From a virus, in the IMG/VR virus record IMGVR_UViG_3300002026_002465, positions 1 through 64,000 of that record: a DNA stretch of 64,000 nt. One strand, written 5' to 3'. The notes under the pieces were generated by a model. The model saw nothing but the letters and a program-made list of their open reading frames with translations, had not been told where the DNA came from and did no database searches. Both the position numbers and the translations under genes were made by a program. Below, in pieces: positions 1-64,000 of this stretch. Positions within the stretch are counted from its first letter, which is position 1. Each line of letters starts with the position of its first letter.

Positions 1-204
1 TCAAAACAACTTATTTATATAACTTATCCATCTGAGACGGGTAGGTTTTTTAGTTATATTTACTAATTTAAGTATAGAGTTTGGCTCCCATTTTTCACAA
101 GTATCATATTGTGAATGGTATCGCAAATTACTACATAGAGAATAATTATCACATTGATTACAAGTTTTATTCTCTAACAAGTTTTTAGCAATATCATTTA
201 TCAC
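1..204 (-). CDS. Small Cys-rich protein, NLLENKTCxxC paralog family
   Basis: IAKNLLENKTCNQC...TCEKW motif shared with ORFs at 16404-17296. Confidence 0.7.
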   Translation of the reverse strand: MINDIAKNLLENKTCNQCDNYSLCSNLRYHSQYDTCEKWEPNSILKLVNITKKPTRLRWISYINKLF

Positions 205-920
205 AATATGTTTATATCTCCATTTTTAAATTCAACATGTTTTAATTTAGGTAAAAGAAGAGTATTAAATGCAATATCATAAACATATTCAAATTCTGCT
301 GTTGTAAAAACATGAATAGTTGTTGTCCACGGAATGTCCTTTTTCTGAACTGCATAGTATCCAGCATTATAGGCAGCAAGAGACATATTCTTATCTTTAA
401 CAGTGTCCAAAAGCCACTTAAAACATGATAAAGCTTCTTCTGTATTTTTCTCTATATCAAAGAAATCAGCTCTAGTCCAAGTTTTTCTACTCCCAGAATT
501 GAGTTGAAATAGTCCTCTATCCCACGTCCCATTTCTATTTTTACGTTCAGCATTAGGTGTAAATTCAGATTCTCTTTTTGCAAGAGCAAAAGCTGTATTT
601 ATAGAAACATCATGCTTGATTGCTTTTTCAATAATAACATTTGTTATTTTTCTTGATTTAGTATATTTATCATAGAATCTTAATACCTTTTCATATTCAT
701 CTGGCCAGTTTTTTTCTAAAGATATAACTAAATTGTTTATATCTTGGCCATTAATAAATACATTCATATTCACGTATTCAATTTTAATTCTTTCAACTTC
801 TTTTTCTACTATAATTGGGAGTGTAATTACTTTTTCTTTAGCAGGAATAGAAAATGCTGTATACATTATAATCATGAGTATAATAAACAGATTTATAGTG
901 AGTTTTCCATATTTTAACAT
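201..920 (-). CDS. Lytic transglycosylase (SLT domain) with N-terminal membrane anchor
   Basis: ALAKRES (catalytic Glu), DRGLFQLN and LAAYNAG motifs; hydrophobic N-terminus. Confidence 0.85.
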   Translation of the reverse strand: MLKYGKLTINLFIILMIIMYTAFSIPAKEKVITLPIIVEKEVERIKIEYVNMNVFINGQDINNLVISLEKNWPDEYEKVLRFYDKYTKSRKITNVIIEKAIKHDVSINTAFALAKRESEFTPNAERKNRNGTWDRGLFQLNSGSRKTWTRADFFDIEKNTEEALSCFKWLLDTVKDKNMSLAAYNAGYYAVQKKDIPWTTTIHVFTTAEFEYVYDIAFNTLLLPKLKHVEFKNGDINIL

Positions 921-968
921 TAATTCTCCTAGTGATATTATTTATGCTTTTATATACAAGATAATAGC

Positions 969-1826
969 ATGTTATTAGCTGAAATCAATAAAAACTTAAA
1001 AAATAAAGATTTATTATCTTTTGTATCAAATAACTTTAATTTCTTTATAAGGTATCTTTACAAAACCGTTGAAAAAGTTATACCTTGTAGTGTTAAAAGT
1101 ATAAATGGCAATGATATTGCTAATATGGGTATCATCATAGACTCTTTATTATCTAATAAATATGCTTTTGATTTTTTCTCTCAAAACCATGATATGTCAC
1201 TAGACACTACCACCGGTGAAATAAACATAGAATTTCATGAAGATAATGGCATCTTTAATATAAAAATATATAGAGATAGTGTCAATTCATTTACTAATTT
1301 TGCATATACACTAGAATCTTCTTTTAGTGATTTTGCACAAAAATTTGAAAAAGCCATGCTAGAAATTAAATCATCAGGTTTTAAAAAGAAAAAAGAATTA
1401 TCATTTGCTTCTACAGATATGAAAGCTTTAAACGCTTTCTTGAAAAAAGTTTATTTAAGATTTAGTTTTAAAAAAGCAAGTAAAACTAGTGATTCTTGGA
1501 AAATAGAGATATTCTCAGATACATATAGTTTATTTATTAAAGATATTGTAAAAAAGAGGGTATTACAAGATGATGAAAAACTTGTACAATTTCAAATAGA
1601 TTTTTTAAAAAAGCACGCTAAATATATAGTTGATTTTTTTGAAAGAAGAGGTTATTATATAGATGAAATGTGGAGTGCTAATTTTTATATAATATTAATG
1701 GCTAAAAAAACTCAAGTAAAAGATAGAAAAGATATTATTATAAAAAAATTTGATACTCTTGAATCAGAATATGATTATTCTTTAGATGATTTTTATCAGT
1801 TAGTTATTAGAAAAATGTTTGAATAA
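969..1826 (+). CDS. Hypothetical protein
   Basis: 285-aa ORF, AAGATAAT motif 11 nt upstream of ATG. Confidence 0.7.
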   Translation: MLLAEINKNLKNKDLLSFVSNNFNFFIRYLYKTVEKVIPCSVKSINGNDIANMGIIIDSLLSNKYAFDFFSQNHDMSLDTTTGEINIEFHEDNGIFNIKIYRDSVNSFTNFAYTLESSFSDFAQKFEKAMLEIKSSGFKKKKELSFASTDMKALNAFLKKVYLRFSFKKASKTSDSWKIEIFSDTYSLFIKDIVKKRVLQDDEKLVQFQIDFLKKHAKYIVDFFERRGYYIDEMWSANFYIILMAKKTQVKDRKDIIIKKFDTLESEYDYSLDDFYQLVIRKMFE

Positions 1827-2073
1827 ATGGAGGCTAGTTATGATATTTTTTAAAGACAAGTTGGAAAAGTTTTCATCAAGAAAATATAAAATAGTTGTAT
1901 TTTGGAATACAATGTCATTTATTGCTCTAGTAATTCAAGCCTTATTATCATATTTAGGTAAACCAACAGTAGTTCCAACTGAAATTATTATAGGAATTAC
2001 AGGAGCATTAAATGCTGGTTATATGGGTGTTAATCTTTTAGAAAAGAAAACACCTAGTATAACTGAAAAATAG
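1819..2073 (+). CDS. Small two-TM membrane protein (holin-like)
   Basis: Two hydrophobic segments, basic N-terminus; likely start 1840 after GGAGG. Confidence 0.45.
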   Translation: MNKWRLVMIFFKDKLEKFSSRKYKIVVFWNTMSFIALVIQALLSYLGKPTVVPTEIIIGITGALNAGYMGVNLLEKKTPSITEK

Positions 2074-2081
2074 GAGGAAAT

Positions 2082-2594
2082 ATGTTTAATATATTTTTTG
2101 GATTGATAATTATAGGTCTTGTTTCTTTTTCAATTAATCTTTTCTTTAAAATAAAAGGTGATAAGAAAAATGATATTTTTGATTTGATTGTAAACAGCTT
2201 GTTTAATAAGATGACAATAGTTTGTTTTTCAGGTGCAATTGTTATATACTCAATTTTTAGTCTCTCTCCATATTATGCCTCACAAAGTGATTTGTATTTA
2301 ATTGATGCCTATAATAAAAACATTGTCTTATACCAAGGTTATGTTGATGAATATACATCCTCGGCGCAAAAACAAATAGAAGAATATCAAGCAGCTCAAT
2401 CACAAATGGCAAGAACAGCAACTGCTGTCCAAATGCAATTTTGGAGTCAACAAATTGATGCTATAGGTAATAGTATAACAAATAAAATTAAAGAGTTTAA
2501 TGATATGATTGTTGAACAAAAGGTTGCTATAAATAATGCACAATCAAGAATAGAAGGAAGGGAAAGAAACAAGTTCTTTTTTCTAATAAAATAA
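2082..2594 (+). CDS. Membrane protein with coiled-coil C-terminus
   Basis: Two N-terminal TM segments, AGGAGG RBS. Confidence 0.65.
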   Translation: MFNIFFGLIIIGLVSFSINLFFKIKGDKKNDIFDLIVNSLFNKMTIVCFSGAIVIYSIFSLSPYYASQSDLYLIDAYNKNIVLYQGYVDEYTSSAQKQIEEYQAAQSQMARTATAVQMQFWSQQIDAIGNSITNKIKEFNDMIVEQKVAINNAQSRIEGRERNKFFFLIK

Positions 2595-2595
2595 T

Positions 2596-2928
2596 ATGTA
2601 TGAAACAACAATACCAAAAACTGGCAGTAAAAACGGCGATATAAGATATTTTATCTTCTTTAATGATCACATGTCACCTATAGAATATACATTACAAAAA
2701 GTTCAATGTATGAAAAGATGGTGTGATGATGTTAATAAAACTTATGTCACAATATGTCTTATATTAAAGGATTATTTTTCAGGAGAAAAAAGTCGTGAAG
2801 GAGCATCAACTTATGTTGATCACACATGGCAACTTCAACCTAATGAAGAAATGGCTCAACATCTCTTATTAAGACTTATGTTTTCAGCAGGTCAACATTT
2901 ATCATTTAATGATGAGTGTCCATTTTAG
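2596..2928 (+). CDS. Hypothetical protein
   Basis: ORF packed directly after previous gene. Confidence 0.6.
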   Translation: MYETTIPKTGSKNGDIRYFIFFNDHMSPIEYTLQKVQCMKRWCDDVNKTYVTICLILKDYFSGEKSREGASTYVDHTWQLQPNEEMAQHLLLRLMFSAGQHLSFNDECPF

Positions 2929-2951
2929 AGATATCAAAAGTATAGTATAAT
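2924..2951 (+). promoter_or_regulatory. Class 1 promoter TTTAGA-N16-TATAAT
   Basis: One of 13 copies with 16/17-nt spacing. Confidence 0.7.
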
Positions 2952-3459
2952 AAATTCACAAGGAACTATTATCTGAGTATTAATACAACAAAGTGAGGCA
3001 TCTATTAAGGCACAATTATATTCCCTTGAGACTAAAGATTTATTATTCAAATTTTTTATGGACAATATGAAATACGATGAATCAGACAAAACATTTAACT
3101 GCCTTGGTTTTAAATCTAAAAAAAGCAGAGATTTATATTATCTGATTTTAAGTAAATGGAAAGAAGAAAAAGAGTGTTTTGAAGAGATGAAAATATTATT
3201 TTAAAGACGCCTAAAATAGGAGATATTTACAAATCTGATAATAATGAATATGGGTTTTTATATATTATTATTTTAGGTAAAAAATCTTCATACAATATGA
3301 TTACTAACAAAAGTCTCCAAGATTATTCATATGCTATATATGATAAAAACATGAAAAAAGTTGAAGATTTGATTTTTTTTACAACTGAGATAAAGCAAAT
3401 ATTAAAGGGCTTTATTTTAGTAAAATCACCTCAAGAAAGAGCTAAAATATTATTATCAA

Positions 3460-3488
3460 TTTAGAGCTTTTATGTAGCATAGTATAAT
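3460..3488 (+). promoter_or_regulatory. Class 1 promoter TTTAGA-N17-TATAAT
   Basis: Directly upstream of deaminase ATG. Confidence 0.7.
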
Positions 3489-3494
3489 AAAAGT

Positions 3495-3893
3495 ATGTCT
3501 AAGATAGATTCAATATTGCGTATTGCCAAGAATTATTATGATAATACTGAAGACAATGGGAGTCAGAGATTTAAGATTTCTGCCATTATAACTGATAGTT
3601 TTGGGCATATTATCTCTAAAGGTAATAATTCTTATTCTAAAACGCACCCTATACAAACAGAGTATGCAAACAAAGCTTCGAGACCTCACAAAGTATTTCT
3701 TCATGCAGAAATATCAGCTCTTGTTAAATGTAGAAAAATCCCTCATAGTGTTTATGTTGTAAGATATCTTAAAAATGGCATGCCTGGTGATGCCAAACCA
3801 TGTCCTGTTTGTGAAATGGCTCTTAGAGAGGCTGGTGTAAAAAAAGTTATTTATACATCAGAAAGTGGAATTGAAGAATACAACTTGGCATAG
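3495..3893 (+). CDS. Zinc-dependent cytidine/dCMP deaminase-like protein
   Basis: HAE and PCPVC zinc-binding motifs. Confidence 0.85.
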   Translation: MSKIDSILRIAKNYYDNTEDNGSQRFKISAIITDSFGHIISKGNNSYSKTHPIQTEYANKASRPHKVFLHAEISALVKCRKIPHSVYVVRYLKNGMPGDAKPCPVCEMALREAGVKKVIYTSESGIEEYNLA

Positions 3894-3898
3894 TTATT

Positions 3899-4234
3899 AT
3901 GATGAAGAAAACATTTTTTGATAAATTACAAACTCAAATCTTTAACCAATGGATTGTTCATTATGATGACAATAATCAAACCTATATTTATTGTTTAGAA
4001 ACTCCTCCTACAAGTGCAACAACTTATTTTCATAGTGGACCTTTTTACAATGATGGATATTTTTTCATCCACAAACAAGGTGAAGTGTTTTCATCAGATA
4101 AGTTAAAACAAATAAAAGATTCTAGAGATATTAAAATAGATACAACTTATTTGTTAGGGTGTTGTAAATTATCGGATTTAGATATTAAAAGAAAGTTAGA
4201 CAAGTTTTTAGCTAAAAGGTTATTACATGGATGA
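3899..4234 (+). CDS. Hypothetical protein
   Basis: ORF in tightly packed operon. Confidence 0.6.
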   Translation: MMKKTFFDKLQTQIFNQWIVHYDDNNQTYIYCLETPPTSATTYFHSGPFYNDGYFFIHKQGEVFSSDKLKQIKDSRDIKIDTTYLLGCCKLSDLDIKRKLDKFLAKRLLHG

Positions 4235-4499
4235 AGATAAAGAAGTTGTAGCAAGTATCATAATAGATTCAATTATTTCAAATCTTTATCAAAGTCAAAT
4301 GTCTGATGAAGAGTGTGATGCTGTTCTTTATGGAATTATTGATACAATGATGGAAATGCTTGATATAGAATATAAACAAGATTTTCAAGATATATTTAAA
4401 ACAGTTATTCAAGAATTAGAAGAAATTGGGCAAGATGATGATGAAATGGATGCTAGTGTTGAAAGAATAGCCAATGAGTTAGGGTGGGAATGGGAATAA
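4227..4499 (+). CDS. Acidic hypothetical protein
   Basis: Asp/Glu-rich 90-aa ORF. Confidence 0.6.
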   Translation: MDEDKEVVASIIIDSIISNLYQSQMSDEECDAVLYGIIDTMMEMLDIEYKQDFQDIFKTVIQELEEIGQDDDEMDASVERIANELGWEWE

Positions 4500-4681
4500 T
4501 AGGATTAAAAGAAGATAGGAGATATAGAGCTTATTTAGTATGGGCAACAAGAACTGAGTTTATAGAAGTAAAGTCATCACCAGAAGTATCTGAAGATAAT
4601 ATAAGAATTGAAACAACTGACTTTATTAAAAGATTTTTATTGCCAGATTATATGGGTAATAAAGTAGATTTGCTTATATGA
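4484..4681 (+). CDS. Hypothetical protein
   Basis: Short ORF in operon. Confidence 0.45.
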   Translation: MGMGIIGLKEDRRYRAYLVWATRTEFIEVKSSPEVSEDNIRIETTDFIKRFLLPDYMGNKVDLLI

Positions 4682-4682
4682 G

Positions 4683-4898
4683 GTGTTTATGAGTAATGTA
4701 TATGCTCCAACTACTTTTGCTTTAGAATGGTGGAGTAATGAAGAAAAAGAACTATTAGGTTATATAGGAGAGTTATATTTTGATAAAGATATTGTTATCA
4801 TAAAAACAAAAAATGGACACACTATAACTTTAGGAACAATAGATAATATTACTCCTGAAATGAAACTGGCCATTACAAAAATAAAACTTTTGGAGTAG
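4683..4898 (+). CDS. Small protein, paralog of 4904-5122 and 52443 ORF
   Basis: YAP..EW...IG.L..D.D.V.IKT motif shared. Confidence 0.65.
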   Translation: MFMSNVYAPTTFALEWWSNEEKELLGYIGELYFDKDIVIIKTKNGHTITLGTIDNITPEMKLAITKIKLLE

Positions 4899-4903
4899 AA
4901 AAT

Positions 4904-5122
4904 ATGAGTTATGCTCCTATTTATGATATAAATGAATGGTTTACTCCAGGGACAAAAGATATTGGAATTTTATTTTTGGATGGTGATAATGTAAAGATTA
5001 AAACAAATGAGAATATTGTTTTTAATATAGGATCATTAAACGATATGAATGATTCTTTTAGAGTGGTTGTTGCAAAGATTAAATTGGTGGAGAAAAATGA
5101 AACTTTATATAATAAGCCCTAA
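4904..5122 (+). CDS. Small protein, tandem paralog of 4683-4898
   Basis: YAPIYDINEWF...IGILFLDGDNVKIKT. Confidence 0.65.
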   Translation: MSYAPIYDINEWFTPGTKDIGILFLDGDNVKIKTNENIVFNIGSLNDMNDSFRVVVAKIKLVEKNETLYNKP

Positions 5123-5380
5123 TGACAAGGGTGAAGGTATGTATGCTCTTATAGCAGAGATGGAGAATATCTCTTTTCACATTATTGTAGTAATGAATTT
5201 TTTGCTCACTGTGATTTAATTGGTAGGAGAGAAGAAAGAAAAGAGATGTTAAAGTCTCTCTATGGAGAATATGAAGTTATATTTTTTAATAAACAAAACA
5301 AAATATCAATAAAAGAACTTTTTGAAAAAAATAGGGAGTGGTTTGAAAAATTATCAAATGTTGATAAAAACGTCTCCTAA
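5097..5380 (+). pseudogene. Hypothetical protein with apparent single-base frameshift near 5158
   Basis: MKLYIISPNDKGEGMYALIAE continues in another frame as GEYLFSHYCSNEFFAHCDL... to TAA at 5380. Confidence 0.55.
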
Positions 5381-5389
5381 GGGGAAAAT

Positions 5390-6064
5390 ATGTATCAACA
5401 ATATAGTCTAAAAATAATCTCAATAATAGGCTTAGTAGCAACCATAGGAATACATCTTTTTGTTTGGTTAAATCTTTCTATCTCTCTTGTAGTAGTTTTA
5501 TCAATCATTGTAGATACAATAACAATTATTGCAATAATTTACTTATTACAACAGGTAATTTCTCTTAGACTAAGAATAACAAAAGACCCTTTAACAGCTA
5601 TTTACAATAGGCTTTATTTTTCTTATGCACTTGAGAATGAAATAATTAGAACAAAAAGAAACAATCATAGTATGGTTATGGTTTTGTTTGATGTTGATGA
5701 TTTCAAAAAAGTGAATAATAGTTATGGTCATTACGTAGGAGACCAAATACTAGTAGAGGTGGGGAAAATAGCATCAAAAGTTATTCGTCAATACGATACA
5801 TTTGCAAGATTAGGCGGAGATGAATTTGCAATTATACTTCCTGAAATAGATATAAAAGGAGCATTTGATATTTGTGAAAGAATAAAAGAAAAATTAACTT
5901 CAACACAATTGAATCATAAAACACAAATAACAATATCAATGGGGTTGGCAGTTTTAAAAAACCATCATGACCAACACACAATATATCAAGACGCTGACCA
6001 TGCAATGTATCAAGCAAAAGATAATGGAAAAAATCAAATAGTAGTTTTTAACCAAGGAGAATAG
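5390..6064 (+). CDS. Membrane-anchored diguanylate cyclase (GGDEF)
   Basis: DPLTAIYNR, DVDDFKKVN..YGH..GD, RQYD I-site five residues before intact GGDEF, ADHAMYQAK; two N-terminal TMs. Confidence 0.93.
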   Translation: MYQQYSLKIISIIGLVATIGIHLFVWLNLSISLVVVLSIIVDTITIIAIIYLLQQVISLRLRITKDPLTAIYNRLYFSYALENEIIRTKRNNHSMVMVLFDVDDFKKVNNSYGHYVGDQILVEVGKIASKVIRQYDTFARLGGDEFAIILPEIDIKGAFDICERIKEKLTSTQLNHKTQITISMGLAVLKNHHDQHTIYQDADHAMYQAKDNGKNQIVVFNQGE

Positions 6065-6065
6065 G

Positions 6066-6287
6066 TTGCAAATTTTATATGTGGATTTTGAAACAGAGAA
6101 GCTAATTAAAACAGTTGAAATAGAGAAAGAAACAGAAATAGAAAATGACCCTGTTTTAGCAGGTGTTCAGAAAAAACTATCTCCTGAAATGTTTGATATT
6201 TACAAAAAAACAATAGAGAATTATTTAGAAGAGTCTTTCATTTTACAAATGAAAGAAAGAAATGGCATAATGTATTTGGGAGAGTAA
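6066..6287 (+). CDS. Hypothetical protein
   Basis: TTG-start ORF in operon. Confidence 0.55.
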   Translation: MQILYVDFETEKLIKTVEIEKETEIENDPVLAGVQKKLSPEMFDIYKKTIENYLEESFILQMKERNGIMYLGE

Positions 6288-6288
6288 A

Positions 6289-7320
6289 ATGATATATATA
6301 CCTGAAAAGTTTGTAGTAGGTTTTCAAAGAAGAGTAAATCATGCAAACTTTAAAACTAGCGTTGATAATGACAATGAATATATTCTTGGCTTTGCTTCTT
6401 ATTATGATAATAAGGGTAAGTTAAAAAAAGAAGGCAGCTTTAATAGTTGGAGGCAAGAAGAGAACCCAATTCTAACATTTGATAATACTCCTACTAATGG
6501 ATTTAAACTTTTAGGGCATGAAAGTAAATACTCCAGTTGGTCAGGAACTGGGCGCTCTATTTTTAGTGTAGAAGACCCTAGAGGTTTTGTCCTCCAAATC
6601 AACTCAGGAAATCTTATTGAAATTATTCGTCAATGTGATGTTAAATACGGAAAAATAGAAAACAAATGTGTTTGGTCATGGTCAGGAGCTGATTTAATTC
6701 TCGCCCCTGAGGGAACAGACATTTACAATGAAGGAATTGAATCATTTAGAATTAAAAATCAATCCACCTCTATAAAAGATATTTCACTAGGTGATAGTGT
6801 CTTATTAAAAAATGGAAATAAAGGAATATGGTATGGAGCTCAATATGTAACTGAACACAAACCTTATTATGGGAGTTATAGAACCAAGAATCTAGAAATA
6901 AATATAAATACACAATCTAGAAAATTTCTTTTTCTAGAAGATGGAATAGATAAACCATATATTTATATCAAACCATCTTTTGAAGTGTCTGAAATAATTA
7001 AAAAAACAGGCTCTCCTCTCACTCCTGAACAAGTTTCTATTATGTTTAATGAACAAGTTAAAACAATAGGTTCTCAACTAGAGAAAAAATATAAATTAGA
7101 ACCTAATAAATATCCAGACATTGAAACTAAATGGAATGGCATGTATAGTTTTGAAGAAAAGCTTTTATTCTCTCCAAATAAAATAAAGGATAATAATGAT
7201 TTATTAAAAAAAGTAACTGAATTAAAGTCCTCTGATTGGGCAATTTCTTTCTATTCAACAGATGAAGATGAAAGAAGACATCAAAAATATATTGAAGAAC
7301 AAAGGATGAGAAAATGGTAG
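6289..7320 (+). CDS. Phage hypothetical protein
   Basis: 343-aa ORF with GGAG RBS. Confidence 0.75.
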   Translation: MIYIPEKFVVGFQRRVNHANFKTSVDNDNEYILGFASYYDNKGKLKKEGSFNSWRQEENPILTFDNTPTNGFKLLGHESKYSSWSGTGRSIFSVEDPRGFVLQINSGNLIEIIRQCDVKYGKIENKCVWSWSGADLILAPEGTDIYNEGIESFRIKNQSTSIKDISLGDSVLLKNGNKGIWYGAQYVTEHKPYYGSYRTKNLEININTQSRKFLFLEDGIDKPYIYIKPSFEVSEIIKKTGSPLTPEQVSIMFNEQVKTIGSQLEKKYKLEPNKYPDIETKWNGMYSFEEKLLFSPNKIKDNNDLLKKVTELKSSDWAISFYSTDEDERRHQKYIEEQRMRKW

Positions 7321-7389
7321 ATTATTTAATGTTATATTTTTATCTGTATTCACCCCCAACTATTTGCTTAATAATGCAAGGAGTATAAA

Positions 7390-7929
7390 ATGTTTAAAAA
7401 AAGATTATTTCCACAGTTTGGAACGATGAAATATAAACTCTATAAAAAGTGGGTTAAATTTCAATATATAAAATTCATACTATCAGATAAAAACTCTGAT
7501 TGGGATTTTTATGCACTTTTAAATTTAAATATAAAAAAACTAACAATGATGGGTCTTTATTTTGCAAAATGGGGAGTTGTCATTGATGTAGAAAGAAAAA
7601 AACAAGTAAGAACAATTTGGCAAGCTCGCCATTATTTACTTAATACAGTAAATGCTTATGATATTATAGAAAAACGAGCTCAAAAAGAAATAACAGAAAA
7701 ATATGGCTCTCCATTTAAATATGGAGAAATGATAACAGAATCTAAAAAAAATGGAGATTATATTTTTAAAGGTTTTATTCTTGATAGTCCAAAAGTAGAA
7801 CCTGATAAAGAAAAAGAGGTTAGAGATTTATACCACTCATATACAAAAAAAGAATATCCATTTATGGACGAGAATGTAAAGAAAGCATTTGAAGTAATAT
7901 CTTCAAATATATTTACCTGGTGGGATTAG
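7390..7929 (+). CDS. Hypothetical protein
   Basis: 179-aa ORF, AGGAG RBS. Confidence 0.65.
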   Translation: MFKKRLFPQFGTMKYKLYKKWVKFQYIKFILSDKNSDWDFYALLNLNIKKLTMMGLYFAKWGVVIDVERKKQVRTIWQARHYLLNTVNAYDIIEKRAQKEITEKYGSPFKYGEMITESKKNGDYIFKGFILDSPKVEPDKEKEVRDLYHSYTKKEYPFMDENVKKAFEVISSNIFTWWD

Positions 7930-8121
7930 GTGTTAGAAGTGATTACTGGGGTTTTCAATCCTGCTTGGGAGATGATAAAATGTAATTGCTCAAATGGATT
8001 GAAAACTGGTGGAGAAGAACCTATAGAATGTGATAGGTGTGAAGGGAATGGAGTAGTTTGGAGGCATAAAAAATCAGGCCTTGTAAAAAACTATCCAGGT
8101 GGTAGAATTGTAGGTAAATAG
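7930..8121 (+). CDS. Small zinc-finger-like protein
   Basis: CxC and CDRCEG motifs. Confidence 0.5.
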   Translation: MLEVITGVFNPAWEMIKCNCSNGLKTGGEEPIECDRCEGNGVVWRHKKSGLVKNYPGGRIVGK

Positions 8122-8149
8122 TTTAGAGACTCTCCTTGTATAGTATAAT
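8122..8149 (+). promoter_or_regulatory. Class 1 promoter TTTAGA-N16-TATAAT
   Basis: Upstream of 8169 ORF. Confidence 0.75.
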
Positions 8150-8168
8150 TGATTAACGGAGAGAGAAG

Positions 8169-8525
8169 ATGAAGAAACTTATAGCTTTTGCCTTGGTAAC
8201 CTTTATGACAATGTCTGCTTTTTCTATATCTTTTTATGAAGGTATTTGCCCAGTTATTGTTGAAATTGGTGATAAAAACTTGAAAGTGGCTAAAGAATAT
8301 AAGGTTATTCTCAACGAAGACCTTACTTGGGAAGCTAAAAGTGGAGAAAAAGGGACATATTTTTGGACTTATGAAATTATTCGTAGTTCTAATGTAGGAA
8401 CACTTCACTTTACCTATAACAATGTAGAGTATAATTTCATACAGGATAAGAACAAATATTGGTTCGTTGGGTATGATTCTGAGCATAATTTGGGTCTTCA
8501 CCTTGATTACGACAGAAGTGTTTAG
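8169..8525 (+). CDS. Secreted/periplasmic protein
   Basis: MKKLIAFALVTFMTMSAFS signal peptide. Confidence 0.7.
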   Translation: MKKLIAFALVTFMTMSAFSISFYEGICPVIVEIGDKNLKVAKEYKVILNEDLTWEAKSGEKGTYFWTYEIIRSSNVGTLHFTYNNVEYNFIQDKNKYWFVGYDSEHNLGLHLDYDRSV

Positions 8526-8548
8526 AGACAGAGAATCTGTGGTATAAT
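8521..8548 (+). promoter_or_regulatory. Class 1 promoter TTTAGA-N16-TATAAT
   Basis: Upstream of lipoprotein ATG 8574. Confidence 0.75.
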
Positions 8549-8573
8549 CAAGACGATAACTAAGCAGATTTAG

Positions 8574-8991
8574 ATGAAAAAGATTTTGATGGTGCTTGCT
8601 GTTGTTTCTGCCTTCGGTTTTATGAGTTGCGCTAACCCCACTGGCCCTGAAGCTCCTACTGTAGAGCCTGTTGTTGACCATGTTACTCCCACCTCCTGTT
8701 GAAGAGCCTACATATACTTCTATTGTAGGTGCTTGGGAGGGTTCAGATTCTGCTTTTACTTATGAGATTAGTGTAACATCAGTGACAGAATTTAGTGTTA
8801 AAATTTATTACGAAAGTGGTGTAGAGATTGTTGACGAGGCAGTAACAGGAACTTATATCATAACTGGAACTACTATTAGTTCAGTGATAGTATTAGGAAC
8901 TTTTGCAAGTTCAACTTGGATAACTACCGATTTTATCACACTTAATATAACACTTTATGGTGGAGATACAATTACTTTCGCTCGTCAGTAA
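8574..8991 (+). CDS. Lipoprotein (apparent single-base frameshift near 8688)
   Basis: MKKILMVLAVVSAFGFMSC lipobox at 8574; Pro-rich linker joins the 8671-8991 frame (PPVEEPTYTSIVGAWEG) if one C of ACTCCCA is removed. Confidence 0.65.
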
Positions 8992-8998
8992 TAACAAG

Positions 8999-9026
8999 AA
9001 ATCCCACGATAAGGGGGATTTTTTTT
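8999..9026 (+). terminator. Intrinsic terminator
   Basis: AAATCCC...GGGATTT stem followed by T-tract. Confidence 0.65.
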
Positions 9027-9059
9027 GCACTAAATGTAAAAAACTAATAAGATAATCTT

Positions 9060-9497
9060 ATGAAAAAACTAACAGAATTTAACCAAAAATTTGCAGATAT
9101 TATGAATAAAACTAAATCTATTCCTAATAAAGATTTAATAGACAAAAGCTATAAATCAAATGCCCGGAAAAAAGTAATGGTCTTTTCAGCAGAGTTTAAA
9201 AGTATTGATACTGTCAATAGTAACACAACTTTAAAAGATAGGTTGGTTATGGCATCATCAAGTATAGGTGACCAAAAGCTTTATACTGCTAAAAAGATTA
9301 AGATTGATGATATAATAAGTGATTTTACATCCCTTATTAAGGGTGAGATAAAGAATTTTGTCAGGAATCGCCCCCCTGCCGATTTGACAGTTGAATACTT
9401 TCCTGATGACAAGTTATATAATGCTATTATTATTGATGATAATGGAGTATTTGATAGAATTGTTTCTGAAAAAGTTACTAAAAAGTTAAATTCGTAG
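9060..9497 (+). CDS. Hypothetical protein
   Basis: 145-aa ORF after AAGATAAT motif. Confidence 0.7.
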   Translation: MKKLTEFNQKFADIMNKTKSIPNKDLIDKSYKSNARKKVMVFSAEFKSIDTVNSNTTLKDRLVMASSSIGDQKLYTAKKIKIDDIISDFTSLIKGEIKNFVRNRPPADLTVEYFPDDKLYNAIIIDDNGVFDRIVSEKVTKKLNS

Positions 9498-9524
9498 CTA
9501 AATAAAGCATATTTATATATACGA

Positions 9525-9596
9525 CGCAGGATAAAGTAATGGTTACTTACAAGCCTCATAAGCTTGGACATGTTGGTTCGAATCCAGCTCCTGCTA
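9525..9596 (+). tRNA. trnM: tRNA-Met(CAT), possibly initiator-like
   Basis: Cloverleaf; CAAGC-CTCATAA-GCTTG anticodon arm; C1:U72 mismatch. Confidence 0.85.
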
Positions 9597-9606
9597 TTAT
9601 TTTTTG

Positions 9607-9706
9607 GTGAGAGGCATCATTTCTTGGGGTTTTCGCATATTTAAGTTACTGTTTATTCGTGTGGTTTTTTATCGGAACTTGTTCATTGCCCAATGATGCC
9701 TCTCAC
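9607..9706 (+). ncRNA. Candidate structured RNA closed by a perfect 15-bp stem
   Basis: GTGAGAGGCATCATT (9607-21) pairs with AATGATGCCTCTCAC (9692-9706). Confidence 0.45.
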
Positions 9707-9713
9707 TTCTTAT

Positions 9714-9741
9714 TTTAGACACTTCCTTTATATGGTATAAT
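9714..9741 (+). promoter_or_regulatory. Class 1 promoter TTTAGA-N16-TATAAT
   Basis: Upstream of rIIA. Confidence 0.75.
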
Positions 9742-9760
9742 ATATCTATAGGGGAAATCA

Positions 9761-11818
9761 ATGAAACTTCATAACTCAAATAATTCAGTTACTACCAATA
9801 CAAATGCTACATCTTTTACAATCAAAACCACTGCTAAATCATTCAAAATTCTGTCAGATAACCTTTATTCTGACAAGATTACTGCCGTCATAAGAGAGTA
9901 TTCAACTAATGCCTATGACGCTCACGTTGCCTCTGGAAAGGCAGATAAACCCTTTATTGTTCACCTCCCATCCATGAATGAACCTTATTTCTCTGTTCAG
10001 GATTTTGGTCCTGGTATGAGCGATGAGTTCATTAATACCGTCTTCTCATCTTATTTTGATAGCAACAAGGCTGACTCCAATGAAATGGTTGGAGCCCTTG
10101 GTCTTGGTTCTAAGTCTGCTTTTTCATACACAGATACTTTCACTGTTGAATCAAATCAGGGTGGAAAGTATTCAACTTTTGTATGTTTTATTGCAGATAA
10201 TGGAAAACCTCAGGTTAGTAAAATTGGTGAGAATGATACAACTAATGAAGATGGAATTACTATAAAGTTTAATGTCAAGAAAGATGATATTGATGAGTTT
10301 TATAGAAAGTCAATGAATGTTTTCCGTTTCTTTAAAATCACCCCTGTTTTTACAGGAAGGAATATCTCTATAACTGTTGATAAAAACCTCATTAGCTTTG
10401 ATGATTGGAATCTCACTGATGATAAAGGTTATGAGTTTGGACATTGCCTTGCTATTCAGGGAAACATTGCCTATCCAATTGATACCAAGAGATTGAACAA
10501 TCTTAGTAACAAGCATGAGTTTGTTTTGAAGAATAGTTTTAGGCTTAGTTTCGAAATTGGTGATTTGGATGTGGCGGCAAGTAGAGAATATCTTTCTTAT
10601 GATAAGGCAACATCTGAGGCTATTAAAAATAAGCTTGAAAAAACATTCAATGAATTTTATGACATGGTTGTTTCCAAGGTTAGAGAGGAAGTCACACCAT
10701 GGGCTGCATCTAAAAAGTTTAATGAAATTGCATCAACTTATCATATCAACGATATGCAGGATTATATTCCTATTATTTACAAGAATGAGCCACTCAAGTT
10801 CAGGTTTGAAGTTGATTTGGCAGCCTATAAAGATATTGATGTTTTTCAGTATACTTGCAGTCCATATTCATACAATGGAATTAGTAAAAGAGACGCAAAA
10901 ATAAATTATGGAAAGAATGTTTTTCTTCCTTCTGATAATACTATTTTTGTTTTCTTGGATGAAGTGTCAAAAATTGCTGGCTTTAGAAAAGTAAAGCATA
11001 TGGTTACGAGTGGAAAAACACTTTATTTCTTTACAAAATTTGATCAGACTATCATTGACTCTTTAGGTTCTCCTAATTACATTCTTACTTCTTCTTTAGA
11101 GAAAGTTAAGACTGTTAGAACATCAACCTCACCTAAACAGTATAACTTGATTCCAAGTGTTTCATCTGGTAAAAGTCTTGTTTCTGGTAAATTATACAAG
11201 TATAGTGATTTGCCTGATGTTGTATACTATGTATCAATGAATAGGAATAAAATTGAGGAAAATGGTTCTAAAATTCATAAATCTGTTTATGCTAAAATAA
11301 TTGAGAATGCCGTCAACCTTGGAATTTTTGGAAAAGATACTATGGTATTTGGTCTTAATAATTATCTGATGAAAAAGTATAAAAACGATACCAAGTTTGT
11401 CAATTTTCTTACTTACATTCAGGAAGAGACTAATAAAGTAATTCTTGTAGAAGAGGAGAATATCAAGAAATATCACCAGATTGAGCTTTCTTTAAACAAG
11501 TGGAGGGAGTCAACTCTTAACAATACTTTATACAAGAATGCCTCTCTTATTACTTCTCATGGTAATATCAAGAGAATCTTTGACCAGGTTATTTCTTTGA
11601 AAAATGAATTGGAAGGGATTAAAATTAACCAAACTGTTTACAATATCATCAGAGAAAAGCACATGGACTTAAACATTGAGTTGATAAAAATTGATAACAT
11701 TGTAGACTTTTATCCAATGCTTGACTTCGTTGAATCCAAGATTAGGTCAGTGTATAATTACCAGATTGGTGGTGATTTAGCAAAATTGAATGCTTATATA
11801 GAGAGTGTTGAAAAATGA
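9761..11818 (+). CDS. rIIA: rIIA-like protein (GHKL ATPase N-terminal domain)
   Basis: LYSDKITAVIREYSTNAYDAH, DFGPGM, GALGLGSKSAFSYTDTFTV; phage context; followed by rIIB-like ORF. Confidence 0.88.
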   Translation: MKLHNSNNSVTTNTNATSFTIKTTAKSFKILSDNLYSDKITAVIREYSTNAYDAHVASGKADKPFIVHLPSMNEPYFSVQDFGPGMSDEFINTVFSSYFDSNKADSNEMVGALGLGSKSAFSYTDTFTVESNQGGKYSTFVCFIADNGKPQVSKIGENDTTNEDGITIKFNVKKDDIDEFYRKSMNVFRFFKITPVFTGRNISITVDKNLISFDDWNLTDDKGYEFGHCLAIQGNIAYPIDTKRLNNLSNKHEFVLKNSFRLSFEIGDLDVAASREYLSYDKATSEAIKNKLEKTFNEFYDMVVSKVREEVTPWAASKKFNEIASTYHINDMQDYIPIIYKNEPLKFRFEVDLAAYKDIDVFQYTCSPYSYNGISKRDAKINYGKNVFLPSDNTIFVFLDEVSKIAGFRKVKHMVTSGKTLYFFTKFDQTIIDSLGSPNYILTSSLEKVKTVRTSTSPKQYNLIPSVSSGKSLVSGKLYKYSDLPDVVYYVSMNRNKIEENGSKIHKSVYAKIIENAVNLGIFGKDTMVFGLNNYLMKKYKNDTKFVNFLTYIQEETNKVILVEEENIKKYHQIELSLNKWRESTLNNTLYKNASLITSHGNIKRIFDQVISLKNELEGIKINQTVYNIIREKHMDLNIELIKIDNIVDFYPMLDFVESKIRSVYNYQIGGDLAKLNAYIESVEK

Positions 11819-12024
11819 AGTATGTAATTACAGAGAATAACATAACGGTATTCTTGGATAATAAACCAGTTATTGTTGATAAGTCTAATGAAATGTTTGA
11901 AGAAATTAAAGAGGCTATTATAGCAGGAGAGAGTGATTATCAGATTAGATATTTGATAGATCCTTCTGCTGTTGATAATGCCAAGAATATTTTGTTAGAC
12001 CCATTAAAAAGCATATATAGATAA
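11815..12024 (+). CDS. rIIB: Truncated rIIB-like protein (N-terminal portion only)
   Basis: ATGA overlap with rIIA; YVITENNITVFLDNKP...FEEIKEAI resembles rIIB N-terminal core; conserved C-terminal half absent. Confidence 0.55.
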   Translation: MKYVITENNITVFLDNKPVIVDKSNEMFEEIKEAIIAGESDYQIRYLIDPSAVDNAKNILLDPLKSIYR

Positions 12025-12033
12025 GGAGGTATA

Positions 12034-12315
12034 ATGACAACTAAAGATATACAACAAACACTCTCTAAAAGAGAACAAGATTTTCATAAAAATATGGTAA
12101 ATATAAGATATGCAATTATGGCTGTTAATGATATTTTTTATTTTTATGATAAAGAGATAAAGCATGATTTTATATTTGGTGAAGACAATGTCTTGATGTT
12201 AAAACTTGATAATCAAGATGTGGATAGTTTTATAGAGGTAGCTGAAAAACAGAGACCTAATTTAATTATCAAGAAATTATATCCTGCTATTTTGAAATTA
12301 AATTATGCTATTTAG
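12034..12315 (+). CDS. Hypothetical protein
   Basis: AAGGAGG RBS, 93 aa. Confidence 0.65.
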   Translation: MTTKDIQQTLSKREQDFHKNMVNIRYAIMAVNDIFYFYDKEIKHDFIFGEDNVLMLKLDNQDVDSFIEVAEKQRPNLIIKKLYPAILKLNYAI

Positions 12316-12345
12316 CATATTTAATTATATAGAAAAAGGTTAATT

Positions 12346-12420
12346 CTATGAAGGCCAAGTAGAAAACCTTGCCGTAATAAGGAAACTCCCGGAAACGATG
12401 GAGAAATAATTGGAAAATAG
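12346..12420 (+). ncRNA. Candidate small structured RNA (three-way junction)
   Basis: CTAT/ATAG and CCAA/TTGG closing stems, hairpins CCTT..AAGG and CTCC-CG-GAAA-CG..GGAG; terminator downstream. Confidence 0.35.
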
Positions 12421-12445
12421 AGTGTAGGCCACACTCTTTTTTTTT
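12419..12445 (+). terminator. Intrinsic terminator between convergent genes
   Basis: AGAGTGT-AGGCC-ACACTCT then long T-tract. Confidence 0.75.
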
Positions 12446-12785
12446 AACTAAACATGAGTTGTAATACTGATGTTATTATTATTGTTATGATAACTCCCAT
12501 AATAGCTTTTACTGTCCAGTGTATATATCCTTGGATTTTTTCAATATTTTCAATATTATCATTAGACCTTCTATATAACTCTTTTATATCATTTTTATTG
12601 CCCAAGGCAAGAAGTTTTACTTCTTTAATTTTTCTTTCCAAACTAATTTGCAAGGCTCGTCTTTCTCTTGCTTCGTCTATTTTAACTTGAAGGATTTTAT
12701 TTTGAATGTCAATTACTGTTTTTGCAACTTCAGTTCTTGTTGCTAGAGAATTATCTTTAAACTCTACTACTTTTGATTCTTTCAT
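12444..12785 (-). CDS. XhlA/hemolysin-like (holin-associated) protein
   Basis: Coiled coil followed by W-containing C-terminal TM (YIHWTVKAIMGVIITIII). Confidence 0.55.
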   Translation of the reverse strand: MKESKVVEFKDNSLATRTEVAKTVIDIQNKILQVKIDEARERRALQISLERKIKEVKLLALGNKNDIKELYRRSNDNIENIEKIQGYIHWTVKAIMGVIITIIITSVLQLMFS

Positions 12786-13026
12786 AATCCCTCCAATTTT
12801 ACACTATTATCTTTATTTAATAAAGATAAAGTGAGGATAAATAAATGATTTTTAATAAAGTAATTAATGAAATTACCATAGATGCAGGTCAAGTAGGTTC
12901 ACATTTTGTTCAAAAAGTAGAACCTGAACCAATTATTCCTAAAGTTAAAAAAAAGAAAAAGAACAAAGTTTTTGGCTCATGGTTTACTAAACATGATAAT
13001 TTAGCTCATTTAAATAAAGGGAAATA

Positions 13027-13284
13027 ATGGAACGGTTGCCAGTTGGGTTTATTTCTTTATGTTTAAATTGTAAAAGTAGTCAAGTTAAACTTGAAATAAG
13101 ATCTGATGGTATTGATTTCCAGTGTCAAACATGTGGAAACAAAATGTTCCTAAGACATGGAGAGGCATTTCAATTTCAAACACCTGAAGGTGTTATACAA
13201 AAAAAAGTTGCTGACTTTGAACAAGAGTTAGATAAACCACTTCAGAAAGAAAAAATTACAAAGAAATGGATTGAGGGGGAATAA
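13027..13284 (+). CDS. Zinc-ribbon protein
   Basis: CLNC...CQTCG. Confidence 0.6.
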   Translation: MERLPVGFISLCLNCKSSQVKLEIRSDGIDFQCQTCGNKMFLRHGEAFQFQTPEGVIQKKVADFEQELDKPLQKEKITKKWIEGE

Positions 13285-13905
13285 ATGTGGTGGAATGTTT
13301 TAATAATACCCAGTGGTTATAGATATAAAGTTGCGCTTGGTAAAGGTGATTTTGATATACTAGCAAATGAATATAAAGAGATAAGTGAAAGAATACAAAT
13401 AAGATATATTTTTATGTATGAAAAGAGTATTGCAAATTTAGGATTTGCTGAAAGAGAACAGTTTAATAAAGAAGTGTCAGATGAACAAATTTTATTTGCA
13501 AAAAAACACAATTCAACAATTGTTTCTAATAAAACATTAGAAATGATAAAATCAACAGAGAATGAACACGTAGATATTTTAGTTGATTTAGATGTTGATA
13601 ATATAAACGATTTTAATCATACATATGATTCAGGAGCTACAGGAGCTATTGACATACTACAAAATAATAACGGTATAATGCTTGTTCGTTCATCATGGAA
13701 TGAGATTAGATCAAAAATAGAATCAGATTATAGATTTAATAAATTAAGTGATGAAGGTAAAAAAATTGCTTTAGATAGAGCGAAGATAGAATCAAGAGAT
13801 AAAGATTCTGAAGTTATTTTTAGTTGGATAAAGAGATTAAAAGCATCAATAAATAAAACTAAAAAAACAAATACTTATGCAAGTGTTTTTGATGGTTTAA
13901 AATAG
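13285..13905 (+). CDS. Hypothetical protein
   Basis: 206-aa ORF in operon. Confidence 0.65.
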   Translation: MWWNVLIIPSGYRYKVALGKGDFDILANEYKEISERIQIRYIFMYEKSIANLGFAEREQFNKEVSDEQILFAKKHNSTIVSNKTLEMIKSTENEHVDILVDLDVDNINDFNHTYDSGATGAIDILQNNNGIMLVRSSWNEIRSKIESDYRFNKLSDEGKKIALDRAKIESRDKDSEVIFSWIKRLKASINKTKKTNTYASVFDGLK

Positions 13906-13913
13906 GAGGGAGT

Positions 13914-14432
13914 ATGATATTTGATAAATTAACATGGGCTGTTGCTATTATATTAGGAATTGCCATAGGTTTTGGTTTTGGATTTTTATCCAAAACATTA
14001 GCTGATAAATTACAAATAGCTCAACTATCTGCTGAAAGAGATAATGCCTTATTAGCAAAACAAACAATGCAAAAACAATGGGAGGTTGCAGTAAATGAAT
14101 TGAATGCAACAAAAGTTGTTTTAAACGATACATTATCAGCTCTAGAATTATTAAGAAAATATCAACTTGTGGATGATAAAACAAAAAAAGATATTGATTC
14201 ATTAAAAACAACTTTAAATCCTGAAGGTGAATTAACAGACAAGACAAAAGATTTATTTAAATCAATGGTAAATAGATTTAATCAATTAAATGGAAACACT
14301 AGCGCTATGATTACAGATGCAACACAAACATTTGATTTAGCTCCATTTATAACACTAAGACAAGAAGCAGAAAAATTATATAATGAAACACAAACAATGG
14401 TTCTAGAATTAGGATTGGGAGTTAAAAAATGA
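13914..14432 (+). CDS. Putative i-spanin (Rz-like)
   Basis: N-terminal TM plus long coiled coil; overlaps downstream lipoprotein gene. Confidence 0.5.
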   Translation: MIFDKLTWAVAIILGIAIGFGFGFLSKTLADKLQIAQLSAERDNALLAKQTMQKQWEVAVNELNATKVVLNDTLSALELLRKYQLVDDKTKKDIDSLKTTLNPEGELTDKTKDLFKSMVNRFNQLNGNTSAMITDATQTFDLAPFITLRQEAEKLYNETQTMVLELGLGVKK

Positions 14433-14833
14433 AAAAATTATTATTCTTGCTCCTTCCATTTATACTTACAAGCTGTGTTTCACTAGTTCCTAAATCTAAA
14501 TTGAATGAATGGTCTTTACAGAATGGTTATATATTAGCTAAAGATATTCCTGTTGTAGTTATTCCTAAAAGAGAAGCACAACCACACCCCATAGTTCCAA
14601 AAATTATGGTTGTAGATGCACAAGGAAATGAAGTGATTTTGACTGAAGGTTATTTAATGGAAATCATTGTAACACTATTTGGAACAGTTGAAAAATATCA
14701 ATATCTTGTAGAAATATATGAAAGAGAGTATTTAAATGCAGGTGGAAAAGTTATGCCTGATTTAACACTAGAAGAATTAAAAAATCTTTATAAATCTAGA
14801 TTATCAGATATTGAAACTGGAGTTGTAAAATGA
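14429..14833 (+). CDS. Lipoprotein, putative o-spanin (Rz1-like)
   Basis: MKKLLFLLLPFILTSC lipobox, Pro-rich mature N-terminus, ATGA overlap. Confidence 0.5.
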   Translation: MKKLLFLLLPFILTSCVSLVPKSKLNEWSLQNGYILAKDIPVVVIPKREAQPHPIVPKIMVVDAQGNEVILTEGYLMEIIVTLFGTVEKYQYLVEIYEREYLNAGGKVMPDLTLEELKNLYKSRLSDIETGVVK

Positions 14834-15669
14834 AAAAGGTATTATCTATAATTGTTTTATTAGCTTTATTAATTTCATGTTCTAAAAAACCTTTAACATT
14901 TGAAACTAGTCAAGCAATAATTGAAAACAATAATATAAAAATTATGAGTTTTAATATCCAAGTATTTGGAAAATCTAAATCAGGAAATAAAGAAGTTATG
15001 CAAGTTATAACTTCTATATTAAATGGATATGATTTAGTTGCTATTCAAGAAATAAGAGATGTTTCTAATGACACATTAGACAATCTTGTTAAAACCTTGC
15101 CACCTAATTATAAATTAGTAATAGGGCCAAGAGAAGGAAGATCTATATCAAAAGAACAAGCTATTTTTATTTATGATGATAATGTTTTAGATTTCGTTCA
15201 AAAAGAAGAATATAATGACTTAGAAGATGTTTTTGAACGTTCACCTTTTATTAGTGATTTTAAAACAGATAATGGTTTATTATCATTTAGGGTGGTTAAT
15301 GTTCATCTAAGCCCTGATAGTGTTGAAAAAGAAATAACAACTTTATCAAAAATAGTTATTGATTTATTACAAATTTATAGAAGTGGAATAATTGTTGTTG
15401 GTGATTTTAATGCAGATGGAAGTTATTTTAATGAAGAAAATTTGGTTAAAAAATTCCCTGATGAGTTGTTTAAATCTGTTATAACAAATGATATGGATAC
15501 AACCATAGCCATATCAAATAATACTTATGATAGAATTATTATATCTAATACTTTGAGTGTAAAAATAAAAAAATCAGATGTTTTTAATTATGAAAGTCTT
15601 TTACTACCAAACATGTCATTAAAACAAGTTAGTGATCATTATCCTGTTTATGTAGAGTTGGAGTATTAA
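14830..15669 (+). CDS. Endonuclease/exonuclease/phosphatase (DNase I-like) lipoprotein
   Basis: LLISC lipobox; SFNIQ, AIQEIRD, VHL, GDFNAD, YDRI, SDHYPV motifs. Confidence 0.9.
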   Translation: MKKVLSIIVLLALLISCSKKPLTFETSQAIIENNNIKIMSFNIQVFGKSKSGNKEVMQVITSILNGYDLVAIQEIRDVSNDTLDNLVKTLPPNYKLVIGPREGRSISKEQAIFIYDDNVLDFVQKEEYNDLEDVFERSPFISDFKTDNGLLSFRVVNVHLSPDSVEKEITTLSKIVIDLLQIYRSGIIVVGDFNADGSYFNEENLVKKFPDELFKSVITNDMDTTIAISNNTYDRIIISNTLSVKIKKSDVFNYESLLLPNMSLKQVSDHYPVYVELEY

Positions 15670-16059
15670 ATGTTTGAATGGAGAGATGTATATAATATAC
15701 CCAAAATAGATGAACAACATAAAGTTTTGTTTAATATATTAAAATATTTATATGACTCTCCATTACATGAAAAAAATAAAACACCAAAGAATCATATGAA
15801 AGCATTATATGATTATATAACTTTTCATTTTACAGAAGAAGAAAAGTATTGGCAAGAAATATCACTCCCTGAAGATATGGTTAAACACCACCAAGCTCAA
15901 CATAAAATTTTTACATCTACTATTGAATCATTATTAAAAGATAAAGCTTTTCTCCTCCCAATGAATATATTAGATTTTTTAAAAGATTGGATCATTGATC
16001 ATATGTTAGGAGAGGATAAAGAATATGCAAGGTGGAGTGAGCATAATGGAACTAAATGA
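15670..16059 (+). CDS. Bacteriohemerythrin
   Basis: IDEQHKVL, HFTEEE, HHQAQH, WIIDHMLGED iron-ligand pattern. Confidence 0.9.
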   Translation: MFEWRDVYNIPKIDEQHKVLFNILKYLYDSPLHEKNKTPKNHMKALYDYITFHFTEEEKYWQEISLPEDMVKHHQAQHKIFTSTIESLLKDKAFLLPMNILDFLKDWIIDHMLGEDKEYARWSEHNGTK

Positions 16060-16111
16060 TAAATTTAAAGTTTTTATTTGAAAGTGTTATTTAAAAGCAT
16101 ATATATAATAT

Positions 16112-16411
16112 ATGAAATACTTTTATGGCAATTATAGCAATACCAAAGATTCCTTAACTAAAGGTAAAATTCTCATATATAATGACCATGTCATGGTTTC
16201 ATATACCTCTAAAATGAATCAAAATTATTTGATTAATTCCTTTATTTCAAAATATAAATTAAAGAATATTTCTAAAAGTGATATTCTTTTTTTAAATTAT
16301 ACTCATGAAGGAGAGAGAATAGTTATTTCACCTGCAAGACCAGTTGATGACACTCTTTTTGAAAGAGATTATGATAAAAATGTGAGGTTGATTAAATTAA
16401 ATCTTGAATAA
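16112..16411 (+). CDS. Hypothetical protein
   Basis: ORF after AAGCATAT motif. Confidence 0.6.
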   Translation: MKYFYGNYSNTKDSLTKGKILIYNDHVMVSYTSKMNQNYLINSFISKYKLKNISKSDILFLNYTHEGERIVISPARPVDDTLFERDYDKNVRLIKLNLE

Positions 16412-16655
16412 TAATGATTTTAATATAGCAATTACAAAAAACCTTCTTGAAAATAAGATTTGTAACTCTCATACTTGGTGTAATTACAAAAATAAAAAAA
16501 GATATAATACTTGTAGACAGTGGTCAGAAATGAATTTAGCATTAAATTTTAAATGGTCTTCAGTGAGTGAAAAGTTATTATCTTCTAATTTTTCAAAATC
16601 TACAGAAGATAAGTTAATAAAATATTGTTTAAAAGATATAACAGATGAATATTAA
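16404..16655 (+). CDS. NLLENK-C family Cys-rich protein
   Basis: ITKNLLENKIC...RYNTCRQW. Confidence 0.65.
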   Translation: MNNNDFNIAITKNLLENKICNSHTWCNYKNKKRYNTCRQWSEMNLALNFKWSSVSEKLLSSNFSKSTEDKLIKYCLKDITDEY

Positions 16656-16884
16656 AATAACTAAAAATCTTCTTGAAAACAAAACATGTAAAAATTGTGA
16701 ATTAAATTGTTATTGTAATATAAAAGAAATAAAGTATAATACATGTTTAAAATGGAAGGAACAGACATGTGATTCTGAGGTATCATGGAAGAGTTTACAT
16801 TTGAATTATATTGAAAAAGAAATTGAAAAATATTTAGAAAAAGAAGTTAATGTAATAGCAAATGATGAAATACAATGGGATTAA
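16645..16884 (+). CDS. NLLENK-C family Cys-rich protein
   Basis: ITKNLLENKTCKNC...KYNTCLKW. Confidence 0.65.
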   Translation: MNIKITKNLLENKTCKNCELNCYCNIKEIKYNTCLKWKEQTCDSEVSWKSLHLNYIEKEIEKYLEKEVNVIANDEIQWD

Positions 16885-17064
16885 ATGACAGAAATAGAAG
16901 TTACTAAAAAATTATTATTAAATCAGTCATGTGTTAATTGTAATGCAGGAAAAGATAAGTATAAAAATAATTGTCTAAGATATTTAGGTGAAGGTATTGG
17001 AAAACAATGGTGGCCAATAGCAAAAGAAGGAACGTGTGAAGACTGGCAAGAAATTAGAAAATAA
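16885..17064 (+). CDS. NLLENK-C family Cys-rich protein (59 aa, not in ORF track)
   Basis: MTEIEVTKKLLLNQSCVNC...EGTCEDW. Confidence 0.6.
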   Translation: MTEIEVTKKLLLNQSCVNCNAGKDKYKNNCLRYLGEGIGKQWWPIAKEGTCEDWQEIRK

Positions 17065-17296
17065 TGCAAAAAATTTATTATTAGATAAAACTTGTAAAAA
17101 CTGCAGACAATGTCTTCCTATTGTTAAGCATAAATATTTACAATATTATAAAGATTTTGAAAAAGTAACAGGAATAAAAGAGAAGGATATTCTTCCACAC
17201 TCTATTATAGATGAAAGTATTTTTGTTTGTAGTTTAACAGATAAGATTATACCAAAAGAATTAACATGTAACAAATGGACAGGAGAGAAATTTTGA
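17036..17296 (+). CDS. NLLENK-C family Cys-rich protein
   Basis: AKNLLLDKTCKNC...ELTCNKW. Confidence 0.65.
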   Translation: MKTGKKLENNAKNLLLDKTCKNCRQCLPIVKHKYLQYYKDFEKVTGIKEKDILPHSIIDESIFVCSLTDKIIPKELTCNKWTGEKF

Positions 17297-18033
17297 AAGT
17301 ATTAAATGATGGGTTTATTAATTTAATTGATTACATGGGAAGTGATCAACGTATTCTCCAAGCAGCAAGAGTATCAACAGGTGCTGAATCAAAGGGAGAA
17401 GAGAAAGATAGAGGGTTGATTCAGTATTTAATGAAGAATAAACATGAGACGCCATTTGAAAAAGTTGTTTTTGAGTTTCATGTGAGGTGTCCAATCTTTG
17501 TTGCACGACAATGGGAAAGACATAGAATTGGTAGTTTTAACGAAGAAAGTGCACGATATAAAGAATTTGAGTGGAGCACTTTTTCTCCTATATCCTGGAG
17601 GCATCAAGGTAATAAAAACCATCAATCCTCTTCTGATGCAAAGTTTACAGAAAAAGAAGAAAATATTTTATTTACAAGTCTTAATAAGGCTTATGAAGAA
17701 AGTAAAAGTGTTTATGAAAAACTCTTGCAAGAAGATGTTGTAAGAGAACAAGCAAGAACAGTTATGCCAGTTGGTCAATATACAGAATTTTATTGGACTG
17801 TTAATTATCGGTCTCTTATGAACTTTCTTACACTAAGAAATCATGGGCATGCTCAACCTGAAATTAGAGATTATGCTGATGCAATTGAAACAATGATTGG
17901 TGGTTTAGATTCTTTGAAATATTCTTGGGATATTTTTCTCAAGATAAGACAAATAAATCATCTTGTATTAGATGGTGTTAATAAATACAAAGATTTAGAA
18001 AAATTTATGAATTATTTAAAAAATTTCGAATAA
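17275..18033 (+). CDS. thyX: Flavin-dependent thymidylate synthase
   Basis: HETPFE, RQWERHRIGSFNEESARY signature, REQAR..P, HAQPEIR; likely TTG start 17293. Confidence 0.95.
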   Translation: MDRREILKVLNDGFINLIDYMGSDQRILQAARVSTGAESKGEEKDRGLIQYLMKNKHETPFEKVVFEFHVRCPIFVARQWERHRIGSFNEESARYKEFEWSTFSPISWRHQGNKNHQSSSDAKFTEKEENILFTSLNKAYEESKSVYEKLLQEDVVREQARTVMPVGQYTEFYWTVNYRSLMNFLTLRNHGHAQPEIRDYADAIETMIGGLDSLKYSWDIFLKIRQINHLVLDGVNKYKDLEKFMNYLKNFE

Positions 18034-18088
18034 AAAGCATATTTATTAACATAAAGGACGTAAGATATATATTATGAAAACAATAGTT

Positions 18089-18178
18089 TGTTTACAACAA
18101 GTCAATCTTCCCACATCACTCCTCCATTCATGTAATGAAGCCGGGAGAGCAGAAACATGGGGTTCTGAGTTGTAAACA
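18089..18178 (+). ncRNA. Candidate long-hairpin small RNA / leader
   Basis: TGTTTACAAC/GTTGTAAACA closing stem, nested CTCC/GGAG and TTCAT/ATGAA stems; promoter motif upstream and terminator downstream. Confidence 0.4.
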
Positions 18179-18203
18179 GCCTAATAGCGAATTGGTCTTT
18201 AAC

Positions 18204-18237
18204 AAGGCATTCGGCTTCGGCTGGATGCCTTTTTTTA
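18204..18237 (+). terminator. Intrinsic terminator
   Basis: AAGGCATTCGGC-TTCG-GCTGGATGCCTT then T-tract. Confidence 0.75.
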
Positions 18238-18261
18238 TGCTTAAAATAATGTTTGTTTTTG

Positions 18262-18289
18262 TTTAGAGAGATTAATTGTATGGTATAAT
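18262..18289 (+). promoter_or_regulatory. Class 1 promoter heading the tRNA array
   Basis: TTTAGA-N16-TATAAT. Confidence 0.75.
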
Positions 18290-18370
18290 TAATCAAGATT
18301 CTTTGAAAGAGAAAACTTTTATTAATGGACCTCGCAAGAGTAGTTAATAGAGTAGCAGGGAAGGAATGAT

Positions 18371-18442
18371 GCCATCATGGTATAATGGTTATTACAACTG
18401 CTTGGTATGTAGTTAATTCAGGTTCGATTCCTGATGATGGCT
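18371..18442 (+). tRNA. trnT: tRNA-Thr(GGT)
   Basis: GCCATCA/TGATGGC acceptor; loop TTGGTAT. Confidence 0.9.
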
Positions 18443-18448
18443 TGAAAT

Positions 18449-18521
18449 GCTCTTATCTTCTAATGGATTAAGAATCGTGTCTTCTAAACACAGAATCTAG
18501 GTTCGATTCCTAGTAGGAGCT
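18449..18521 (+). tRNA. trnR: tRNA-Arg(TCT)
   Basis: GCTCTTA/TAGGAGC; loop CTTCTAA. Confidence 0.88.
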
Positions 18522-18525
18522 TTTT

Positions 18526-18598
18526 GCCTGTATGGTGTAATGAATTAGCACCGAAATCTTCGAAATTTCTGGCATAGGTTTGATTCCTATTACAGGCA
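18526..18598 (+). tRNA. trnR: tRNA-Arg(TCG)
   Basis: GCCTGTA/TACAGGC; GAAAT-CTTCGAA-ATTTC. Confidence 0.88.
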
Positions 18599-18605
18599 TA
18601 AACAT

Positions 18606-18677
18606 GGTCCCTTCGAATAACGGTTAGTTCAAAATTCTTTCAAGATTTAGACACGGGTTCGACTCCCGTAGGGACTA
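18606..18677 (+). tRNA. trnE: tRNA-Glu(TTC)
   Basis: GGTCCCT/AGGGACT; loop CTTTCAA. Confidence 0.9.
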
Positions 18678-18681
18678 TCAT

Positions 18682-18754
18682 GCAAAATTAACTCAGTTGG
18701 TAGAGTCCGAGTTTTCCAAACTCGTGGTCAGGGGTTCGAACCCCCTATTTTGCT
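18682..18754 (+). tRNA. trnG: tRNA-Gly(TCC)
   Basis: CGAGT-TTTCCAA-ACTCG. Confidence 0.9.
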
Positions 18755-18759
18755 TTCAT

Positions 18760-18832
18760 CTAGGTGTAGGGCAGTTGGCAGCCTGTTTGCTCTGGAAGCA
18801 AAAAGTCGCTGGTTCAAATCCAGTCACCTAGA
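18760..18832 (+). tRNA. trnP: tRNA-Pro(TGG)
   Basis: TTTGC-TCTGGAA-GCAAA; CTAGGTG/CACCTAG. Confidence 0.9.
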
Positions 18833-18840
18833 CTATTTTT

Positions 18841-18912
18841 GGTCCTATAGATCATCGGTTAGATCGGTGGGTTTTCAACCCACAAAGTTCAGTTCAACTC
18901 TGAGTAGGACTA
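18841..18912 (+). tRNA. trnE: tRNA-Glu(TTC)
   Basis: GTGGG-TTTTCAA-CCCAC. Confidence 0.9.
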
Positions 18913-18918
18913 TATCAA

Positions 18919-19042
18919 GGGCGTGAAAAGGTTTCGACTGAATTGTTAATTCACTTCGACGTAAATGCACTAGACTCGAAAGAAGTGGTACCTTAAAAGG
19001 TTGTAATGGTTCAGGACCCCGGATCATTCCCGGGCACGTCCA
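18919..19042 (+). ncRNA. ssrA: Minimal tmRNA (124 nt)
   Basis: GGGCGTG/CACGTCC acceptor with G3.U70; 5' GGTTTCGAC and 3' GGAC-CCCGG...CCGGG tmRNA-type ends; TAAAT|GCA resume context, tag ALDSKEVVP-stop at 18967-18996. Confidence 0.75.
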
Positions 19043-19048
19043 GATTTT

Positions 19049-19130
19049 GCAAGTGTGGTGGAATGGTATACACGTTAGTTCGAGAAGCTAATGCCCAGAG
19101 GGATTGAGAGTTCGAGTCTCTTCACTTGCA
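19049..19130 (+). tRNA. trnL: tRNA-Leu(GAG), long variable arm
   Basis: TTAGT-TCGAGAA-GCTAA. Confidence 0.88.
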
Positions 19131-19134
19131 ACAT

Positions 19135-19206
19135 GTTCCCTTCGAATAATGGTTAGTTCAAGACCCTCTCAAGGTTTAGATACGGGTTCAACTCCCGTAG
19201 GGAATA
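19135..19206 (+). tRNA. trnE: tRNA-Glu(CTC)
   Basis: AGACC-CTCTCAA-GGTTT. Confidence 0.88.
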
Positions 19207-19212
19207 ATACAT

Positions 19213-19285
19213 GGCTCCTTACTCCAACGGAAGAGAGGACCGGCTTAGAACCGGTATGTTGAGGGTTCAAATCCCTTGGGAGCTA
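19213..19285 (+). tRNA. trnL: tRNA-Leu(TAG), short variable loop
   Basis: ACCGG-CTTAGAA-CCGGT; 5-nt variable loop. Confidence 0.85.
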
Positions 19286-19293
19286 TATTTCTT

Positions 19294-19368
19294 GGTCACG
19301 TAGCCCAACTGGAAGGAGGCAACTGGTTTAAGCTCAGTACAGTAAGAGTTCGAATCTCTTCGTGACTA
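19294..19368 (+). tRNA. trnL: tRNA-Leu(TAA), short variable loop
   Basis: ACTGG-TTTAAGC-TCAGT; 5-nt variable loop. Confidence 0.85.
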
Positions 19369-19372
19369 TATC

Positions 19373-19445
19373 GGTTCTGTAGCCCAACGGAAGAGGCAGC
19401 AAGCTCAAACCTTGTAAGGTGTCGGTTCGAATCCGACCAGAACCA
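19373..19445 (+). tRNA. trnL: tRNA-Leu(CAA), short variable loop
   Basis: GCAAG-CTCAAAC-CTTGT; 5-nt variable loop. Confidence 0.85.
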
Positions 19446-19571
19446 CTAAAGGCATGTAAACACCTCGAATACCTGATAACCTCCATGAAATAATGGTAAG
19501 GGTTAGGAACAATATTCTAAACGGATAATCTATTGACAGAAAAGTCAATTTCAGAATCAGTAACCTGAGTA

Positions 19572-19681
19572 GCTTTCATATCTGGTTTGAAGCTAGGCCA
19601 GCTTCTAGTAAAAGACTCAAAAAGTCTACAGTAAAGGGTTCTGCTTAACTGCAGAGAGGAGTTCGAGTCTCCTTGAGAGCT
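19572..19681 (+). ncRNA. Oversized tRNA-like RNA (110 nt, no assignable anticodon)
   Basis: GCTTTCA/TGAGAGC acceptor and GGAG-TTCGAGT-CTCC T-arm enclosing three hairpins. Confidence 0.55.
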
Positions 19682-19682
19682 A

Positions 19683-19926
19683 ACCTGATTATGCAAGCGG
19701 TCAAGCACACTTTTGTTATAGGGAGTGGGGATAAGAATTGTGAGTGGTTCTCGAAAAGCCAAATTCAGATTCTTTATGAGAAGCAATGATGAGAGATGAT
19801 AAATTAATTTGGAGTAATTGGCCAGTTTAATATCATTGAACAAAAGAGTTTATCAAATATGAAATGGTGAAACGTACGATAACACCAAAGTAATATTAAA
19901 CGGTGGTTCGAATCCATCATCGGGTC
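19683..19926 (+). ncRNA. tRNA-framed RNA with large internal insertions (244 nt)
   Basis: ACCTGAT/ATCGGGT acceptor, class-II-type D-arm, GGTGG-TTCGAAT-CCATC T-arm; CTTTTGTT/AACAAAAG stem encloses ~120 nt. Confidence 0.55.
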
Positions 19927-19931
19927 TTTTT

Positions 19932-20019
19932 GGAAGAGATAGTTAGGAGGGCGTACTAATGCTGTTTTGAAAACAGATAGTGACTGAAAGGCCATGCGGT
20001 TCGAACCCGCACTCTTCCG
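19932..20019 (+). tRNA. trnS: tRNA-Ser(TGA)
   Basis: GGAAGAG/CTCTTCC-G73; loop TTTGAAA; variable arm. Confidence 0.88.
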
Positions 20020-20026
20020 TTTTTTT

Positions 20027-20065
20027 GGGGGATTAGCTCATCTGGTAGAGCGTTAGCTTTACACA
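20027..20065 (+). pseudogene. 5'-half tRNA remnant (TAC anticodon loop, 3' half missing)
   Basis: GGGGATTAGCTCATCTGGTAGAGCG D-arm then TTAGC-TTTACAC with no pairing partner or T-arm. Confidence 0.55.
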
Positions 20066-20127
20066 CACAGGAAATTAGATAAATTGTTGAAAAAAATAGA
20101 TGATTGGGATAAAAAGTATTTAAATAA

Positions 20128-20201
20128 GGGCCTGTAGCTTATCTAGCAGAAGCACCTGATTTGCAATCAGGATATAGTCGGGGCAGCACCGATCAGGTCC
20201 A
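20128..20201 (+). tRNA. trnA: tRNA-Ala(TGC), atypical T-loop
   Basis: G3.U70; CCTGA-TTTGCAA-TCAGG; T-loop GGCAGCA. Confidence 0.88.
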
Positions 20202-20205
20202 TCAT

Positions 20206-20278
20206 GCCATTTTCGTATAAAGGCTTATTACACCACTCCTGTAAAGTGGATATCTGAGTTCGATTCTCAGAAATGGCT
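20206..20278 (+). tRNA. trnT: tRNA-Thr(TGT)
   Basis: CCACT-CCTGTAA-AGTGG. Confidence 0.88.
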
Positions 20279-20584
20279 TATCTTTTTATATTTTTCATAC
20301 AAGATAACTATATGAAAGAATATGGATTTATATCAAAAAAAGATTACAAAGGTTCATGGGATAGATTATTAGGTATAAAAAGATATGAACCTTTTCTCAG
20401 AAATGCTAATATGGTTATTGTGTTTTATACTGGAAATAATATGCATATTATGTTAGGTGGAAAAATGATAAAACTTCCCATTAATCAATGGCCTGATAAT
20501 TATTATCCTCTTGGTAGCACAATAAAAGAAATTCTTTCCAGTATATTTGATCATAATATTACAATTGTTGGTCCTATTGCTTAG
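20273..20584 (+). CDS. Hypothetical protein (likely start 20311)
   Basis: ORF inserted in tRNA array, AAGATAAC motif upstream of ATG 20311. Confidence 0.55.
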   Translation: MAYLFIFFIQDNYMKEYGFISKKDYKGSWDRLLGIKRYEPFLRNANMVIVFYTGNNMHIMLGGKMIKLPINQWPDNYYPLGSTIKEILSSIFDHNITIVGPIA

Positions 20585-20812
20585 TTTATGGCCGGGTGTC
20601 CCGAAAAGATTTGTTTATATTTTTATATGGGTTCAATACTTTTTATCGTCTTATATATAAGATATGGATTTAATAACAATATAAATCCTGAGATTATATC
20701 ACATCCTGCAAACTGTCAATTAATCTCTCAAAGAAAAAATAGTTCAAAACATATGAATTGTTCAATTACTATTGAAGAATTATAAGAAAGAATAAGTAAG
20801 TGGTAAATACAT

Positions 20813-20896
20813 ACCATGATAGCCAAGTTGGTTAAGGTCGCTGTCTGCAAAACAGATTGCTCTTCGGAGGCGTGGGTTCGAATCCCACTCATGGTT
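20813..20896 (+). tRNA. trnC: tRNA-Cys(GCA) with long variable arm
   Basis: ACCATGA/TCATGGT-U73; loop CTGCAAA; variable hairpin with TTCG loop. Confidence 0.85.
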
Positions 20897-20902
20897 TTTC
20901 TT

Positions 20903-20975
20903 GGTGGTAGTAGTTCAGAGGAAGAACGCCTGACTGTGAATCAGGAGGTCGAGATATCATAATTCTCCTATCACC
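20903..20975 (+). tRNA. trnH: tRNA-His(GTG), atypical T-loop
   Basis: G-1:C73 pair; CCTGA-CTGTGAA-TCAGG; T-loop ATCATAA. Confidence 0.85.
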
Positions 20976-20983
20976 CTTTTTTT

Positions 20984-21055
20984 GTTTTTATAGTTTAATG
21001 GAAAAAATAAATCTCTCCTAAAGATTAGATCTCAGTTCGATTCTGAGTAAAAACA
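20984..21055 (+). tRNA. trnR: tRNA-Arg(CCT)
   Basis: GTTTTTA/TAAAAAC; AATCT-CTCCTAA-AGATT. Confidence 0.8.
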
Positions 21056-21073
21056 AAGCATATGTAATTATAT

Positions 21074-21403
21074 ATGAAAAAGTATAAAGATAAATTACTA
21101 GTTATTCAAAACTTTAATATTCAAGATTTTGGTTTTAAAAAATCTAAATCAAGAAAAATCATTGCTAAAAATGAAGATATTTTTATAAACTGGATTTTAC
21201 AAACATTAAGAGCAATGGCAGAATGTCCTGATAAAAAATATAATACATGTTGTATATATATGAATAATCATAACAATAATATTTTGAATGAATATTTTAG
21301 TCCAATGTTTTGGCTTTCTTATTCACCAACAACAAATGATGAATTAAAAGATAGTGAATATGGTATCGATTTAAATGATCTATTTGAAATAGATTACCCT
21401 TAA
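21074..21403 (+). CDS. Hypothetical protein; stop codon lies inside tRNA-Gln
   Basis: 109-aa ORF after AAGCATAT motif. Confidence 0.65.
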   Translation: MKKYKDKLLVIQNFNIQDFGFKKSKSRKIIAKNEDIFINWILQTLRAMAECPDKKYNTCCIYMNNHNNNILNEYFSPMFWLSYSPTTNDELKDSEYGIDLNDLFEIDYP

Positions 21404-21466
21404 TTCGATTGGAACAGAACGCTGTCTCTGAAACAGTATAAGTGAGTTCGATTCTCACAAGGGTAT
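21395..21466 (+). tRNA. trnQ: tRNA-Gln(CTG)
   Basis: TACCCTT/AAGGGTA; GCTGT-CTCTGAA-ACAGT. Confidence 0.85.
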
Positions 21467-21482
21467 TAAAAAGGAAAAGAAA

Positions 21483-21821
21483 ATGAAAAAATTACTAATT
21501 ATTGCACTCTTGTTTTTAACTCTTCAGATGTTTTGTCAGAATTATAGTAAAGCATATCAAGCTGAATACTATAAAGAAAAGATTGACGAATTCGTTACTT
21601 TAAGTATGATCTATGATCCTGAGTCAAGAAATCTTATTATAATCTATGAAATTAAAGATAAGATGCTTGATGAAATTGAAGCCTTTATTCTTATGAGAGA
21701 TAGAATAAAATTATTTGCTAAAGATAAAGGCTTTTATCATTATGTAACATATAGTAATGATGTTATTAAACATAGAAACAACTCTGCAGAATTTACAAGG
21801 TTTATTGTTTTTTATGAATAA
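21483..21821 (+). CDS. Secreted protein / possible lipoprotein
   Basis: MKKLLIIALLFLTLQMFC signal. Confidence 0.65.
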   Translation: MKKLLIIALLFLTLQMFCQNYSKAYQAEYYKEKIDEFVTLSMIYDPESRNLIIIYEIKDKMLDEIEAFILMRDRIKLFAKDKGFYHYVTYSNDVIKHRNNSAEFTRFIVFYE

Positions 21822-22029
21822 TATGATGTATACGCAAGTTAAACTTATTAATGGTAATAGTCAAATCACATCATGGGTTGAAACAGATAAAGTTTTATTA
21901 AATAGAAAAGTGACTTTATCTGGATTAGATGGGTGGTGGGAAATAACAGAAATCTATCAAACATTAATTAAAGAAAAATTTGATAAATTAAATAAAGCAA
22001 CATTTAACTCAATCATCAAGCATATATAA
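21757..22029 (+). CDS. Hypothetical protein (true start probably further downstream)
   Basis: ORF in accessory cluster. Confidence 0.5.
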   Translation: MMLLNIETTLQNLQGLLFFMNNMMYTQVKLINGNSQITSWVETDKVLLNRKVTLSGLDGWWEITEIYQTLIKEKFDKLNKATFNSIIKHI

Positions 22030-22044
22030 TAAAGGGGTATTACA

Positions 22045-22227
22045 ATGACTGGACAAGAAATGTGGACTAAATCTTTTGAAAGACCCAGTAATTATTTTTA
22101 TTTATCTGCTCAAGAAAGATGGGATATTGATGTTAAACTTGGTCTTATAGAAGATTTTGATTATGTAGTGTCTTCTGAAGATAAGACAAGATTTAATGAG
22201 TATTTTTTACCAAATTTAGTGATGTAA
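22045..22227 (+). CDS. Hypothetical protein
   Basis: GGGG RBS, 60 aa. Confidence 0.55.
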   Translation: MTGQEMWTKSFERPSNYFYLSAQERWDIDVKLGLIEDFDYVVSSEDKTRFNEYFLPNLVM

Positions 22228-22266
22228 AAGTAGCACAAGAAATATTAGCATATTTATAAAAAACTT

Positions 22267-22348
22267 AGGTGTATGGCCCAGCGGCGACGGCGGTAGTCTC
22301 CAAAACTATTCTGTAAAAAGCACGGGGGTTCGAGTCCTCCTACACCTG
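22267..22348 (+). tRNA. trnW: tRNA-Trp(CCA) with extended variable region
   Basis: GTAGT-CTCCAAA-ACTAT; 14-nt variable region; G73. Confidence 0.85.
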
Positions 22349-22353
22349 ACCAT

Positions 22354-22426
22354 GGAGTGTTAGCTCAGCTGGAAGAGCATCAGGCCGTTAACCTGAGGGT
22401 CGGAAGTTCGAACCTTCCACACTCCG
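22354..22426 (+). tRNA. trnN: tRNA-Asn(GTT)
   Basis: TCAGG-CCGTTAA-CCTGA. Confidence 0.9.
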
Positions 22427-22441
22427 TATTTTTTTAACCCT

Positions 22442-22512
22442 GGAGACATAGCTTAGGGGTAAAGCAGGTGGCTGTTAACCACCTGACCAAAGTTCGATTC
22501 TTTGTGTCTCCG
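22442..22512 (+). tRNA. trnN: tRNA-Asn(GTT)
   Basis: GGTGG-CTGTTAA-CCACC. Confidence 0.9.
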
Positions 22513-22520
22513 TTTTTCAC

Positions 22521-22591
22521 GCCTGATTAACATAATGGTAGTGTTACTCGTTTACACCGAGTGAGTGGGAGTTCGATTCTCTCATCGGGTA
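22521..22591 (+). tRNA. trnV: tRNA-Val(TAC)
   Basis: ACTCG-TTTACAC-CGAGT. Confidence 0.88.
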
Positions 22592-22664
22592 TACCCTATG
22601 ATTTGTAGTGGCAACATTACTGGCTTTGACCCAGTTGTCCCTGGTCCGATTCCAGGTAGAGTAA
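22592..22664 (+). tRNA. trnQ: tRNA-Gln(TTG)
   Basis: ACTGG-CTTTGAC-CCAGT; one acceptor mismatch. Confidence 0.8.
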
Positions 22665-22677
22665 TAAGGGGATAAAT

Positions 22678-23007
22678 ATGTTTGGAGTGTTTTTTACTTT
22701 GGCTTGGACTTTTATAGCCTATGTTATAGTCGTTGCAGCAAGATTTTTACTTGCTATGATTTATAGCGTAAAATTTAAAAGTTATTTTCTAAATACAAGA
22801 TGGATAACAAACCCAATATGTTGGTTGCAAATTACTCCTCACTCTTTTGTGAAAAATCATAATGACTTTTTAGCAAAGGAACAAGATGAATTAGCAGAAG
22901 AAACGTTAGAGGAATTGTTATATATGAGTGAGAGTAGAAAAGAATTTTTTCCTGAATTTGATGATATTTGGGATGTGATAGAAAGCTTTAGAGATTGGAA
23001 GAAATAA
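22678..23007 (+). CDS. Membrane protein; stop codon lies inside tRNA-Ser
   Basis: N-terminal TM, GGGG RBS. Confidence 0.65.
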   Translation: MFGVFFTLAWTFIAYVIVVAARFLLAMIYSVKFKSYFLNTRWITNPICWLQITPHSFVKNHNDFLAKEQDELAEETLEELLYMSESRKEFFPEFDDIWDVIESFRDWKK

Positions 23008-23084
23008 GCCAAAGGGTTTGGTCGCTGCTTGGAAAGCAGATGGTAGATGAAACAAGCTATGGGGTTCGAATCCCCATTCTTCCG
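22997..23084 (+). tRNA. trnS: tRNA-Ser(GGA)
   Basis: GGAAGAA/TTCTTCC-G73; loop TTGGAAA; variable arm. Confidence 0.82.
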
Positions 23085-23284
23085 TTAAAACAAGGAATTT
23101 CATGTTAAATGTAGACTGGTCTAAACAAATAGCTCGAGAAGTTATCAAATCAATAAATAAAGGAAAAGAAATTGGCAGAGTGTGAAAAATGTAAAGATGA
23201 AGGTTGGGTTTTAATAAAACAAGTTCAAGATACTGTTCACCCTGGCTATGATATTTTTAAAGCTCTTTTATATGTAGAGTGTGA

Positions 23285-23506
23285 ATGCAAAAAGAGTGCT
23301 TAGATGCAAAACTTCTTCTTTTAGAAGCAGAGTGTAAAAAGTGCAAATATTATATAATATTTGAACCTTTCCTTCAAGAAGGACATTTAAGAGAAGGGAT
23401 TTGTTTGTTAAACAATGATTCATTAAAAAGTGATAAATTAGGTAATTATAGTAATGTTGAATATAGAAAAAAAGAATCATATTGTGAACATTTTGTTAAT
23501 ATATAA
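23285..23506 (+). CDS. Small Cys-rich protein
   Basis: CKKCKYY...GIC...YCEHF. Confidence 0.55.
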   Translation: MQKECLDAKLLLLEAECKKCKYYIIFEPFLQEGHLREGICLLNNDSLKSDKLGNYSNVEYRKKESYCEHFVNI

Positions 23507-23518
23507 ACAAGATATAAT

Positions 23519-24175
23519 ATGTCTAAAAAATATATTTTATTGTATGTAATATACATATCTATCGTTACATTTATTACCTATACTTTTATTTATAGTGAAA
23601 AAATAAATCATATAAAGCAAAATTATAGAAATCAACTTTTTCAAATAGTTGAAGTGTCGTCATTAATAATTAATCCTGATGATTTACAAGTTCTTGTATA
23701 TGGTGAAAATATAGAATATAGTTATAATGAAATTAATTCTAAATTAAGTAGAATTAAATCTATATATTCTGATATGATTACCTATCTCTATATTTACATT
23801 CCTTTTGAAAAAGGGATTGTAAAGTTTATAAATGATGCTGATGAAGATGTTGCTTTTTATGGTGATGAATATGATGCATCATTATTTCCAGTAATGCTTC
23901 AGGCTTTAGATACCAATACTTCTTTAGTAGAACATAATATAGTATATGATAAAGAATTTGATATTTGGGTTTTAAGTGCTTTTGCTCCTCTTTACAATAA
24001 AGATGGAAAACAAATAGCAACTCTTGGTTTAGATTCAAGTGCTAATAATTATTTTACGGTTGCTCAACAAGAAATAATAATAATTTTTTCATTTTCACTT
24101 GTTATAGTGTTGTTAAGTCTTGCTTTGCCATTGTCAATTATTTATTTATATAAAAAGATTAAAATGCAGATGTAG
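23519..24175 (+). CDS. Orphan periplasmic sensor (Cache-like) with two TMs and no cytoplasmic output domain
   Basis: TM-domain-TM; ITYLYIY, FINDAD, WVLSAFAPLYNKDGKQIATLGLD; ends ~8 aa after second TM. Confidence 0.7.
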   Translation: MSKKYILLYVIYISIVTFITYTFIYSEKINHIKQNYRNQLFQIVEVSSLIINPDDLQVLVYGENIEYSYNEINSKLSRIKSIYSDMITYLYIYIPFEKGIVKFINDADEDVAFYGDEYDASLFPVMLQALDTNTSLVEHNIVYDKEFDIWVLSAFAPLYNKDGKQIATLGLDSSANNYFTVAQQEIIIIFSFSLVIVLLSLALPLSIIYLYKKIKMQM

Positions 24176-24302
24176 GAGGAACCATGTTAGGATTTTTACT
24201 TGGTTTAATTATTGGAGCTTGTTCAGTTTATTTATTTAAAAAAGAAATAGATAATTTTTTGAATAAGTTTAACAAGAAAGCATAGTTTATAGTGTTAGAT
24301 TT

Positions 24303-24589
24303 GCCACCTTAGCTCAGTTGGTCAGAGCACGTGATTTGTAAGTAAGATTGCACACCATATTAGTAATAATATGTGTGAATGTTCCCTAATTCGGTGAAAG
24401 CTTTAATATGCTAATACCGAGCCAAGCAGGATAAGAAATTATCTGGGCGTGTGTAGAGACTATACAGGAACCATCCCACCATTAAGTTGAGGATGAAGAT
24501 AAAGTCCAGACCACAAACTTCGAAAGAAGGTGATGAAAATCATAGTGGTAAGAATCTCGGGGTCCACGGTTCGAATCCGTGAGGTGGCT
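24303..24589 (+). tRNA. trnT: tRNA-Thr(TGT) interrupted by a group I intron
   Basis: 5' exon 24303-24339 ending TTTGT, 3' exon 24553-24589 starting AATCTCG; GCCACCT/AGGTGGC acceptor. Confidence 0.85.
24340..24552 (+). mobile_element. Group I intron (213 nt, no ORF)
   Basis: Follows U, ends in G; R-like GAGACTATA and S-like GAAGATAAAGTCC P7 elements. Confidence 0.85.
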
Positions 24590-24598
24590 ATTGTTTTT

Positions 24599-24674
24599 CG
24601 GAATGTAGGCTAGTGGCGATGCCACCTGGTTTGGGACCAGGTATTCACCGTGGGTTCGAGTCCCACCATTCCGA
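24599..24674 (+). tRNA. trnP: tRNA-Pro(GGG)
   Basis: CCTGG-TTTGGGA-CCAGG. Confidence 0.9.
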
Positions 24675-24677
24675 TAT

Positions 24678-24863
24678 ATGGTTTTTATTATTATTTTTAT
24701 GCTCATATTTTTAATTTGCCCTCTTGTTGGAAAAGTTATTTTTAAAATAATGAAAAAAGAAAAAGATTACAGCTCAGAATTAACTATAGGTTTTATTTTT
24801 ATTTATGGTATGATTGCTATTTATTATCTAATAAAAAGCATAATTTTATATGTTCAGCAATAA
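24678..24863 (+). CDS. Small two-TM membrane protein
   Basis: Two hydrophobic segments. Confidence 0.5.
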   Translation: MVFIIIFMLIFLICPLVGKVIFKIMKKEKDYSSELTIGFIFIYGMIAIYYLIKSIILYVQQ

Positions 24864-24868
24864 TTCAC

Positions 24869-24939
24869 TCCTGGATAGTGTAGTGGTAGCACAACTGACT
24901 TTGACTCAGTTAGCAGAGGTCCGAATCCTCTTTCAGGAA
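24869..24939 (+). tRNA. trnQ: tRNA-Gln(TTG)
   Basis: ACTGA-CTTTGAC-TCAGT. Confidence 0.88.
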
Positions 24940-24961
24940 AATTTCTATAATAGAGGGATAA

Positions 24962-25144
24962 ATGCGAATCATTAGAGATGCTTCTCAAGAAATTGAAAAG
25001 AAATTGATTTGTAAAAACTGTGGTGTTGAACTTGGATATTTACCACTAGATGTTCATGAAAGAACGAATCATGATTATGGTGGTGGGGTGTATACAGTAA
25101 AATATATTACTTGTCTTAATTGTGGAAAAAAAAATGATTTGTAA
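24962..25144 (+). CDS. Small zinc-ribbon protein
   Basis: CKNCG...CLNCG. Confidence 0.65.
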   Translation: MRIIRDASQEIEKKLICKNCGVELGYLPLDVHERTNHDYGGGVYTVKYITCLNCGKKNDL

Positions 25145-25146
25145 TT

Positions 25147-25229
25147 GGAAGCTTGTGATAATGGTAGTCGCCCGGCTTTGAATACCGGTGATCCGAAAGG
25201 ATTTGAGAGTTCGAGTCTCTCAGCTTCCG
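25147..25229 (+). tRNA. trnS: tRNA-Ser(TGA)
   Basis: GGAAGCT/AGCTTCC-G73; loop TTTGAAT; variable arm with GAAA loop. Confidence 0.8.
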
Positions 25230-25247
25230 TAAGTAAAAGGAAAAAAG

Positions 25248-25661
25248 ATGAAGAAAATTGTAATCGCTATGGTTTTAATTTTTAGTGTTTTGATTAATGG
25301 ATTTGCACAAAAGACTATTGACCAAATGGATGGGTATGATTGGGTTACTATGAGTGATGCTCAACATACATATATGATTCAAGGTTATTTTCTTTCATGT
25401 GTTACAGTATTAAATATGATGTTTGAAAAGGCTCAAGCCACAATGCCAGAATCTCAACTTGGGGATTTCATGCTTAATCTTGAAAGACAGTTTCTTTATG
25501 ATGAGACGGTTGGTCAAATGGCAGAAATGCTAGATGATTATTATTCTTCTCCAAGTCTAAGACAATTTACATTATACAGAGCTATCCCATTCCTTGCAGG
25601 TAAAGAATGGTGGAATCGTAAAACAGGTAAAGTTGAATCTAGTTTAAAGAATGGTATTTAA
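25248..25661 (+). CDS. Secreted protein
   Basis: MKKIVIAMVLIFSVLINGFA signal peptide. Confidence 0.7.
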   Translation: MKKIVIAMVLIFSVLINGFAQKTIDQMDGYDWVTMSDAQHTYMIQGYFLSCVTVLNMMFEKAQATMPESQLGDFMLNLERQFLYDETVGQMAEMLDDYYSSPSLRQFTLYRAIPFLAGKEWWNRKTGKVESSLKNGI

Positions 25662-25691
25662 ACTTTTATAAAAATCCAGTAAAGATATAAT

Positions 25692-25991
25692 ATGAAAAGT
25701 ATTATTATTACTGGAAATAAAAAATCTCCTTCAAAAGAATTTTTTGTTGGTGAATATTATGAAATAGACATTGTTGTTGATTATTATAATAGAGAAAGTC
25801 ATTTAGTCAAATGTGTTGAAATAGAAGATAAAATTGTATTTCAAGATTTATTTACACAAAAATTATATCGTTCTCCTATCTCCCAATTTGATATTAAAAC
25901 AAAACATGCAACTAGTTTTTCAGACATGAATGATTCAAGAAGATATAATACAATTGATTGTGTTTTCAATGAGTATTTTACAAGGAGTTAA
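25692..25991 (+). CDS. Hypothetical protein
   Basis: 99-aa ORF. Confidence 0.55.
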   Translation: MKSIIITGNKKSPSKEFFVGEYYEIDIVVDYYNRESHLVKCVEIEDKIVFQDLFTQKLYRSPISQFDIKTKHATSFSDMNDSRRYNTIDCVFNEYFTRS

Positions 25992-25992
25992 T

Positions 25993-26157
25993 ATGTTGGT
26001 TAAAATTGAACATGATGAAAATGGTGAAGCATGCTTTACAATACCAGAAGAAATTATTAAAAAGTTTGATCTCCACCCTGGAGATGAAGTTCACTTTGTA
26101 GAAAGAGATGATGGTTCACTTGAAATGACATTTCCAAAAAATGCTCCTATAGTTTAA
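25993..26157 (+). CDS. AbrB/MazE/SpoVT-like DNA-binding protein; stop lies inside tRNA-Thr
   Basis: FTIPEEIIKKFDLHPGDEVHF pattern; AGGAG RBS. Confidence 0.7.
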   Translation: MLVKIEHDENGEACFTIPEEIIKKFDLHPGDEVHFVERDDGSLEMTFPKNAPIV

Positions 26158-26214
26158 CTGGTAAAACAACTGTCTCGTAAATAGTAAAAATCTGTTCAAT
26201 TCAGATTAGGAGCT
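26143..26214 (+). tRNA. trnT: tRNA-Thr(CGT)
   Basis: GCTCCTA/TAGGAGC; ACTGT-CTCGTAA-ATAGT. Confidence 0.85.
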
Positions 26215-26370
26215 GTGTGTTTGATAAATTGATAAAGAAATTTGATCTTTTTTTATGTGCTATTGGTATGCATGAACCATCAGAATTTAAAAATGAAGTA
26301 GAAAGTGGAAAGTGTCCTGTTTGTGGTAAAAAATTGGTAAAAGATTCACAAGGAAATTGGAGAGATTAAT

Positions 26371-26443
26371 GCGGTATTAACTCAGTTGGTAGAGTGTATC
26401 CTTGCCATGGATATTGTCAGGAGTTCGAATCTCCTATACCGCT
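26371..26443 (+). tRNA. trnG: tRNA-Gly(GCC)
   Basis: TATCC-TTGCCAT-GGATA. Confidence 0.9.
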
Positions 26444-26447
26444 TTAG

Positions 26448-26517
26448 GATGTGGTTGTTATAGTGCCTCTGACAAGGTTTATAACATGGCATCGTTTTAA
26501 ACAAGTTATTTGTCAGG
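26448..26517 (+). ncRNA. Candidate H-type pseudoknot RNA
   Basis: TGTTATA/TATAACA stem; loop CTGACAA pairs with downstream TTGTCAG. Confidence 0.35.
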
Positions 26518-26535
26518 ATAGATTGTTTAGAAAAG

Positions 26536-26585
26536 TCTTATAGTTTAATGGTAAATACACAGATGATTTTGGTTCAAATAAGATC
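26536..26585 (+). pseudogene. Degenerate tRNA remnant
   Basis: TAGTTTAATGGTAAA D-arm and GGTTCAAAT T-loop, anticodon arm missing. Confidence 0.4.
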
Positions 26586-26586
26586 A

Positions 26587-26615
26587 TTTAGAGAAGATTA
26601 TGAGTGTGGTATAAT
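26587..26615 (+). promoter_or_regulatory. Class 1 promoter TTTAGA-N17-TATAAT
   Basis: Upstream of tRNA-Leu(TAA). Confidence 0.7.
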
Positions 26616-26658
26616 AATTGTATAAAGGAAAAGCATATATAAATGTGTTAGATAACTT

Positions 26659-26740
26659 GTCAGGGTGCTGGAATTGGAATACAGGGTGGACTTAAAATCC
26701 ACTGCCTTAGGGATTGGGAGTTCAAGTCTCCTTCCTGACA
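26659..26740 (+). tRNA. trnL: tRNA-Leu(TAA), long variable arm
   Basis: GTGGA-CTTAAAA-TCCAC. Confidence 0.9.
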
Positions 26741-26933
26741 TATATGAAACATAAGAAAATTATTGTAGATTTTTGGTTTGAAAATTATTTTGATCCTGAT
26801 GTGGCAATTGGTACTCTTTGTGGAAATACTGGCATTATAGATACTATTGATAGTGCTATATCTCCAAAAGGAATAAAAGCAGGAAGAAAAAATTTTTGTA
26901 TATGTCCTAATGGAAGAGCAATGAAAGAGAAAT

Positions 26934-26961
26934 TTTAGAGTCTTGTATCTTATGGTATAAT
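26934..26961 (+). promoter_or_regulatory. Class 1 promoter TTTAGA-N16-TATAAT
   Basis: Upstream of 26971 ORF. Confidence 0.75.
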
Positions 26962-26970
26962 GGAAGTAAC

Positions 26971-27378
26971 ATGGAATTTGATAAAACTTTTACAGATGAA
27001 TTAAAAGAAGAAAGACTTAGAATAGTTAAAATTAAGACTGGATTTAAAAACGTTGTTAATGTTAATTATGTTGATAGTCATAAACAAATCACTCCATTTG
27101 GAACGAGATGGGGGAGAGGAGTTGTAGTTAAAGACAATAGTGGATATGATACTATTATTGGTTCTTTTTCTTCGTCTCACTCTGATTTGAAAAAGTCTAT
27201 GCAACCAGGTGAAACTACTGCAGGAACATTTTATTTTGGATATGATAGTTTGACAAAGACAATGTATTTAGAGTATGGTTCTGATAGAACATTTGATTTT
27301 AATGATAGAAAGATTATTGATGCCATTATGGATGGATTAAAAAATAGCAATACAGTATTTAAGAACTTTATCATTTAG
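26971..27378 (+). CDS. Hypothetical protein
   Basis: 135-aa ORF with own promoter. Confidence 0.65.
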   Translation: MEFDKTFTDELKEERLRIVKIKTGFKNVVNVNYVDSHKQITPFGTRWGRGVVVKDNSGYDTIIGSFSSSHSDLKKSMQPGETTAGTFYFGYDSLTKTMYLEYGSDRTFDFNDRKIIDAIMDGLKNSNTVFKNFII

Positions 27379-27402
27379 AGTCTGGTGTAAGTGTGGTATA
27401 AT
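27374..27402 (+). promoter_or_regulatory. Class 1 promoter TTTAGA-N17-TATAAT
   Basis: Upstream of tRNA-Arg. Confidence 0.7.
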
Positions 27403-27416
27403 TAAATAAAGAATAT

Positions 27417-27489
27417 GGTCGATTAGCTTAGAGGATAAAGCCTTGGATTTCTAATCCAATCATCGGGGGTTCGAGTCCCTCATCGATCA
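27417..27489 (+). tRNA. trnR: tRNA-Arg(TCT)
   Basis: TTGGA-TTTCTAA-TCCAA. Confidence 0.9.
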
Positions 27490-27533
27490 AAAAGAATCTA
27501 GTATTAGATTCTAATAGTTTACTAGGAGTAAAT

Positions 27534-27839
27534 ATGAAGATTGTATCGTCAAAGAATGGAAATGTGGTGTTTGAACATGTTGGTCGTAATGGAGAGGCCA
27601 AGAGTCTTTCTGTAAGGGTAGACAACGAAAGTCTCAAGTTTATCAAGAGTAATGCAAGCAGCATTCGCTATGATAGCACAAATGATGCTATCAGGTATGT
27701 AGGTAATGGGGTTCATACCTCACTTGCCAGGGCAATTTGCATGAACATCAACCCTGATCTTGATGCTGGCAAGAATATCCAGTTTGCTGATGGCAACAAG
27801 TTCAACCTCAAAACCAGCAACTTCGAAATCTCTGAATAA
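27534..27839 (+). CDS. Degenerate HNH-fold protein
   Basis: SLARAI...IQFADGNKFNLKTSNF matches the LHR.I...VDHIDGNK.NN..SNL HNH pattern but lacks catalytic His residues. Confidence 0.45.
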   Translation: MKIVSSKNGNVVFEHVGRNGEAKSLSVRVDNESLKFIKSNASSIRYDSTNDAIRYVGNGVHTSLARAICMNINPDLDAGKNIQFADGNKFNLKTSNFEISE

Positions 27840-27844
27840 TAATT

Positions 27845-27865
27845 TGGGGCTTCGGCCCCATATTT
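27845..27865 (+). terminator. Intrinsic terminator
   Basis: TGGGGC-TTCG-GCCCCA then TATTT. Confidence 0.6.
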
Positions 27866-27877
27866 GGGCCATTATTT

Positions 27878-27950
27878 GGGCCATTGGCGCAATGGTTAAC
27901 GCGGAGCGCTCATAACGCTAGGATTCGAGGTTCAAATCCTCGATGGCCCA
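27878..27950 (+). tRNA. tRNA(CAT), Met or Ile2-type
   Basis: GGGCCAT/ATGGCCC-A; loop CTCATAA; preceded by 12-nt tandem duplication TATTTGGGCCAT. Confidence 0.85.
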
Positions 27951-27963
27951 AGAAGGTAAAAAA

Positions 27964-28173
27964 ATGATTTATAAATTGACTGAATTAGGTAAAAAGAACG
28001 AAAAAGATATTATAAAAATAATTTCAACTAGTGGTCCTAGAAACTATTTAGTTGGAAATGATGATATAGAATTCAAGAATGGTTATGTTGAATTTGAAAT
28101 AATTCCACCTGCAGTTGATATTGTTGGAAGAATAAAAGAAAATTTGCTTGAAAAGGCATATATAGATGAGTGA
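27964..28173 (+). CDS. Hypothetical protein
   Basis: Downstream ATG of ORF 27943-28173 with AAGG RBS. Confidence 0.55.
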   Translation: MIYKLTELGKKNEKDIIKIISTSGPRNYLVGNDDIEFKNGYVEFEIIPPAVDIVGRIKENLLEKAYIDE

Positions 28174-28279
28174 AAGTTTTACAAAAATTCCTTGGTAAAA
28201 CTTAGACATGCATGAAAGTGTATAGTCAGGTGAAGCACTTTTAAAGAGTTTTCGGTGTATTAAAAACTCTTTTTCTTTT

Positions 28280-28351
28280 GCAACATTAGCTCAGAGGCAG
28301 AGCGGGGGATTTCCAATCCTCAGGTCAGGATTTCAAAATTCCTATGTTGCT
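28280..28351 (+). tRNA. trnG: tRNA-Gly(TCC)
   Basis: GCAACAT/ATGTTGC-U73; loop TTTCCAA; imperfect T-stem. Confidence 0.8.
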
Positions 28352-28428
28352 ATTCTGAAATTATTATAAATCAATCTTATTTTTAAGTTCGATTTACACT
28401 ATGCGCTTAATTTATCTAAGATAATTAT

Positions 28429-29268
28429 ATGGATAAAACATATATATGTAAAATTTGTGGAAAACAATTTAAAAATGGTCAAGCTTTTGGAGGTCATGTT
28501 GTTGTTCATTCTGAACAATGGATATCCTCAATGAATAAAGTTGCAAAGAAAAAAGTTTTACAAAGAAATATTATAGTTAAATCATGTGAAAAATGTGGAA
28601 CTAAATTTGAAGTAGAAAGAATAGTATCAAAAAATGGAATAGAGAATATTTCAAACAAAGAAAAGAGATTTTGCTCTAGAATATGTGCAAATGGTCATAA
28701 AGTTTCAGAAGAAACAAAAAAGAAAATATCAAATGGAAGTATGGGAAACACTTCTTGGAATAAAGGTTTTAATAAAGGCTTAGGCTTTAATAAAGGTTCA
28801 AGAATAAGTTGTATATCATGTGGAAAAGAAATTATAAAAAACATTTCACAAATGTGTTTTATTTGTTATAAAAAGAGTGGCCTACATTCATTAAAAATGA
28901 AAGGAAAAACAGGTGGCCTAAGACATGGCGGTGGGCATGGTAAAAACGGTTGGTATAAAGGTTATTGGTGCGATTCTTCTTGGGAACTTGCTTTTGTTAT
29001 TTATAATTTAGAAAATAATATTTCTTTTATAAGAAACAAAGAAGGTTTTGAATATACTTTTGAAGGAAAAACATATAAATACTATCCGGATTTTATTTTA
29101 GAAGATGGTTCATACGTAGAAATTAAAGGATATAAAACTAATCAAGTTCAAGCTAAAATTGATCAGTTTAAATATAAATTACAAATTTTAGAAAAGAAAG
29201 ATATGCAAGCATATATTAATTATGTAAAAGAAAAATATGGCGAAAACTATATTAAATTGTATGAATAA
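28429..29268 (+). CDS. Free-standing homing endonuclease-like protein (zinc fingers, NUMOD-like repeat, C-terminal PD-(D/E)XK nuclease)
   Basis: C2H2 finger CKICGKQF...H..VH, CSRICA, ETKKKIS, DSSWE...YYPDF...YVEIKGY. Confidence 0.8.
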   Translation: MDKTYICKICGKQFKNGQAFGGHVVVHSEQWISSMNKVAKKKVLQRNIIVKSCEKCGTKFEVERIVSKNGIENISNKEKRFCSRICANGHKVSEETKKKISNGSMGNTSWNKGFNKGLGFNKGSRISCISCGKEIIKNISQMCFICYKKSGLHSLKMKGKTGGLRHGGGHGKNGWYKGYWCDSSWELAFVIYNLENNISFIRNKEGFEYTFEGKTYKYYPDFILEDGSYVEIKGYKTNQVQAKIDQFKYKLQILEKKDMQAYINYVKEKYGENYIKLYE

Positions 29269-29278
29269 AGTTGGATAA

Positions 29279-29303
29279 GTGGGTTCGACTCCCATCTGGC
29301 GCT
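29279..29303 (+). pseudogene. 3'-half tRNA remnant (T-arm plus acceptor strand)
   Basis: GTGGG-TTCGACT-CCCAT-CTGGCGC-T with no matching 5' half. Confidence 0.55.
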
Positions 29304-29318
29304 AATTTTTAATAGGAG

Positions 29319-29678
29319 ATGAAGGTGATTGATAAAGATCTTTTCAAAAAAGAACACATCAATGTAAAAATTGGAAATCGTTTTGGAGATTATGATCAGG
29401 TTATTGATGAGTTTTTTTTCAAAAAGGTTAAAAAGTTGAAGGGTGAGATTTCATCTTCTGATGGAAGTGAGTATAAGCTTATTTCTAATAATGGGGATAA
29501 GTTTGTAATAGATTTTATATTGGCTGAAAGAGAGTTTGAATGTTTGAATGAAAAGATTGCTTCATTTGAAAGTGTAACGATTAGGTGTTATGGAAAGGTT
29601 AAGGAGTTAGATGGAGAGGATTATTTATCCATTGATGATATTGATGTAATTAATGAAACAAATTACGATTTGGAGTAA
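29319..29678 (+). CDS. Hypothetical protein
   Basis: AGGAG RBS, 119 aa. Confidence 0.65.
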   Translation: MKVIDKDLFKKEHINVKIGNRFGDYDQVIDEFFFKKVKKLKGEISSSDGSEYKLISNNGDKFVIDFILAEREFECLNEKIASFESVTIRCYGKVKELDGEDYLSIDDIDVINETNYDLE

Positions 29679-29729
29679 ATAATAAGCATATTTATTAGTA
29701 TATAAAACAGTTATTTAAAAAAAGAAAAT

Positions 29730-30600
29730 ATCGGGTGTTTATGCTCGTTAGAATAGTGTGTAGTGATATACATAAAGGGAAAAAGGAATGTGACTCCTCC
29801 CGCTGTAGAAATACAGTTCATGTAAACAAGCCAACTTTCCTATGATTTCACCTCCAAGTGGAATTTTTAGAGACATTAGATCATGGAAGTTTTCGAGGCC
29901 AACGGTGTAGAAAACGGTTATCGCAAGTAACACGTGATGTGCTAAACTAATTATCTATGAGAAAGAATGGTAGTTATTCGGTATGAGTCGTCGCTGACGA
30001 GTGCTGATTAGCAGTTTGATAGATTTGAGGGAAAACTTAGTCTTGAAAAACTACAAAGTAGGTTTGCCGCTGAAATGTATGCAAAGTGTTGTATTCTGTA
30101 TCTCAAAAGGATATGGAGCAACTGGTCAAGCACTTTGTGGTCACGATAATTAGCCAATTAAATTTGGCACTAGTATTTTTGGAATTAGTAATTAATGCAA
30201 AAGACTTGACCAGTAATAAGTGAAAGTGGCTTAACTCTAGACTTCGAAAGAAGAATCTAGAACACAAATGTTCGCAAGACAAATGTGTTTGATTGGAAGG
30301 TGCATGGAGGATCTTAGCGGATCTTAATTGCTCGCAAGGCAACCAGTAACTAGAATGTTGACTAGCTTGTTATGATGAGAGAAACGCCGCTCTCTAAAAA
30401 AGGCAGCCATGCTACTGAACATCCTTGAGGATGTGGATAAAAACTTAACCAAAGGTGTAGCAACCAGAGGGTACGAGTTTGAATGAAGTGGTATAGAGCA
30501 TGTAATCTCAGTGCTCTTAATTTAATTCTCCTTGAATAAGGAAGAATTTTTTATTGGTGATAATGGTTAAATGAGGTTCGATTCCTTTAATCACCATCAG
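29730..30600 (+). ncRNA. Large ornate structured RNA, GOLLD-like
   Basis: ~0.9 kb without a credible + strand ORF, GC-richer than flanks, many GNRA-capped hairpins and long-range stems; inside tRNA island; AAGCATAT motif upstream and terminator downstream; boundaries approximate. Confidence 0.65.
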
Positions 30601-30647
30601 CTAGGAATCTTTGAAATGCTTGGTTGTGCAGCCATTAAATACTTTTG

Positions 30648-30676
30648 TCTCCTATCACTGATAGGAGATTTTTTTT
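30648..30676 (+). terminator. Intrinsic terminator
   Basis: TCTCCTATC-ACT-GATAGGAGA then T-tract. Confidence 0.75.
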
Positions 30677-30697
30677 GCATACTTTACTCTAGAGGTT

Positions 30698-30910
30698 ATG
30701 ATGATAAATTATAGACTTAGTTTTAGAGGAAAAAAGACCAAGACTGCTTTGTTCAAAAATAGTTTATATAATTATATAAATAATGGGGTTACTAAGTTTT
30801 TTACTTATGATGGTGAGGTGTTAGAGTTTAGTGGTGAAAAAGAAGATTATGATAAAGTGGTGAAATTCGCAAATTATCATAATGGAGAGGTTGTTGAGGC
30901 AAAAGAATGA
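30698..30910 (+). CDS. Hypothetical protein
   Basis: GAGG RBS. Confidence 0.55.
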   Translation: MMINYRLSFRGKKTKTALFKNSLYNYINNGVTKFFTYDGEVLEFSGEKEDYDKVVKFANYHNGEVVEAKE

Positions 30911-31422
30911 TAAAATGGAAGAGGACTGGAAATAAAGAATATCCTAAAGAAGAACAAGAGTGTTTTATATATTTTTTTCATACTGGATTTGAAAAAAGTG
31001 TCTTCACAACTGAAAAAATAAAAGAGCTTGATTGTACAGTGACTTGTTTTTCAGGCTCTGGTGGATGGTTAGGAGATGAAGATGTTTTATGGATATCTAT
31101 AGAAGAATATGAAACCGGTGACATTCCAGAAATACCAATTTCATATTCTGAAGATAAATGTTTTATGAAATGGGATGACCCTAGATTAATTATTAAACAA
31201 GTAAAATTGAAAGAAGATTATTTACTTAGAATAAAAGAAATATCTTATGAAAAACAGTTTTACAAAGATCAGATTTTTGGTGTGGTGCAAGAATTAAATC
31301 TACAACAAAGCCAATTTTGGATAAAGGATTGTTTAACTCCTCTATCACAATGTATTTATTCTGAAGGACAGAATTTAGAACAAACATGGTTACCAACAGA
31401 ATTATGTGAGGTTGTTGAATAA
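30907..31422 (+). CDS. Hypothetical protein
   Basis: ATGA overlap, 171 aa. Confidence 0.65.
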   Translation: MIKWKRTGNKEYPKEEQECFIYFFHTGFEKSVFTTEKIKELDCTVTCFSGSGGWLGDEDVLWISIEEYETGDIPEIPISYSEDKCFMKWDDPRLIIKQVKLKEDYLLRIKEISYEKQFYKDQIFGVVQELNLQQSQFWIKDCLTPLSQCIYSEGQNLEQTWLPTELCEVVE

Positions 31423-31464
31423 AAGCATACAAATACCTTAATTTATTAAAGATAATTAAGGGGA

Positions 31465-31863
31465 ATGATGAAAAAAATTTTAATGATTGACGATAGTCCT
31501 TTTTTATATGCACAATTTAAAAATATTTTTTTAAAAGATTTTAACTTTGAGTATTTGCAGATTTTGGATCCTTTTAAAACACAAGAAACAATTGATGAAT
31601 ACAAACCTGATTTAATTATTTTAGATGTTAATTTTAATCTCCCTATAGATGGGTTAGAATTGGGTTTATTTATTAAAAAAAATTATGATATTCCAATAAT
31701 TTATTTTTCAGGAGTAGGTTTAGATACTGCAAAAGAAATTATTGATAAAGTTAATCCTGAATGTTTTATATTAAAGTTAAGTTATTCAGATGATCTTATT
31801 AAGATTATACTTTATAATATTATCAAAAAGGTTGAACGTGCTAAAAAAAATAATACTGATTGA
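31465..31863 (+). CDS. Stand-alone response regulator receiver domain
   Basis: ILMIDDS, PDLIILD, DGLEL, PIIYFSG, FILK. Confidence 0.88.
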   Translation: MMKKILMIDDSPFLYAQFKNIFLKDFNFEYLQILDPFKTQETIDEYKPDLIILDVNFNLPIDGLELGLFIKKNYDIPIIYFSGVGLDTAKEIIDKVNPECFILKLSYSDDLIKIILYNIIKKVERAKKNNTD

Positions 31864-32221
31864 TGGCAATATAACTACTAGAAAGACTACCAAACTTATA
31901 TTAACTTTACACGGTGGATTCGAAGTTATTGACTTTGCTAACATTGAAGATACTATTTCATATTTAAATAATAATAATAAAATAGACTTAATTGTTTCTG
32001 ATATTGAGTTTTCTGGTATTGATGTATTCCAATTTATAAAAGAAATAAAAGAAAAAGATATATATAAAAGCACACCTATACTTATTACTTCTAAAGATCA
32101 ACACTCTTTTGAGTTGCAGAATCTTTCTTTTGCAAGGCTTATTGATGGGTGGTTAATGAAACCTTTTGATGAAAAAGTATTGATGCTTTTAGTTAAAACA
32201 TATTTAGGTGGAGGTGTTTAA
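31790..32221 (+). CDS. Stand-alone response regulator receiver domain (true start ~31838)
   Basis: IDLIVSD, PILITS, GWLMKPFD; second acidic-pocket residue replaced (DG). Confidence 0.82.
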   Translation: MILLRLYFIILSKRLNVLKKIILIDGNITTRKTTKLILTLHGGFEVIDFANIEDTISYLNNNNKIDLIVSDIEFSGIDVFQFIKEIKEKDIYKSTPILITSKDQHSFELQNLSFARLIDGWLMKPFDEKVLMLLVKTYLGGGV

Positions 32222-32236
32222 GGTGTATAATATAAT

Positions 32237-32938
32237 ATGATTTATATAACAGGTGATACTCATGGTGATTTCTATAGATTTACAACAGATAATTTTCATG
32301 ATGGAAAAAATTTGACAAAAAATGATTATATGATAATAACTGGTGATTTTGGTGGAATTTGGGATGTAAATTTTTCAAAATCACAAGAAGATTATTGGTT
32401 AAATTGGTTAAATGACAGACCATGGACAACACTTTTTGTTGATGGAAACCATGAAAATTTTAATAGATTAGACAAGTATTCTACCTCTCCAATGTTTGGA
32501 GCTGAAGGTGGAAAAATTAAAGATTCAATTTTTCATCTTAAAAGAGGTCAGATTTATACAATAGAAGGATTAAAATTCTTTTCTTTTGGTGGTGGTTTTT
32601 CTATTGATAAAATAGAGAGGAAAACTGATATATCATGGTGGGAAAGAGAGATGCCATCTTACAAAGAGTATAATGATGGTCTTGCAAACTTGAAACTTGT
32701 TGATAACAAAGTAGATTATATTATAACACACACCTGCTCAATGAAGGCATTTTATGAAATGGCCAGCAAGTATGACATGACTCATAAGGTAATTGATGGT
32801 GAGACAGTTTTGAGAAAATACTTTAATGAGGTAGAGTATACAATTGAGTATAAAAAGTGGTATTGTGGTCATTTTCATATTCAAGATGTTTTTCAAAAAG
32901 TAGAGTTCTTGTATAAGAACATAGTAAAGATAGTTTAG
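32237..32938 (+). CDS. Calcineurin-like metallophosphoesterase
   Basis: GDTHG, GDFG, GNHE, THT, GHFH motifs. Confidence 0.92.
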   Translation: MIYITGDTHGDFYRFTTDNFHDGKNLTKNDYMIITGDFGGIWDVNFSKSQEDYWLNWLNDRPWTTLFVDGNHENFNRLDKYSTSPMFGAEGGKIKDSIFHLKRGQIYTIEGLKFFSFGGGFSIDKIERKTDISWWEREMPSYKEYNDGLANLKLVDNKVDYIITHTCSMKAFYEMASKYDMTHKVIDGETVLRKYFNEVEYTIEYKKWYCGHFHIQDVFQKVEFLYKNIVKIV

Positions 32939-33147
32939 GTAATTATGAGCATCAAAAAAGAAGTTATTAAGACACTTATGGAACAAGCTAGAAATGATAT
33001 TTCTTTAGGTAATATTGTTGAAATGAGTCAAAAAGAAGCTGATGATATGAATGACAAGTGTCTTAAAAAAGCTATTAAAAGACTAAAAATGCAATTGGAA
33101 AGCATATATAGATATACATAGTGCAACGCTATGTTTATCTCATCAGT

Positions 33148-33196
33148 TTCCCTTAGAGGGGTCATTAAATCCCACCTCGACTTACCTCTAAGGGAA
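33148..33196 (+). repeat. 12-bp perfect inverted repeat (hairpin, 25-nt loop)
   Basis: TTCCCTTAGAGG / CCTCTAAGGGAA in intergenic DNA. Confidence 0.6.
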
Positions 33197-33294
33197 CATT
33201 TTTTAAAAAGGAGGAATACATGCTGTAGACATTACCACCCTAATCTCAAAGTATTAATTCGACCAAAAAACAAATTAATATTAGGAGATAAATT

Positions 33295-33675
33295 ATGAAC
33301 GAAATGAAACGAGAAATCAAGTCCCTAGCTCAGGAAATCAAATCAACAAAATTACAGTTTAAAGCATCTCAGAGAGAAGTATCAAAAATATGGTTAGAGA
33401 ATAACTTTAATTCTAATACTTGGTATAACAAACCTGAGACATATCATTTAATTGAAAATTCACTTAGGTTAATGTGTTCAAAACAAAATGAAGTATATAA
33501 CTTGAAAAAAGAATACAGGTTAAAACACATTATTTATTCAATGCTTAGAGGAAAAACAATTTCTCAAATAGAGAATAAAACAAGTGATGACAAGTATCAA
33601 ACTATTCTTAGAACCAATCTATACAATGAAGTTAAAAAAATATTATTAAAGCTTGAAAAAGAGTGGTTAGAATAA
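33295..33675 (+). CDS. Hypothetical protein
   Basis: AGGAG RBS, 126 aa. Confidence 0.65.
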   Translation: MNEMKREIKSLAQEIKSTKLQFKASQREVSKIWLENNFNSNTWYNKPETYHLIENSLRLMCSKQNEVYNLKKEYRLKHIIYSMLRGKTISQIENKTSDDKYQTILRTNLYNEVKKILLKLEKEWLE

Positions 33676-33713
33676 GCATACATTATTATGTCCAGCAATG
33701 CTGGACATTATTT

Positions 33714-33784
33714 GCTTCTATAGCTTAAAGGTAAAGCAGGAGTCTCTAAAACTCTTTATCTCAGTTCGATTCTGAGTAGTAGCA
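33714..33784 (+). tRNA. Amber suppressor tRNA (anticodon CTA)
   Basis: GGAGT-CTCTAAA-ACTCT anticodon arm, standard D-arm, CTCAG-TTCGATT-CTGAG T-arm; one T.T acceptor mismatch; A73. Confidence 0.8.
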
Positions 33785-34017
33785 TATGAGTAAATCTTGT
33801 AGTGGTTGTAAACATTTAAGTGTCTATTCTTCAGGTAAGTTTTTCTGTGGTAATGCACAAAAAGCTTATGATTCTGGAGTTGAATTTTTTGGTGATAGTC
33901 CTGGTTTATTTCGAATAAACAAATTAACAGACGTGCATTGTTCAGTATATGAAAAATGATGATAAATATAATATTATTTAAAGATATTTTATATTAATAA
34001 AATGGAGGAATAATATT

Positions 34018-34404
34018 ATGGTTGATAAAGCAATTTTGTGTGTTGATGATGAAGCTATACTTTTAATGGCACTTACTTATGAACTTAGAAAAAATTTTGG
34101 AGATACATTCATTTATGAAAAAGCTATAAATGCTGACGAGGCCTTTGGAATAATTGAGGATATTAAAAAAGAAGGAATTCCCCTTATTATGATAATATCT
34201 GATTGGTTAATGCCAGGAATTAAAGGAGATGAATTCCTTGAAATTATTCATGAAAAATATCCTGAAATTAAAGCTATAATGATAACAGGTCATGCTGACC
34301 TTGAATCACTTGAAAAAGTTAAAGCAAACCAATCAGTAATAGGCATACTTAAAAAACCATGGGATGCTCTTGAATTAAAGAATTTAATTAGTAGTATAAT
34401 ATAG
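34018..34404 (+). CDS. Stand-alone response regulator receiver domain
   Basis: ILCVDDE, IISDWLMPG, IMITGH, ILKKPW - all canonical residues present. Confidence 0.92.
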   Translation: MVDKAILCVDDEAILLMALTYELRKNFGDTFIYEKAINADEAFGIIEDIKKEGIPLIMIISDWLMPGIKGDEFLEIIHEKYPEIKAIMITGHADLESLEKVKANQSVIGILKKPWDALELKNLISSII

Positions 34405-34413
34405 GAGTTTCAA

Positions 34414-34686
34414 TTGATTTATGTTTATAGGTTTGATTGTAAGAAAGGATGTAAAATAGATTGTAAGATGGAGACTGATATTAAAGATGTTTCTAAATTA
34501 CTTAAAATGACATGTCCTGTGTGTGGTGCGAGAATATATAAGAATGATGAAAAGACAACTATTATTAATCCAAAACTTAAAACAAAACAAAGTAAAACAG
34601 AAGAAAAAGAACAAGAAATAGAAAAAAGATTGATTCATAAAGAGAAAAACAAAAAGATAAAAGAGAAAGGAGCTTCTGTAGTATAG
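34414..34686 (+). CDS. Zinc-ribbon protein; stop lies inside tRNA-Arg
   Basis: CKKGC...CPVCG. Confidence 0.55.
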   Translation: MIYVYRFDCKKGCKIDCKMETDIKDVSKLLKMTCPVCGARIYKNDEKTTIINPKLKTKQSKTEEKEQEIEKRLIHKEKNKKIKEKGASVV

Positions 34687-34743
34687 CGGATAGTATACAA
34701 GATTGCGAATCTTGTGGTGGTAGTTCGACTCTACCCAGAAGCA
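34672..34743 (+). tRNA. trnR: tRNA-Arg(GCG)
   Basis: GCTTCTG/CAGAAGC; CAAGA-TTGCGAA-TCTTG. Confidence 0.85.
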
Positions 34744-34750
34744 TAAAAAT

Positions 34751-35068
34751 ATGGAATATATAAGTCAAGAAGAAATATATAAACTAAATCAATCTCATAT
34801 AACAAAAGAAGAAAGAAAACTTCTTTATATTTTAAAGCTATTCAAGTTAAATAAACCAGACCATTATGAGGTATTCAAAAAGTCACTATCTCAACAAGAA
34901 ATTGAATATATAGAAGATCTTATATTCAAAAGAGAAGGAGAAGATACAATAGAAACATTGGGTGTTCATGATTTAAATGCAACCATAATGAAAAAAGTTG
35001 AAAGAGCTATTGGTGTAATTGATCAAAAATTATTAACAGATTTTAGAATAATTATATGGGAATCTTAA
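34751..35068 (+). CDS. Hypothetical protein
   Basis: 105-aa ORF. Confidence 0.55.
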   Translation: MEYISQEEIYKLNQSHITKEERKLLYILKLFKLNKPDHYEVFKKSLSQQEIEYIEDLIFKREGEDTIETLGVHDLNATIMKKVERAIGVIDQKLLTDFRIIIWES

Positions 35069-35097
35069 TTTAGATTTTACATATCATGTAGTATAAT
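35069..35097 (+). promoter_or_regulatory. Class 1 promoter TTTAGA-N17-TATAAT
   Basis: Upstream of HNH gene. Confidence 0.7.
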
Positions 35098-35120
35098 AAG
35101 ACCATGAAAAGGAGGAAATC

Positions 35121-35753
35121 ATGGAAGCCATTCTTCAGAATCAAGTATTGAAATTGAACAAAAACTATCAGCCCCTTGAAATTATCACAGCAAAAGAAGC
35201 ATTTTCTCTCCTTTGGAGTGAAATTGCAGAGGTTGTTACGGTAGAAGATGGGTCATATGCAAATCATACATTTGATTCATGGGCTGAAATATCTGAGCTT
35301 AAAGAAATGCTTGGTGATTGGACTGACCTTGATGAATGGATCCATACTCCTTCTTTAACTCTTGAAGTTCCTAGAGTTATTCGTGTTTTGACATTTAGTG
35401 ATATTCCAAAATTTGGACTCAAACTTACAAGAAAGAATATTTATTTTAGAGATGGAAATGTTTGTCAGTATTGTGGTAAAAAGTTTTCTACGATTGATCT
35501 TAATATTGATCATGTTATTCCAAAATCCCAAGGTGGAAAAAACACTTGGGAAAATTTAGCATGTTCTTGTATTAAATGTAATCAAAAAAAGAAAAACAGA
35601 ACACCAGAAGAAGCAAACATGAAATTGATAACCATACCTGTAAAGCCAAAACACAACCCTCATTTGACGGTTCATATTGGACATGAAAAATATTCCTCTT
35701 GGAAGAATTTTATTTCTGAAATATATTGGACAGTTGAACTTGATCAGAGTTAA
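35121..35753 (+). CDS. HNH endonuclease (McrA-like, zinc-binding)
   Basis: RDGNVCQYCG, IDHVIPKSQGG, WENL...CIKCN..K. Confidence 0.9.
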   Translation: MEAILQNQVLKLNKNYQPLEIITAKEAFSLLWSEIAEVVTVEDGSYANHTFDSWAEISELKEMLGDWTDLDEWIHTPSLTLEVPRVIRVLTFSDIPKFGLKLTRKNIYFRDGNVCQYCGKKFSTIDLNIDHVIPKSQGGKNTWENLACSCIKCNQKKKNRTPEEANMKLITIPVKPKHNPHLTVHIGHEKYSSWKNFISEIYWTVELDQS

Positions 35754-35942
35754 ACTTCAGAAATAAAACGTATTTAAGACACTTTTTGACTATTTTATAT
35801 AAATCATGATATGAAGTTAATAATAGAATATGATGAAAAATATCATAATTCACCTCAGCAAAAAGAAAGAGATGAAATAAGACAACAAGAAATACAAGAA
35901 TTATATTCTGATTATAAGTTTAGAAGAATTAAAGATTAATAA

Positions 35943-35968
35943 GAGAGGCCGAAAGGCCTCTTTTTTTT
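35943..35968 (+). terminator. Intrinsic terminator
   Basis: GAGGCC-GAAA-GGCCTC then T-tract. Confidence 0.85.
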
Positions 35969-35981
35969 GCATATATAGAAT

Positions 35982-36374
35982 ATGGAGTATTTATATATAA
36001 ATAGAATATTAACTGTTTTTAATGAACTCGGGTTTAATTATTTCCATATGAATGTTGCACACACTATTTTATTAAAAACAGAACCAGATATTACACAAAA
36101 TGCAGTTTTTAAGAGTTTTCAAAGAGCAAGATGTGATAAATATGTAACTGAGTTGTCATACATTGATAAATATAGAATTGAAGATTTTTATAAACTTTCT
36201 ACACCTCTAAAAAGTAGAGGTGTTTGGTATTTTCAACCGAATAATTTGAATAATATTATAACAAGGTTTCCAAACTGTGTAAAAGAAGAAGACTTCCCAA
36301 GATATGCTAAATACTTATTAAATAATGAAAGCGAAATAAAAAGAAAACTATTAACACACTATCATACAAGATAA
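35982..36374 (+). CDS. Hypothetical protein
   Basis: 130-aa ORF. Confidence 0.6.
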   Translation: MEYLYINRILTVFNELGFNYFHMNVAHTILLKTEPDITQNAVFKSFQRARCDKYVTELSYIDKYRIEDFYKLSTPLKSRGVWYFQPNNLNNIITRFPNCVKEEDFPRYAKYLLNNESEIKRKLLTHYHTR

Positions 36375-36378
36375 TAGT

Positions 36379-36747
36379 ATGGAAGATCAATCATGGACTG
36401 GATGTCCAAAATGTGGATATACTTTAGCAACTGAAAGTTTCTCATCTAATGGAGAAGCCTCTATACAATGTTATCTATGTTCTTTTTATGAAGACTTTTC
36501 AGATATACAAGTAGGATATTATGATTCTAAAGAAGAAAAAGAAGACTATGAAAAAGAATTACAAAAAAATAACCACACACCATCTAAAGAACAATTAATG
36601 GCTGCAAAAAAAATAACAAGAACATTATCTAGTTTAAATGTTAAAATAAATAAAGATGATCTTATTCAAGTTATTGAAACTTCTGTTATAAATGGAGTTG
36701 CTGATATAAATATATTTTGTAAAGAAATGGTAAAAATTATTATATGA
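36379..36747 (+). CDS. Zinc-ribbon-containing protein
   Basis: CPKCG...CYLC. Confidence 0.6.
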   Translation: MEDQSWTGCPKCGYTLATESFSSNGEASIQCYLCSFYEDFSDIQVGYYDSKEEKEDYEKELQKNNHTPSKEQLMAAKKITRTLSSLNVKINKDDLIQVIETSVINGVADINIFCKEMVKIII

Positions 36748-37034
36748 AATTAATACCTGAATATTCTTGGCAAGATTTTGAATTATATAAAATTACAAGA
36801 TATATGATATGTGTGTTTGAAACAGATATATTAAATCAAGAATATTATATAATATATAATAATGATAACAAATTAGCTGGCGTTTTTATTACTAAAGCTG
36901 GATTTGAACAAATTTGGTTTTTAAAAACACAGAAAATGCAACAACAAGCAATTAAACATTGTATTAAAATAATATTTGAAGAAGGTAATGGATCTGTTGA
37001 ATTTAGATTCATAAAAGAAATATATGAAAGCTGA
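36744..37034 (+). CDS. Hypothetical protein
   Basis: ATGA overlap. Confidence 0.55.
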   Translation: MKLIPEYSWQDFELYKITRYMICVFETDILNQEYYIIYNNDNKLAGVFITKAGFEQIWFLKTQKMQQQAIKHCIKIIFEEGNGSVEFRFIKEIYES

Positions 37035-37221
37035 ATGTGAATTATTCCCAGATTGTAAATTTGCTAAAGAGTATATTCAAGATGAAAAATCCCCATGGTA
37101 TATAAAATTCTGTAATGGTGATTTTAAATCATGTAAAAGGCATATTTATTGTTGTAATAGGTTTAAAACAGGTGGTAAATCACTCCCTGTTAATTTTGCA
37201 CCAACAGGATCATTATTTTGA
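37024..37221 (+). CDS. Small Cys-rich protein
   Basis: CELFPDCKF...YIKFCNGDFKSCKR...PVNFAP. Confidence 0.55.
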   Translation: MKAECELFPDCKFAKEYIQDEKSPWYIKFCNGDFKSCKRHIYCCNRFKTGGKSLPVNFAPTGSLF

Positions 37222-37359
37222 ATAAATGGAAAAATATAAATAAAATAAAACAACAGTCTTGCATGTCAATAATGTCAATAATGGCAAAATCAAACAATAT
37301 GAAAGTTGATGATTATGTTTCATTTAGGTTGGCTTTAGAGTTGTTAAAAGGGGTAAATA

Positions 37360-38058
37360 ATGGCAGAGAAAATGAAAACTTTAGTAGCTTTAATTCTGGA
37401 CAAATCAGGATCCATGCAGCATATTACACAGTATGCTATAAATAATTTTAATGAACAACTTCAAACATTAAAAGAACAAAGTAATTCACCAGAGATAAAG
37501 GCAAAGAAGGTTTTACTTGCAGCAGATCCTAACGATGTAGAAGATGGAATTGAAACAAAGGTTTCAATTGTTTTATTTAATCACAGTATTGACACCATCC
37601 TTTTTGATGCTAATATTGATAATGTTTCTGAGATAACAGAAAATGAATATATGCCATCAGGCAACACTGCTTTGTTTGATGCAATTGGTGCTACTATTGA
37701 TAAATTTCTTGGGCACTATGATTTAACAGATCCAAACATTGGGGTGTTGTTTGTTATTATAACAGATGGTCAAGAAAATAGTTCCAAGAATTATTCTGGC
37801 AAAGAAGGTTCTAAGAGGTTAAAGAGTGTTATAGAAGAATTAAAGGCCACTGGTAAGTGGACATTTACATTTCTAGGAACATCTGATGCTCTAGATCAAG
37901 CTGAAGAAATTGGAATTAATAATAGAATGGCATTTGAAGCATCTGATATTGGTCTTAAGACTATGTCAGTTGCACAAAATGAAGCGACCGCTCATTATTA
38001 TAGTGCAAGGAGAATGAATAAATCTACAAGTGTTGAAGATTTTTATTCATCAAAATAA
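37360..38058 (+). CDS. von Willebrand factor A domain protein
   Basis: ILDKSGSM MIDAS, TALFDAIG, IITDGQENSS. Confidence 0.9.
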   Translation: MAEKMKTLVALILDKSGSMQHITQYAINNFNEQLQTLKEQSNSPEIKAKKVLLAADPNDVEDGIETKVSIVLFNHSIDTILFDANIDNVSEITENEYMPSGNTALFDAIGATIDKFLGHYDLTDPNIGVLFVIITDGQENSSKNYSGKEGSKRLKSVIEELKATGKWTFTFLGTSDALDQAEEIGINNRMAFEASDIGLKTMSVAQNEATAHYYSARRMNKSTSVEDFYSSK

Positions 38059-38074
38059 ATTATTCTTTTTAATT

Positions 38075-38103
38075 AAAGACACCTTTTTTAGGTGTCTTTT
38101 TTT
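38075..38103 (+). terminator. Intrinsic terminator
   Basis: AAAGACACCT-TTTT-AGGTGTCTTT then T-tract. Confidence 0.8.
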
Positions 38104-38385
38104 ATTTTTCTTGTTATTTATCATAAGATAGTTTTAATAATGGAGGAACTACTTATATGATTATAACAAACAACCTGAAGCGTTATCTGAAATTGTATAA
38201 AATGAATGAGGAAAATGTTGACAATGATCAAACTGATATTATTGCTGAACAAATGGAAGAACTATATTACAAGTTAGATGAAGATGAACTGGCTTATTTA
38301 GAAGAAAAACAAATTATATAACATTTTATTGAAAAAATAACAAAGATAATTTAATATAAATACAATCTATAAGGAGATTATTACT

Positions 38386-38973
38386 ATGATGAAAGACTTT
38401 TTAGAAGGACTAGAGGCTAACGCTGGAAAGATTATTTCTGAAGCAGGAGATGCAGGTGCAGAAGGCGGACAAACTTTCGCCGATGTTGCAGTTGGTGCAA
38501 AATGGGGATATATTCCTCAACCAAAGGGAGCAACAATTTCTGATGCTAATACAGGAAAAGCTGGTTTTGGTTCAGTTGGATCAAGCCTTTTGTTCATTAA
38601 AGAACACAGCCCAGATAACTGGGATATTGTTGTTTTCAAGTTTAATAAGGGTGTTGCTATGGGAGCAGCTTCTGATAAAGCTGCTGCCGCTGCTCTTAGA
38701 AAGAGAGGACCTACTGCTGAAGAGGGTGGAGTTAAGAAAGAGGCTAAAGAAATTGCAAGATATATGGCTCTCACAGAATCAATTCTTAATGGCAAACCAA
38801 TGAATGAAGCCGCTGCAAAAGCTGCCAATGTTGAAGGATGGACAGAATTACTTTCTAATACAGATTGGAAGGTATCAAAAACACTCAAGGGATTAAAGTT
38901 CTCAGAACTTCTTGACAAATGTGTTGCTGTTGTAACTCCAAAAGAAGGTGGAGCAAAGTCATTCCTTAATTAA
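38386..38973 (+). CDS. Ala/Gly-rich protein, candidate internal virion protein
   Basis: Own RBS and terminator; N-terminal DFLE/IISE motifs. Confidence 0.55.
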   Translation: MMKDFLEGLEANAGKIISEAGDAGAEGGQTFADVAVGAKWGYIPQPKGATISDANTGKAGFGSVGSSLLFIKEHSPDNWDIVVFKFNKGVAMGAASDKAAAAALRKRGPTAEEGGVKKEAKEIARYMALTESILNGKPMNEAAAKAANVEGWTELLSNTDWKVSKTLKGLKFSELLDKCVAVVTPKEGGAKSFLN

Positions 38974-38983
38974 TTAAAATTTT

Positions 38984-39009
38984 AATCCTCCTCGCAAGAG
39001 GAGGATTTT
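38984..39009 (+). terminator. Intrinsic terminator
   Basis: AATCCTCCTC-GCAA-GAGGAGGATT. Confidence 0.8.
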
Positions 39010-39031
39010 ATATTTTCTTAGGAGAAACAAA

Positions 39032-41854
39032 ATGGATCTTAAAGAATTTTTAAACGAAAATCTAACTTCTCAAGAAACAATTGATGAAGGTATAAAAGAA
39101 ATAGCATCAGGACTTGTTAATAAAATTAAATCTGTATATAAAGCTGCAAAAGCGTCTGTCGTTAAAATAGGCGATAGAGTTTTTGGTATTTTTATTAAAA
39201 ATGGCGAATCTGGAATAACAGATGGAGCTGGTATTGAAAGAGTTCATATTACTGAAAAAGTTGAAGGTGGATTGAGATTTTATGGTCTTGGATTTACAAA
39301 TGGAACAAGACTTTCTAAATCTGCAAATGAATCAATTTTTACAGAATTAAAATCAAAATTATTTGAAAATGATGATCCATTAAATATATCACCAAATGCA
39401 TCAGATCAATCACCTGATGATGAATTTAAAAGTGACAAAACTGCCAGTATAAAACACATGTTTGGTTTAGGTGGTCAATTAAAAGATACTAAAATTGATC
39501 AAACATATAAGCAATTTTATGAAGGTAAGCCAGATGGTTCAATTTCTGTTGAACAAATGAAAAATCTATTTGGAAGATTAGCCTTTCAAGTAAAATTTAG
39601 AACAAGACAATCACAATACATTCCATCAATTCTTGTTTTTGGTTCTCCAGGTGAAGCAAAAACTGCTATTGGTTCTCAAGTTGCAAGAATGATTGGTGCG
39701 AGATATAAATCAATTGAAGTTGCATCTATTTATACTGAAATTTTCGGTGGTATGCCAATATCACAAGATGTATATGATGTAGAAACTGGAAGAACAAGAT
39801 CAGAAGGTAAAATTACAAGAAAAATTGGCAATATGCTTTTTGAAGGTTCTGAAAAAGATATGGACAAATCAAAAGGAAAATATGGACTTGTTCAACAAGT
39901 TTTAGTAGGTGATAATGGAATTGTTGGTGAAATAACATCATCACAAGAACAAGGAGCCTTATTAGCATTACAATCAATTTATCTCAAAAGAACATTAACT
40001 GGTGTTTGGGATGATTCATATAAATCAGTTAAAGGCAAACTTATTAATCTTGGATATGAATTTGAAGGTAAATCAAAGAATGAAGGAAGAGTGTATTCTG
40101 GTGTCTATATAACTGAAGCTGATGGACAAAAAGTTACTCAACAAAAGAAAAAGATTGTTGAGCTCGTTCCTGTAAAGGGTGTATTACCAGATCCTGGAAA
40201 TAAAGATCCTTGGGTTCTTGCTCTTGATGAATTCTCAAGAACAGATAAAAAAATGTCAGCTGTTATGAACCTTCTTTTAACTGGTGCAATTGGTACTATT
40301 TACTTTCTTCCATTAAAAACAATTGTTTGTGCAACATCTAACCTTGGTGGTAAAGGTAGTTCAGATGATTCAGACGGTGAAGAAGTATCAAAAATAACTG
40401 GTGCTATGTTAACTCGTTTTAGTTATGTTGTAAAAGTTCAAGGTAAGATTAATGATTCTGTTTCTTATATTATGGGAAGTATGACTAAAATGCCTTCTGA
40501 TAAAGAAGAACCTGATTATGATCCTCTTGATGATACTGAAGAATGGGAAATTAAACACAAGAACTTTGAATTAACTCCAGAATTAGCAAGTAAATGGAAG
40601 GGTATGATCCCTCCTGCATTATGGTTAAATTATATAATTAGAAATGGATTAGAACAGGGTCAATATCATAGACAATCACTTGAGAGTTTCCAAACAGGAA
40701 CTCCAGTTAAAATTAATCCTCGTGTTGTTGATCGTGTTGCAAAAAATGTTTCAATGGCAGCATTACAAGACTGGGAAAGTGGTGATTTAGTAAAACCAGT
40801 TGGTATGGCAAAAGCACCATCAAAAGAATGGTATGAAAAAGAGTATAAAAAAGAAGAAGTTCCAATATTTGATGCAGAAGAAAATAAATGGACAAAGAAA
40901 ATTCTTCCATCAGCTCAAGCCTATTATATGATGATAAATCAAGGTAATAGAAGATATTTAGAAATATTGAAGGCTTCATTAATGAAGGGTGGTCAAGAAG
41001 TTCTCGCTGATTTAGAATCTTCTCATGAAAAAACTCAAAAAGAAATGATTCTTGGTGATACTGATCAAATATTAACAAGACATGTTGAAACAGCATTAAA
41101 GTTTAATAAAGATGATGATAAACTTGCTCAATTAGAAACTGTTGCTCGTTCAGCAAAAGATATTGTATTAGATGAAATGCCTAGAAAAATTGTAAAAATT
41201 GGTAATATTGAAAACTATAAAAAACTTATTAAGGGTATAGATTTAAAGAAACTTGGATTTAACAATGAATACTGGTATCTTGCAGCTAATATATGGAGAT
41301 TCACAGATGATGCAATGTGTTCTGGCGATGAAATTGCAGGTCTTGCTATATCTCTTGGACAGGCTTTAGCTGATTCAGAAAATGAAAAAACATCAGAATT
41401 TATTGCAACACTTTTATCAGTTCTTGCAGATGATGTTAAATATAAATCAGCAATTAGTAAGCTTGATAATATTGATCTTAAAGATTTTAATTTTGATGAT
41501 AAGGGTGATGATGATGATATTGATGATATTCTTGGTGAAGCTAAAATATGGGAAGCAAAATTATTGAAAGACAGAGGATCAGCTAGTCATTTTAAAAATG
41601 GTGTTAAAAAGTTTATTAATATTCAACTCCATCAATTAAAAAGAACTGATTTCTTTGATGATTTTAATTCTTATGTTACTACCCTTCCGGGAACAAAAAT
41701 TGAAAACTATCTAAAGGGTATTTGGATGGCAACAAGAAAAGAATGGTTCATTCCAGTTGAAGTTCCAGCAGAAAGAAAACAGGATAAAGTAGCAACAGAA
41801 AGCATATTTATTGAAACAGGATTAAAAAAACTTTTTGAAAATATAAGGGGTTAG
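39032..41854 (+). CDS. Large MoxR-related AAA+ ATPase (system 1)
   Basis: Variant Walker A GSPGEAKT, Walker B LALDEFSR, sensor-1 ATSN, AMLTRF arginine finger, INPR; large insertions. Confidence 0.75.
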   Translation: MDLKEFLNENLTSQETIDEGIKEIASGLVNKIKSVYKAAKASVVKIGDRVFGIFIKNGESGITDGAGIERVHITEKVEGGLRFYGLGFTNGTRLSKSANESIFTELKSKLFENDDPLNISPNASDQSPDDEFKSDKTASIKHMFGLGGQLKDTKIDQTYKQFYEGKPDGSISVEQMKNLFGRLAFQVKFRTRQSQYIPSILVFGSPGEAKTAIGSQVARMIGARYKSIEVASIYTEIFGGMPISQDVYDVETGRTRSEGKITRKIGNMLFEGSEKDMDKSKGKYGLVQQVLVGDNGIVGEITSSQEQGALLALQSIYLKRTLTGVWDDSYKSVKGKLINLGYEFEGKSKNEGRVYSGVYITEADGQKVTQQKKKIVELVPVKGVLPDPGNKDPWVLALDEFSRTDKKMSAVMNLLLTGAIGTIYFLPLKTIVCATSNLGGKGSSDDSDGEEVSKITGAMLTRFSYVVKVQGKINDSVSYIMGSMTKMPSDKEEPDYDPLDDTEEWEIKHKNFELTPELASKWKGMIPPALWLNYIIRNGLEQGQYHRQSLESFQTGTPVKINPRVVDRVAKNVSMAALQDWESGDLVKPVGMAKAPSKEWYEKEYKKEEVPIFDAEENKWTKKILPSAQAYYMMINQGNRRYLEILKASLMKGGQEVLADLESSHEKTQKEMILGDTDQILTRHVETALKFNKDDDKLAQLETVARSAKDIVLDEMPRKIVKIGNIENYKKLIKGIDLKKLGFNNEYWYLAANIWRFTDDAMCSGDEIAGLAISLGQALADSENEKTSEFIATLLSVLADDVKYKSAISKLDNIDLKDFNFDDKGDDDDIDDILGEAKIWEAKLLKDRGSASHFKNGVKKFINIQLHQLKRTDFFDDFNSYVTTLPGTKIENYLKGIWMATRKEWFIPVEVPAERKQDKVATESIFIETGLKKLFENIRG

Positions 41855-41856
41855 CA

Positions 41857-42753
41857 ATGTTTTTAGATATATTAAAATATGAAATGTTAACTGAAGAAAC
41901 AAGAATTTCTTCACTACCAAAAAAGTTTTCTAATTTCTTACTTTATTTAAGAGCCGCAGAACCAGTAACCTATGAATTATTAAAAAACTTTACAGATTAC
42001 TGGTGGATGGAAAATTCAACTGGTGAGGATGGTTCTGTTAGAGAAGCCACGATGGGTGTTGCTATGCATCAAGGAAGATTACAATTTTATATTGGAAAAG
42101 GGTTTTATAGTAGACTTTCAATATCACAATTAGCATTCCTTATGTATCATGAATTAGCTCATTATAAAAGAGGTCATTGTAACAATAATTTTAATCTTGG
42201 TAAAGCTAACCACAACTTGGCAAATATTTGTGAAGATATTTATATTAATGAAGATGCTAATAGAGATGGTTATTTTGCTCTCGTTCCATTAAAATTTGTT
42301 GATGGTGTTTTAATGAAAAAATCAGGAAAATATCGTGGTGCAACAGGTCAAGGTATAGATAAATATGGTAAAGTAAATGGACTAACATTAAATGAAAAAG
42401 ATTATATGCCAATAGCTGACTCAGCTGAACTATATGTATACCTCTCAAAAGAACATGATAAACAAGGTAAACCACCAGAGAAAAAACCTGGTAAAGATGG
42501 TGAAGGTGGTAAAGGTGGAGAAGGTGGTGAAGGTGATCCACCTCCTCCAAGATTTCCTAAAAGAGGTGATATTGTTAAAGGTCCTGATGGAACATATGGA
42601 AGAGTAAACAATGTTGTTGGAAACGTTATAAAAGAAATAGAACCACTTACAGAACAAGAGGCTATGGATATAGTCAAGAAAAAAATTTCTTTTATGGCAA
42701 TAAAAACACGAAAAAATATGATGACATTAAAAGATCCAATTGATATAGCTTGA
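41857..42753 (+). CDS. Putative HExxH metallopeptidase (DUF2201 N-terminal-like)
   Basis: ATMGV, YHELAHYKRGH, ANICEDIYIN. Confidence 0.8.
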   Translation: MFLDILKYEMLTEETRISSLPKKFSNFLLYLRAAEPVTYELLKNFTDYWWMENSTGEDGSVREATMGVAMHQGRLQFYIGKGFYSRLSISQLAFLMYHELAHYKRGHCNNNFNLGKANHNLANICEDIYINEDANRDGYFALVPLKFVDGVLMKKSGKYRGATGQGIDKYGKVNGLTLNEKDYMPIADSAELYVYLSKEHDKQGKPPEKKPGKDGEGGKGGEGGEGDPPPPRFPKRGDIVKGPDGTYGRVNNVVGNVIKEIEPLTEQEAMDIVKKKISFMAIKTRKNMMTLKDPIDIA

Positions 42754-42762
42754 GGAGATAAT

Positions 42763-44268
42763 ATGAATATTTGGGAAAAAATAGCTAAAGAAATAGATTT
42801 CGTAGAATATATAAATCTGAACGAATCTGCTCCTCTCGCTGTCAATTGGAAAGCTGAGGATGTAACAATTTTAACAAATGAAAAACCAAATGAAGGTGGC
42901 AATGGTGGACAACCTTCACCAAATGGTGGATCAAAAACACAAAGTGTTAATGATGGCCCAGCAAATCCAACAAATGGTGGTAAAAAAGGTGAAAAAGATG
43001 AGAAAGATAAGAAGGGTGAAAAGGGTGATAAACCAAGCAAGGGTGGAAAAGGTGAAGAAACTAGCAATCCTGTTGAAGATGATCAAACTGGCGAATTAGA
43101 AGGTGGAAAACCAACTGATGATAAAAACAAGAAAGGTGAATGGAAAAAAGGAACTGGTAAAAAACTTCCTGGTAATGAAAAAATGGAATCAATTGATGAT
43201 CACAATATAATGCGATCAAAATCTGATGGATCAAAATTAGATGATGCTCTAAATAAAATACATGAAAAAATGTCAAGAAGAACTGGCAAAAAGAACCCAG
43301 ATGATTGGGTTGGGGCGGCTGGCGATATGTTTAGAGATGACATTAAAAAGGTTGTTAGAAGACGCCTTCCAATGGATAAAATCAAAAATGAATTAGCTGC
43401 CTTTAAAGAAGAAATATCTAAAGCTGTGATGGATGACGAAACTTATCAATTATCAGTTTTATCAGGTTCTTCAAGAGGTGGAGAAGCTGATATAAATAGA
43501 CCTGTTGAAATTAAAGATACTGATACAGATAAAAAATCAGCTATACTTTTCTTTTGTGTAGATACATCAGGATCAATGGGAGATGAAGAGTTTGAATTAG
43601 TGTTTGGATGGTTAAGAGAAATTGCAGAATTCTTTAAATCTGATTCAGCAGGATCAGGCGGAATACCTGGTAAAGTTTATATTATAGAATATGATACTAG
43701 GGTATATACACCAATTAGAGAATGGAGAAATGATAAACTTCCAATGGCTCCAAGAGGTGGTGGTGGAAATGCTGTAAATTGTGTATATAATTTTTTGAAT
43801 AAACACTTTGTTAAAACTGATACAAGGGGGAATCTTGTAACAAATAGCTTCGTCTTTAAAGAAAGTGATTCACAACTTTTTGATAATGAAGATAAAAAAG
43901 AATTCTATGATATAGAACATGAAATAGAAACAACTTATGTCAAAGATGATGCTAGACAAGAACAATTAAAAAAACTAAAGAGCAAGAACTTTAAATATGG
44001 TGATGTTTTAAAGGAATCTTTTGATTATGCAAATGTTCCATTCTTGTTATTTTTTACTGATGGTTATGATGACGTTCCTAATGCTTTTGGACCGTTATAC
44101 AGAAATAATCTTGGAAACATATTATATGTTATAACCTCTAAAGCATGGCTTGGAAACATGAGACCAAGAAACTTTATTTATTGTGATATACATGTAGAAT
44201 CTTTTAGTGATTCTTTTGATACAGATGGTAATTTAGTTGATAATGGACAAGCAAATCGCCGGGGATAA
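42763..44268 (+). CDS. vWA domain protein (DUF2201 C-terminal-like) with Gly/Lys-rich linker
   Basis: VDTSGSM, PRGGGG, FFTDGY. Confidence 0.82.
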   Translation: MNIWEKIAKEIDFVEYINLNESAPLAVNWKAEDVTILTNEKPNEGGNGGQPSPNGGSKTQSVNDGPANPTNGGKKGEKDEKDKKGEKGDKPSKGGKGEETSNPVEDDQTGELEGGKPTDDKNKKGEWKKGTGKKLPGNEKMESIDDHNIMRSKSDGSKLDDALNKIHEKMSRRTGKKNPDDWVGAAGDMFRDDIKKVVRRRLPMDKIKNELAAFKEEISKAVMDDETYQLSVLSGSSRGGEADINRPVEIKDTDTDKKSAILFFCVDTSGSMGDEEFELVFGWLREIAEFFKSDSAGSGGIPGKVYIIEYDTRVYTPIREWRNDKLPMAPRGGGGNAVNCVYNFLNKHFVKTDTRGNLVTNSFVFKESDSQLFDNEDKKEFYDIEHEIETTYVKDDARQEQLKKLKSKNFKYGDVLKESFDYANVPFLLFFTDGYDDVPNAFGPLYRNNLGNILYVITSKAWLGNMRPRNFIYCDIHVESFSDSFDTDGNLVDNGQANRRG

Positions 44269-44282
44269 GCATATATAGGTAT

Positions 44283-44630
44283 ATGAATTTAGACCTAAAA
44301 AATGTCTTATTAGCTAAAACTGGACTTAGAGACAAAGTCATATCTGTAGATGGTTTAATAAAAACATCTACAGATGAGGCCTATAATTTACTTGTAAAAT
44401 CTGGATATACTTCTAAAATAGTATTTTTCCAAAAATCTGTTAAAATCTTTAAAAACCTCCTAAAACAATTTAATACAAATGAAATTTATAAGTTCTATAG
44501 ACCACATGGTAAATATAGACGCCATAGTAAGATCTTAAAAAAAGAAACTATAAATCTTGTTTTATCCTCTAAATATAGTAAAATCAAAAAACAAATAGAA
44601 GAGAAAATGCATGAAAATACTTATACTTGA
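44283..44630 (+). CDS. Basic hypothetical protein
   Basis: ORF after AAGCATAT motif. Confidence 0.55.
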   Translation: MNLDLKNVLLAKTGLRDKVISVDGLIKTSTDEAYNLLVKSGYTSKIVFFQKSVKIFKNLLKQFNTNEIYKFYRPHGKYRRHSKILKKETINLVLSSKYSKIKKQIEEKMHENTYT

Positions 44631-44955
44631 AGACGCTAACTCAAGAATACAAACATTTATTAAACATTATGGAAAAAAACATGATTTGTATTTTTTTGAC
44701 AATATAACAGATGCAAAAGATGCTCTAAATTTATTAGGTCCATTTGATGTTATATTCTTAGATCATGATTTAGATGATAGGGTTTATGTTAATTCTAATG
44801 AGGCAAACACTGGTTATCAACTTGCAAAATGGATGCAAGAAAACAATATATCTGCTGAAGAAATTATTATTCATTCAATGAATCCTGTAGGAGCTGACAA
44901 TATTAAAGCTGTGTTGCCACAAGCAAAAATAATACCTTTTATAAATTTATTCTAA
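44611..44955 (+). CDS. Cyclic-phosphate-processing receiver-like domain protein
   Basis: ILILED, IFLDHDL, TGYQLAKWM, IIHSMNPVGA pattern. Confidence 0.75.
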   Translation: MKILILEDANSRIQTFIKHYGKKHDLYFFDNITDAKDALNLLGPFDVIFLDHDLDDRVYVNSNEANTGYQLAKWMQENNISAEEIIIHSMNPVGADNIKAVLPQAKIIPFINLF

Positions 44956-44957
44956 AG

Positions 44958-45338
44958 TTGGAAAAAATGCAAGACAATGAAAAGGCCAAGGTTCTTTTAG
45001 AAAATGGATCATATTTAAAACATATTGTTGATGTTTTAGAAAAAAATGATATTCATGATTTTATGATTGAAGAATATTTCTCCCAAGAAATAGAAAGAAA
45101 ATTAGAAGAAACAGATCGTTGGTTAATAAAAGAAAACTGGGATGGAGATGAAATAGCTGACTTCTTAAGTGATGGTTACTCAAGAAATGATATTGTTTAT
45201 GCTGATATTGAAGAACTAACTCAAGAATTAAAAATAGAAGCAACCATAAATATAGCTCAATATTATATTGATAAATATTTCAATAAAGATTCAGATTTAT
45301 TAGATAATATGATTTTATATATTAAAGAATGTCAATAA
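44958..45338 (+). CDS. Acidic hypothetical protein
   Basis: ORF in operon. Confidence 0.6.
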   Translation: MEKMQDNEKAKVLLENGSYLKHIVDVLEKNDIHDFMIEEYFSQEIERKLEETDRWLIKENWDGDEIADFLSDGYSRNDIVYADIEELTQELKIEATINIAQYYIDKYFNKDSDLLDNMILYIKECQ

Positions 45339-46027
45339 TAGATGAAAAATTTTTACAAGAAAAAATAGATTCTCGTGATTTTACTTGGTTTTCTACTGGT
45401 GGAAATAGATCAAGAGTAAAAAGATTTTTTAAAACGACACAATTAAATTCAGCCTTACTTTTTGATTTATGGAATGTAAGATCCATAAGATATGATTTAG
45501 TAAGTATGCAATCTCTTCCAGAAGATCTGGTTATAGAAATAATTTGTGAAGCTGGATCAAAAAAAAGAGATATAACAAAAGCAATGTATATTGAAACATT
45601 GCTTAAACAAAAAATTACTCAGGCAATTATAACTCAACATATACAACAAGTAGATTTAGGACTATATCTTGTTGCATGGGAAGTAATACCAAAAACAATG
45701 CTTTTATATAGTGATTTTGATGCCTTTATGCAAATTGTCAGTGGGATGAACAATGACTTCTGGACTTTTCAAAAAGAAAGGAAGGGGGCTGTAGTATCTA
45801 TAATAAGAGCAGAACCATCTAAATTAGATGAGATAATCCATTTCCTTTGTCCTATGCCATCTCATGTAAGTTTTGAAATAATTTCTGCTTTATCAAAAAT
45901 TGTTTTCTTTTCTGATGAGTTGGTATCTTTTTTAAGATCCTCACTTGACCAAAGTACATTCCTTTCGGTCATGGAACATATAATCGTAATAACTGTTCTA
46001 TCAATTCTAAGGCAAGATTTCTTTTAG
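45329..46027 (+). CDS. Hypothetical protein
   Basis: 232-aa ORF. Confidence 0.65.
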   Translation: MSIIDEKFLQEKIDSRDFTWFSTGGNRSRVKRFFKTTQLNSALLFDLWNVRSIRYDLVSMQSLPEDLVIEIICEAGSKKRDITKAMYIETLLKQKITQAIITQHIQQVDLGLYLVAWEVIPKTMLLYSDFDAFMQIVSGMNNDFWTFQKERKGAVVSIIRAEPSKLDEIIHFLCPMPSHVSFEIISALSKIVFFSDELVSFLRSSLDQSTFLSVMEHIIVITVLSILRQDFF

Positions 46028-46050
46028 AGAGTTGATATTTATGGTATAAT
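46023..46050 (+). promoter_or_regulatory. Class 1 promoter TTTAGA-N16-TATAAT
   Basis: Recurring motif. Confidence 0.7.
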
Positions 46051-46210
46051 ATATTCATGAATATCAAGTTTGATTTTAAGTATTATACTTGGGGTTGAGA
46101 GTATATTTTTTCAGATTATTGGACCAGTTTTTATGAATAAAGTTATGGTTTCTTCGGCAAAAGCTCTTCTTGAAAAAGAATAAAGCATATTTATAGATTT
46201 AGGAGTATAT

Positions 46211-46537
46211 ATGATCATAGGGCAAGACTTTGACAAAATTACTCAGGTTAGCCTTGATGCTCTAAAACAACTATCTAATAAAAAGCTTAAAAGAGTAGTC
46301 ATTATTCTTGATGAAACTGGTTATGAAACAGCCTTTATTTTTGAAGATAAAGATGTATATACTGCATCTGGATTTTCCATTGGGTATAACGGAGAGGGGC
46401 CAAGAGGCCTTTATTCTGCCATTAAAATGTTCTGTCCTGATGCTATTGGAGAGGATTTTTTCAAAACAAAGATCTCTACACTTAAGGGTGGAAAATGGGT
46501 TTGGAGTCCTGAATATGATTTTGTAGAAATAGTTTAG
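46211..46537 (+). CDS. Hypothetical protein
   Basis: AGGAG RBS; GFSIGYNGEGPRGL motif. Confidence 0.65.
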   Translation: MIIGQDFDKITQVSLDALKQLSNKKLKRVVIILDETGYETAFIFEDKDVYTASGFSIGYNGEGPRGLYSAIKMFCPDAIGEDFFKTKISTLKGGKWVWSPEYDFVEIV

Positions 46538-46560
46538 AGAATACATTTATATAGTATAAT
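46533..46560 (+). promoter_or_regulatory. Class 1 promoter TTTAGA-N16-TATAAT
   Basis: Upstream of AAA ATPase 2. Confidence 0.75.
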
Positions 46561-46585
46561 TACATAACAAACATTTGGGGGATTT

Positions 46586-47803
46586 ATGACAATTACAGAG
46601 CTTAAAGCTCGTATTCGCATGATTATTAAAAAGGGTTTTATACAGCCAGTCACACCATTCATTCATGGCGCTCCTGGAGTTGGAAAGTCAGAATCTGTTT
46701 ATCAGATTGCAGAAGAGCTTGGAATTGGCTTTATTGACTTGCGCCTCTCTCAGCTAGAATCAGCTGACCTTCGAGGTATCCCAGTTCCTAACATTGAAAT
46801 TGGATCCTCTAAATGGCTTCCTCCTGAAACTATTCCTTTTGAAGCCTTTGCCAATCTTCCTATTCCTGAAACTTATCCCATCAATAAAGGTAAGAAATTT
46901 AAAGATGGTGGAATTCTATTTCTTGATGAATTCAACCGAGCAAGGTTTGATGTTCAGCAGGCCGCTTTCCAGCTTGTTCTAGACCGTGCAGTTGGTCTTC
47001 ACAAAATGCTTGATAACTGGTATATTGTAGCCGCGGGTAACCTTGGTGAAGATGATGGAACTGATGTCAATGAAATGGACTCAGCTCTAAACAACAGATT
47101 TGCCCACTTCACAGCTACAGTAAACGACAAGGTATGGCTTGATTGGGCAGAGAAAGCAGGTGTTCATCCTGATGTAATTGGGTTCATCCAGGCTAAACCT
47201 GGCTACCTCCAGAAGAAGATTAAAGAGGACGATAATGTCATCCTTACTCCTCGTTCTTGGAAAAAGTTTTCTGATATTCTGAACCAGAATAGTGATACTG
47301 ATCCTAAAGACGTTGCTGAACTTGTTGGTGCCTCTATTATCAATGGAGCGGCAGCCCAGTTTGTTACATGGCTTGATCAGAAGTCAATTGTCTCTCCTCT
47401 TGATGTCTTGACAAAATACAAGACTATGAAAAAGCGGATCAAGGCAATGCAGAGAGATCAGGTTTATGGTCTTAACGAAGAGCTTTCTGGTTATATCTCA
47501 AAGAACTGGAAGGGAGCAAAAGAAGGTGAATATGAAAAGGCCTTCCTTGCCGCTCAGGCTAATGGAGAAAACAAAGAAACTGCCAAGAAAACTGCTAATG
47601 CAAAAGCAGATGCTCTCCTTGATGTTTGGCTTGAGAATATTCATGCTTTTACACAGGAGTGCCTTGAAAAGGATATCTATATTGCCTTTATGCAGAATGT
47701 AACTCGCAAGTGTTCTAAAGAAGGCAATGACTTCATTGACTATTACCTTAAAAAGTACATTGCTGAATCAAAGGATATTGTAGCTGCCTTGACTAAGCGC
47801 TAA
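46586..47803 (+). CDS. MoxR-related AAA+ ATPase (system 2)
   Basis: HGAPGVGKS, FLDEFNRA, IVAAGN, ALNNRF, TPRSW. Confidence 0.92.
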   Translation: MTITELKARIRMIIKKGFIQPVTPFIHGAPGVGKSESVYQIAEELGIGFIDLRLSQLESADLRGIPVPNIEIGSSKWLPPETIPFEAFANLPIPETYPINKGKKFKDGGILFLDEFNRARFDVQQAAFQLVLDRAVGLHKMLDNWYIVAAGNLGEDDGTDVNEMDSALNNRFAHFTATVNDKVWLDWAEKAGVHPDVIGFIQAKPGYLQKKIKEDDNVILTPRSWKKFSDILNQNSDTDPKDVAELVGASIINGAAAQFVTWLDQKSIVSPLDVLTKYKTMKKRIKAMQRDQVYGLNEELSGYISKNWKGAKEGEYEKAFLAAQANGENKETAKKTANAKADALLDVWLENIHAFTQECLEKDIYIAFMQNVTRKCSKEGNDFIDYYLKKYIAESKDIVAALTKR

Positions 47804-47809
47804 ACAAAT

Positions 47810-47833
47810 GGGGGTCATTACGACCCCCGTTTT
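47810..47833 (+). terminator. Intrinsic terminator
   Basis: GGGGGTC-ATTAC-GACCCCC then GTTTT. Confidence 0.75.
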
Positions 47834-47835
47834 AA

Positions 47836-47863
47836 TTTAGAGATATAAAAAAAGTAGTATAAT
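47836..47863 (+). promoter_or_regulatory. Class 1 promoter TTTAGA-N16-TATAAT
   Basis: Upstream of peptidase-vWA gene. Confidence 0.75.
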
Positions 47864-47880
47864 TATAGTAGGAGAAACTA

Positions 47881-49521
47881 ATGGCTGAAGAAATAAACAC
47901 TACTAAAGCAGAACTTACAGAAGAGCAGAAAAAATATATTCACGATCAGGTTGATTCTTTTAACGAAAGAATGAAAGTGGATAAGGTACGCATCCCTGCA
48001 GAAGTAGAAGAAGTTTCTCTCCGCTGGGTAAAACACGCTCCATTTCTCTCTGAGTTTCTTTTGCGTTTTAATTATTTTATGACTGAACAGATTCCTACTA
48101 TGGGTGTTAATTCCAGAAGGGGCAGAATCAATCTTTATATGAACCCAAAGTTTATGCGAGGTGGACAGTTTCTTCCTCGTATGCAGTGGGTTGATGACAA
48201 GAAAAATCCTCTTAAAGAAGATAAAGCAGGAAACCCTATAGATTCTAATGGAAAGGTTCTTCCTAAAGAGACAGTTCAGCAACTTCCAGTTTTTGAAAAA
48301 GATTCTAATGGAAACATTAAACTTGATCCATTTGGAGCTCCAATTATAGAACAGTATGAATCAGCTCCAATGACTGAGGAAGAGCTTGAGGGCGTACTCG
48401 TTCATGAAATTGAGCATCTTATTAGGTGCCATGGAGAGCGCGCTCTTGAAGACCACTATATCTGGAATATAGCCGCTGATATGCTCATCAATGATGACAT
48501 TACAACCATGTCTATAGGAAACAGAAAACTTGTTCTCCCTAAGGGTGCCGTTTATTTGGCTCAGGCTACAAAAGACGGATACACTGGTCAGAAGATAACA
48601 GAGGAACTTTATTTCTGGTTGCTTGATAAGCGAAATGAATATAGAAACCAGATGGAAGATTTGATCAAACAGGCAGGTGGTGGATCTGGCGGAGAGGGTG
48701 GTAAATGTCCTCATTGTGATGGAAGTGGAAAAGAAAAAGATGACAATGGAAATGAGACAGATCAGCCTTGCCCACATTGTGCAGGAACTGGAAAACAGCC
48801 TTCTGGAAATGGTGATGAATTGTTTGATGCAATCTATGGATCAAAAATTGATGATCACTCTGTAATGGAAGAGTCTGATTCTCTTGCTGAACAGGCTATC
48901 AAAGAAATTATTGATACTGCTCAAATTCGTGGTTGGGGAAATATGACAGGCTCAGGTGTTACAAAGCTTGAAGAACTTTGCAAGGGAGCCAAGATAAATT
49001 GGAAGACTCTTTTGAGAAAATATCTTTCAGCTGCTGTATCATCACCTGGAAACATTTATGAGAATAACTGGTCAAGGAGAAATAGACGTGGTCTTCCTCT
49101 CCCTGGAATTAAAAAACTTAGTAATAAGGTTGTTGTTGGTATAGACGTTTCAGGTTCAATTGGTGATCATGATATTCAGGTATTCTTTACAGAAATTGAA
49201 AAAATTGTAAAGGATGTTGGACAACTTACAGTTATTCAGTGGGATACTGAAATAAAGGATGTTTGGAAGGAATATAAGAGAGGTGATTACAAGAAAATCA
49301 AAATCACTGGACGTGGCGGTACAGACGTTCAGAAAACATATAACTGGATGAAAGAAAATAAGATGGATCAATATCCTCTTGTTATGTTTACAGATGGTTG
49401 GTTTGATTATGATTTTGATACTCAGCATGTTAAAACTGTCTGGTGTGTTACAGATGAGAGTAGATGCACGGTTCCAGGTGGAAAGAATATCTTTGTAAAT
49501 ATAAAAGATTATCACAAATGA
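47881..49521 (+). CDS. DUF2201-type metallopeptidase-vWA fusion with DnaJ-like zinc-finger insertion
   Basis: IPTMGV, HEIEHLIRCH, NIAADMLIN, CPHCDGSG/CPHCAGTG, IDVSGSI, GRGGTD, MFTDG. Confidence 0.9.
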   Translation: MAEEINTTKAELTEEQKKYIHDQVDSFNERMKVDKVRIPAEVEEVSLRWVKHAPFLSEFLLRFNYFMTEQIPTMGVNSRRGRINLYMNPKFMRGGQFLPRMQWVDDKKNPLKEDKAGNPIDSNGKVLPKETVQQLPVFEKDSNGNIKLDPFGAPIIEQYESAPMTEEELEGVLVHEIEHLIRCHGERALEDHYIWNIAADMLINDDITTMSIGNRKLVLPKGAVYLAQATKDGYTGQKITEELYFWLLDKRNEYRNQMEDLIKQAGGGSGGEGGKCPHCDGSGKEKDDNGNETDQPCPHCAGTGKQPSGNGDELFDAIYGSKIDDHSVMEESDSLAEQAIKEIIDTAQIRGWGNMTGSGVTKLEELCKGAKINWKTLLRKYLSAAVSSPGNIYENNWSRRNRRGLPLPGIKKLSNKVVVGIDVSGSIGDHDIQVFFTEIEKIVKDVGQLTVIQWDTEIKDVWKEYKRGDYKKIKITGRGGTDVQKTYNWMKENKMDQYPLVMFTDGWFDYDFDTQHVKTVWCVTDESRCTVPGGKNIFVNIKDYHK

Positions 49522-49533
49522 CTAAATGACCGG

Positions 49534-49565
49534 ATCCCCCAAAGATAATTCTTTGGGGGATTTTA
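49534..49565 (+). terminator. Intrinsic terminator containing an AAGATAAT motif
   Basis: ATCCCCCAAAG-ATAATT-CTTTGGGGGAT then T-tract. Confidence 0.8.
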
Positions 49566-50054
49566 ATGGAAAAAATACAAACTCACAATTCTTCTACAAG
49601 ATCTGAAGATGGAATTAAATTCATAACAATAAAAGGTTCTTTAGATAGTTTTAATGTTTATGATGTTTCAAATTATATTGGTGAGATATTATCTACTGCT
49701 ACTGAACAAACAATTGTTTTTGAATTAGAAGGGTTAAATTTTATAACTGCTCATGGCATAGTTTCTTTTATAAATATAATAGAAAACTATAAAGATAAAA
49801 AAAATGTTTATTTAAAAGATGTTAATACAACAATATTAGAACAATTCAAGCTTTTGGGGTTTTATGGATGTTTTCATTTTATTACATCAACAGATGAAAT
49901 TGCAAATATTTCAAATGTTTTATTTCCGAAAACTTTAAATTGTCCATCATGTAATAATAAAATTATTGCCACTAAAAGTGGAAAATTTAAATGTCCTGCT
50001 TGTAAATCAACTATATCAGTAAATAAAGAAGGTAAAATAGATGAAGAAGAATGA
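49566..50054 (+). CDS. STAS (anti-sigma-factor antagonist) domain with C-terminal zinc ribbon
   Basis: IKGSLD, FELEGLNFITAHGI, FKLLGFY; CPSC...CPAC. Confidence 0.8.
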   Translation: MEKIQTHNSSTRSEDGIKFITIKGSLDSFNVYDVSNYIGEILSTATEQTIVFELEGLNFITAHGIVSFINIIENYKDKKNVYLKDVNTTILEQFKLLGFYGCFHFITSTDEIANISNVLFPKTLNCPSCNNKIIATKSGKFKCPACKSTISVNKEGKIDEEE

Positions 50055-50265
50055 TTTTTTTGATAATTTAAATGTTGTTTTTGCTAACTCAGAAGAAAAA
50101 GAGGATTATGCTTTTACGAAAGCGGTTATTTATAGAGATATTAAAACTGGTAAAATAGAAAGTATTCAGGTTATTAATACTGAATATAATGAATTCATGG
50201 TTATAGAAAGAGATGGTGAAGCTTCATTTATTAATATAGGTGATGAAGTAAATGGAGAAAAATAA
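50041..50265 (+). CDS. Hypothetical protein
   Basis: ORF in operon. Confidence 0.55.
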   Translation: MKKNDFFDNLNVVFANSEEKEDYAFTKAVIYRDIKTGKIESIQVINTEYNEFMVIERDGEASFINIGDEVNGEK

Positions 50266-50769
50266 GTGGATCTAAGAAAAAACTTTACAGAAGAAGAATT
50301 TGAACAATGGAAACAAGGATGGTTTGAAGAAAAAGGCTGTCCTTTTTTTGCATGTAGTCAAGCACTATATAGAAAAGTTTGTGGAAAGACATTTTTATGT
50401 GGATCTCTTTTTGATTATGATGGATATAAAAATGATAAGTGGATAAAAGTTTGTGATATAAAACTAGCCCAAGATGAAGAGAATAAATTTCCAACTAAAA
50501 ATTGTCCTGCTTGTATGGGGGCGATGACTTTAAAATCAGACCATGAATCAGGAATTCTATATTCAGATAGTTGGTGTCCTGTTATTAATAATTGGTATGA
50601 AGAAGCCGGGATCAAAGTTTTTAGAAAAAATGAAAAATATGGAGTTACATGGGGAGCTTATATCATACCTCTTGTTGGTGAACAAGCTTATCTCGAAATG
50701 ATAAAGGATCCTAAAAAATTCAAGGAATTTATGGAAAATCCTGAATCATTCAAGGATAATTATGAATGA
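50266..50769 (+). CDS. Cys-rich hypothetical protein
   Basis: CPFFAC...VC...FLC...CPAC. Confidence 0.6.
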   Translation: MDLRKNFTEEEFEQWKQGWFEEKGCPFFACSQALYRKVCGKTFLCGSLFDYDGYKNDKWIKVCDIKLAQDEENKFPTKNCPACMGAMTLKSDHESGILYSDSWCPVINNWYEEAGIKVFRKNEKYGVTWGAYIIPLVGEQAYLEMIKDPKKFKEFMENPESFKDNYE

Positions 50770-51187
50770 AATGATAGCTGAATTATATAATAAATATTTA
50801 TTTCGTTATATGGATTTAAGGGATATAACCCCTGAATGTGTTAATATTATATTACATCAAATTGAAACACATAAATATTTTCTTAATCAAGAATATAAAC
50901 AAGAAATACCTCTATTAACAACTTTTAATTCTTGGATTGAATATGTTTTTGATCCATTTATATATAATGTTGAAAAGAGTGATGTCCTTATATATACAGA
51001 TATTAATGTTTTAGAACTTTTTGTTATTGTAATGAAAATATGGGATGATATGAAAAAAGAAATACCAAAACATGAAAAACACATTCATATTTACCATGCT
51101 ATGGATAAATATTGTTTTAATCTAAAAAACTATCCTCTTATTAAAAAATTTTTTATTTGGATGAGACATAAGCATAATTATATATAA
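50762..51187 (+). CDS. Hypothetical protein
   Basis: IETHKYFLNQE...SW motif. Confidence 0.6.
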   Translation: MNEMIAELYNKYLFRYMDLRDITPECVNIILHQIETHKYFLNQEYKQEIPLLTTFNSWIEYVFDPFIYNVEKSDVLIYTDINVLELFVIVMKIWDDMKKEIPKHEKHIHIYHAMDKYCFNLKNYPLIKKFFIWMRHKHNYI

Positions 51188-51197
51188 CGGAGAAAAT

Positions 51198-51823
51198 ATG
51201 GACTTGAATTTAGAGGAAGATTAATTACATTATGTGGAATTGATCATTCAGGTAAAAGCACAGTAGCAAAGCTTTTAGTTAAAAAACTAAATGATGCAAA
51301 TATACCAGCAATTTATACATTTCAGCCTGGTGATAATGATGGTGAATATAATCAAATGTTGCATGATATGTGTAAAACAAAAAAATATGACCTAGATCCT
51401 CTTTCTAATTTATTTGCATTTCTCCTTGATAGATCTGAACATACTTCTAAAAAGATTATTCCAAACTTGGAAAATGGTGTAGCTGTTATATCAGATAGAT
51501 ATTGGTATAGTACAATTGCCTATCAGTTTTATGGAAAGCAATTGTTAGAAAAGTATAATCTTTCAATGGATCTTGCTTATTGGATGAATAAAGTTGCTTC
51601 ACATAATCTAACACCATATAAGGCTTTTTATCTTAATCGTGCACAAGAACTAGTCAATGCAACTGAAGATGATAATCAAGATCTTTTTGAAACTGAATCT
51701 TCTCTTTTTAAACAAAGAGTAAAAAATGGGTATAAATTTCTTGTGTCTTCAGGTGAATTACAGGAAATAGAAGTAGATTCTGATCCTGAAGTAACTCTTT
51801 CAAGAATTGTAGGTATGATGTGA
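51198..51823 (+). CDS. tmk: Thymidylate kinase (apparent single-base frameshift near 51208)
   Basis: RGRLITLCGIDHSGKST P-loop upstream of the listed ORF, LDRSEH, ISDRYWYSTIAYQ; RBS-ATG at 51198 is one frame off. Confidence 0.85.
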
Positions 51824-52104
51824 GTTATGAGGTTTGTTCATTTTTAGATTGTCCATATCATCCTAAAAATGAATTTAGAAAAAAGATGATGTCAAGACTA
51901 ATGTATAAAATAAAATCTTTTGAAAAAAGAGCAATGGATGTTTATTTTTTTAAGGATATTTTTGCTCCTATCAATAATTTATATGAATTAGAATCCGTTC
52001 CTAGAGAATGCCTCATTTGTTCTCATTTTGTAAAAAGAGATATGAGATTAGAAAGCATATCTCAATCTGCAAAAAAGGAATTGTTAAATGAAGATTTGCA
52101 ATGA
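51820..52104 (+). CDS. Cys/His zinc-binding protein, paralog of 52088 ORF
   Basis: CSFLDCPYH...ECLICSH. Confidence 0.6.
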   Translation: MSYEVCSFLDCPYHPKNEFRKKMMSRLMYKIKSFEKRAMDVYFFKDIFAPINNLYELESVPRECLICSHFVKRDMRLESISQSAKKELLNEDLQ

Positions 52105-52477
52105 GATAGATTGTCCACTTCACTCTGATTACACAGATAGTGAAATTGAAGAAGTGGTTAAAGATGAAAATAGCAAGGGTGGTTATTGGGCAACCACTGC
52201 AAATCAAGGTCCAGGATTTAGTGTATATTCGGGAGGCAATGGTGGACTTGGTCAATCTTCTACAGCCGTATGGACAACAGCAGCCATATCAACGTTATCT
52301 ACAGCGAATATTGTAACTCTTGGTAATAATGAAGAAATAAAAGTTGATAATGGAATAAAATTTAAAACTAATATATTAGAATGTAATTTAGAATGTTTGT
52401 TTTGTATATATAATAAAAAAGTTGATATGAAAAATGAATTGATTGTTGCTAAAACAAAAAAATTATTGGAGAAATAA
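52088..52477 (+). CDS. Cys/His zinc-binding protein with Gly/Ser/Thr-rich insert
   Basis: CNEIDCPLH...ECLFCIY. Confidence 0.6.
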   Translation: MKICNEIDCPLHSDYTDSEIEEVVKDENSKGGYWATTANQGPGFSVYSGGNGGLGQSSTAVWTTAAISTLSTANIVTLGNNEEIKVDNGIKFKTNILECNLECLFCIYNKKVDMKNELIVAKTKKLLEK

Positions 52478-52820
52478 AATAGTTTATACACAAACTGATG
52501 ATCCTGTACCATATATTATTACAACTACGGATAATTCAAGTCCATATATAGTTAATGGTAACAGCATACCATATTATACAATTTCAGCAACTACATCCAC
52601 ATTTGAACAAGAGATTTACCCTAAAATACCAAATTCGTTAGGTCTTTTATATATTGAAGGAGATAAGATTCTTATAAGAAAAGTAGATGGAGAAATAATT
52701 CTTTGGGTATTATGGGTGAAGGAGATGAAAAAACATCAATCAAACTTGTAACAGAAATTGCTAAAATGCTATTATTAAAAGCTAAAAAAGCTATAAAAGA
52801 TCATAATAAAAAGCATATAT
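52443..52820 (+). CDS. Paralog of 4683/4904 family (apparent frameshift near 52702)
   Basis: LGLLYIEGDKILIR motif; C-terminus LGIMGEGDEKTSIKLVTEIAKMLLL continues in another frame. Confidence 0.45.
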
Positions 52821-52844
52821 AGATTATATAAACAAGGAGAAAAC

Positions 52845-53129
52845 ATGGCTGGATTTGATGAACTTAGTGAAGAGGTTTTAGGAGACATTCGCAAAGGCTG
52901 GGAAAAGATTAAGGTTCTTGCAGAAGAAAAGAAGTCTATTTCAGAAGATATTGCTGAAGAAAAGAAAGAGATCTCCAAGAAATGTGGAATTGCAGTAAAG
53001 GATTTGAATGCAATTTTTACTGTTGTTTTAGCCAAAGAAAAGGGTGAATGGTCAGATGAAGATGTTTTGATTGCTGACAAAATCGCTGCTAGAGTTACTC
53101 TTAGTCCTCCAACTAAGCTTAATGAGTAA
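52845..53129 (+). CDS. DsbA(T4)/GapR-like dsDNA-binding protein
   Basis: EKIKVLAEEKKSISEDIAEEKKEI...G...K.LN.I helical pattern; own terminator. Confidence 0.5.
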   Translation: MAGFDELSEEVLGDIRKGWEKIKVLAEEKKSISEDIAEEKKEISKKCGIAVKDLNAIFTVVLAKEKGEWSDEDVLIADKIAARVTLSPPTKLNE

Positions 53130-53158
53130 CTCTTTTACATAGTCCTCCTTTACTTTTT

Positions 53159-53194
53159 GCTCATGGTGTTTATGCACCATGAGCTTCTTTTTTT
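53159..53194 (+). terminator. Intrinsic terminator
   Basis: GCTCATGGTG-TTTATG-CACCATGAGC then T-tract. Confidence 0.8.
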
Positions 53195-53239
53195 ATAATA
53201 ACTTATACTATTATCAAATTTTTATCAAGATAATTTTAT

Positions 53240-53647
53240 ATGATAAAAGAAAATTATGAAGTTTGGACAAATGATGATATAGATAATTTACCAAAAGGTG
53301 AGAATACAATAAAATTAGTTGATCTCCCACCTGCTATTATATTAAAAAGATGGTATAATTTAGATAATATTTGGAATGAAAATCTTTATTTTTATAAAAA
53401 AGATAGAAAGACTGGATTTTTATTTGCTGTTTCAATTGGAAGCACTAATAGCGGAGTTACTTTTATTACTAAAAAAGCATATTATACTGAAGATGATAAT
53501 TTATATGATGATAGTGATGATGATAGTTATTTTAGTTTTAAAGAGTTAGAACTATCTGATATAGATTCTTTACAAGATATGTTAATGTCTATTTTTGAAA
53601 AAGATATTGATATTGAAAATTATAATATAATGTCATTACTTAAATAA
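53240..53647 (+). CDS. Acidic hypothetical protein
   Basis: ORF after AAGATAAT motif. Confidence 0.6.
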   Translation: MIKENYEVWTNDDIDNLPKGENTIKLVDLPPAIILKRWYNLDNIWNENLYFYKKDRKTGFLFAVSIGSTNSGVTFITKKAYYTEDDNLYDDSDDDSYFSFKELELSDIDSLQDMLMSIFEKDIDIENYNIMSLLK

Positions 53648-53657
53648 GAGGTATAAT

Positions 53658-54241
53658 ATGGATGAATTAAAAAAATATATAATATTCAAGATGAGTTAAT
53701 TTCTGAGGTTTCAAAATCATTTGCAGACTCATCCAAGGAGAATGAATATATGAGCTATAAAGCATCAAAATTAGTAGAGAATTTATTAAGAGAATTTGAT
53801 ATGGCAGTTGGAGCTGTCAGTTCACCAATGACAAATGATCCATATAAAAATGTAGATCCAAAACTATTGAAAACACAACAACTTATTAGAATTTTACAGG
53901 ATAATGCCTATAAAATGATTGATTCACAAAGAGTTGATTCTTTTTCAAGTGAAAATAATTTAACACCAGACATTAAAGAATTGATAACAACAACGTCAGA
54001 ACCAGTAATTAAAGTAATTGTTAAAAAACTTTATTGTACGTGGTTTGGAGAGCAAACAGAAACAGCAGTTGTAACTCCTCCTGTAGTAGAAAAAGAAATA
54101 GAAATAAATGCCGTTGTTATTTCTCCTCAACAAGAATCTTTTATTATAAAGAAAATTGTTGGAGATGAAGTAATATTAGAAGATATAAAAGGTAATTCAA
54201 AGTTAGTATCAAAACAGATATTAAAAGTTTGGATGAAATAA
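53658..54241 (+). CDS. Hypothetical protein (probable start 53658, frameshift in A-run near 53672)
   Basis: GAGG-ATG at 53658 joins the 53750 frame if one A is added to the A7 run. Confidence 0.55.
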
Positions 54242-54253
54242 GGGGAAAATATA

Positions 54254-54835
54254 ATGGATTTAGCATTAAATGAATTCCTTGCACAGCTAGGAAACGAAAC
54301 GGTCTCTAGAATAAATAGAGAAACAAAAGTTAAAACAATTCAACCAGTAAAACCCGTAAAAGAAGAAAGACAAGTTCAAATGCCACAACATCAACCAAAA
54401 GAACAACCTAAAATTATTGAAGAAGAAAAAGATATAAACGAAGATTTTATTGAAACAGCTTTAGATTATGCTAATGTTATTATCAAAACTGTTAGATCAA
54501 GTTTTGAAACTCAGGCTGAAAAAAGAAAAGTTATGGAGTCAATAAGATCAGCTATTAATTTATATTTAGGTGAAGAACAAAAACAACAATCTTTCTTTCC
54601 ACAACATCAACAAAAAATAGTTGAATCTGAATATTCAGGAAAATTAAAAATGAATGACTTCACTGGAAAAGAAGTTGATTTTCAACAAGAGTGCCCCAAG
54701 GGTATGATGGAAAATAATTTAAATATAGGTTTAAAAGAAGGACCTGATGGTAAAAAACAAGTTGATCTAAGTAATTTAAGTCAAAATGATATAGCATCAT
54801 TAAGAATATTAAGTGGAATAGATAATATAAATTAA
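54254..54835 (+). CDS. Hypothetical protein
   Basis: 193-aa ORF, GGGG RBS. Confidence 0.65.
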   Translation: MDLALNEFLAQLGNETVSRINRETKVKTIQPVKPVKEERQVQMPQHQPKEQPKIIEEEKDINEDFIETALDYANVIIKTVRSSFETQAEKRKVMESIRSAINLYLGEEQKQQSFFPQHQQKIVESEYSGKLKMNDFTGKEVDFQQECPKGMMENNLNIGLKEGPDGKKQVDLSNLSQNDIASLRILSGIDNIN

Positions 54836-54985
54836 TTGGAGTTAAAATGTCAGAAATAGAAACTAAACTAGATGAAATTATTATAGAAATTAAAGAATTT
54901 AAACAAATAGCAAAAGATCAAATCGAGGCACTTGAAGAACTTGTTTCTTTGTTTTCTAAATATGATCAAGAGTTGTTGATGGAGA

Positions 54986-55273
54986 ATGATGAAATTAGAG
55001 AAGGATGATTTATCTAAATTAGGCATAGGACAAGTAGTATTAACATATTTTTCTGAATCTCATAGTGGTGTTACTGGATATGTTTGGGTAAAATTAAATA
55101 AAGATAAATATATGTGTGCCGCAAGAATAGATGCTCCAGATACCATCGTCTCTCTTTTACGTTCTTTAACTTATAATGAAGATCAAGTAGGTGAAAGTCA
55201 TAGAATTGAATTGGGTAATATAGATAATGTTCCTGAAAATCAAATAATAAATGCAATTAAGCATATATTCTAA
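54986..55273 (+). CDS. Hypothetical protein
   Basis: GGAG RBS. Confidence 0.55.
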   Translation: MMKLEKDDLSKLGIGQVVLTYFSESHSGVTGYVWVKLNKDKYMCAARIDAPDTIVSLLRSLTYNEDQVGESHRIELGNIDNVPENQIINAIKHIF

Positions 55274-55700
55274 TATGATTAGTGCTGATATAAAATTTGA
55301 AGGCAAAAGAGATAAAGATATTATTTACCAAACAATACGTATAATTCCAAATAAATCTGCAAATCTAAGATATTTTATGTATGATAGATATTTAACCGGA
55401 AGAACATTAGATGATTTTTTATCAGCTATTTATTATGGCGATGGAATCAATATAAAGTTTAAAGAAAAACATAAATTTAGAAATCAAATAACAATTAAAT
55501 ATGATATAATTAATGACATTCCAGTTGATTTATCACCTAAACAAATTCATATAAAAACAGAATCTCCAGCTTTTGATGGATGTATTTATTGTTCTCACTT
55601 TAATGAAAATAAAAATGGTATTAGCCATTGTACATATTATAAAATTTTCTTGAAAAGAGTGAAAAAGTCATGTGTTGATTTTTTTGAAAAAGACCGTTAA
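55251..55700 (+). CDS. Hypothetical protein with C-terminal Cys cluster
   Basis: CIYCSH...HC...SC. Confidence 0.6.
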   Translation: MQLSIYSNMISADIKFEGKRDKDIIYQTIRIIPNKSANLRYFMYDRYLTGRTLDDFLSAIYYGDGINIKFKEKHKFRNQITIKYDIINDIPVDLSPKQIHIKTESPAFDGCIYCSHFNENKNGISHCTYYKIFLKRVKKSCVDFFEKDR

Positions 55701-56338
55701 TATGTATATTCAGATATAGCATCTAACAAGTCTTCAGCATCTTCCAAATTAGATTTAGCCACTCCAATTAAATCATTGTAATCAATAATTTTATCTTCTA
55801 TCTCCCAATAATCATCTTTCCAATTATTTAAATCATCTATTTGATCATCAACACTCTGTTGATCAAAATCATCATTAGCAATAGGTGGTTTTATTTTCTT
55901 TTTATATGTTGTGCTGTTAATTAATAATAATGGCATGGATGAAATATCTCTTATATTACTAACCAATTCTTCAAACTTATCCAATGATTGATCTTGTTCT
56001 TTTTTTAAAGAATATACTTCATTTTCCATTTCATCTGTTTGATTTGTTATTTCTTTAATACAATCTTCTATCCATGATATTTCTTTTATTATATCATATT
56101 TATATTTTGTTTGGTATATTATAAAACACTTTAAAGTATCATAACTATAACCAAATCTTTTCATACCTTTTAATTGTGCTGATAACTTTATAACGAAATC
56201 TGGGCGGTTAAATATATTGAAAAACAAATAACTAAAATGATCTTCATTTAAAGGTATATCATAATTATATAAAGATTTATAATCTTCTTTTGTTGAGTTT
56301 GTATATTGTGTTATTTTAATTAAATCTTTTTCTTTCAT
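55697..56338 (-). CDS. Acidic coiled-coil protein
   Basis: Last gene of minus-strand operon. Confidence 0.65.
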   Translation of the reverse strand: MKEKDLIKITQYTNSTKEDYKSLYNYDIPLNEDHFSYLFFNIFNRPDFVIKLSAQLKGMKRFGYSYDTLKCFIIYQTKYKYDIIKEISWIEDCIKEITNQTDEMENEVYSLKKEQDQSLDKFEELVSNIRDISSMPLLLINSTTYKKKIKPPIANDDFDQQSVDDQIDDLNNWKDDYWEIEDKIIDYNDLIGVAKSNLEDAEDLLDAISEYTY

Positions 56339-56685
56339 TTTTTACCTATAAAAATATCTTTAATTAAATTTTTTTTATTTGCTTCTGTTAATTTACCAAC
56401 ACCAGCATATTTAATAATAGCATAATTTCCTTCTAAATCTTGAATTACATATTTTAAGTTATCTTCAAATGCATTATGATATATCTTATTTTGATCATCA
56501 ACTGTTAATATTTCTCTTATATAACATATTGTTTCATTTGGAATAAATAAATATTCTTCATTGTTTTTAGTAAAATAATCAATTACTTGGGGATTTTTCA
56601 GAATACTTGTAAATCCTTTTATTTTGTGAAAAACTCCATATATATATTCTTCATTAATAACAATTACTACATCTTCTATATTCAT
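56335..56685 (-). CDS. Tandem paralog family member 3
   Basis: M.IED.V.I.NE..IY..F..I.GF..IL / YVIQDLEGNYAII. Confidence 0.7.
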   Translation of the reverse strand: MNIEDVVIVINEEYIYGVFHKIKGFTSILKNPQVIDYFTKNNEEYLFIPNETICYIREILTVDDQNKIYHNAFEDNLKYVIQDLEGNYAIIKYAGVGKLTEANKKNLIKDIFIGKK

Positions 56686-57033
56686 TTAAACCTTTTTAAA
56701 AATGGTATCAAATAAAAACACTTTATCATCTTTTGTTAACATTCTAATACCTCTTTTATTTGTTATAGCATAATTTCCTTTCAAGTCTTGAACTACATAT
56801 TTATCACATGCATTGTCTAGTTTAAGAGGAAGTTTTTCTTGACTTTCAATTGTTATTATTTCTTTTAAAAAACATATTTCTTTATTTTTAATAACATAAT
56901 CTCTTAATTTACAATTTTTATAAAAATCAATTAATTCTTGATTTGTTAAAATATTTACAAATCCACCTATTTGATTAAAAGTTGGATATATCATATTTTC
57001 ATTTGTAATTACTAACAAATCTTCTATTTTCAT
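56686..57033 (-). CDS. Tandem paralog family member 2
   Basis: MKIEDLLVITNENMIYPTF / YVVQDLKGNYAIT. Confidence 0.7.
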   Translation of the reverse strand: MKIEDLLVITNENMIYPTFNQIGGFVNILTNQELIDFYKNCKLRDYVIKNKEICFLKEIITIESQEKLPLKLDNACDKYVVQDLKGNYAITNKRGIRMLTKDDKVFLFDTIFKKV

Positions 57034-57374
57034 ATCTTTCCTTGGAATATTCTATCAAATAGATATACTCTATCACCCTCTTTTAATTTTTTAGTAGCAA
57101 TACAATCAATAATTGAATATTCACCTCTAAGGGTACGAATAATATATTTAGCTCTCGTTTCATATTCTGATGGAGTAAGAGCACTTACTTGTTGTCCTGT
57201 TAACATCTGAACAACTTGACAAATTACTCCATTTCTTTGGTCAGTTTCATCATGTTTTTTAAAATAGTCTTCTGCTTCTTTATCTTTTAAAATATCATAA
57301 AAACCTACAGTTTGGTGAAATGATGGATATACTTTACCACTATCTATAATTTCAACTAAATCAGTTATTGTCAT
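57030..57374 (-). CDS. Tandem paralog family member 1
   Basis: MTITDLVEIIDSGKVYPSF / YIIRTLRGEYSII. Confidence 0.7.
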   Translation of the reverse strand: MTITDLVEIIDSGKVYPSFHQTVGFYDILKDKEAEDYFKKHDETDQRNGVICQVVQMLTGQQVSALTPSEYETRAKYIIRTLRGEYSIIDCIATKKLKEGDRVYLFDRIFQGKI

Positions 57375-57772
57375 ACCATCCTCATATTTCCAAAACTATC
57401 AAATTGTAGAGCAAATATTCCATTTTTTTTACAATTCTCTAATTCCCATTTTGAAAAACTAGGTCCAGCAATTATACTTTTTACTTCTCTTGTTCTGTAT
57501 AATTGCTTTTGAATAAAATGAGAATATCTTTTTACTTGATCACAAACACCAATATCAATATTTACTTTTTTTAATTCTAAAACAAACATTGGATTCTCCA
57601 TTGGAATATTACTAACTTCAACTTCATAAACTAAATCTGCTCTTTTACTACCATCATCTGTTCTTATTGGAAATTCTATTCCATATAATCTTAGTTTATC
57701 TAAACCAAGAGTTTCTTTTAATTTATCATGCCAATCATTAATAAACTTGCTTTGTATTTCTTTTTCTAACAT
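57371..57772 (-). CDS. PD-(D/E)XK nuclease, NucS C-terminal-like
   Basis: EKEIQ, IEF, RADL, LELKK, QVKRY motifs. Confidence 0.75.
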   Translation of the reverse strand: MLEKEIQSKFINDWHDKLKETLGLDKLRLYGIEFPIRTDDGSKRADLVYEVEVSNIPMENPMFVLELKKVNIDIGVCDQVKRYSHFIQKQLYRTREVKSIIAGPSFSKWELENCKKNGIFALQFDSFGNMRMV

Positions 57773-57775
57773 TTT

Positions 57776-58153
57776 TTACTCCTTGTCATAAATATAACCT
57801 TGTAATGTTTCACCATTAGACAATTTCATTATATTTATTATTTTCTTTTTGTTATCAAAATATATTTCTATATAACCTAAATCATATCTATCATCATTTA
57901 ATGAAAATAAAAGTGGATAAGTAACTGCTAAATAAGTTCCTTCACTTAATTTGCCAATAATATCTAAATCAGATATTTTTACTCTTTTTTTGAATGCTGA
58001 TTTTATATCATTTTTTATATCTTGTTTTTCTTTATCAGATAAAACTGATATTTTATTAATGTCTCTATAGAAAAAACTTAATTCAGATAATTCTTTAGCA
58101 TATGAATTATCATCAAATACTCTTCTTATTAAATTATTCAGGCTCATATTCAA
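57776..58153 (-). CDS. Hypothetical protein
   Basis: ORF in minus-strand operon. Confidence 0.6.
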   Translation of the reverse strand: MNMSLNNLIRRVFDDNSYAKELSELSFFYRDINKISVLSDKEKQDIKNDIKSAFKKRVKISDLDIIGKLSEGTYLAVTYPLLFSLNDDRYDLGYIEIYFDNKKKIINIMKLSNGETLQGYIYDKE

Positions 58154-58406
58154 ATACTCTCTTTATTAAAGTTCCTTGTGGATTTGTATAAACAGGAGCA
58201 ACTTCTACAATATCATCTGTATCAAAATTTGAACCAAGTCTCATCCAACCAATAGATGTACTAACTTCATCAGTATATAATACATCTATATATTCTCTAC
58301 CATTTGAATTATAACCAACTTCTCCAAACCAACATATAGTTCTATATAAAAAATCTGAATCATTAGAAAATGCTAATATTCTATTTGATAATTTATCAAA
58401 ATCCAC
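58134..58406 (-). CDS. Hypothetical protein
   Basis: GGGAG RBS on minus strand. Confidence 0.55.
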   Translation of the reverse strand: MDFDKLSNRILAFSNDSDFLYRTICWFGEVGYNSNGREYIDVLYTDEVSTSIGWMRLGSNFDTDDIVEVAPVYTNPQGTLIKRVFEYEPE

Positions 58407-58495
58407 ATTATCTCCCTTAGTAGTACTTATTTTTATAAGACTATATTTATACGTTCACCTGGTGAACAGTAGAGTTCACCAAGAAAACAGCCTGT

Positions 58496-59068
58496 TCATC
58501 TGGTGAACACATCCTTACTTTGTTCAATATTTTTAATATATTCATCAGTTATATTACCAGCTTGTAATTCTTTAGCAAAAACACATAAAGCTGTTGAATC
58601 AACAACATTGTCATTCATTCTCATATCAGGGAGTTTTTTTGTTCCATAATTTTTTAATATTGGAATATCATAACCTCTATCTATAGTTGCTTGGAGCATT
58701 TCTTCTTTCTTGGCATTACCCTTACCAAACCAATATTTTTTTAATGTAGTTGGTGGAATGATAATAAAATTAACACCTAATTCAACAAACTTGGCACGTA
58801 ATAAATGTGATAGTCCACCCATTGTCATAACTGATCTTCCCAGTGCACCAAAAGCAAGACCTTCTATTGCTATATAGTTTATCTTATGTTTATTTATTAA
58901 TTTTTCTATCTCTTTTGAAATATAAATAATTCTTCTTGTATTATCAATATCTGGAGCACAAGTTTCTTTTGTTCTTTCTGTTTCTATTAAATAATAATAA
59001 AAATTGTTTTCATCATAAATTGTAATGCCAGAACCAGTTAAGCTTTGATCAATCCCACAAATTTTCAT
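58496..59068 (-). CDS. ruvC: RuvC-like Holliday junction resolvase
   Basis: CGIDQSLTGSG, AIEG, TLKKY..GKGNAKKEEM, DNVVDS. Confidence 0.88.
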   Translation of the reverse strand: MKICGIDQSLTGSGITIYDENNFYYYLIETERTKETCAPDIDNTRRIIYISKEIEKLINKHKINYIAIEGLAFGALGRSVMTMGGLSHLLRAKFVELGVNFIIIPPTTLKKYWFGKGNAKKEEMLQATIDRGYDIPILKNYGTKKLPDMRMNDNVVDSTALCVFAKELQAGNITDEYIKNIEQSKDVFTR

Positions 59069-59136
59069 ATTTTCTCCTTTAATCTATATATTTATCTTTA
59101 TACTTCTAAGATAATAATAATGACAAGGGGAAAGAA

Positions 59137-59667
59137 ATGTACGATTCTAAACAAGAAGCTTGGAATGATTATGAAACAGAAGTTGAAAATGTATTTGATA
59201 TTGAAATTGATGATACTCCTTCATCAGATATAGTATATAATAATACAGAACCAAGAACAAAATACTATTATACAAATCAAAAAATTATGACAAGTGCTAT
59301 ACAAAAATCTATTAAAAGATTAAAAGAAATGATACAAGATGGGAAAAATGCAGAAGATCCTTCATCAACTATAGAAGAAAATTGGGAAAGCAATTTTAAT
59401 GATGTAAAAAGTGATTATCCTATATGGAAGGATTATATTTATAGTGATGATTATAATAGAGAGTATAATGTTCTTTCAGAAATATTTTGGAATGATTTTA
59501 ATAGAGAGTATGAAGATGAATTAAGTTATTTTGATGATTGGAGAGATTGGAATCAACTTGAAGGCCAAATAGAACAAATAATAGATGATATTAAAAATAT
59601 TCCAGATAAAATAAATAAAATAAAAATTGATATTGGTCGTTTAATAATATCAAGGTGTTTTCAATGA
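59137..59667 (+). CDS. Acidic hypothetical protein
   Basis: 176-aa ORF, GGGG RBS. Confidence 0.65.
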   Translation: MYDSKQEAWNDYETEVENVFDIEIDDTPSSDIVYNNTEPRTKYYYTNQKIMTSAIQKSIKRLKEMIQDGKNAEDPSSTIEENWESNFNDVKSDYPIWKDYIYSDDYNREYNVLSEIFWNDFNREYEDELSYFDDWRDWNQLEGQIEQIIDDIKNIPDKINKIKIDIGRLIISRCFQ

Positions 59668-59927
59668 AAAAATCTAAATATTACTTGAATAAATGTTTTC
59701 AAGTTAGTCTTGAAACTCATATATTATCTATTATTTATTTTTATAAAGAAACTGAACATGATTTAATTTCTTTTACTATTAATTTTGGAAATAATAGAAT
59801 ATATACACAAGATTTGTGGCCAAAAACACTAAGCTTTGATCACTTAACAATGAAAGATATTCAACATTTGTTTATTACAAGCATATTTACTGGGTCTTTT
59901 AAAATAGATACAGAAATGAAATTATAA
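59655..59927 (+). CDS. Hypothetical protein
   Basis: ORF in operon. Confidence 0.5.
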   Translation: MFSMKKSKYYLNKCFQVSLETHILSIIYFYKETEHDLISFTINFGNNRIYTQDLWPKTLSFDHLTMKDIQHLFITSIFTGSFKIDTEMKL

Positions 59928-59942
59928 AGGCATATATAGTAT

Positions 59943-60632
59943 ATGATGAAAAGATATTCAGCTTCTGGTATTAAGACATATGAATCATGTAAATTAAAGT
60001 ATCATTTACATTACAACAAAGAAATAAAAATAGATAAAATTATTAGTGCTGACACTTCTTTTGGATTAGTAATTCATGAGATTGCAGAAAACTATACTGG
60101 TAAAAATTATCCTGAGTTATTAGAGATTGTTAATAAATACAAGAATGATTTAGATAAAGAGTTTAAAAATATTCTCCCTACAACTATAGATAACATGTTT
60201 AATTGGTTAAGGAAATACTCCAAGTTTGAATCTAAAAACGAACAAGAGTTAGAATTAAAAACAGATGATTATTGGATATATGGTTTGGCAGATAAAATAT
60301 TTGAAAAAAATAAAATGTTTGTTGATTATAAAACTGCTAAAAGTAATTTCAGAGAGAATCATCTTTTCCAAATGCAATTATATAATTTAATACTTTCTAA
60401 AAAATGGAATTGTGATCCAAGTAAAATTAAGTGTATAATATATTATCCAAGAATAAATGAAGAAGATAAGATATTATTTAATAATACTCAAATAGAGATA
60501 TTTGAAAAATCACTCAAGAAAACAATTCTTGATATAGAAACGAATACAAAATGGCTTCCAACTAAGGGATATCATTGTAGATGGTGTGAGTATAAAGAAT
60601 CAGGACATTGTCCAATACAGGAGAAAAAATGA
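59943..60632 (+). CDS. Cas4/RecB-like PD-(D/E)XK exonuclease
   Basis: YSASGIKTYESCKLKY, G..IHE, GLADK, VDYKT, QMQLY, CRWCEYK..CP. Confidence 0.88.
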   Translation: MMKRYSASGIKTYESCKLKYHLHYNKEIKIDKIISADTSFGLVIHEIAENYTGKNYPELLEIVNKYKNDLDKEFKNILPTTIDNMFNWLRKYSKFESKNEQELELKTDDYWIYGLADKIFEKNKMFVDYKTAKSNFRENHLFQMQLYNLILSKKWNCDPSKIKCIIYYPRINEEDKILFNNTQIEIFEKSLKKTILDIETNTKWLPTKGYHCRWCEYKESGHCPIQEKK

Positions 60633-60868
60633 GTAAAGAAAAACTTATACTACAAGGTGAAGATCCTATTCTTGTAGAAAAATGGGCTGCTTATTTAGCA
60701 CTTTGGCCAAGTAAAATTAAATGTCAAGAACTTGCCTTAAAAAGTGGATATAAAGATGTAAGATTCTATAATCCAAAGACAGCTATAACCATATCTCCAT
60801 ATCAAAAAGATAGACTGACAATTTATTATAATGACAAGAATAAAATATACAAGATTATTGAGGGGTAA
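60608..60868 (+). CDS. Hypothetical protein
   Basis: ORF in operon; likely start 60629. Confidence 0.55.
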   Translation: MSNTGEKMSKEKLILQGEDPILVEKWAAYLALWPSKIKCQELALKSGYKDVRFYNPKTAITISPYQKDRLTIYYNDKNKIYKIIEG

Positions 60869-60870
60869 AT

Positions 60871-61557
60871 ATGATAAAAAATCCAAAAGCATTAATGACT
60901 TTGGTAAGAAATAAATTAAATGTTGATCAACCTTTAGAAGAGAGAATGAAGTGGTTTCATGAAAAGGGAATAACTGTTATTGAAAAAGATGGTAGATATT
61001 ATTTAAAGGCAGATCCAAGAGGTCATCATTCTGAGTTATCAGACGTTTGTAATAATGTGATATTTCATAATCAATATTTATGTGCATTTCCAGGATGGAT
61101 AGAACAAGAAACATCATGGACAGATTTAAAAAAGAATGAAAAATTTGTATTAGATGATAACACTATTTTTACAAAACCATTAGATGAAGGTCATACTATA
61201 TACATGTATTGGGATGAAGTTGATATTGAATGGAAGTTTTCATCTACTAAAAAACTAGAATCACCATACGCTGTAATTGTAAAAAATATGGTTAAAAACA
61301 TTATGGCAGGTGAATATTGTTATACTTATAACTTAAGACTTATAGAAAGTGGAGATAATAAAGGATTGTATCTTGAAAGTCTTTTTAATCATAAAACATT
61401 CAAAGAAGAATCTTTACAAAGACTTGTTCAATTTGCTACAAGATTTGAAATAAAACACACTGATTTATTTGTTATAAAAAACAATCTTGAAAAAGAAGAT
61501 TTGCCATTAATAGTGAGAGATGTTTCAGGAAATAAGTATAAAATTACTAGTTTATAA
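60871..61557 (+). CDS. Degenerate RNA ligase 1 (Rnl1)-like protein
   Basis: TKPLDEGHTIYMYW..W.FSST resembles EKxDGS motif I region; PLIVRDVSGNKYKI resembles motifs IV/V. Confidence 0.45.
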   Translation: MIKNPKALMTLVRNKLNVDQPLEERMKWFHEKGITVIEKDGRYYLKADPRGHHSELSDVCNNVIFHNQYLCAFPGWIEQETSWTDLKKNEKFVLDDNTIFTKPLDEGHTIYMYWDEVDIEWKFSSTKKLESPYAVIVKNMVKNIMAGEYCYTYNLRLIESGDNKGLYLESLFNHKTFKEESLQRLVQFATRFEIKHTDLFVIKNNLEKEDLPLIVRDVSGNKYKITSL

Positions 61558-61568
61558 CAAGATATATT

Positions 61569-64000: not shown

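Follow-up and report, generated by a model that had tools for sequence, protein, structure and literature searches.

Can a phage RNA of 124 nt act as a complete tmRNA, directing the addition of a peptide tag on stalled ribosomes, or does it serve the phage in another way? The question is raised by a gene at positions 18919-19042 (+) of a 64,000-nt stretch of DNA, hereafter the window, part of an uncultured large phage whose IMG/VR record is 177,948 bp long and estimated to be ~74% complete. This DNA is present in microbial-mat metagenomes; contigs of four related runs do not extend over the gene, and no RNA sequencing run was listed as containing the phage. A sequence-only reading of the locus had described a miniature, pseudoknot-free tmRNA with alanine identity elements and a tag frame, ALDSKEVVP, that host proteases may not recognise, and had proposed that it stabilises truncated phage products or competes for host SmpB.

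Position of the element within a phage tRNA array

The element, in which CCA is not encoded, lies within a run of >35 tRNA genes and a GOLLD RNA (18371-34743). It is flanked by tRNA-Glu, ending at 18913, and tRNA-Leu, starting at 19048, with a 5-nt spacer on each side. Neighbouring genes of the array are likewise separated by 1-6 nt here, and CCA is encoded in none of its tRNAs. Upstream of the array a promoter-like site, a pattern match only, was located by consensus scan at 18262-18289 (+), and a terminator-like hairpin (18204-18231) stands after thyX, just before this site. Given its placement in the array and the 5-nt spacers, the mini-tmRNA is most simply another unit of the array transcript.

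The RNA has no anticodon arm with an alanine anticodon and is called neither by ARAGORN nor by the Rfam tRNA model. A role as the alanine tRNA of the phage was considered and rejected, as a separate, ordinary tRNA-Ala(UGC) is encoded at 20128-20201. The latter, which has G3:U70 and a non-canonical T-loop, is among the tRNAs detected by Rfam and missed by ARAGORN, the others lying at 20904-20975 (anticodon GUG, His, with an odd T-loop) and 22592-22664 (all +). An amber-suppressor tRNA (anticodon CUA), labelled 'Pyl' by ARAGORN, is present at 33713-33785 (+), and the ORFs of the genome are normal under code 11. The tRNA island also contains a full-length GOLLD RNA (RF02032, 176 bits, E = 7e-48) at 30081-30514 (+).

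tmRNA signatures and overall structure

The termini of the RNA form an acceptor stem in which the 5′ strand (18919-18925) pairs at all seven positions with 19035-19041, including a wobble between G3 (18921) and U70 (19039), and the discriminator base is A73 (19042; 3′ strand and discriminator together 19035-19042). The D-loop analogue of the tRNA-like domain (TLD), GGUUUCGAC, lies at 18930-18938 and matches the tmRNA consensus, followed by the 5′ strand of H2 (18939-18948), which pairs with 19004-19013 over 10 bp, three of them G-U. Both of the expected TLD motifs are present, GGNUUCGAC and GGAC followed by a T-arm (19014-19034), with GGAC at 19014-19017 and the T-arm at 19018-19034, its stem of 5 bp formed by 19018-19022 and 19030-19034. 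The T-loop, AUCAUUC, is unusual in that A54 and U58 replace U54 and A58, U55 and C56 being kept.

The interior between the H2 strands is 55 nt long and H2 itself, at 10 bp, is far shorter than its bacterial counterpart. Within this interior, hairpin A is formed by 18952-18957 and 18982-18987 and encloses a 24-nt loop (18958-18981) that holds a restart-like context, UAA at positions -5 to -3, and GCA at 18967-18969. The context before GCA (U -5, A -4) is canonical. In E. coli the frame is set by upstream U at -5 and A at -4 followed by GCA, A86 is near-universal, and AUAA or AUAG is preferred by tmRNAs (PMC2481249, PMC4236655). The candidate tag frame (18967-18996, +) extends from GCA to UAA (18994-18996) through nine codons, ALDSKEVVP, and the stop lies in hairpin B (18990-19001), which has a 5-bp stem and a 2-nt loop and resembles H5 of tmRNA. 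All features are on the + strand. The acceptor pairing with G3:U70, tmRNA-like ends, GGAC and T-arm, 10-bp H2, frame, stop hairpin and canonical restart context were thus recovered at the same positions as in the sequence-only reading.

Neither ARAGORN nor Rfam at gathering thresholds calls a tmRNA in the window. An end-to-end alignment of 18919-19045 to the tmRNA model RF00023 is nonetheless obtained (34.5 bits, below its gathering threshold of 47 bits; E = 2e-13 for this genome), a match beyond chance. The deviant T-loop lowers the score. Both halves of the element match the tmRNA_permuted consensus nearly letter for letter, and when the 64-kb window was scanned with a descriptor, no second site of this kind was detected. 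BLASTN searches of GenBank phages with the element and with the 2 kb around it returned tRNA matches or noise only.

The 55-nt interior has no room for PK1-PK4, all of which are absent, and in the window clade no segment complementary to the 24-nt loop was found that could act as a pseudoknot partner, in agreement with the description of the RNA as pseudoknot-free. Equating this loop with the 3′ half of PK1 was rejected since the strand topology differs. The loop sequence UCGAAA could pair with UUUCGA of the TLD, and neither side varies among the copies.

Close relatives and covariation of the structure

Three close relatives of the element were identified in other contigs, L026:1520-1644 (-), L033:1845-1968 (-) and L029:266-392 (+), giving with the window a set of four. 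L026 is a 155-kb phage contig in which the mini-tmRNA again lies between two tRNAs, and L029 is a 1.2-kb low-coverage contig. A clade-specific pattern matched nothing in genome contigs and L026 only in viral contigs, and a ThyX-based search for syntenic relatives yielded one distant locus, without the element.

The energy of the single-sequence fold is not unusual (z = -1.35), and structural support therefore rests on covariation. MAFFT misaligned the variable linker throughout the class, and the specified structure was scored on a four-sequence alignment of the close relatives (A2). Paired cells amount to 93.2% of this alignment, as opposed to 41-52% when the partners are slid by 1-3 columns, and compensatory changes on both sides are observed in 21 of the 33 base pairs; none of 500 shuffles reached any of the covariation measures. 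The changes are distributed over the acceptor stem (three pairs), H2 (5/10), hairpin B (3/5), the T stem (4/5) and hairpin A, where all six pairs are compensatory, 100% of cells are paired and the strands are effectively swapped between copies. The G3:U70 wobble and the D-loop analogue are invariant and the 24-nt loop is near-invariant. H2 of the relatives contains a 2x2 internal loop, and hairpin B of L029 has a different shape.

With 21 of 33 pairs compensatory, the mini-tmRNA is a genuine, selected RNA gene which belongs to the tmRNA family in its TLD and H2. The covariation among phage copies that had been called for as a check is therefore present, and together with the end-to-end RF00023 alignment and the consensus match it bears out the claim of a miniature phage tmRNA with alanine identity elements.

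The same data bear on the possibility that the locus has no function, being either what is left of a captured tmRNA gene in decay or a fragment from an attachment site. tmRNA 3′ fragments are common at phage integration sites and many were indeed encountered among the matches of our pattern scans. In this element, however, both halves are present and paired, the spacing of the tRNA array is exactly maintained, the design is common to ~39 distinct minis, and five helices covary across four diverged copies, which rules out decay. A remnant is scarcely credible and this explanation is close to refuted.

A wider class of phage mini-tmRNAs

Related genes were sought with patterns anchored on TLD features only, in two narrow scans of IMG/VR and one metagenome scan. 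The viral-contig scans returned 67 loci in one case, where ~2.5 are expected by chance (an estimate), and 50 in the other, and were filtered with a descriptor that demanded pairing of the acceptor stem, G3:U70 and the TLD motif, together with GGAC and a T-arm. About 39 distinct phage mini-tmRNAs of 71-137 nt remained, including the window element and two metagenome copies. Most of the other matches were an upstream tRNA beside a tmRNA 3′ fragment, or permuted tmRNAs, and three of the five metagenome matches were chance matches in GC-rich coding sequence. Minis lie within phage tRNA arrays in L010, L014, L017, L026 and L076. With relaxed filters many minis exceed the RF00023 threshold, among them L029 at 67.4, L011 at 66.9, L033 at 61.7, L068 at 60.1, L076 at 59.9 and L010 at 58.1 bits, and L026 scores 45.1 bits; in the printed alignments, the score of the minis derives from the TLD and H2, the interior being skipped.

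The window clade is the most tmRNA-like among the minis, having a restart context, a nine-codon frame and a hairpin stop, and from the sequences compared it appears to be set apart from other minis by the second hairpin with its in-frame UAA. A second clade of 113-124 nt (L010, L011, L041, L068, L072, L078, L053 and L012) has a nested hairpin, the apical GCCC-like segment of which can pair with the 4 nt that immediately precede the outer stem on its 5′ side. This pairing covaries (AGGG/CCCU, CGGG/CCCG, UGCG/CGCA, AGGC/GCCU) and is a candidate pseudoknot, which would bury the 'resume' GCC. An identical 112-nt mini occurs in four contigs of about 106-140 kb (L043, L063, L083 and L087), in which a long perfect hairpin is followed by UAA and a five-codon frame, ALPVL, runs across the 3′ strand of the hairpin. 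At L106:1308-1437 (-), a 130-nt mini has a canonical AUAA-AU context, GCA, ten codons (AFKTTTGRLN) and tandem stops, UAA UGA; no other mini found makes as convincing a candidate for coding as L106.

The only published mini case that we found is the 'TLD-only' tmRNA of Mycobacterium phage DS6A (JN698994.1, 28478-28557, equivalent to L091:179-258), an RNA of 80 nt (PMC4131195, PMC11915505). Like the window RNA it is phage-encoded, without a phage SmpB, and has an acceptor stem with G3:U70, a T-arm, a short H2 and no pseudoknots, and its interior contains the same A-rich motif followed by GCAC. The DS6A RNA differs in lacking a second hairpin and a terminated frame, there being no stop, whereas the 124-nt window RNA has two covarying interior hairpins and departs from the DS6A type, defined by the absence of a terminated tag frame, in having GCA plus eight codons and UAA. 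The common design and interior motif place the DS6A RNA at the short end of the mini-tmRNA class. DS6A-like TLD-only genes of 77-80 nt recur in many small viral contigs (L095, L097, L131, L137, L138; L101, L112; L096, L127; L099, L103 and others), and came to light only where a tRNA lying upstream provided a match to the 5′ anchor of the pattern.

Is the tag frame decoded?

One interpretation of the element is that of a complete, minimal tmRNA, which would transfer alanine, resume translation on GCA (18967), encode ALDSKEVVP and terminate at UAA, rescuing the ribosome and leaving a tag that proteases do not read. The canonical restart context with GCA as the resume codon (PMC4236655) and the stop in an H5-like hairpin loop are in keeping with this, as is the conservation of the frame and stop position: nine codons from GCA to UAA are found in the window (ALDSKEVVP), L026 (AQESKTSVP) and L033 (APESKVLVD), three of the four close relatives. 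Short frames ending in UAA occur in L106 and L043 as well.

The relatives also provide evidence against decoding. In L029 every helix is preserved and the Rfam score is higher than in any other copy of the set, yet a 1-nt insertion after GCA, combined with the altered hairpin B, leaves it without an in-frame stop before the 3′ end. The homologues had been expected to conserve the resume codon and reading frame, an expectation that holds for L026 and L033 and breaks down in L029. Moreover, the pattern of variation carries no amino-acid-level signal. Codons 6-8 constitute the 3′ strand of the covarying hairpin A (18982-18987 being codons 6-7 and part of codon 8), so that what look like amino-acid changes there are covariation of the helix. 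Codons 4-5 (UCG AAA) are invariant, wobble positions included, and free variation in the frame is confined to codon 2 (second position) and codon 3 (third position). The predicted C-termini, VVP, SVP and LVD, differ. Thus, the tag frame reported earlier exists and is largely kept, whereas its decoding is not established.

In the wider class the loop motif, an A-rich run, GCN-C and a later CGAAA-like run, is recurrent, allowing stops to be counted from the GCN of the motif in 27 of the 39 minis (104-137 nt). An in-frame stop before GGAC is found in 11 of the 27, compared with 16 of 27 for each of the other frames, and all three frames are open in GC-rich members (e.g. L012, L078, L053 and L070). 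In-frame stops are therefore not enriched, indicating that these RNAs, taken together, are not under selection for translation to end within them. Conservation of the ALDSKEVVP frame can be explained by constraints at the RNA level, and the nine-codon frame is more likely not a selected feature, judging from the alignments.

Geometry provides a further objection to complete tagging. One-piece tmRNA (SsrA, RF00023) has in common with the window RNA a TLD, H2, a restart context (A at -4), GCA as the resume codon and the placement of the stop within a hairpin loop, but is 2-3 times longer, with a long H2, four pseudoknots ringing the 30S beak and a conserved degron end (e.g. LAA). In E. coli complexes the beak is encircled by a closed ring, made up of the mRNA-like domain, H5 and the pseudoknots and measuring 81x97 Å and later 96x128 Å, and the long H2 reaches out between the subunits (PMC8363625). 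The 55-nt interior, fully unfolded, has a contour of roughly 330 Å. If the E. coli structures are a guide, the short H2 would not reach outside the ribosome, and canonical threading of a 55-nt loop on a 10-bp H2 round the beak looks marginal unless H2 melts; for members of 77-110 nt it looks impossible. Set against this are engineered E. coli tmRNAs which lack PK1 or have replaced pseudoknots. As summarised in PMC4236655 from Wower et al. (2009) and related work, tagging persists when a hairpin or a single strand takes the place of PK1, indicating that pseudoknots are not strictly needed; in these RNAs, which are not natural genes, H2 is still long and the loop retains its overall length.

On balance, we consider a complete minimal tmRNA that rescues ribosomes and adds a tag not read by proteases somewhat unlikely, and the stricter proposition, that this RNA of 124 nt is the smallest one-piece tmRNA in nature to perform full trans-translation, unlikely. 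If the latter were true, GCA would be loaded into the A site, ALDSKEVVP added and translation terminated in spite of the missing pseudoknots, the 10-bp H2 and the 55-nt loop; truncated phage proteins would receive an innocuous tag in place of the host's degradation tag, and a ring round the 30S beak would not be required for template switching. The window clade is the best natural test of translation templating by a pseudoknot-free, ring-less tmRNA.

Proposed competition with host trans-translation

The interpretation that we favour, at about an even chance, is that the mini-tmRNA is an alanine-accepting, SmpB-dependent competitor of host tmRNA which spares truncated products the host degron. 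Domain searches of the phage record (~74% complete) for SmpB, RF-1/ArfB, Pth and CCA-adding enzyme were all empty, and any activity must accordingly use host factors. SmpB and full-length tmRNA are absent from this phage record and likewise from four near-complete or complete mini-bearing phages.

In the mechanism envisaged, the mini-tmRNA would be transcribed with the tRNA array and excised by tRNA-processing enzymes, its CCA end being supplied by the host. Host AlaRS could then charge it with alanine through G3:U70 and A73, and host SmpB could bind it, and the resulting Ala-TLD/SmpB complex would rival full-length host tmRNA for SmpB and stalled ribosomes. The net effect would be the escape of truncated products from the host degron tag; many of those spared may be the phage's own, arising from a transcript full of tRNA-processing sites. 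We infer alanine charging, SmpB binding, competition with host tmRNA and benefit to the phage. The conserved restart-like loop probably serves engagement of SmpB or the ribosome, not a tag.

Of the two outcomes raised by the sequence-only reading, 'competing for host SmpB' fits the evidence better than tagging, and it fits the reports on DS6A-type RNA, which is said to inhibit E. coli tmRNA strongly, perhaps through titration of SmpB (PMC4131195, PMC11915505). Reduced forms are also known from organelles: the CDS-less tmRNAs of jakobid and oomycete mitochondria and the ~65-bp plastid forms keep the TLD, with SmpB encoded elsewhere, and differ in being organellar and often permuted, with no such restart-like loop described (PMC11915505). 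Several observations count against a competitor. Exactly nine codons plus UAA, with the stop in an H5-like hairpin loop, are retained in three of four close relatives, and a conserved restart signal is odd in a pure decoy. In addition, engineered E. coli tmRNA can tag without its pseudoknots, and L106 has a terminated frame. The sample behind the competitor reading consists of four close relatives only, one of which is the low-coverage L029.

A further alternative is a tRNA-like RNA with a different task, which might be to donate alanine outside the ribosome, to bind a phage protein through the conserved 24-nt loop, or to contribute to the processing or structure of the array transcript. In its favour, no other part of the interior is as conserved as this loop, which SmpB-TLD binding does not require. 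We regard such a task as quite improbable, in that the conserved TLD features are all those which AlaRS, EF-Tu and SmpB use on real tmRNA, an ordinary tRNA-Ala(UGC) is already available to the phage, and no candidate partner gene was identified.

If minis block or redirect host trans-translation, they are a widespread, unannotated phage tool against a host quality-control pathway and natural minimal substrates for defining what SmpB and the ribosome require of tmRNA.

Mini-tmRNAs in surveys of phage genomes

The kind of gene described here is known, both as tmRNA and as the DS6A TLD-only phage form, and no paper was found on phage forms of 100-137 nt; among CDS-less phage forms, the 2025 tmRNA database paper mentions DS6A only (PMC11915505). 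ARAGORN, the usual counter of phage tmRNAs, misses all of the minis found, and surveys based on it (PMC7162821, PMC9004378) would miss them. Full-length permuted, two-piece tmRNA genes were also encountered in viral contigs, at L021:610-962 and L024:10599-10949, with the tags ANDERFALAA and ANDEQFALAA, respectively, and a sigma-70-like promoter overlaps the GGUUUCGAC motif.

Follow-up and report, generated by a model that had tools for sequence, protein, structure and literature searches.

A divergent GOLLD RNA gene in a phage tRNA island, with a tRNA-like minihelix directly behind it

GOLLD RNA, family RF02032 of Rfam, was reportedly described by Weinberg et al. in 2009. To our knowledge, the biological role is known for no GOLLD. 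The Rfam model covers the 3' half of the molecule alone. The cage structure of the family was solved by cryo-EM in 2025 (PMC12286853). Briefly, the 833 nt env-38 GOLLD forms a protein-free 14-mer cage with D7 symmetry (cryo-EM, PDB 9MEE; PMC12286853). The 3' domains of this cage make the ring, the 5' domains make the caps, and the linker points inward (PMC12286853, PMC12990946). In addition, the inner hairpins of a junction make self-kissing contacts between the half-shells (PMC12286853, PMC12990946). The 700 nt GOLLD of S. agalactiae is a 12-mer (PDB 9L0R) and its 3' domain, alone, a 10-mer (9LMF) (PMC12990946). Copy number depends on both the 5' domain and the junction hairpins (PMC12286853, PMC12990946). 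Note that the 5' domain, which is the cap domain in the solved GOLLD cages (PMC12286853, PMC12990946), lies in a 5' half described as less conserved (PMC12286853). Location in phages, with tRNA arrays, is already published for GOLLD (PMC12286853, PMC6582537). The mycobacterial examples sit in horizontally acquired tRNA arrays, of ~32-37 genes, with an HNH endonuclease (PMC6582537). ROOL, which also occurs in phages near tRNAs, forms a cage too (PMC12286853).

Our analysis concerns a 64,000 nt stretch of DNA, hereafter the window, comprising positions 1 to 64,000 of record IMGVR_UViG_3300002026_002465. The complete record, from an IMG/VR virus, is 177,948 bases long (178 kb) and 74% complete according to CheckV. 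It holds a baseplate wedge gene. No match to the Gp23 capsid family was found in the record, and most of its large ORFs have no PHROG. Hence, phage type is assigned from the baseplate gene. We scanned the whole window with Rfam 15. The sole large-RNA match was GOLLD (RF02032), at 30081-30514 on the + strand only, with a score of 176.4 bits against a gathering score of 150 (E 6.7e-48). The 434 nt alignment runs end to end, using model positions 1-416 of 416. The remaining 34 Rfam matches in the window are all tRNAs, and the whole record contains a single GOLLD copy. An initial annotation, made from the letters alone, had proposed a GOLLD-family member in a phage tRNA island; the full-length match, above the gathering threshold, bears this out. 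The spirochaete host that it called probable is a guess. ROOL (RF03087) and OLE, named alongside GOLLD in that annotation, gave no match at the gathering score, nor at E <= 1 across 29000-31500. In the latter cmscan search, nothing credible was detected besides GOLLD. The score is just 26 bits over the cut-off, and the alignment includes several non-canonical pairs and a 22-nt insertion. Even so, the GOLLD signature elements (the CAAAA loop, GCAAAAG, GAAAG and the terminal GUAAUCUCA loop) are all seen in the cmscan alignment. We conclude that the 0.9-kb gene-free stretch is, with high confidence, the gene of a GOLLD RNA. The RNA would be about 780 nt in total, made up of the 434 nt 3' domain and a 5' domain of ~345 nt. 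It is a new, rather divergent member of a family already known and structurally solved. The result accounts for 0.9 kb of 'empty' DNA in the annotation of a large uncultured mat phage and sets the limits of the elements on either side.

The setting, a phage record with a tRNA array alongside, is that of other GOLLD RNAs. ARAGORN finds at least 34 tRNA genes in the window, with 32 upstream of GOLLD, within 12 kb, and two downstream. Within this island, 0.4 kb upstream of GOLLD, is an ORF for 279 amino acids (28429-29268, + strand) that has a C2H2-type zinc finger and a NUMOD3 motif, and so resembles a homing endonuclease. Orphan T-arm motifs (GTTCGAnTC-type), outside the called tRNAs, are found at 19661, 19906, 24569 and 29283. 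The T arm at 29283 has a 3' acceptor strand and no matching 5' strand in the window. Hence, it is a tRNA fragment, and a split tRNA is ruled out. An amber-suppressor tRNA, with anticodon CUA and labelled Pyl by ARAGORN, is encoded at 33713-33785 (+); the genome reads well under code 11. We also considered the GC-rich gap at 27491-27876 as a second structured RNA. It instead contains a gene for 101 amino acids (27534-27839, +), between tRNA-Arg and tRNA-Met, with a ribosome-binding site and a GGGGCUUCGGCCCC terminator.

The 3' domain begins with a P14-type hairpin at 30081-30140 (+), corresponding to RF02032 positions 1-63. This first hairpin has the conserved CAAAA loop, at 30104-30108, and a 9-nt bulge. 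The rest of the conserved domain, aligned by cmscan to model positions 120-416, occupies 30197-30514 (+) and has the conserved GCAAAAG at its start (30197). The same alignment then shows 30213-30221 paired with 30365-30373 in an enclosing helix. Next come two hairpins, one with TCTAGA/TCTAGA strands (30236-30261) that contains the CTTC-GAAA-GAAG stem (30242-30253), and one with AACACA/TGTGTT strands and a UCGCAAG-type loop (30262-30288). A three-way junction has two inner hairpins, at 30310-30323 and 30328-30342, the second of which is the TTGC-TCGCAAG-GCAA stem. Further downstream are the CATCC-TTGA-GGATG hairpin (30419-30434, with the named stem at 30420-30433), a longer hairpin carrying the 22-nt insertion, and a terminal hairpin, with its GUAAUCUCA loop at 30502-30510, that ends at 30514. 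All lie on the + strand. A base-by-base check of the modelled pairs found every GOLLD helix of the 3' domain to be present. The stems named in the initial annotation all pair as it described, and map onto canonical GOLLD helices. Its extent for the RNA, 29730-30600, does contain the 3' domain; however, the conserved RNA ends near 30514 rather than at 30600.

Between the first hairpin and GCAAAAG is a variable linker of ~55 nt (~30142-30196), a length typical of GOLLD loci. The linker is closed by a long-range helix, 30123-30130 with 30205-30212 (+), in which all pairs are standard. More fully, the ACTGGTCAAG/CTTGACCAGT stem is 10 bp long (30121-30130 with 30205-30214), with 8-10 standard pairs, and links the first-hairpin bulge to the strand that follows GCAAAAG. 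A three-motif pattern supplied other GOLLD loci, in which we examined the equivalent fixed site alongside a shifted control. Of 96 loci, 93 have at least 7 of the 8 positions paired at this site; with the control, 2 of 96 do. The strands differ in sequence from locus to locus; examples are UGACGGAC/GUCCGUCA, ACUGGACG/CGUCCGGU and CUGUGGGG/CCCCACGG. Thus, the long-range stem predicted in the initial annotation consists of standard pairs, at a site kept in 93/96 other loci, and the linker-closing helix is conserved by covariation. No embedded tRNA was found in the linker at ~30142-30196. The GOLLD RNAs of two other loci, L043 and L100, do have a tRNA inside the linker. In L043 (2584-3542, minus strand, of an IMG/VR contig) ARAGORN calls this tRNA as Ile, with anticodon TAT. 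The same contig has a circularly permuted tmRNA gene (RF04321, 101 bits) directly after GOLLD, within an array of more than 20 tRNAs.

We next turn to the elements that frame the gene. The motif noted upstream, at 29684, is a copy of AAGCATAT (29684-29691, +), which we regard as a candidate phage promoter element because it is over-represented. The window has 22 copies, where 5 are expected, and 20 are on the + strand; most are 10-30 nt before a ribosome-binding site or tRNA. This four-fold excess is almost all on the coding strand, and the motif is usually followed by an A/T-rich, TATA-like run. Sites include 9505, 12009, 18035, 22018, 26631, 29684, 46183 and 52811, and are mostly in the first 60 kb of the record. 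From this distribution, AAGCATAT is probably part of a phage-specific promoter, which would place the start of the GOLLD transcript near 29700. Downstream, the terminator placed by the initial annotation at 30648 is recovered by a terminator scan as a strong intrinsic terminator at 30647-30677 (+), with a 10-bp stem (30647-30669), a 3-nt loop and T8. The downstream layout nevertheless needs amending, since an additional terminator-like element comes first. Starting 10 nt after the end of GOLLD, a hairpin of 10 pairs and one bulge (30524-30548), found by folding and with its pairs checked, precedes a U-run; the whole element spans 30524-30555 (+). Its bulge explains why the simple terminator scan did not pick it up.

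Immediately after this hairpin, at 30556-30599 (+), is a 44 nt tRNA-like minihelix. Hence, this segment is a separate element and not, as the extent to 30600 had implied, part of the RNA. It consists of an acceptor stem and a T arm, with pairs checked, and has neither a D arm nor an anticodon arm. The acceptor stem is 7 bp (GGUGAUA/AAUCACC, with one A.A mismatch); a 9-nt AUGGUUAAA linker, a T arm with a UUCGAUU loop, a discriminator A, and then UCA, complete the element. Neither the Rfam tRNA model (RF00005) nor ARAGORN calls a tRNA at 30556-30599, and the whole record has just one copy. Using models R2 and R3, we found an equal armless architecture directly behind GOLLD in three other loci (L003, L071 and L049). 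The recurring features are a 7-bp acceptor stem, a linker of 9-11 nt starting AUGGU, a 5-bp T stem, the UUCGAUU loop and the discriminator A. The acceptor and T stems of these three loci differ in sequence and still pair. Furthermore, L003 and L049 have a second minihelix directly in front of GOLLD. The bracketing pairs are at 2638-2683 and 3592-3634 (minus strand) in L003 and at 737-774 and 1626-1725 (+) in L049, where the downstream minihelix has an insertion of ~50 nt. No further lineages with the minihelix were found with R3, in 100 sources, or with R2, in the remaining loci. Of 111 other loci, 13 have a full tRNA-Met that begins 21 nt past the GOLLD 3' motif. Taken with the minihelices of L003, L071 and L049, this indicates that a tRNA-type element at the GOLLD 3' edge, be it full tRNA-Met or armless minihelix, is recurrent.

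What might such an element do? tRNA punctuation, and tRNA-like 3'-end processing, are familiar from mitochondrial transcripts and MALAT1-mascRNA. Minihelices of acceptor and T arm are minimal RNase P substrates. The presence of minihelices on both sides of GOLLD, in one other lineage, suggests tRNA-style end processing. A role for the minihelix in processing, or as a handle, is nonetheless something we would put forward only tentatively. In the broader form of this idea, which we also hold to be rather doubtful, the minihelix would represent a conserved class of armless tRNA mimics. These might punctuate GOLLD, through RNase P and RNase Z cuts, or serve as handles for cage-targeted tRNA-binding machinery. 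Somewhat easier to accept, and slightly favoured by us, is that the element at 30556-30599 is a scar; that is, a tRNA gene that has lost its D and anticodon arms and has no part in GOLLD maturation. The orphan T-arm fragments elsewhere in the island (19661, 19906, 24569 and 29283) fit with this, as does the terminator-like hairpin that stands between GOLLD and the minihelix. A minihelix is also beside GOLLD in just two lineages of ~119 loci. However, a scar does not readily explain why the architecture recurs, in L003, L071 and L049, with different stems that still pair, nor why L003 and L049 have one copy per side of GOLLD. The tRNA-Met 21 nt past the 3' motif, in 13/111 other loci, also argues against it. 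Our literature search found no mention of GOLLD together with a minihelix. The tRNA-like stub directly behind GOLLD is thus a fresh detail beyond the known family. If armless tRNA mimics do act here, they offer an experimental entry to the maturation and function of GOLLD.

The scar reading concerns the minihelix. Could GOLLD itself be a decaying, non-functional remnant carried in the tRNA island? We looked for relatives. With blastn, no match was found among GenBank phages. Neither of two flanking proteins, P0003 and a 685-aa ATPase, has a close relative in IMG/VR. Two exact-word scans of JGI metagenomes gave, in one case, nothing and, in the other, a single chance 20-mer (L124). In a word index, the stretch is found whole in a single microbial-mat study, probably its source, and metatranscriptomes contain ~20% of its words. 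Contigs from four RNA runs, belonging to four studies of freshwater, lake water and sediment, match 29737-30151 and 30211-30491 with 90-97% identity. Several align over their full length, and one, covering 30053-30245, crosses the linker with 2 differences. Note that these contigs report presence only, rather than ends, strand or level, and that the libraries may contain DNA. Matching begins at 29736/29737 and stops, in two studies, at 30491, where contig ends are uninformative. The four runs have no cover on 29400-29654 and 30522-30900, so are uninformative for the minihelix and both terminators. We set aside numerous short contigs on 30086-30124; they have unlike flanks and are the first hairpins of other GOLLDs.

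Differences between the RNA contigs and the window track the predicted structure. Among 14 changed helix states, 13 are still standard pairs and eight are double changes. The latter include C-G to A-U at 30245/30250, G-C to C-G at 30270/30280, and U-A to C-G at 30305/30345. Five further double changes, all in one contig, are in the first hairpin, where every upper-stem pair is kept. The exception is 30088 G>T, which breaks one pair. Two runs lack both A29807 and U29812 in the 5' domain; these are partners in a GNRA hairpin, which thus becomes one pair shorter. The second position of its GAAA loop varies from A to C or U, both compatible with GNRA, and a change at 29921 converts a U.G pair to C-G. 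The variants therefore indicate that structure is under selection, and hence that the gene is not in decay. Other points could be read in favour of decay, namely a score moderately over the cut-off, the non-canonical pairs, the hairpin insertion, and nearby tRNA fragments (29283, and 30556-30599 if a stub) suggesting that the island gathers debris. Yet relatives at 90-97% identity occur in four unrelated studies, their differences are biased towards preserved or compensated pairs, all model helices are intact, and a promoter-like motif and terminators frame the gene. A remnant is, consequently, very improbable, and we favour a GOLLD gene maintained for its structure. Close relatives of it are widespread among RNA libraries from freshwater and sediment.

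Upstream of the 3' domain, ~345 nt (29737-30080, +) are ORF-free and raised in GC. We assign this segment as the 5' domain; its distal part is divergent. Distal elements are the GNRA hairpin already mentioned (29803-29816), a hairpin at 29846-29863, and a CGCAA-loop hairpin at 29917-29931 that is supported by variants. The proximal sub-domain (29973-30051) comprises a hairpin (29973-30012), a helix (30014-30051) and a conserved UCUUGAAAA segment. All are on the + strand. The minimum free energy fold of the 5' domain alone was uninformative (z -1.7), conflicts with the variant-supported hairpin at 29917-29931, and was not used. The three-motif pattern retrieved 97 + 6 stretches from IMG/VR and 17 from GTDB, none of them close to the RNA of the window. 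The pattern-only GTDB matches (L107-L123) are in assemblies labelled as many phyla, the labels including Patescibacteria, Ignavibacteria, Cyanobacteria, Bdellovibrionota, Planctomycetes, Bacteroidota, Lachnospiraceae and two archaeal MAGs. The nearest of the pattern-defined loci are L054, with 59% over 487 nt, and L043, which reaches 65% over 139 nt of the 5' domain. Scores of 207.3 bits for L054 and 174.8 bits for L043 confirm that the two are GOLLDs. About 80 of the 119 loci have one well-conserved, aquatic, 5' domain in common, to which the 5' domain of the window has no detectable similarity. Searching with a profile of this large aquatic class, using nhmmer, gave one short motif, GAGGNCAACGNUGUAG, at 29895-29910 (E 0.03), which we rejected as too weak.

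The proximal part is different. In the final ~120 nt of the 5' domain, the RNA of the window can be aligned with L043 and L054, and the three show compensatory changes. A covariance model (R1), made from these three RNAs only, matches 25 further GOLLD loci, in every case on the GOLLD strand and 87-149 nt before GCAAAAG. In the matches, 95% of cells are paired, compared with 30-48% for controls with slid partners, and 14 of 22 pairs have double changes; because the alignment was fitted to the model, it leans towards structure. We conclude that the proximal sub-domain, 29973-30051, is canonical GOLLD, and that the distal part, 29737-29960, is lineage-specific. No DNA relative near enough for covariation in the distal part was found in IMG/VR, JGI metagenomes or GenBank phages; its support comes from variants in close RNA-library relatives. 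A near-repeat links the two domains: CAACGGTGTAGAAAAC (29900-29915, 5' domain) resembles CAAAGGTGTAGCAACC (30450-30465, in the 22-nt insertion of the 3'-domain hairpin). The 5' copy overlaps GAGGNCAAC...UAG, the sole motif that this 5' domain has in common with the aquatic 5' class. The near-repeat may be a repeated tertiary-contact module.

The divergent 5' domain bears on whether the locus might belong to a new ornate RNA family that is GOLLD-like in style only, a fallback offered by the initial annotation. Apart from the weak relatives L043 and L054, the distal domain has no detectable sequence relative in 119 pattern-defined GOLLD loci, and the blastn search was empty. Against this, the GOLLD covariance model matches end to end and above its curated cut-off, and this excludes the alternative. 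Moreover, the RNA has the loops specific to the family and the helix that closes the linker, it has a proximal 5' sub-domain in common with canonical aquatic GOLLDs, and a variable 5' half is itself a described GOLLD trait (PMC12286853). We thus attach hardly any weight to a new family, and retain GOLLD.

As expected for an RNA gene, the stretch has little coding potential. Between its flanking genes, 29319-29678 (+) and 30698-30910 (+), no + strand ORF exceeds 50 amino acids, in agreement with the earlier view that ~0.9 kb have no credible frame on that strand. The longest ORF on either strand, of 79 amino acids, has a TTG start and is on the minus strand. GC content is, as had also been noticed, above that of the flanks: 0.37-0.39 over 29700-30600, compared with 0.23-0.31, and 0.29 for the whole record. 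That the stretch codes for small proteins, rather than RNA, is close to impossible since the short frames that do exist (50 and 45 aa on the + strand, and the 79 aa TTG frame) span none of the conserved blocks, variants in relatives track base pairing and not codon positions, and the covariance model explains the whole 3' half.

How might the GOLLD RNA be made and assembled? We propose that transcription would proceed rightward from AAGCATAT at 29684, giving a primary transcript of ~850 nt with its end at the hairpin-U element, 30524-30555. After read-through of this terminator, RNase P could release the RNA by cutting where the minihelix begins (30556), and the terminator at 30647 would serve as a second stop. 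By homology to the env-38 and S. agalactiae GOLLDs, ~10-14 copies would then assemble, protein-free, into a hollow dihedral cage. The 3' domains would form the ring and the 5' domains the caps, with the ~55-nt linker facing the interior. Because the ring-domain helices and both junction hairpins are kept, a cage of 10-14 copies is expected, and we judge this likely by analogy. The junction hairpins, which make the self-kissing contacts in env-38, are both present and lead us to guess at a larger, env-38-like assembly. Note that cage size is not predictable since the cap domain is divergent. The tRNA island, of at least 34 genes, and the adjoining homing-endonuclease-like ORF favour a role linked to tRNA or translation. 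The likeliest single role would be a part in the phage's supply of tRNAs or in its translation while it infects, with the RNA storing or protecting cargo related to tRNA; even so, we think a role of this kind on the unlikely side. A member with a distal cap domain unlike both solved GOLLDs, and a ring that keeps both junction hairpins, would be useful for probing how the cap sets cage size. Knowledge of the family is unchanged by the new member; the lead is the armless tRNA-like element at the GOLLD edge.

Finally, we compared the locus with described systems. Like env-38, the RNA of the window has a full 3' domain with the modelled helices, the CAAAA and GUAAUCUCA loops and both junction hairpins. 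In both, too, a covarying helix closes the variable linker, the 5' domain is separate and measures ~350-420 nt, and the gene belongs to a phage and has tRNA genes beside it. The two differ in the distal 5' domain, in which, for the RNA of the window, no similarity to the aquatic, env-38-type class could be detected. The 22-nt insertion in one 3' hairpin, and an overall length ~50 nt shorter, are further differences. The S. agalactiae RNA is of the same family and shows that a reduced or different 5' domain still gives cages. However, it is without P21b and several 5' helices, whereas our RNA keeps both junction hairpins and is ~80 nt longer. As in mycobacteria, the gene is inside a tRNA array and next to a homing-endonuclease-type gene, here the NUMOD3/zinc-finger ORF. 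The mycobacterial GOLLDs differ in having a pseudo-tRNA inside the linker, while the linker in the window is plain and the tRNA-like element is behind the RNA. ROOL and OLE are likewise large ornate RNAs, but are unrelated in sequence and fold. With respect to tRNA punctuation, the window differs in that a terminator-like hairpin is between GOLLD and the minihelix, and cleavage here is hypothetical. The likeness is that, in both situations, a tRNA-shaped element abuts a long non-coding RNA where an end is needed.
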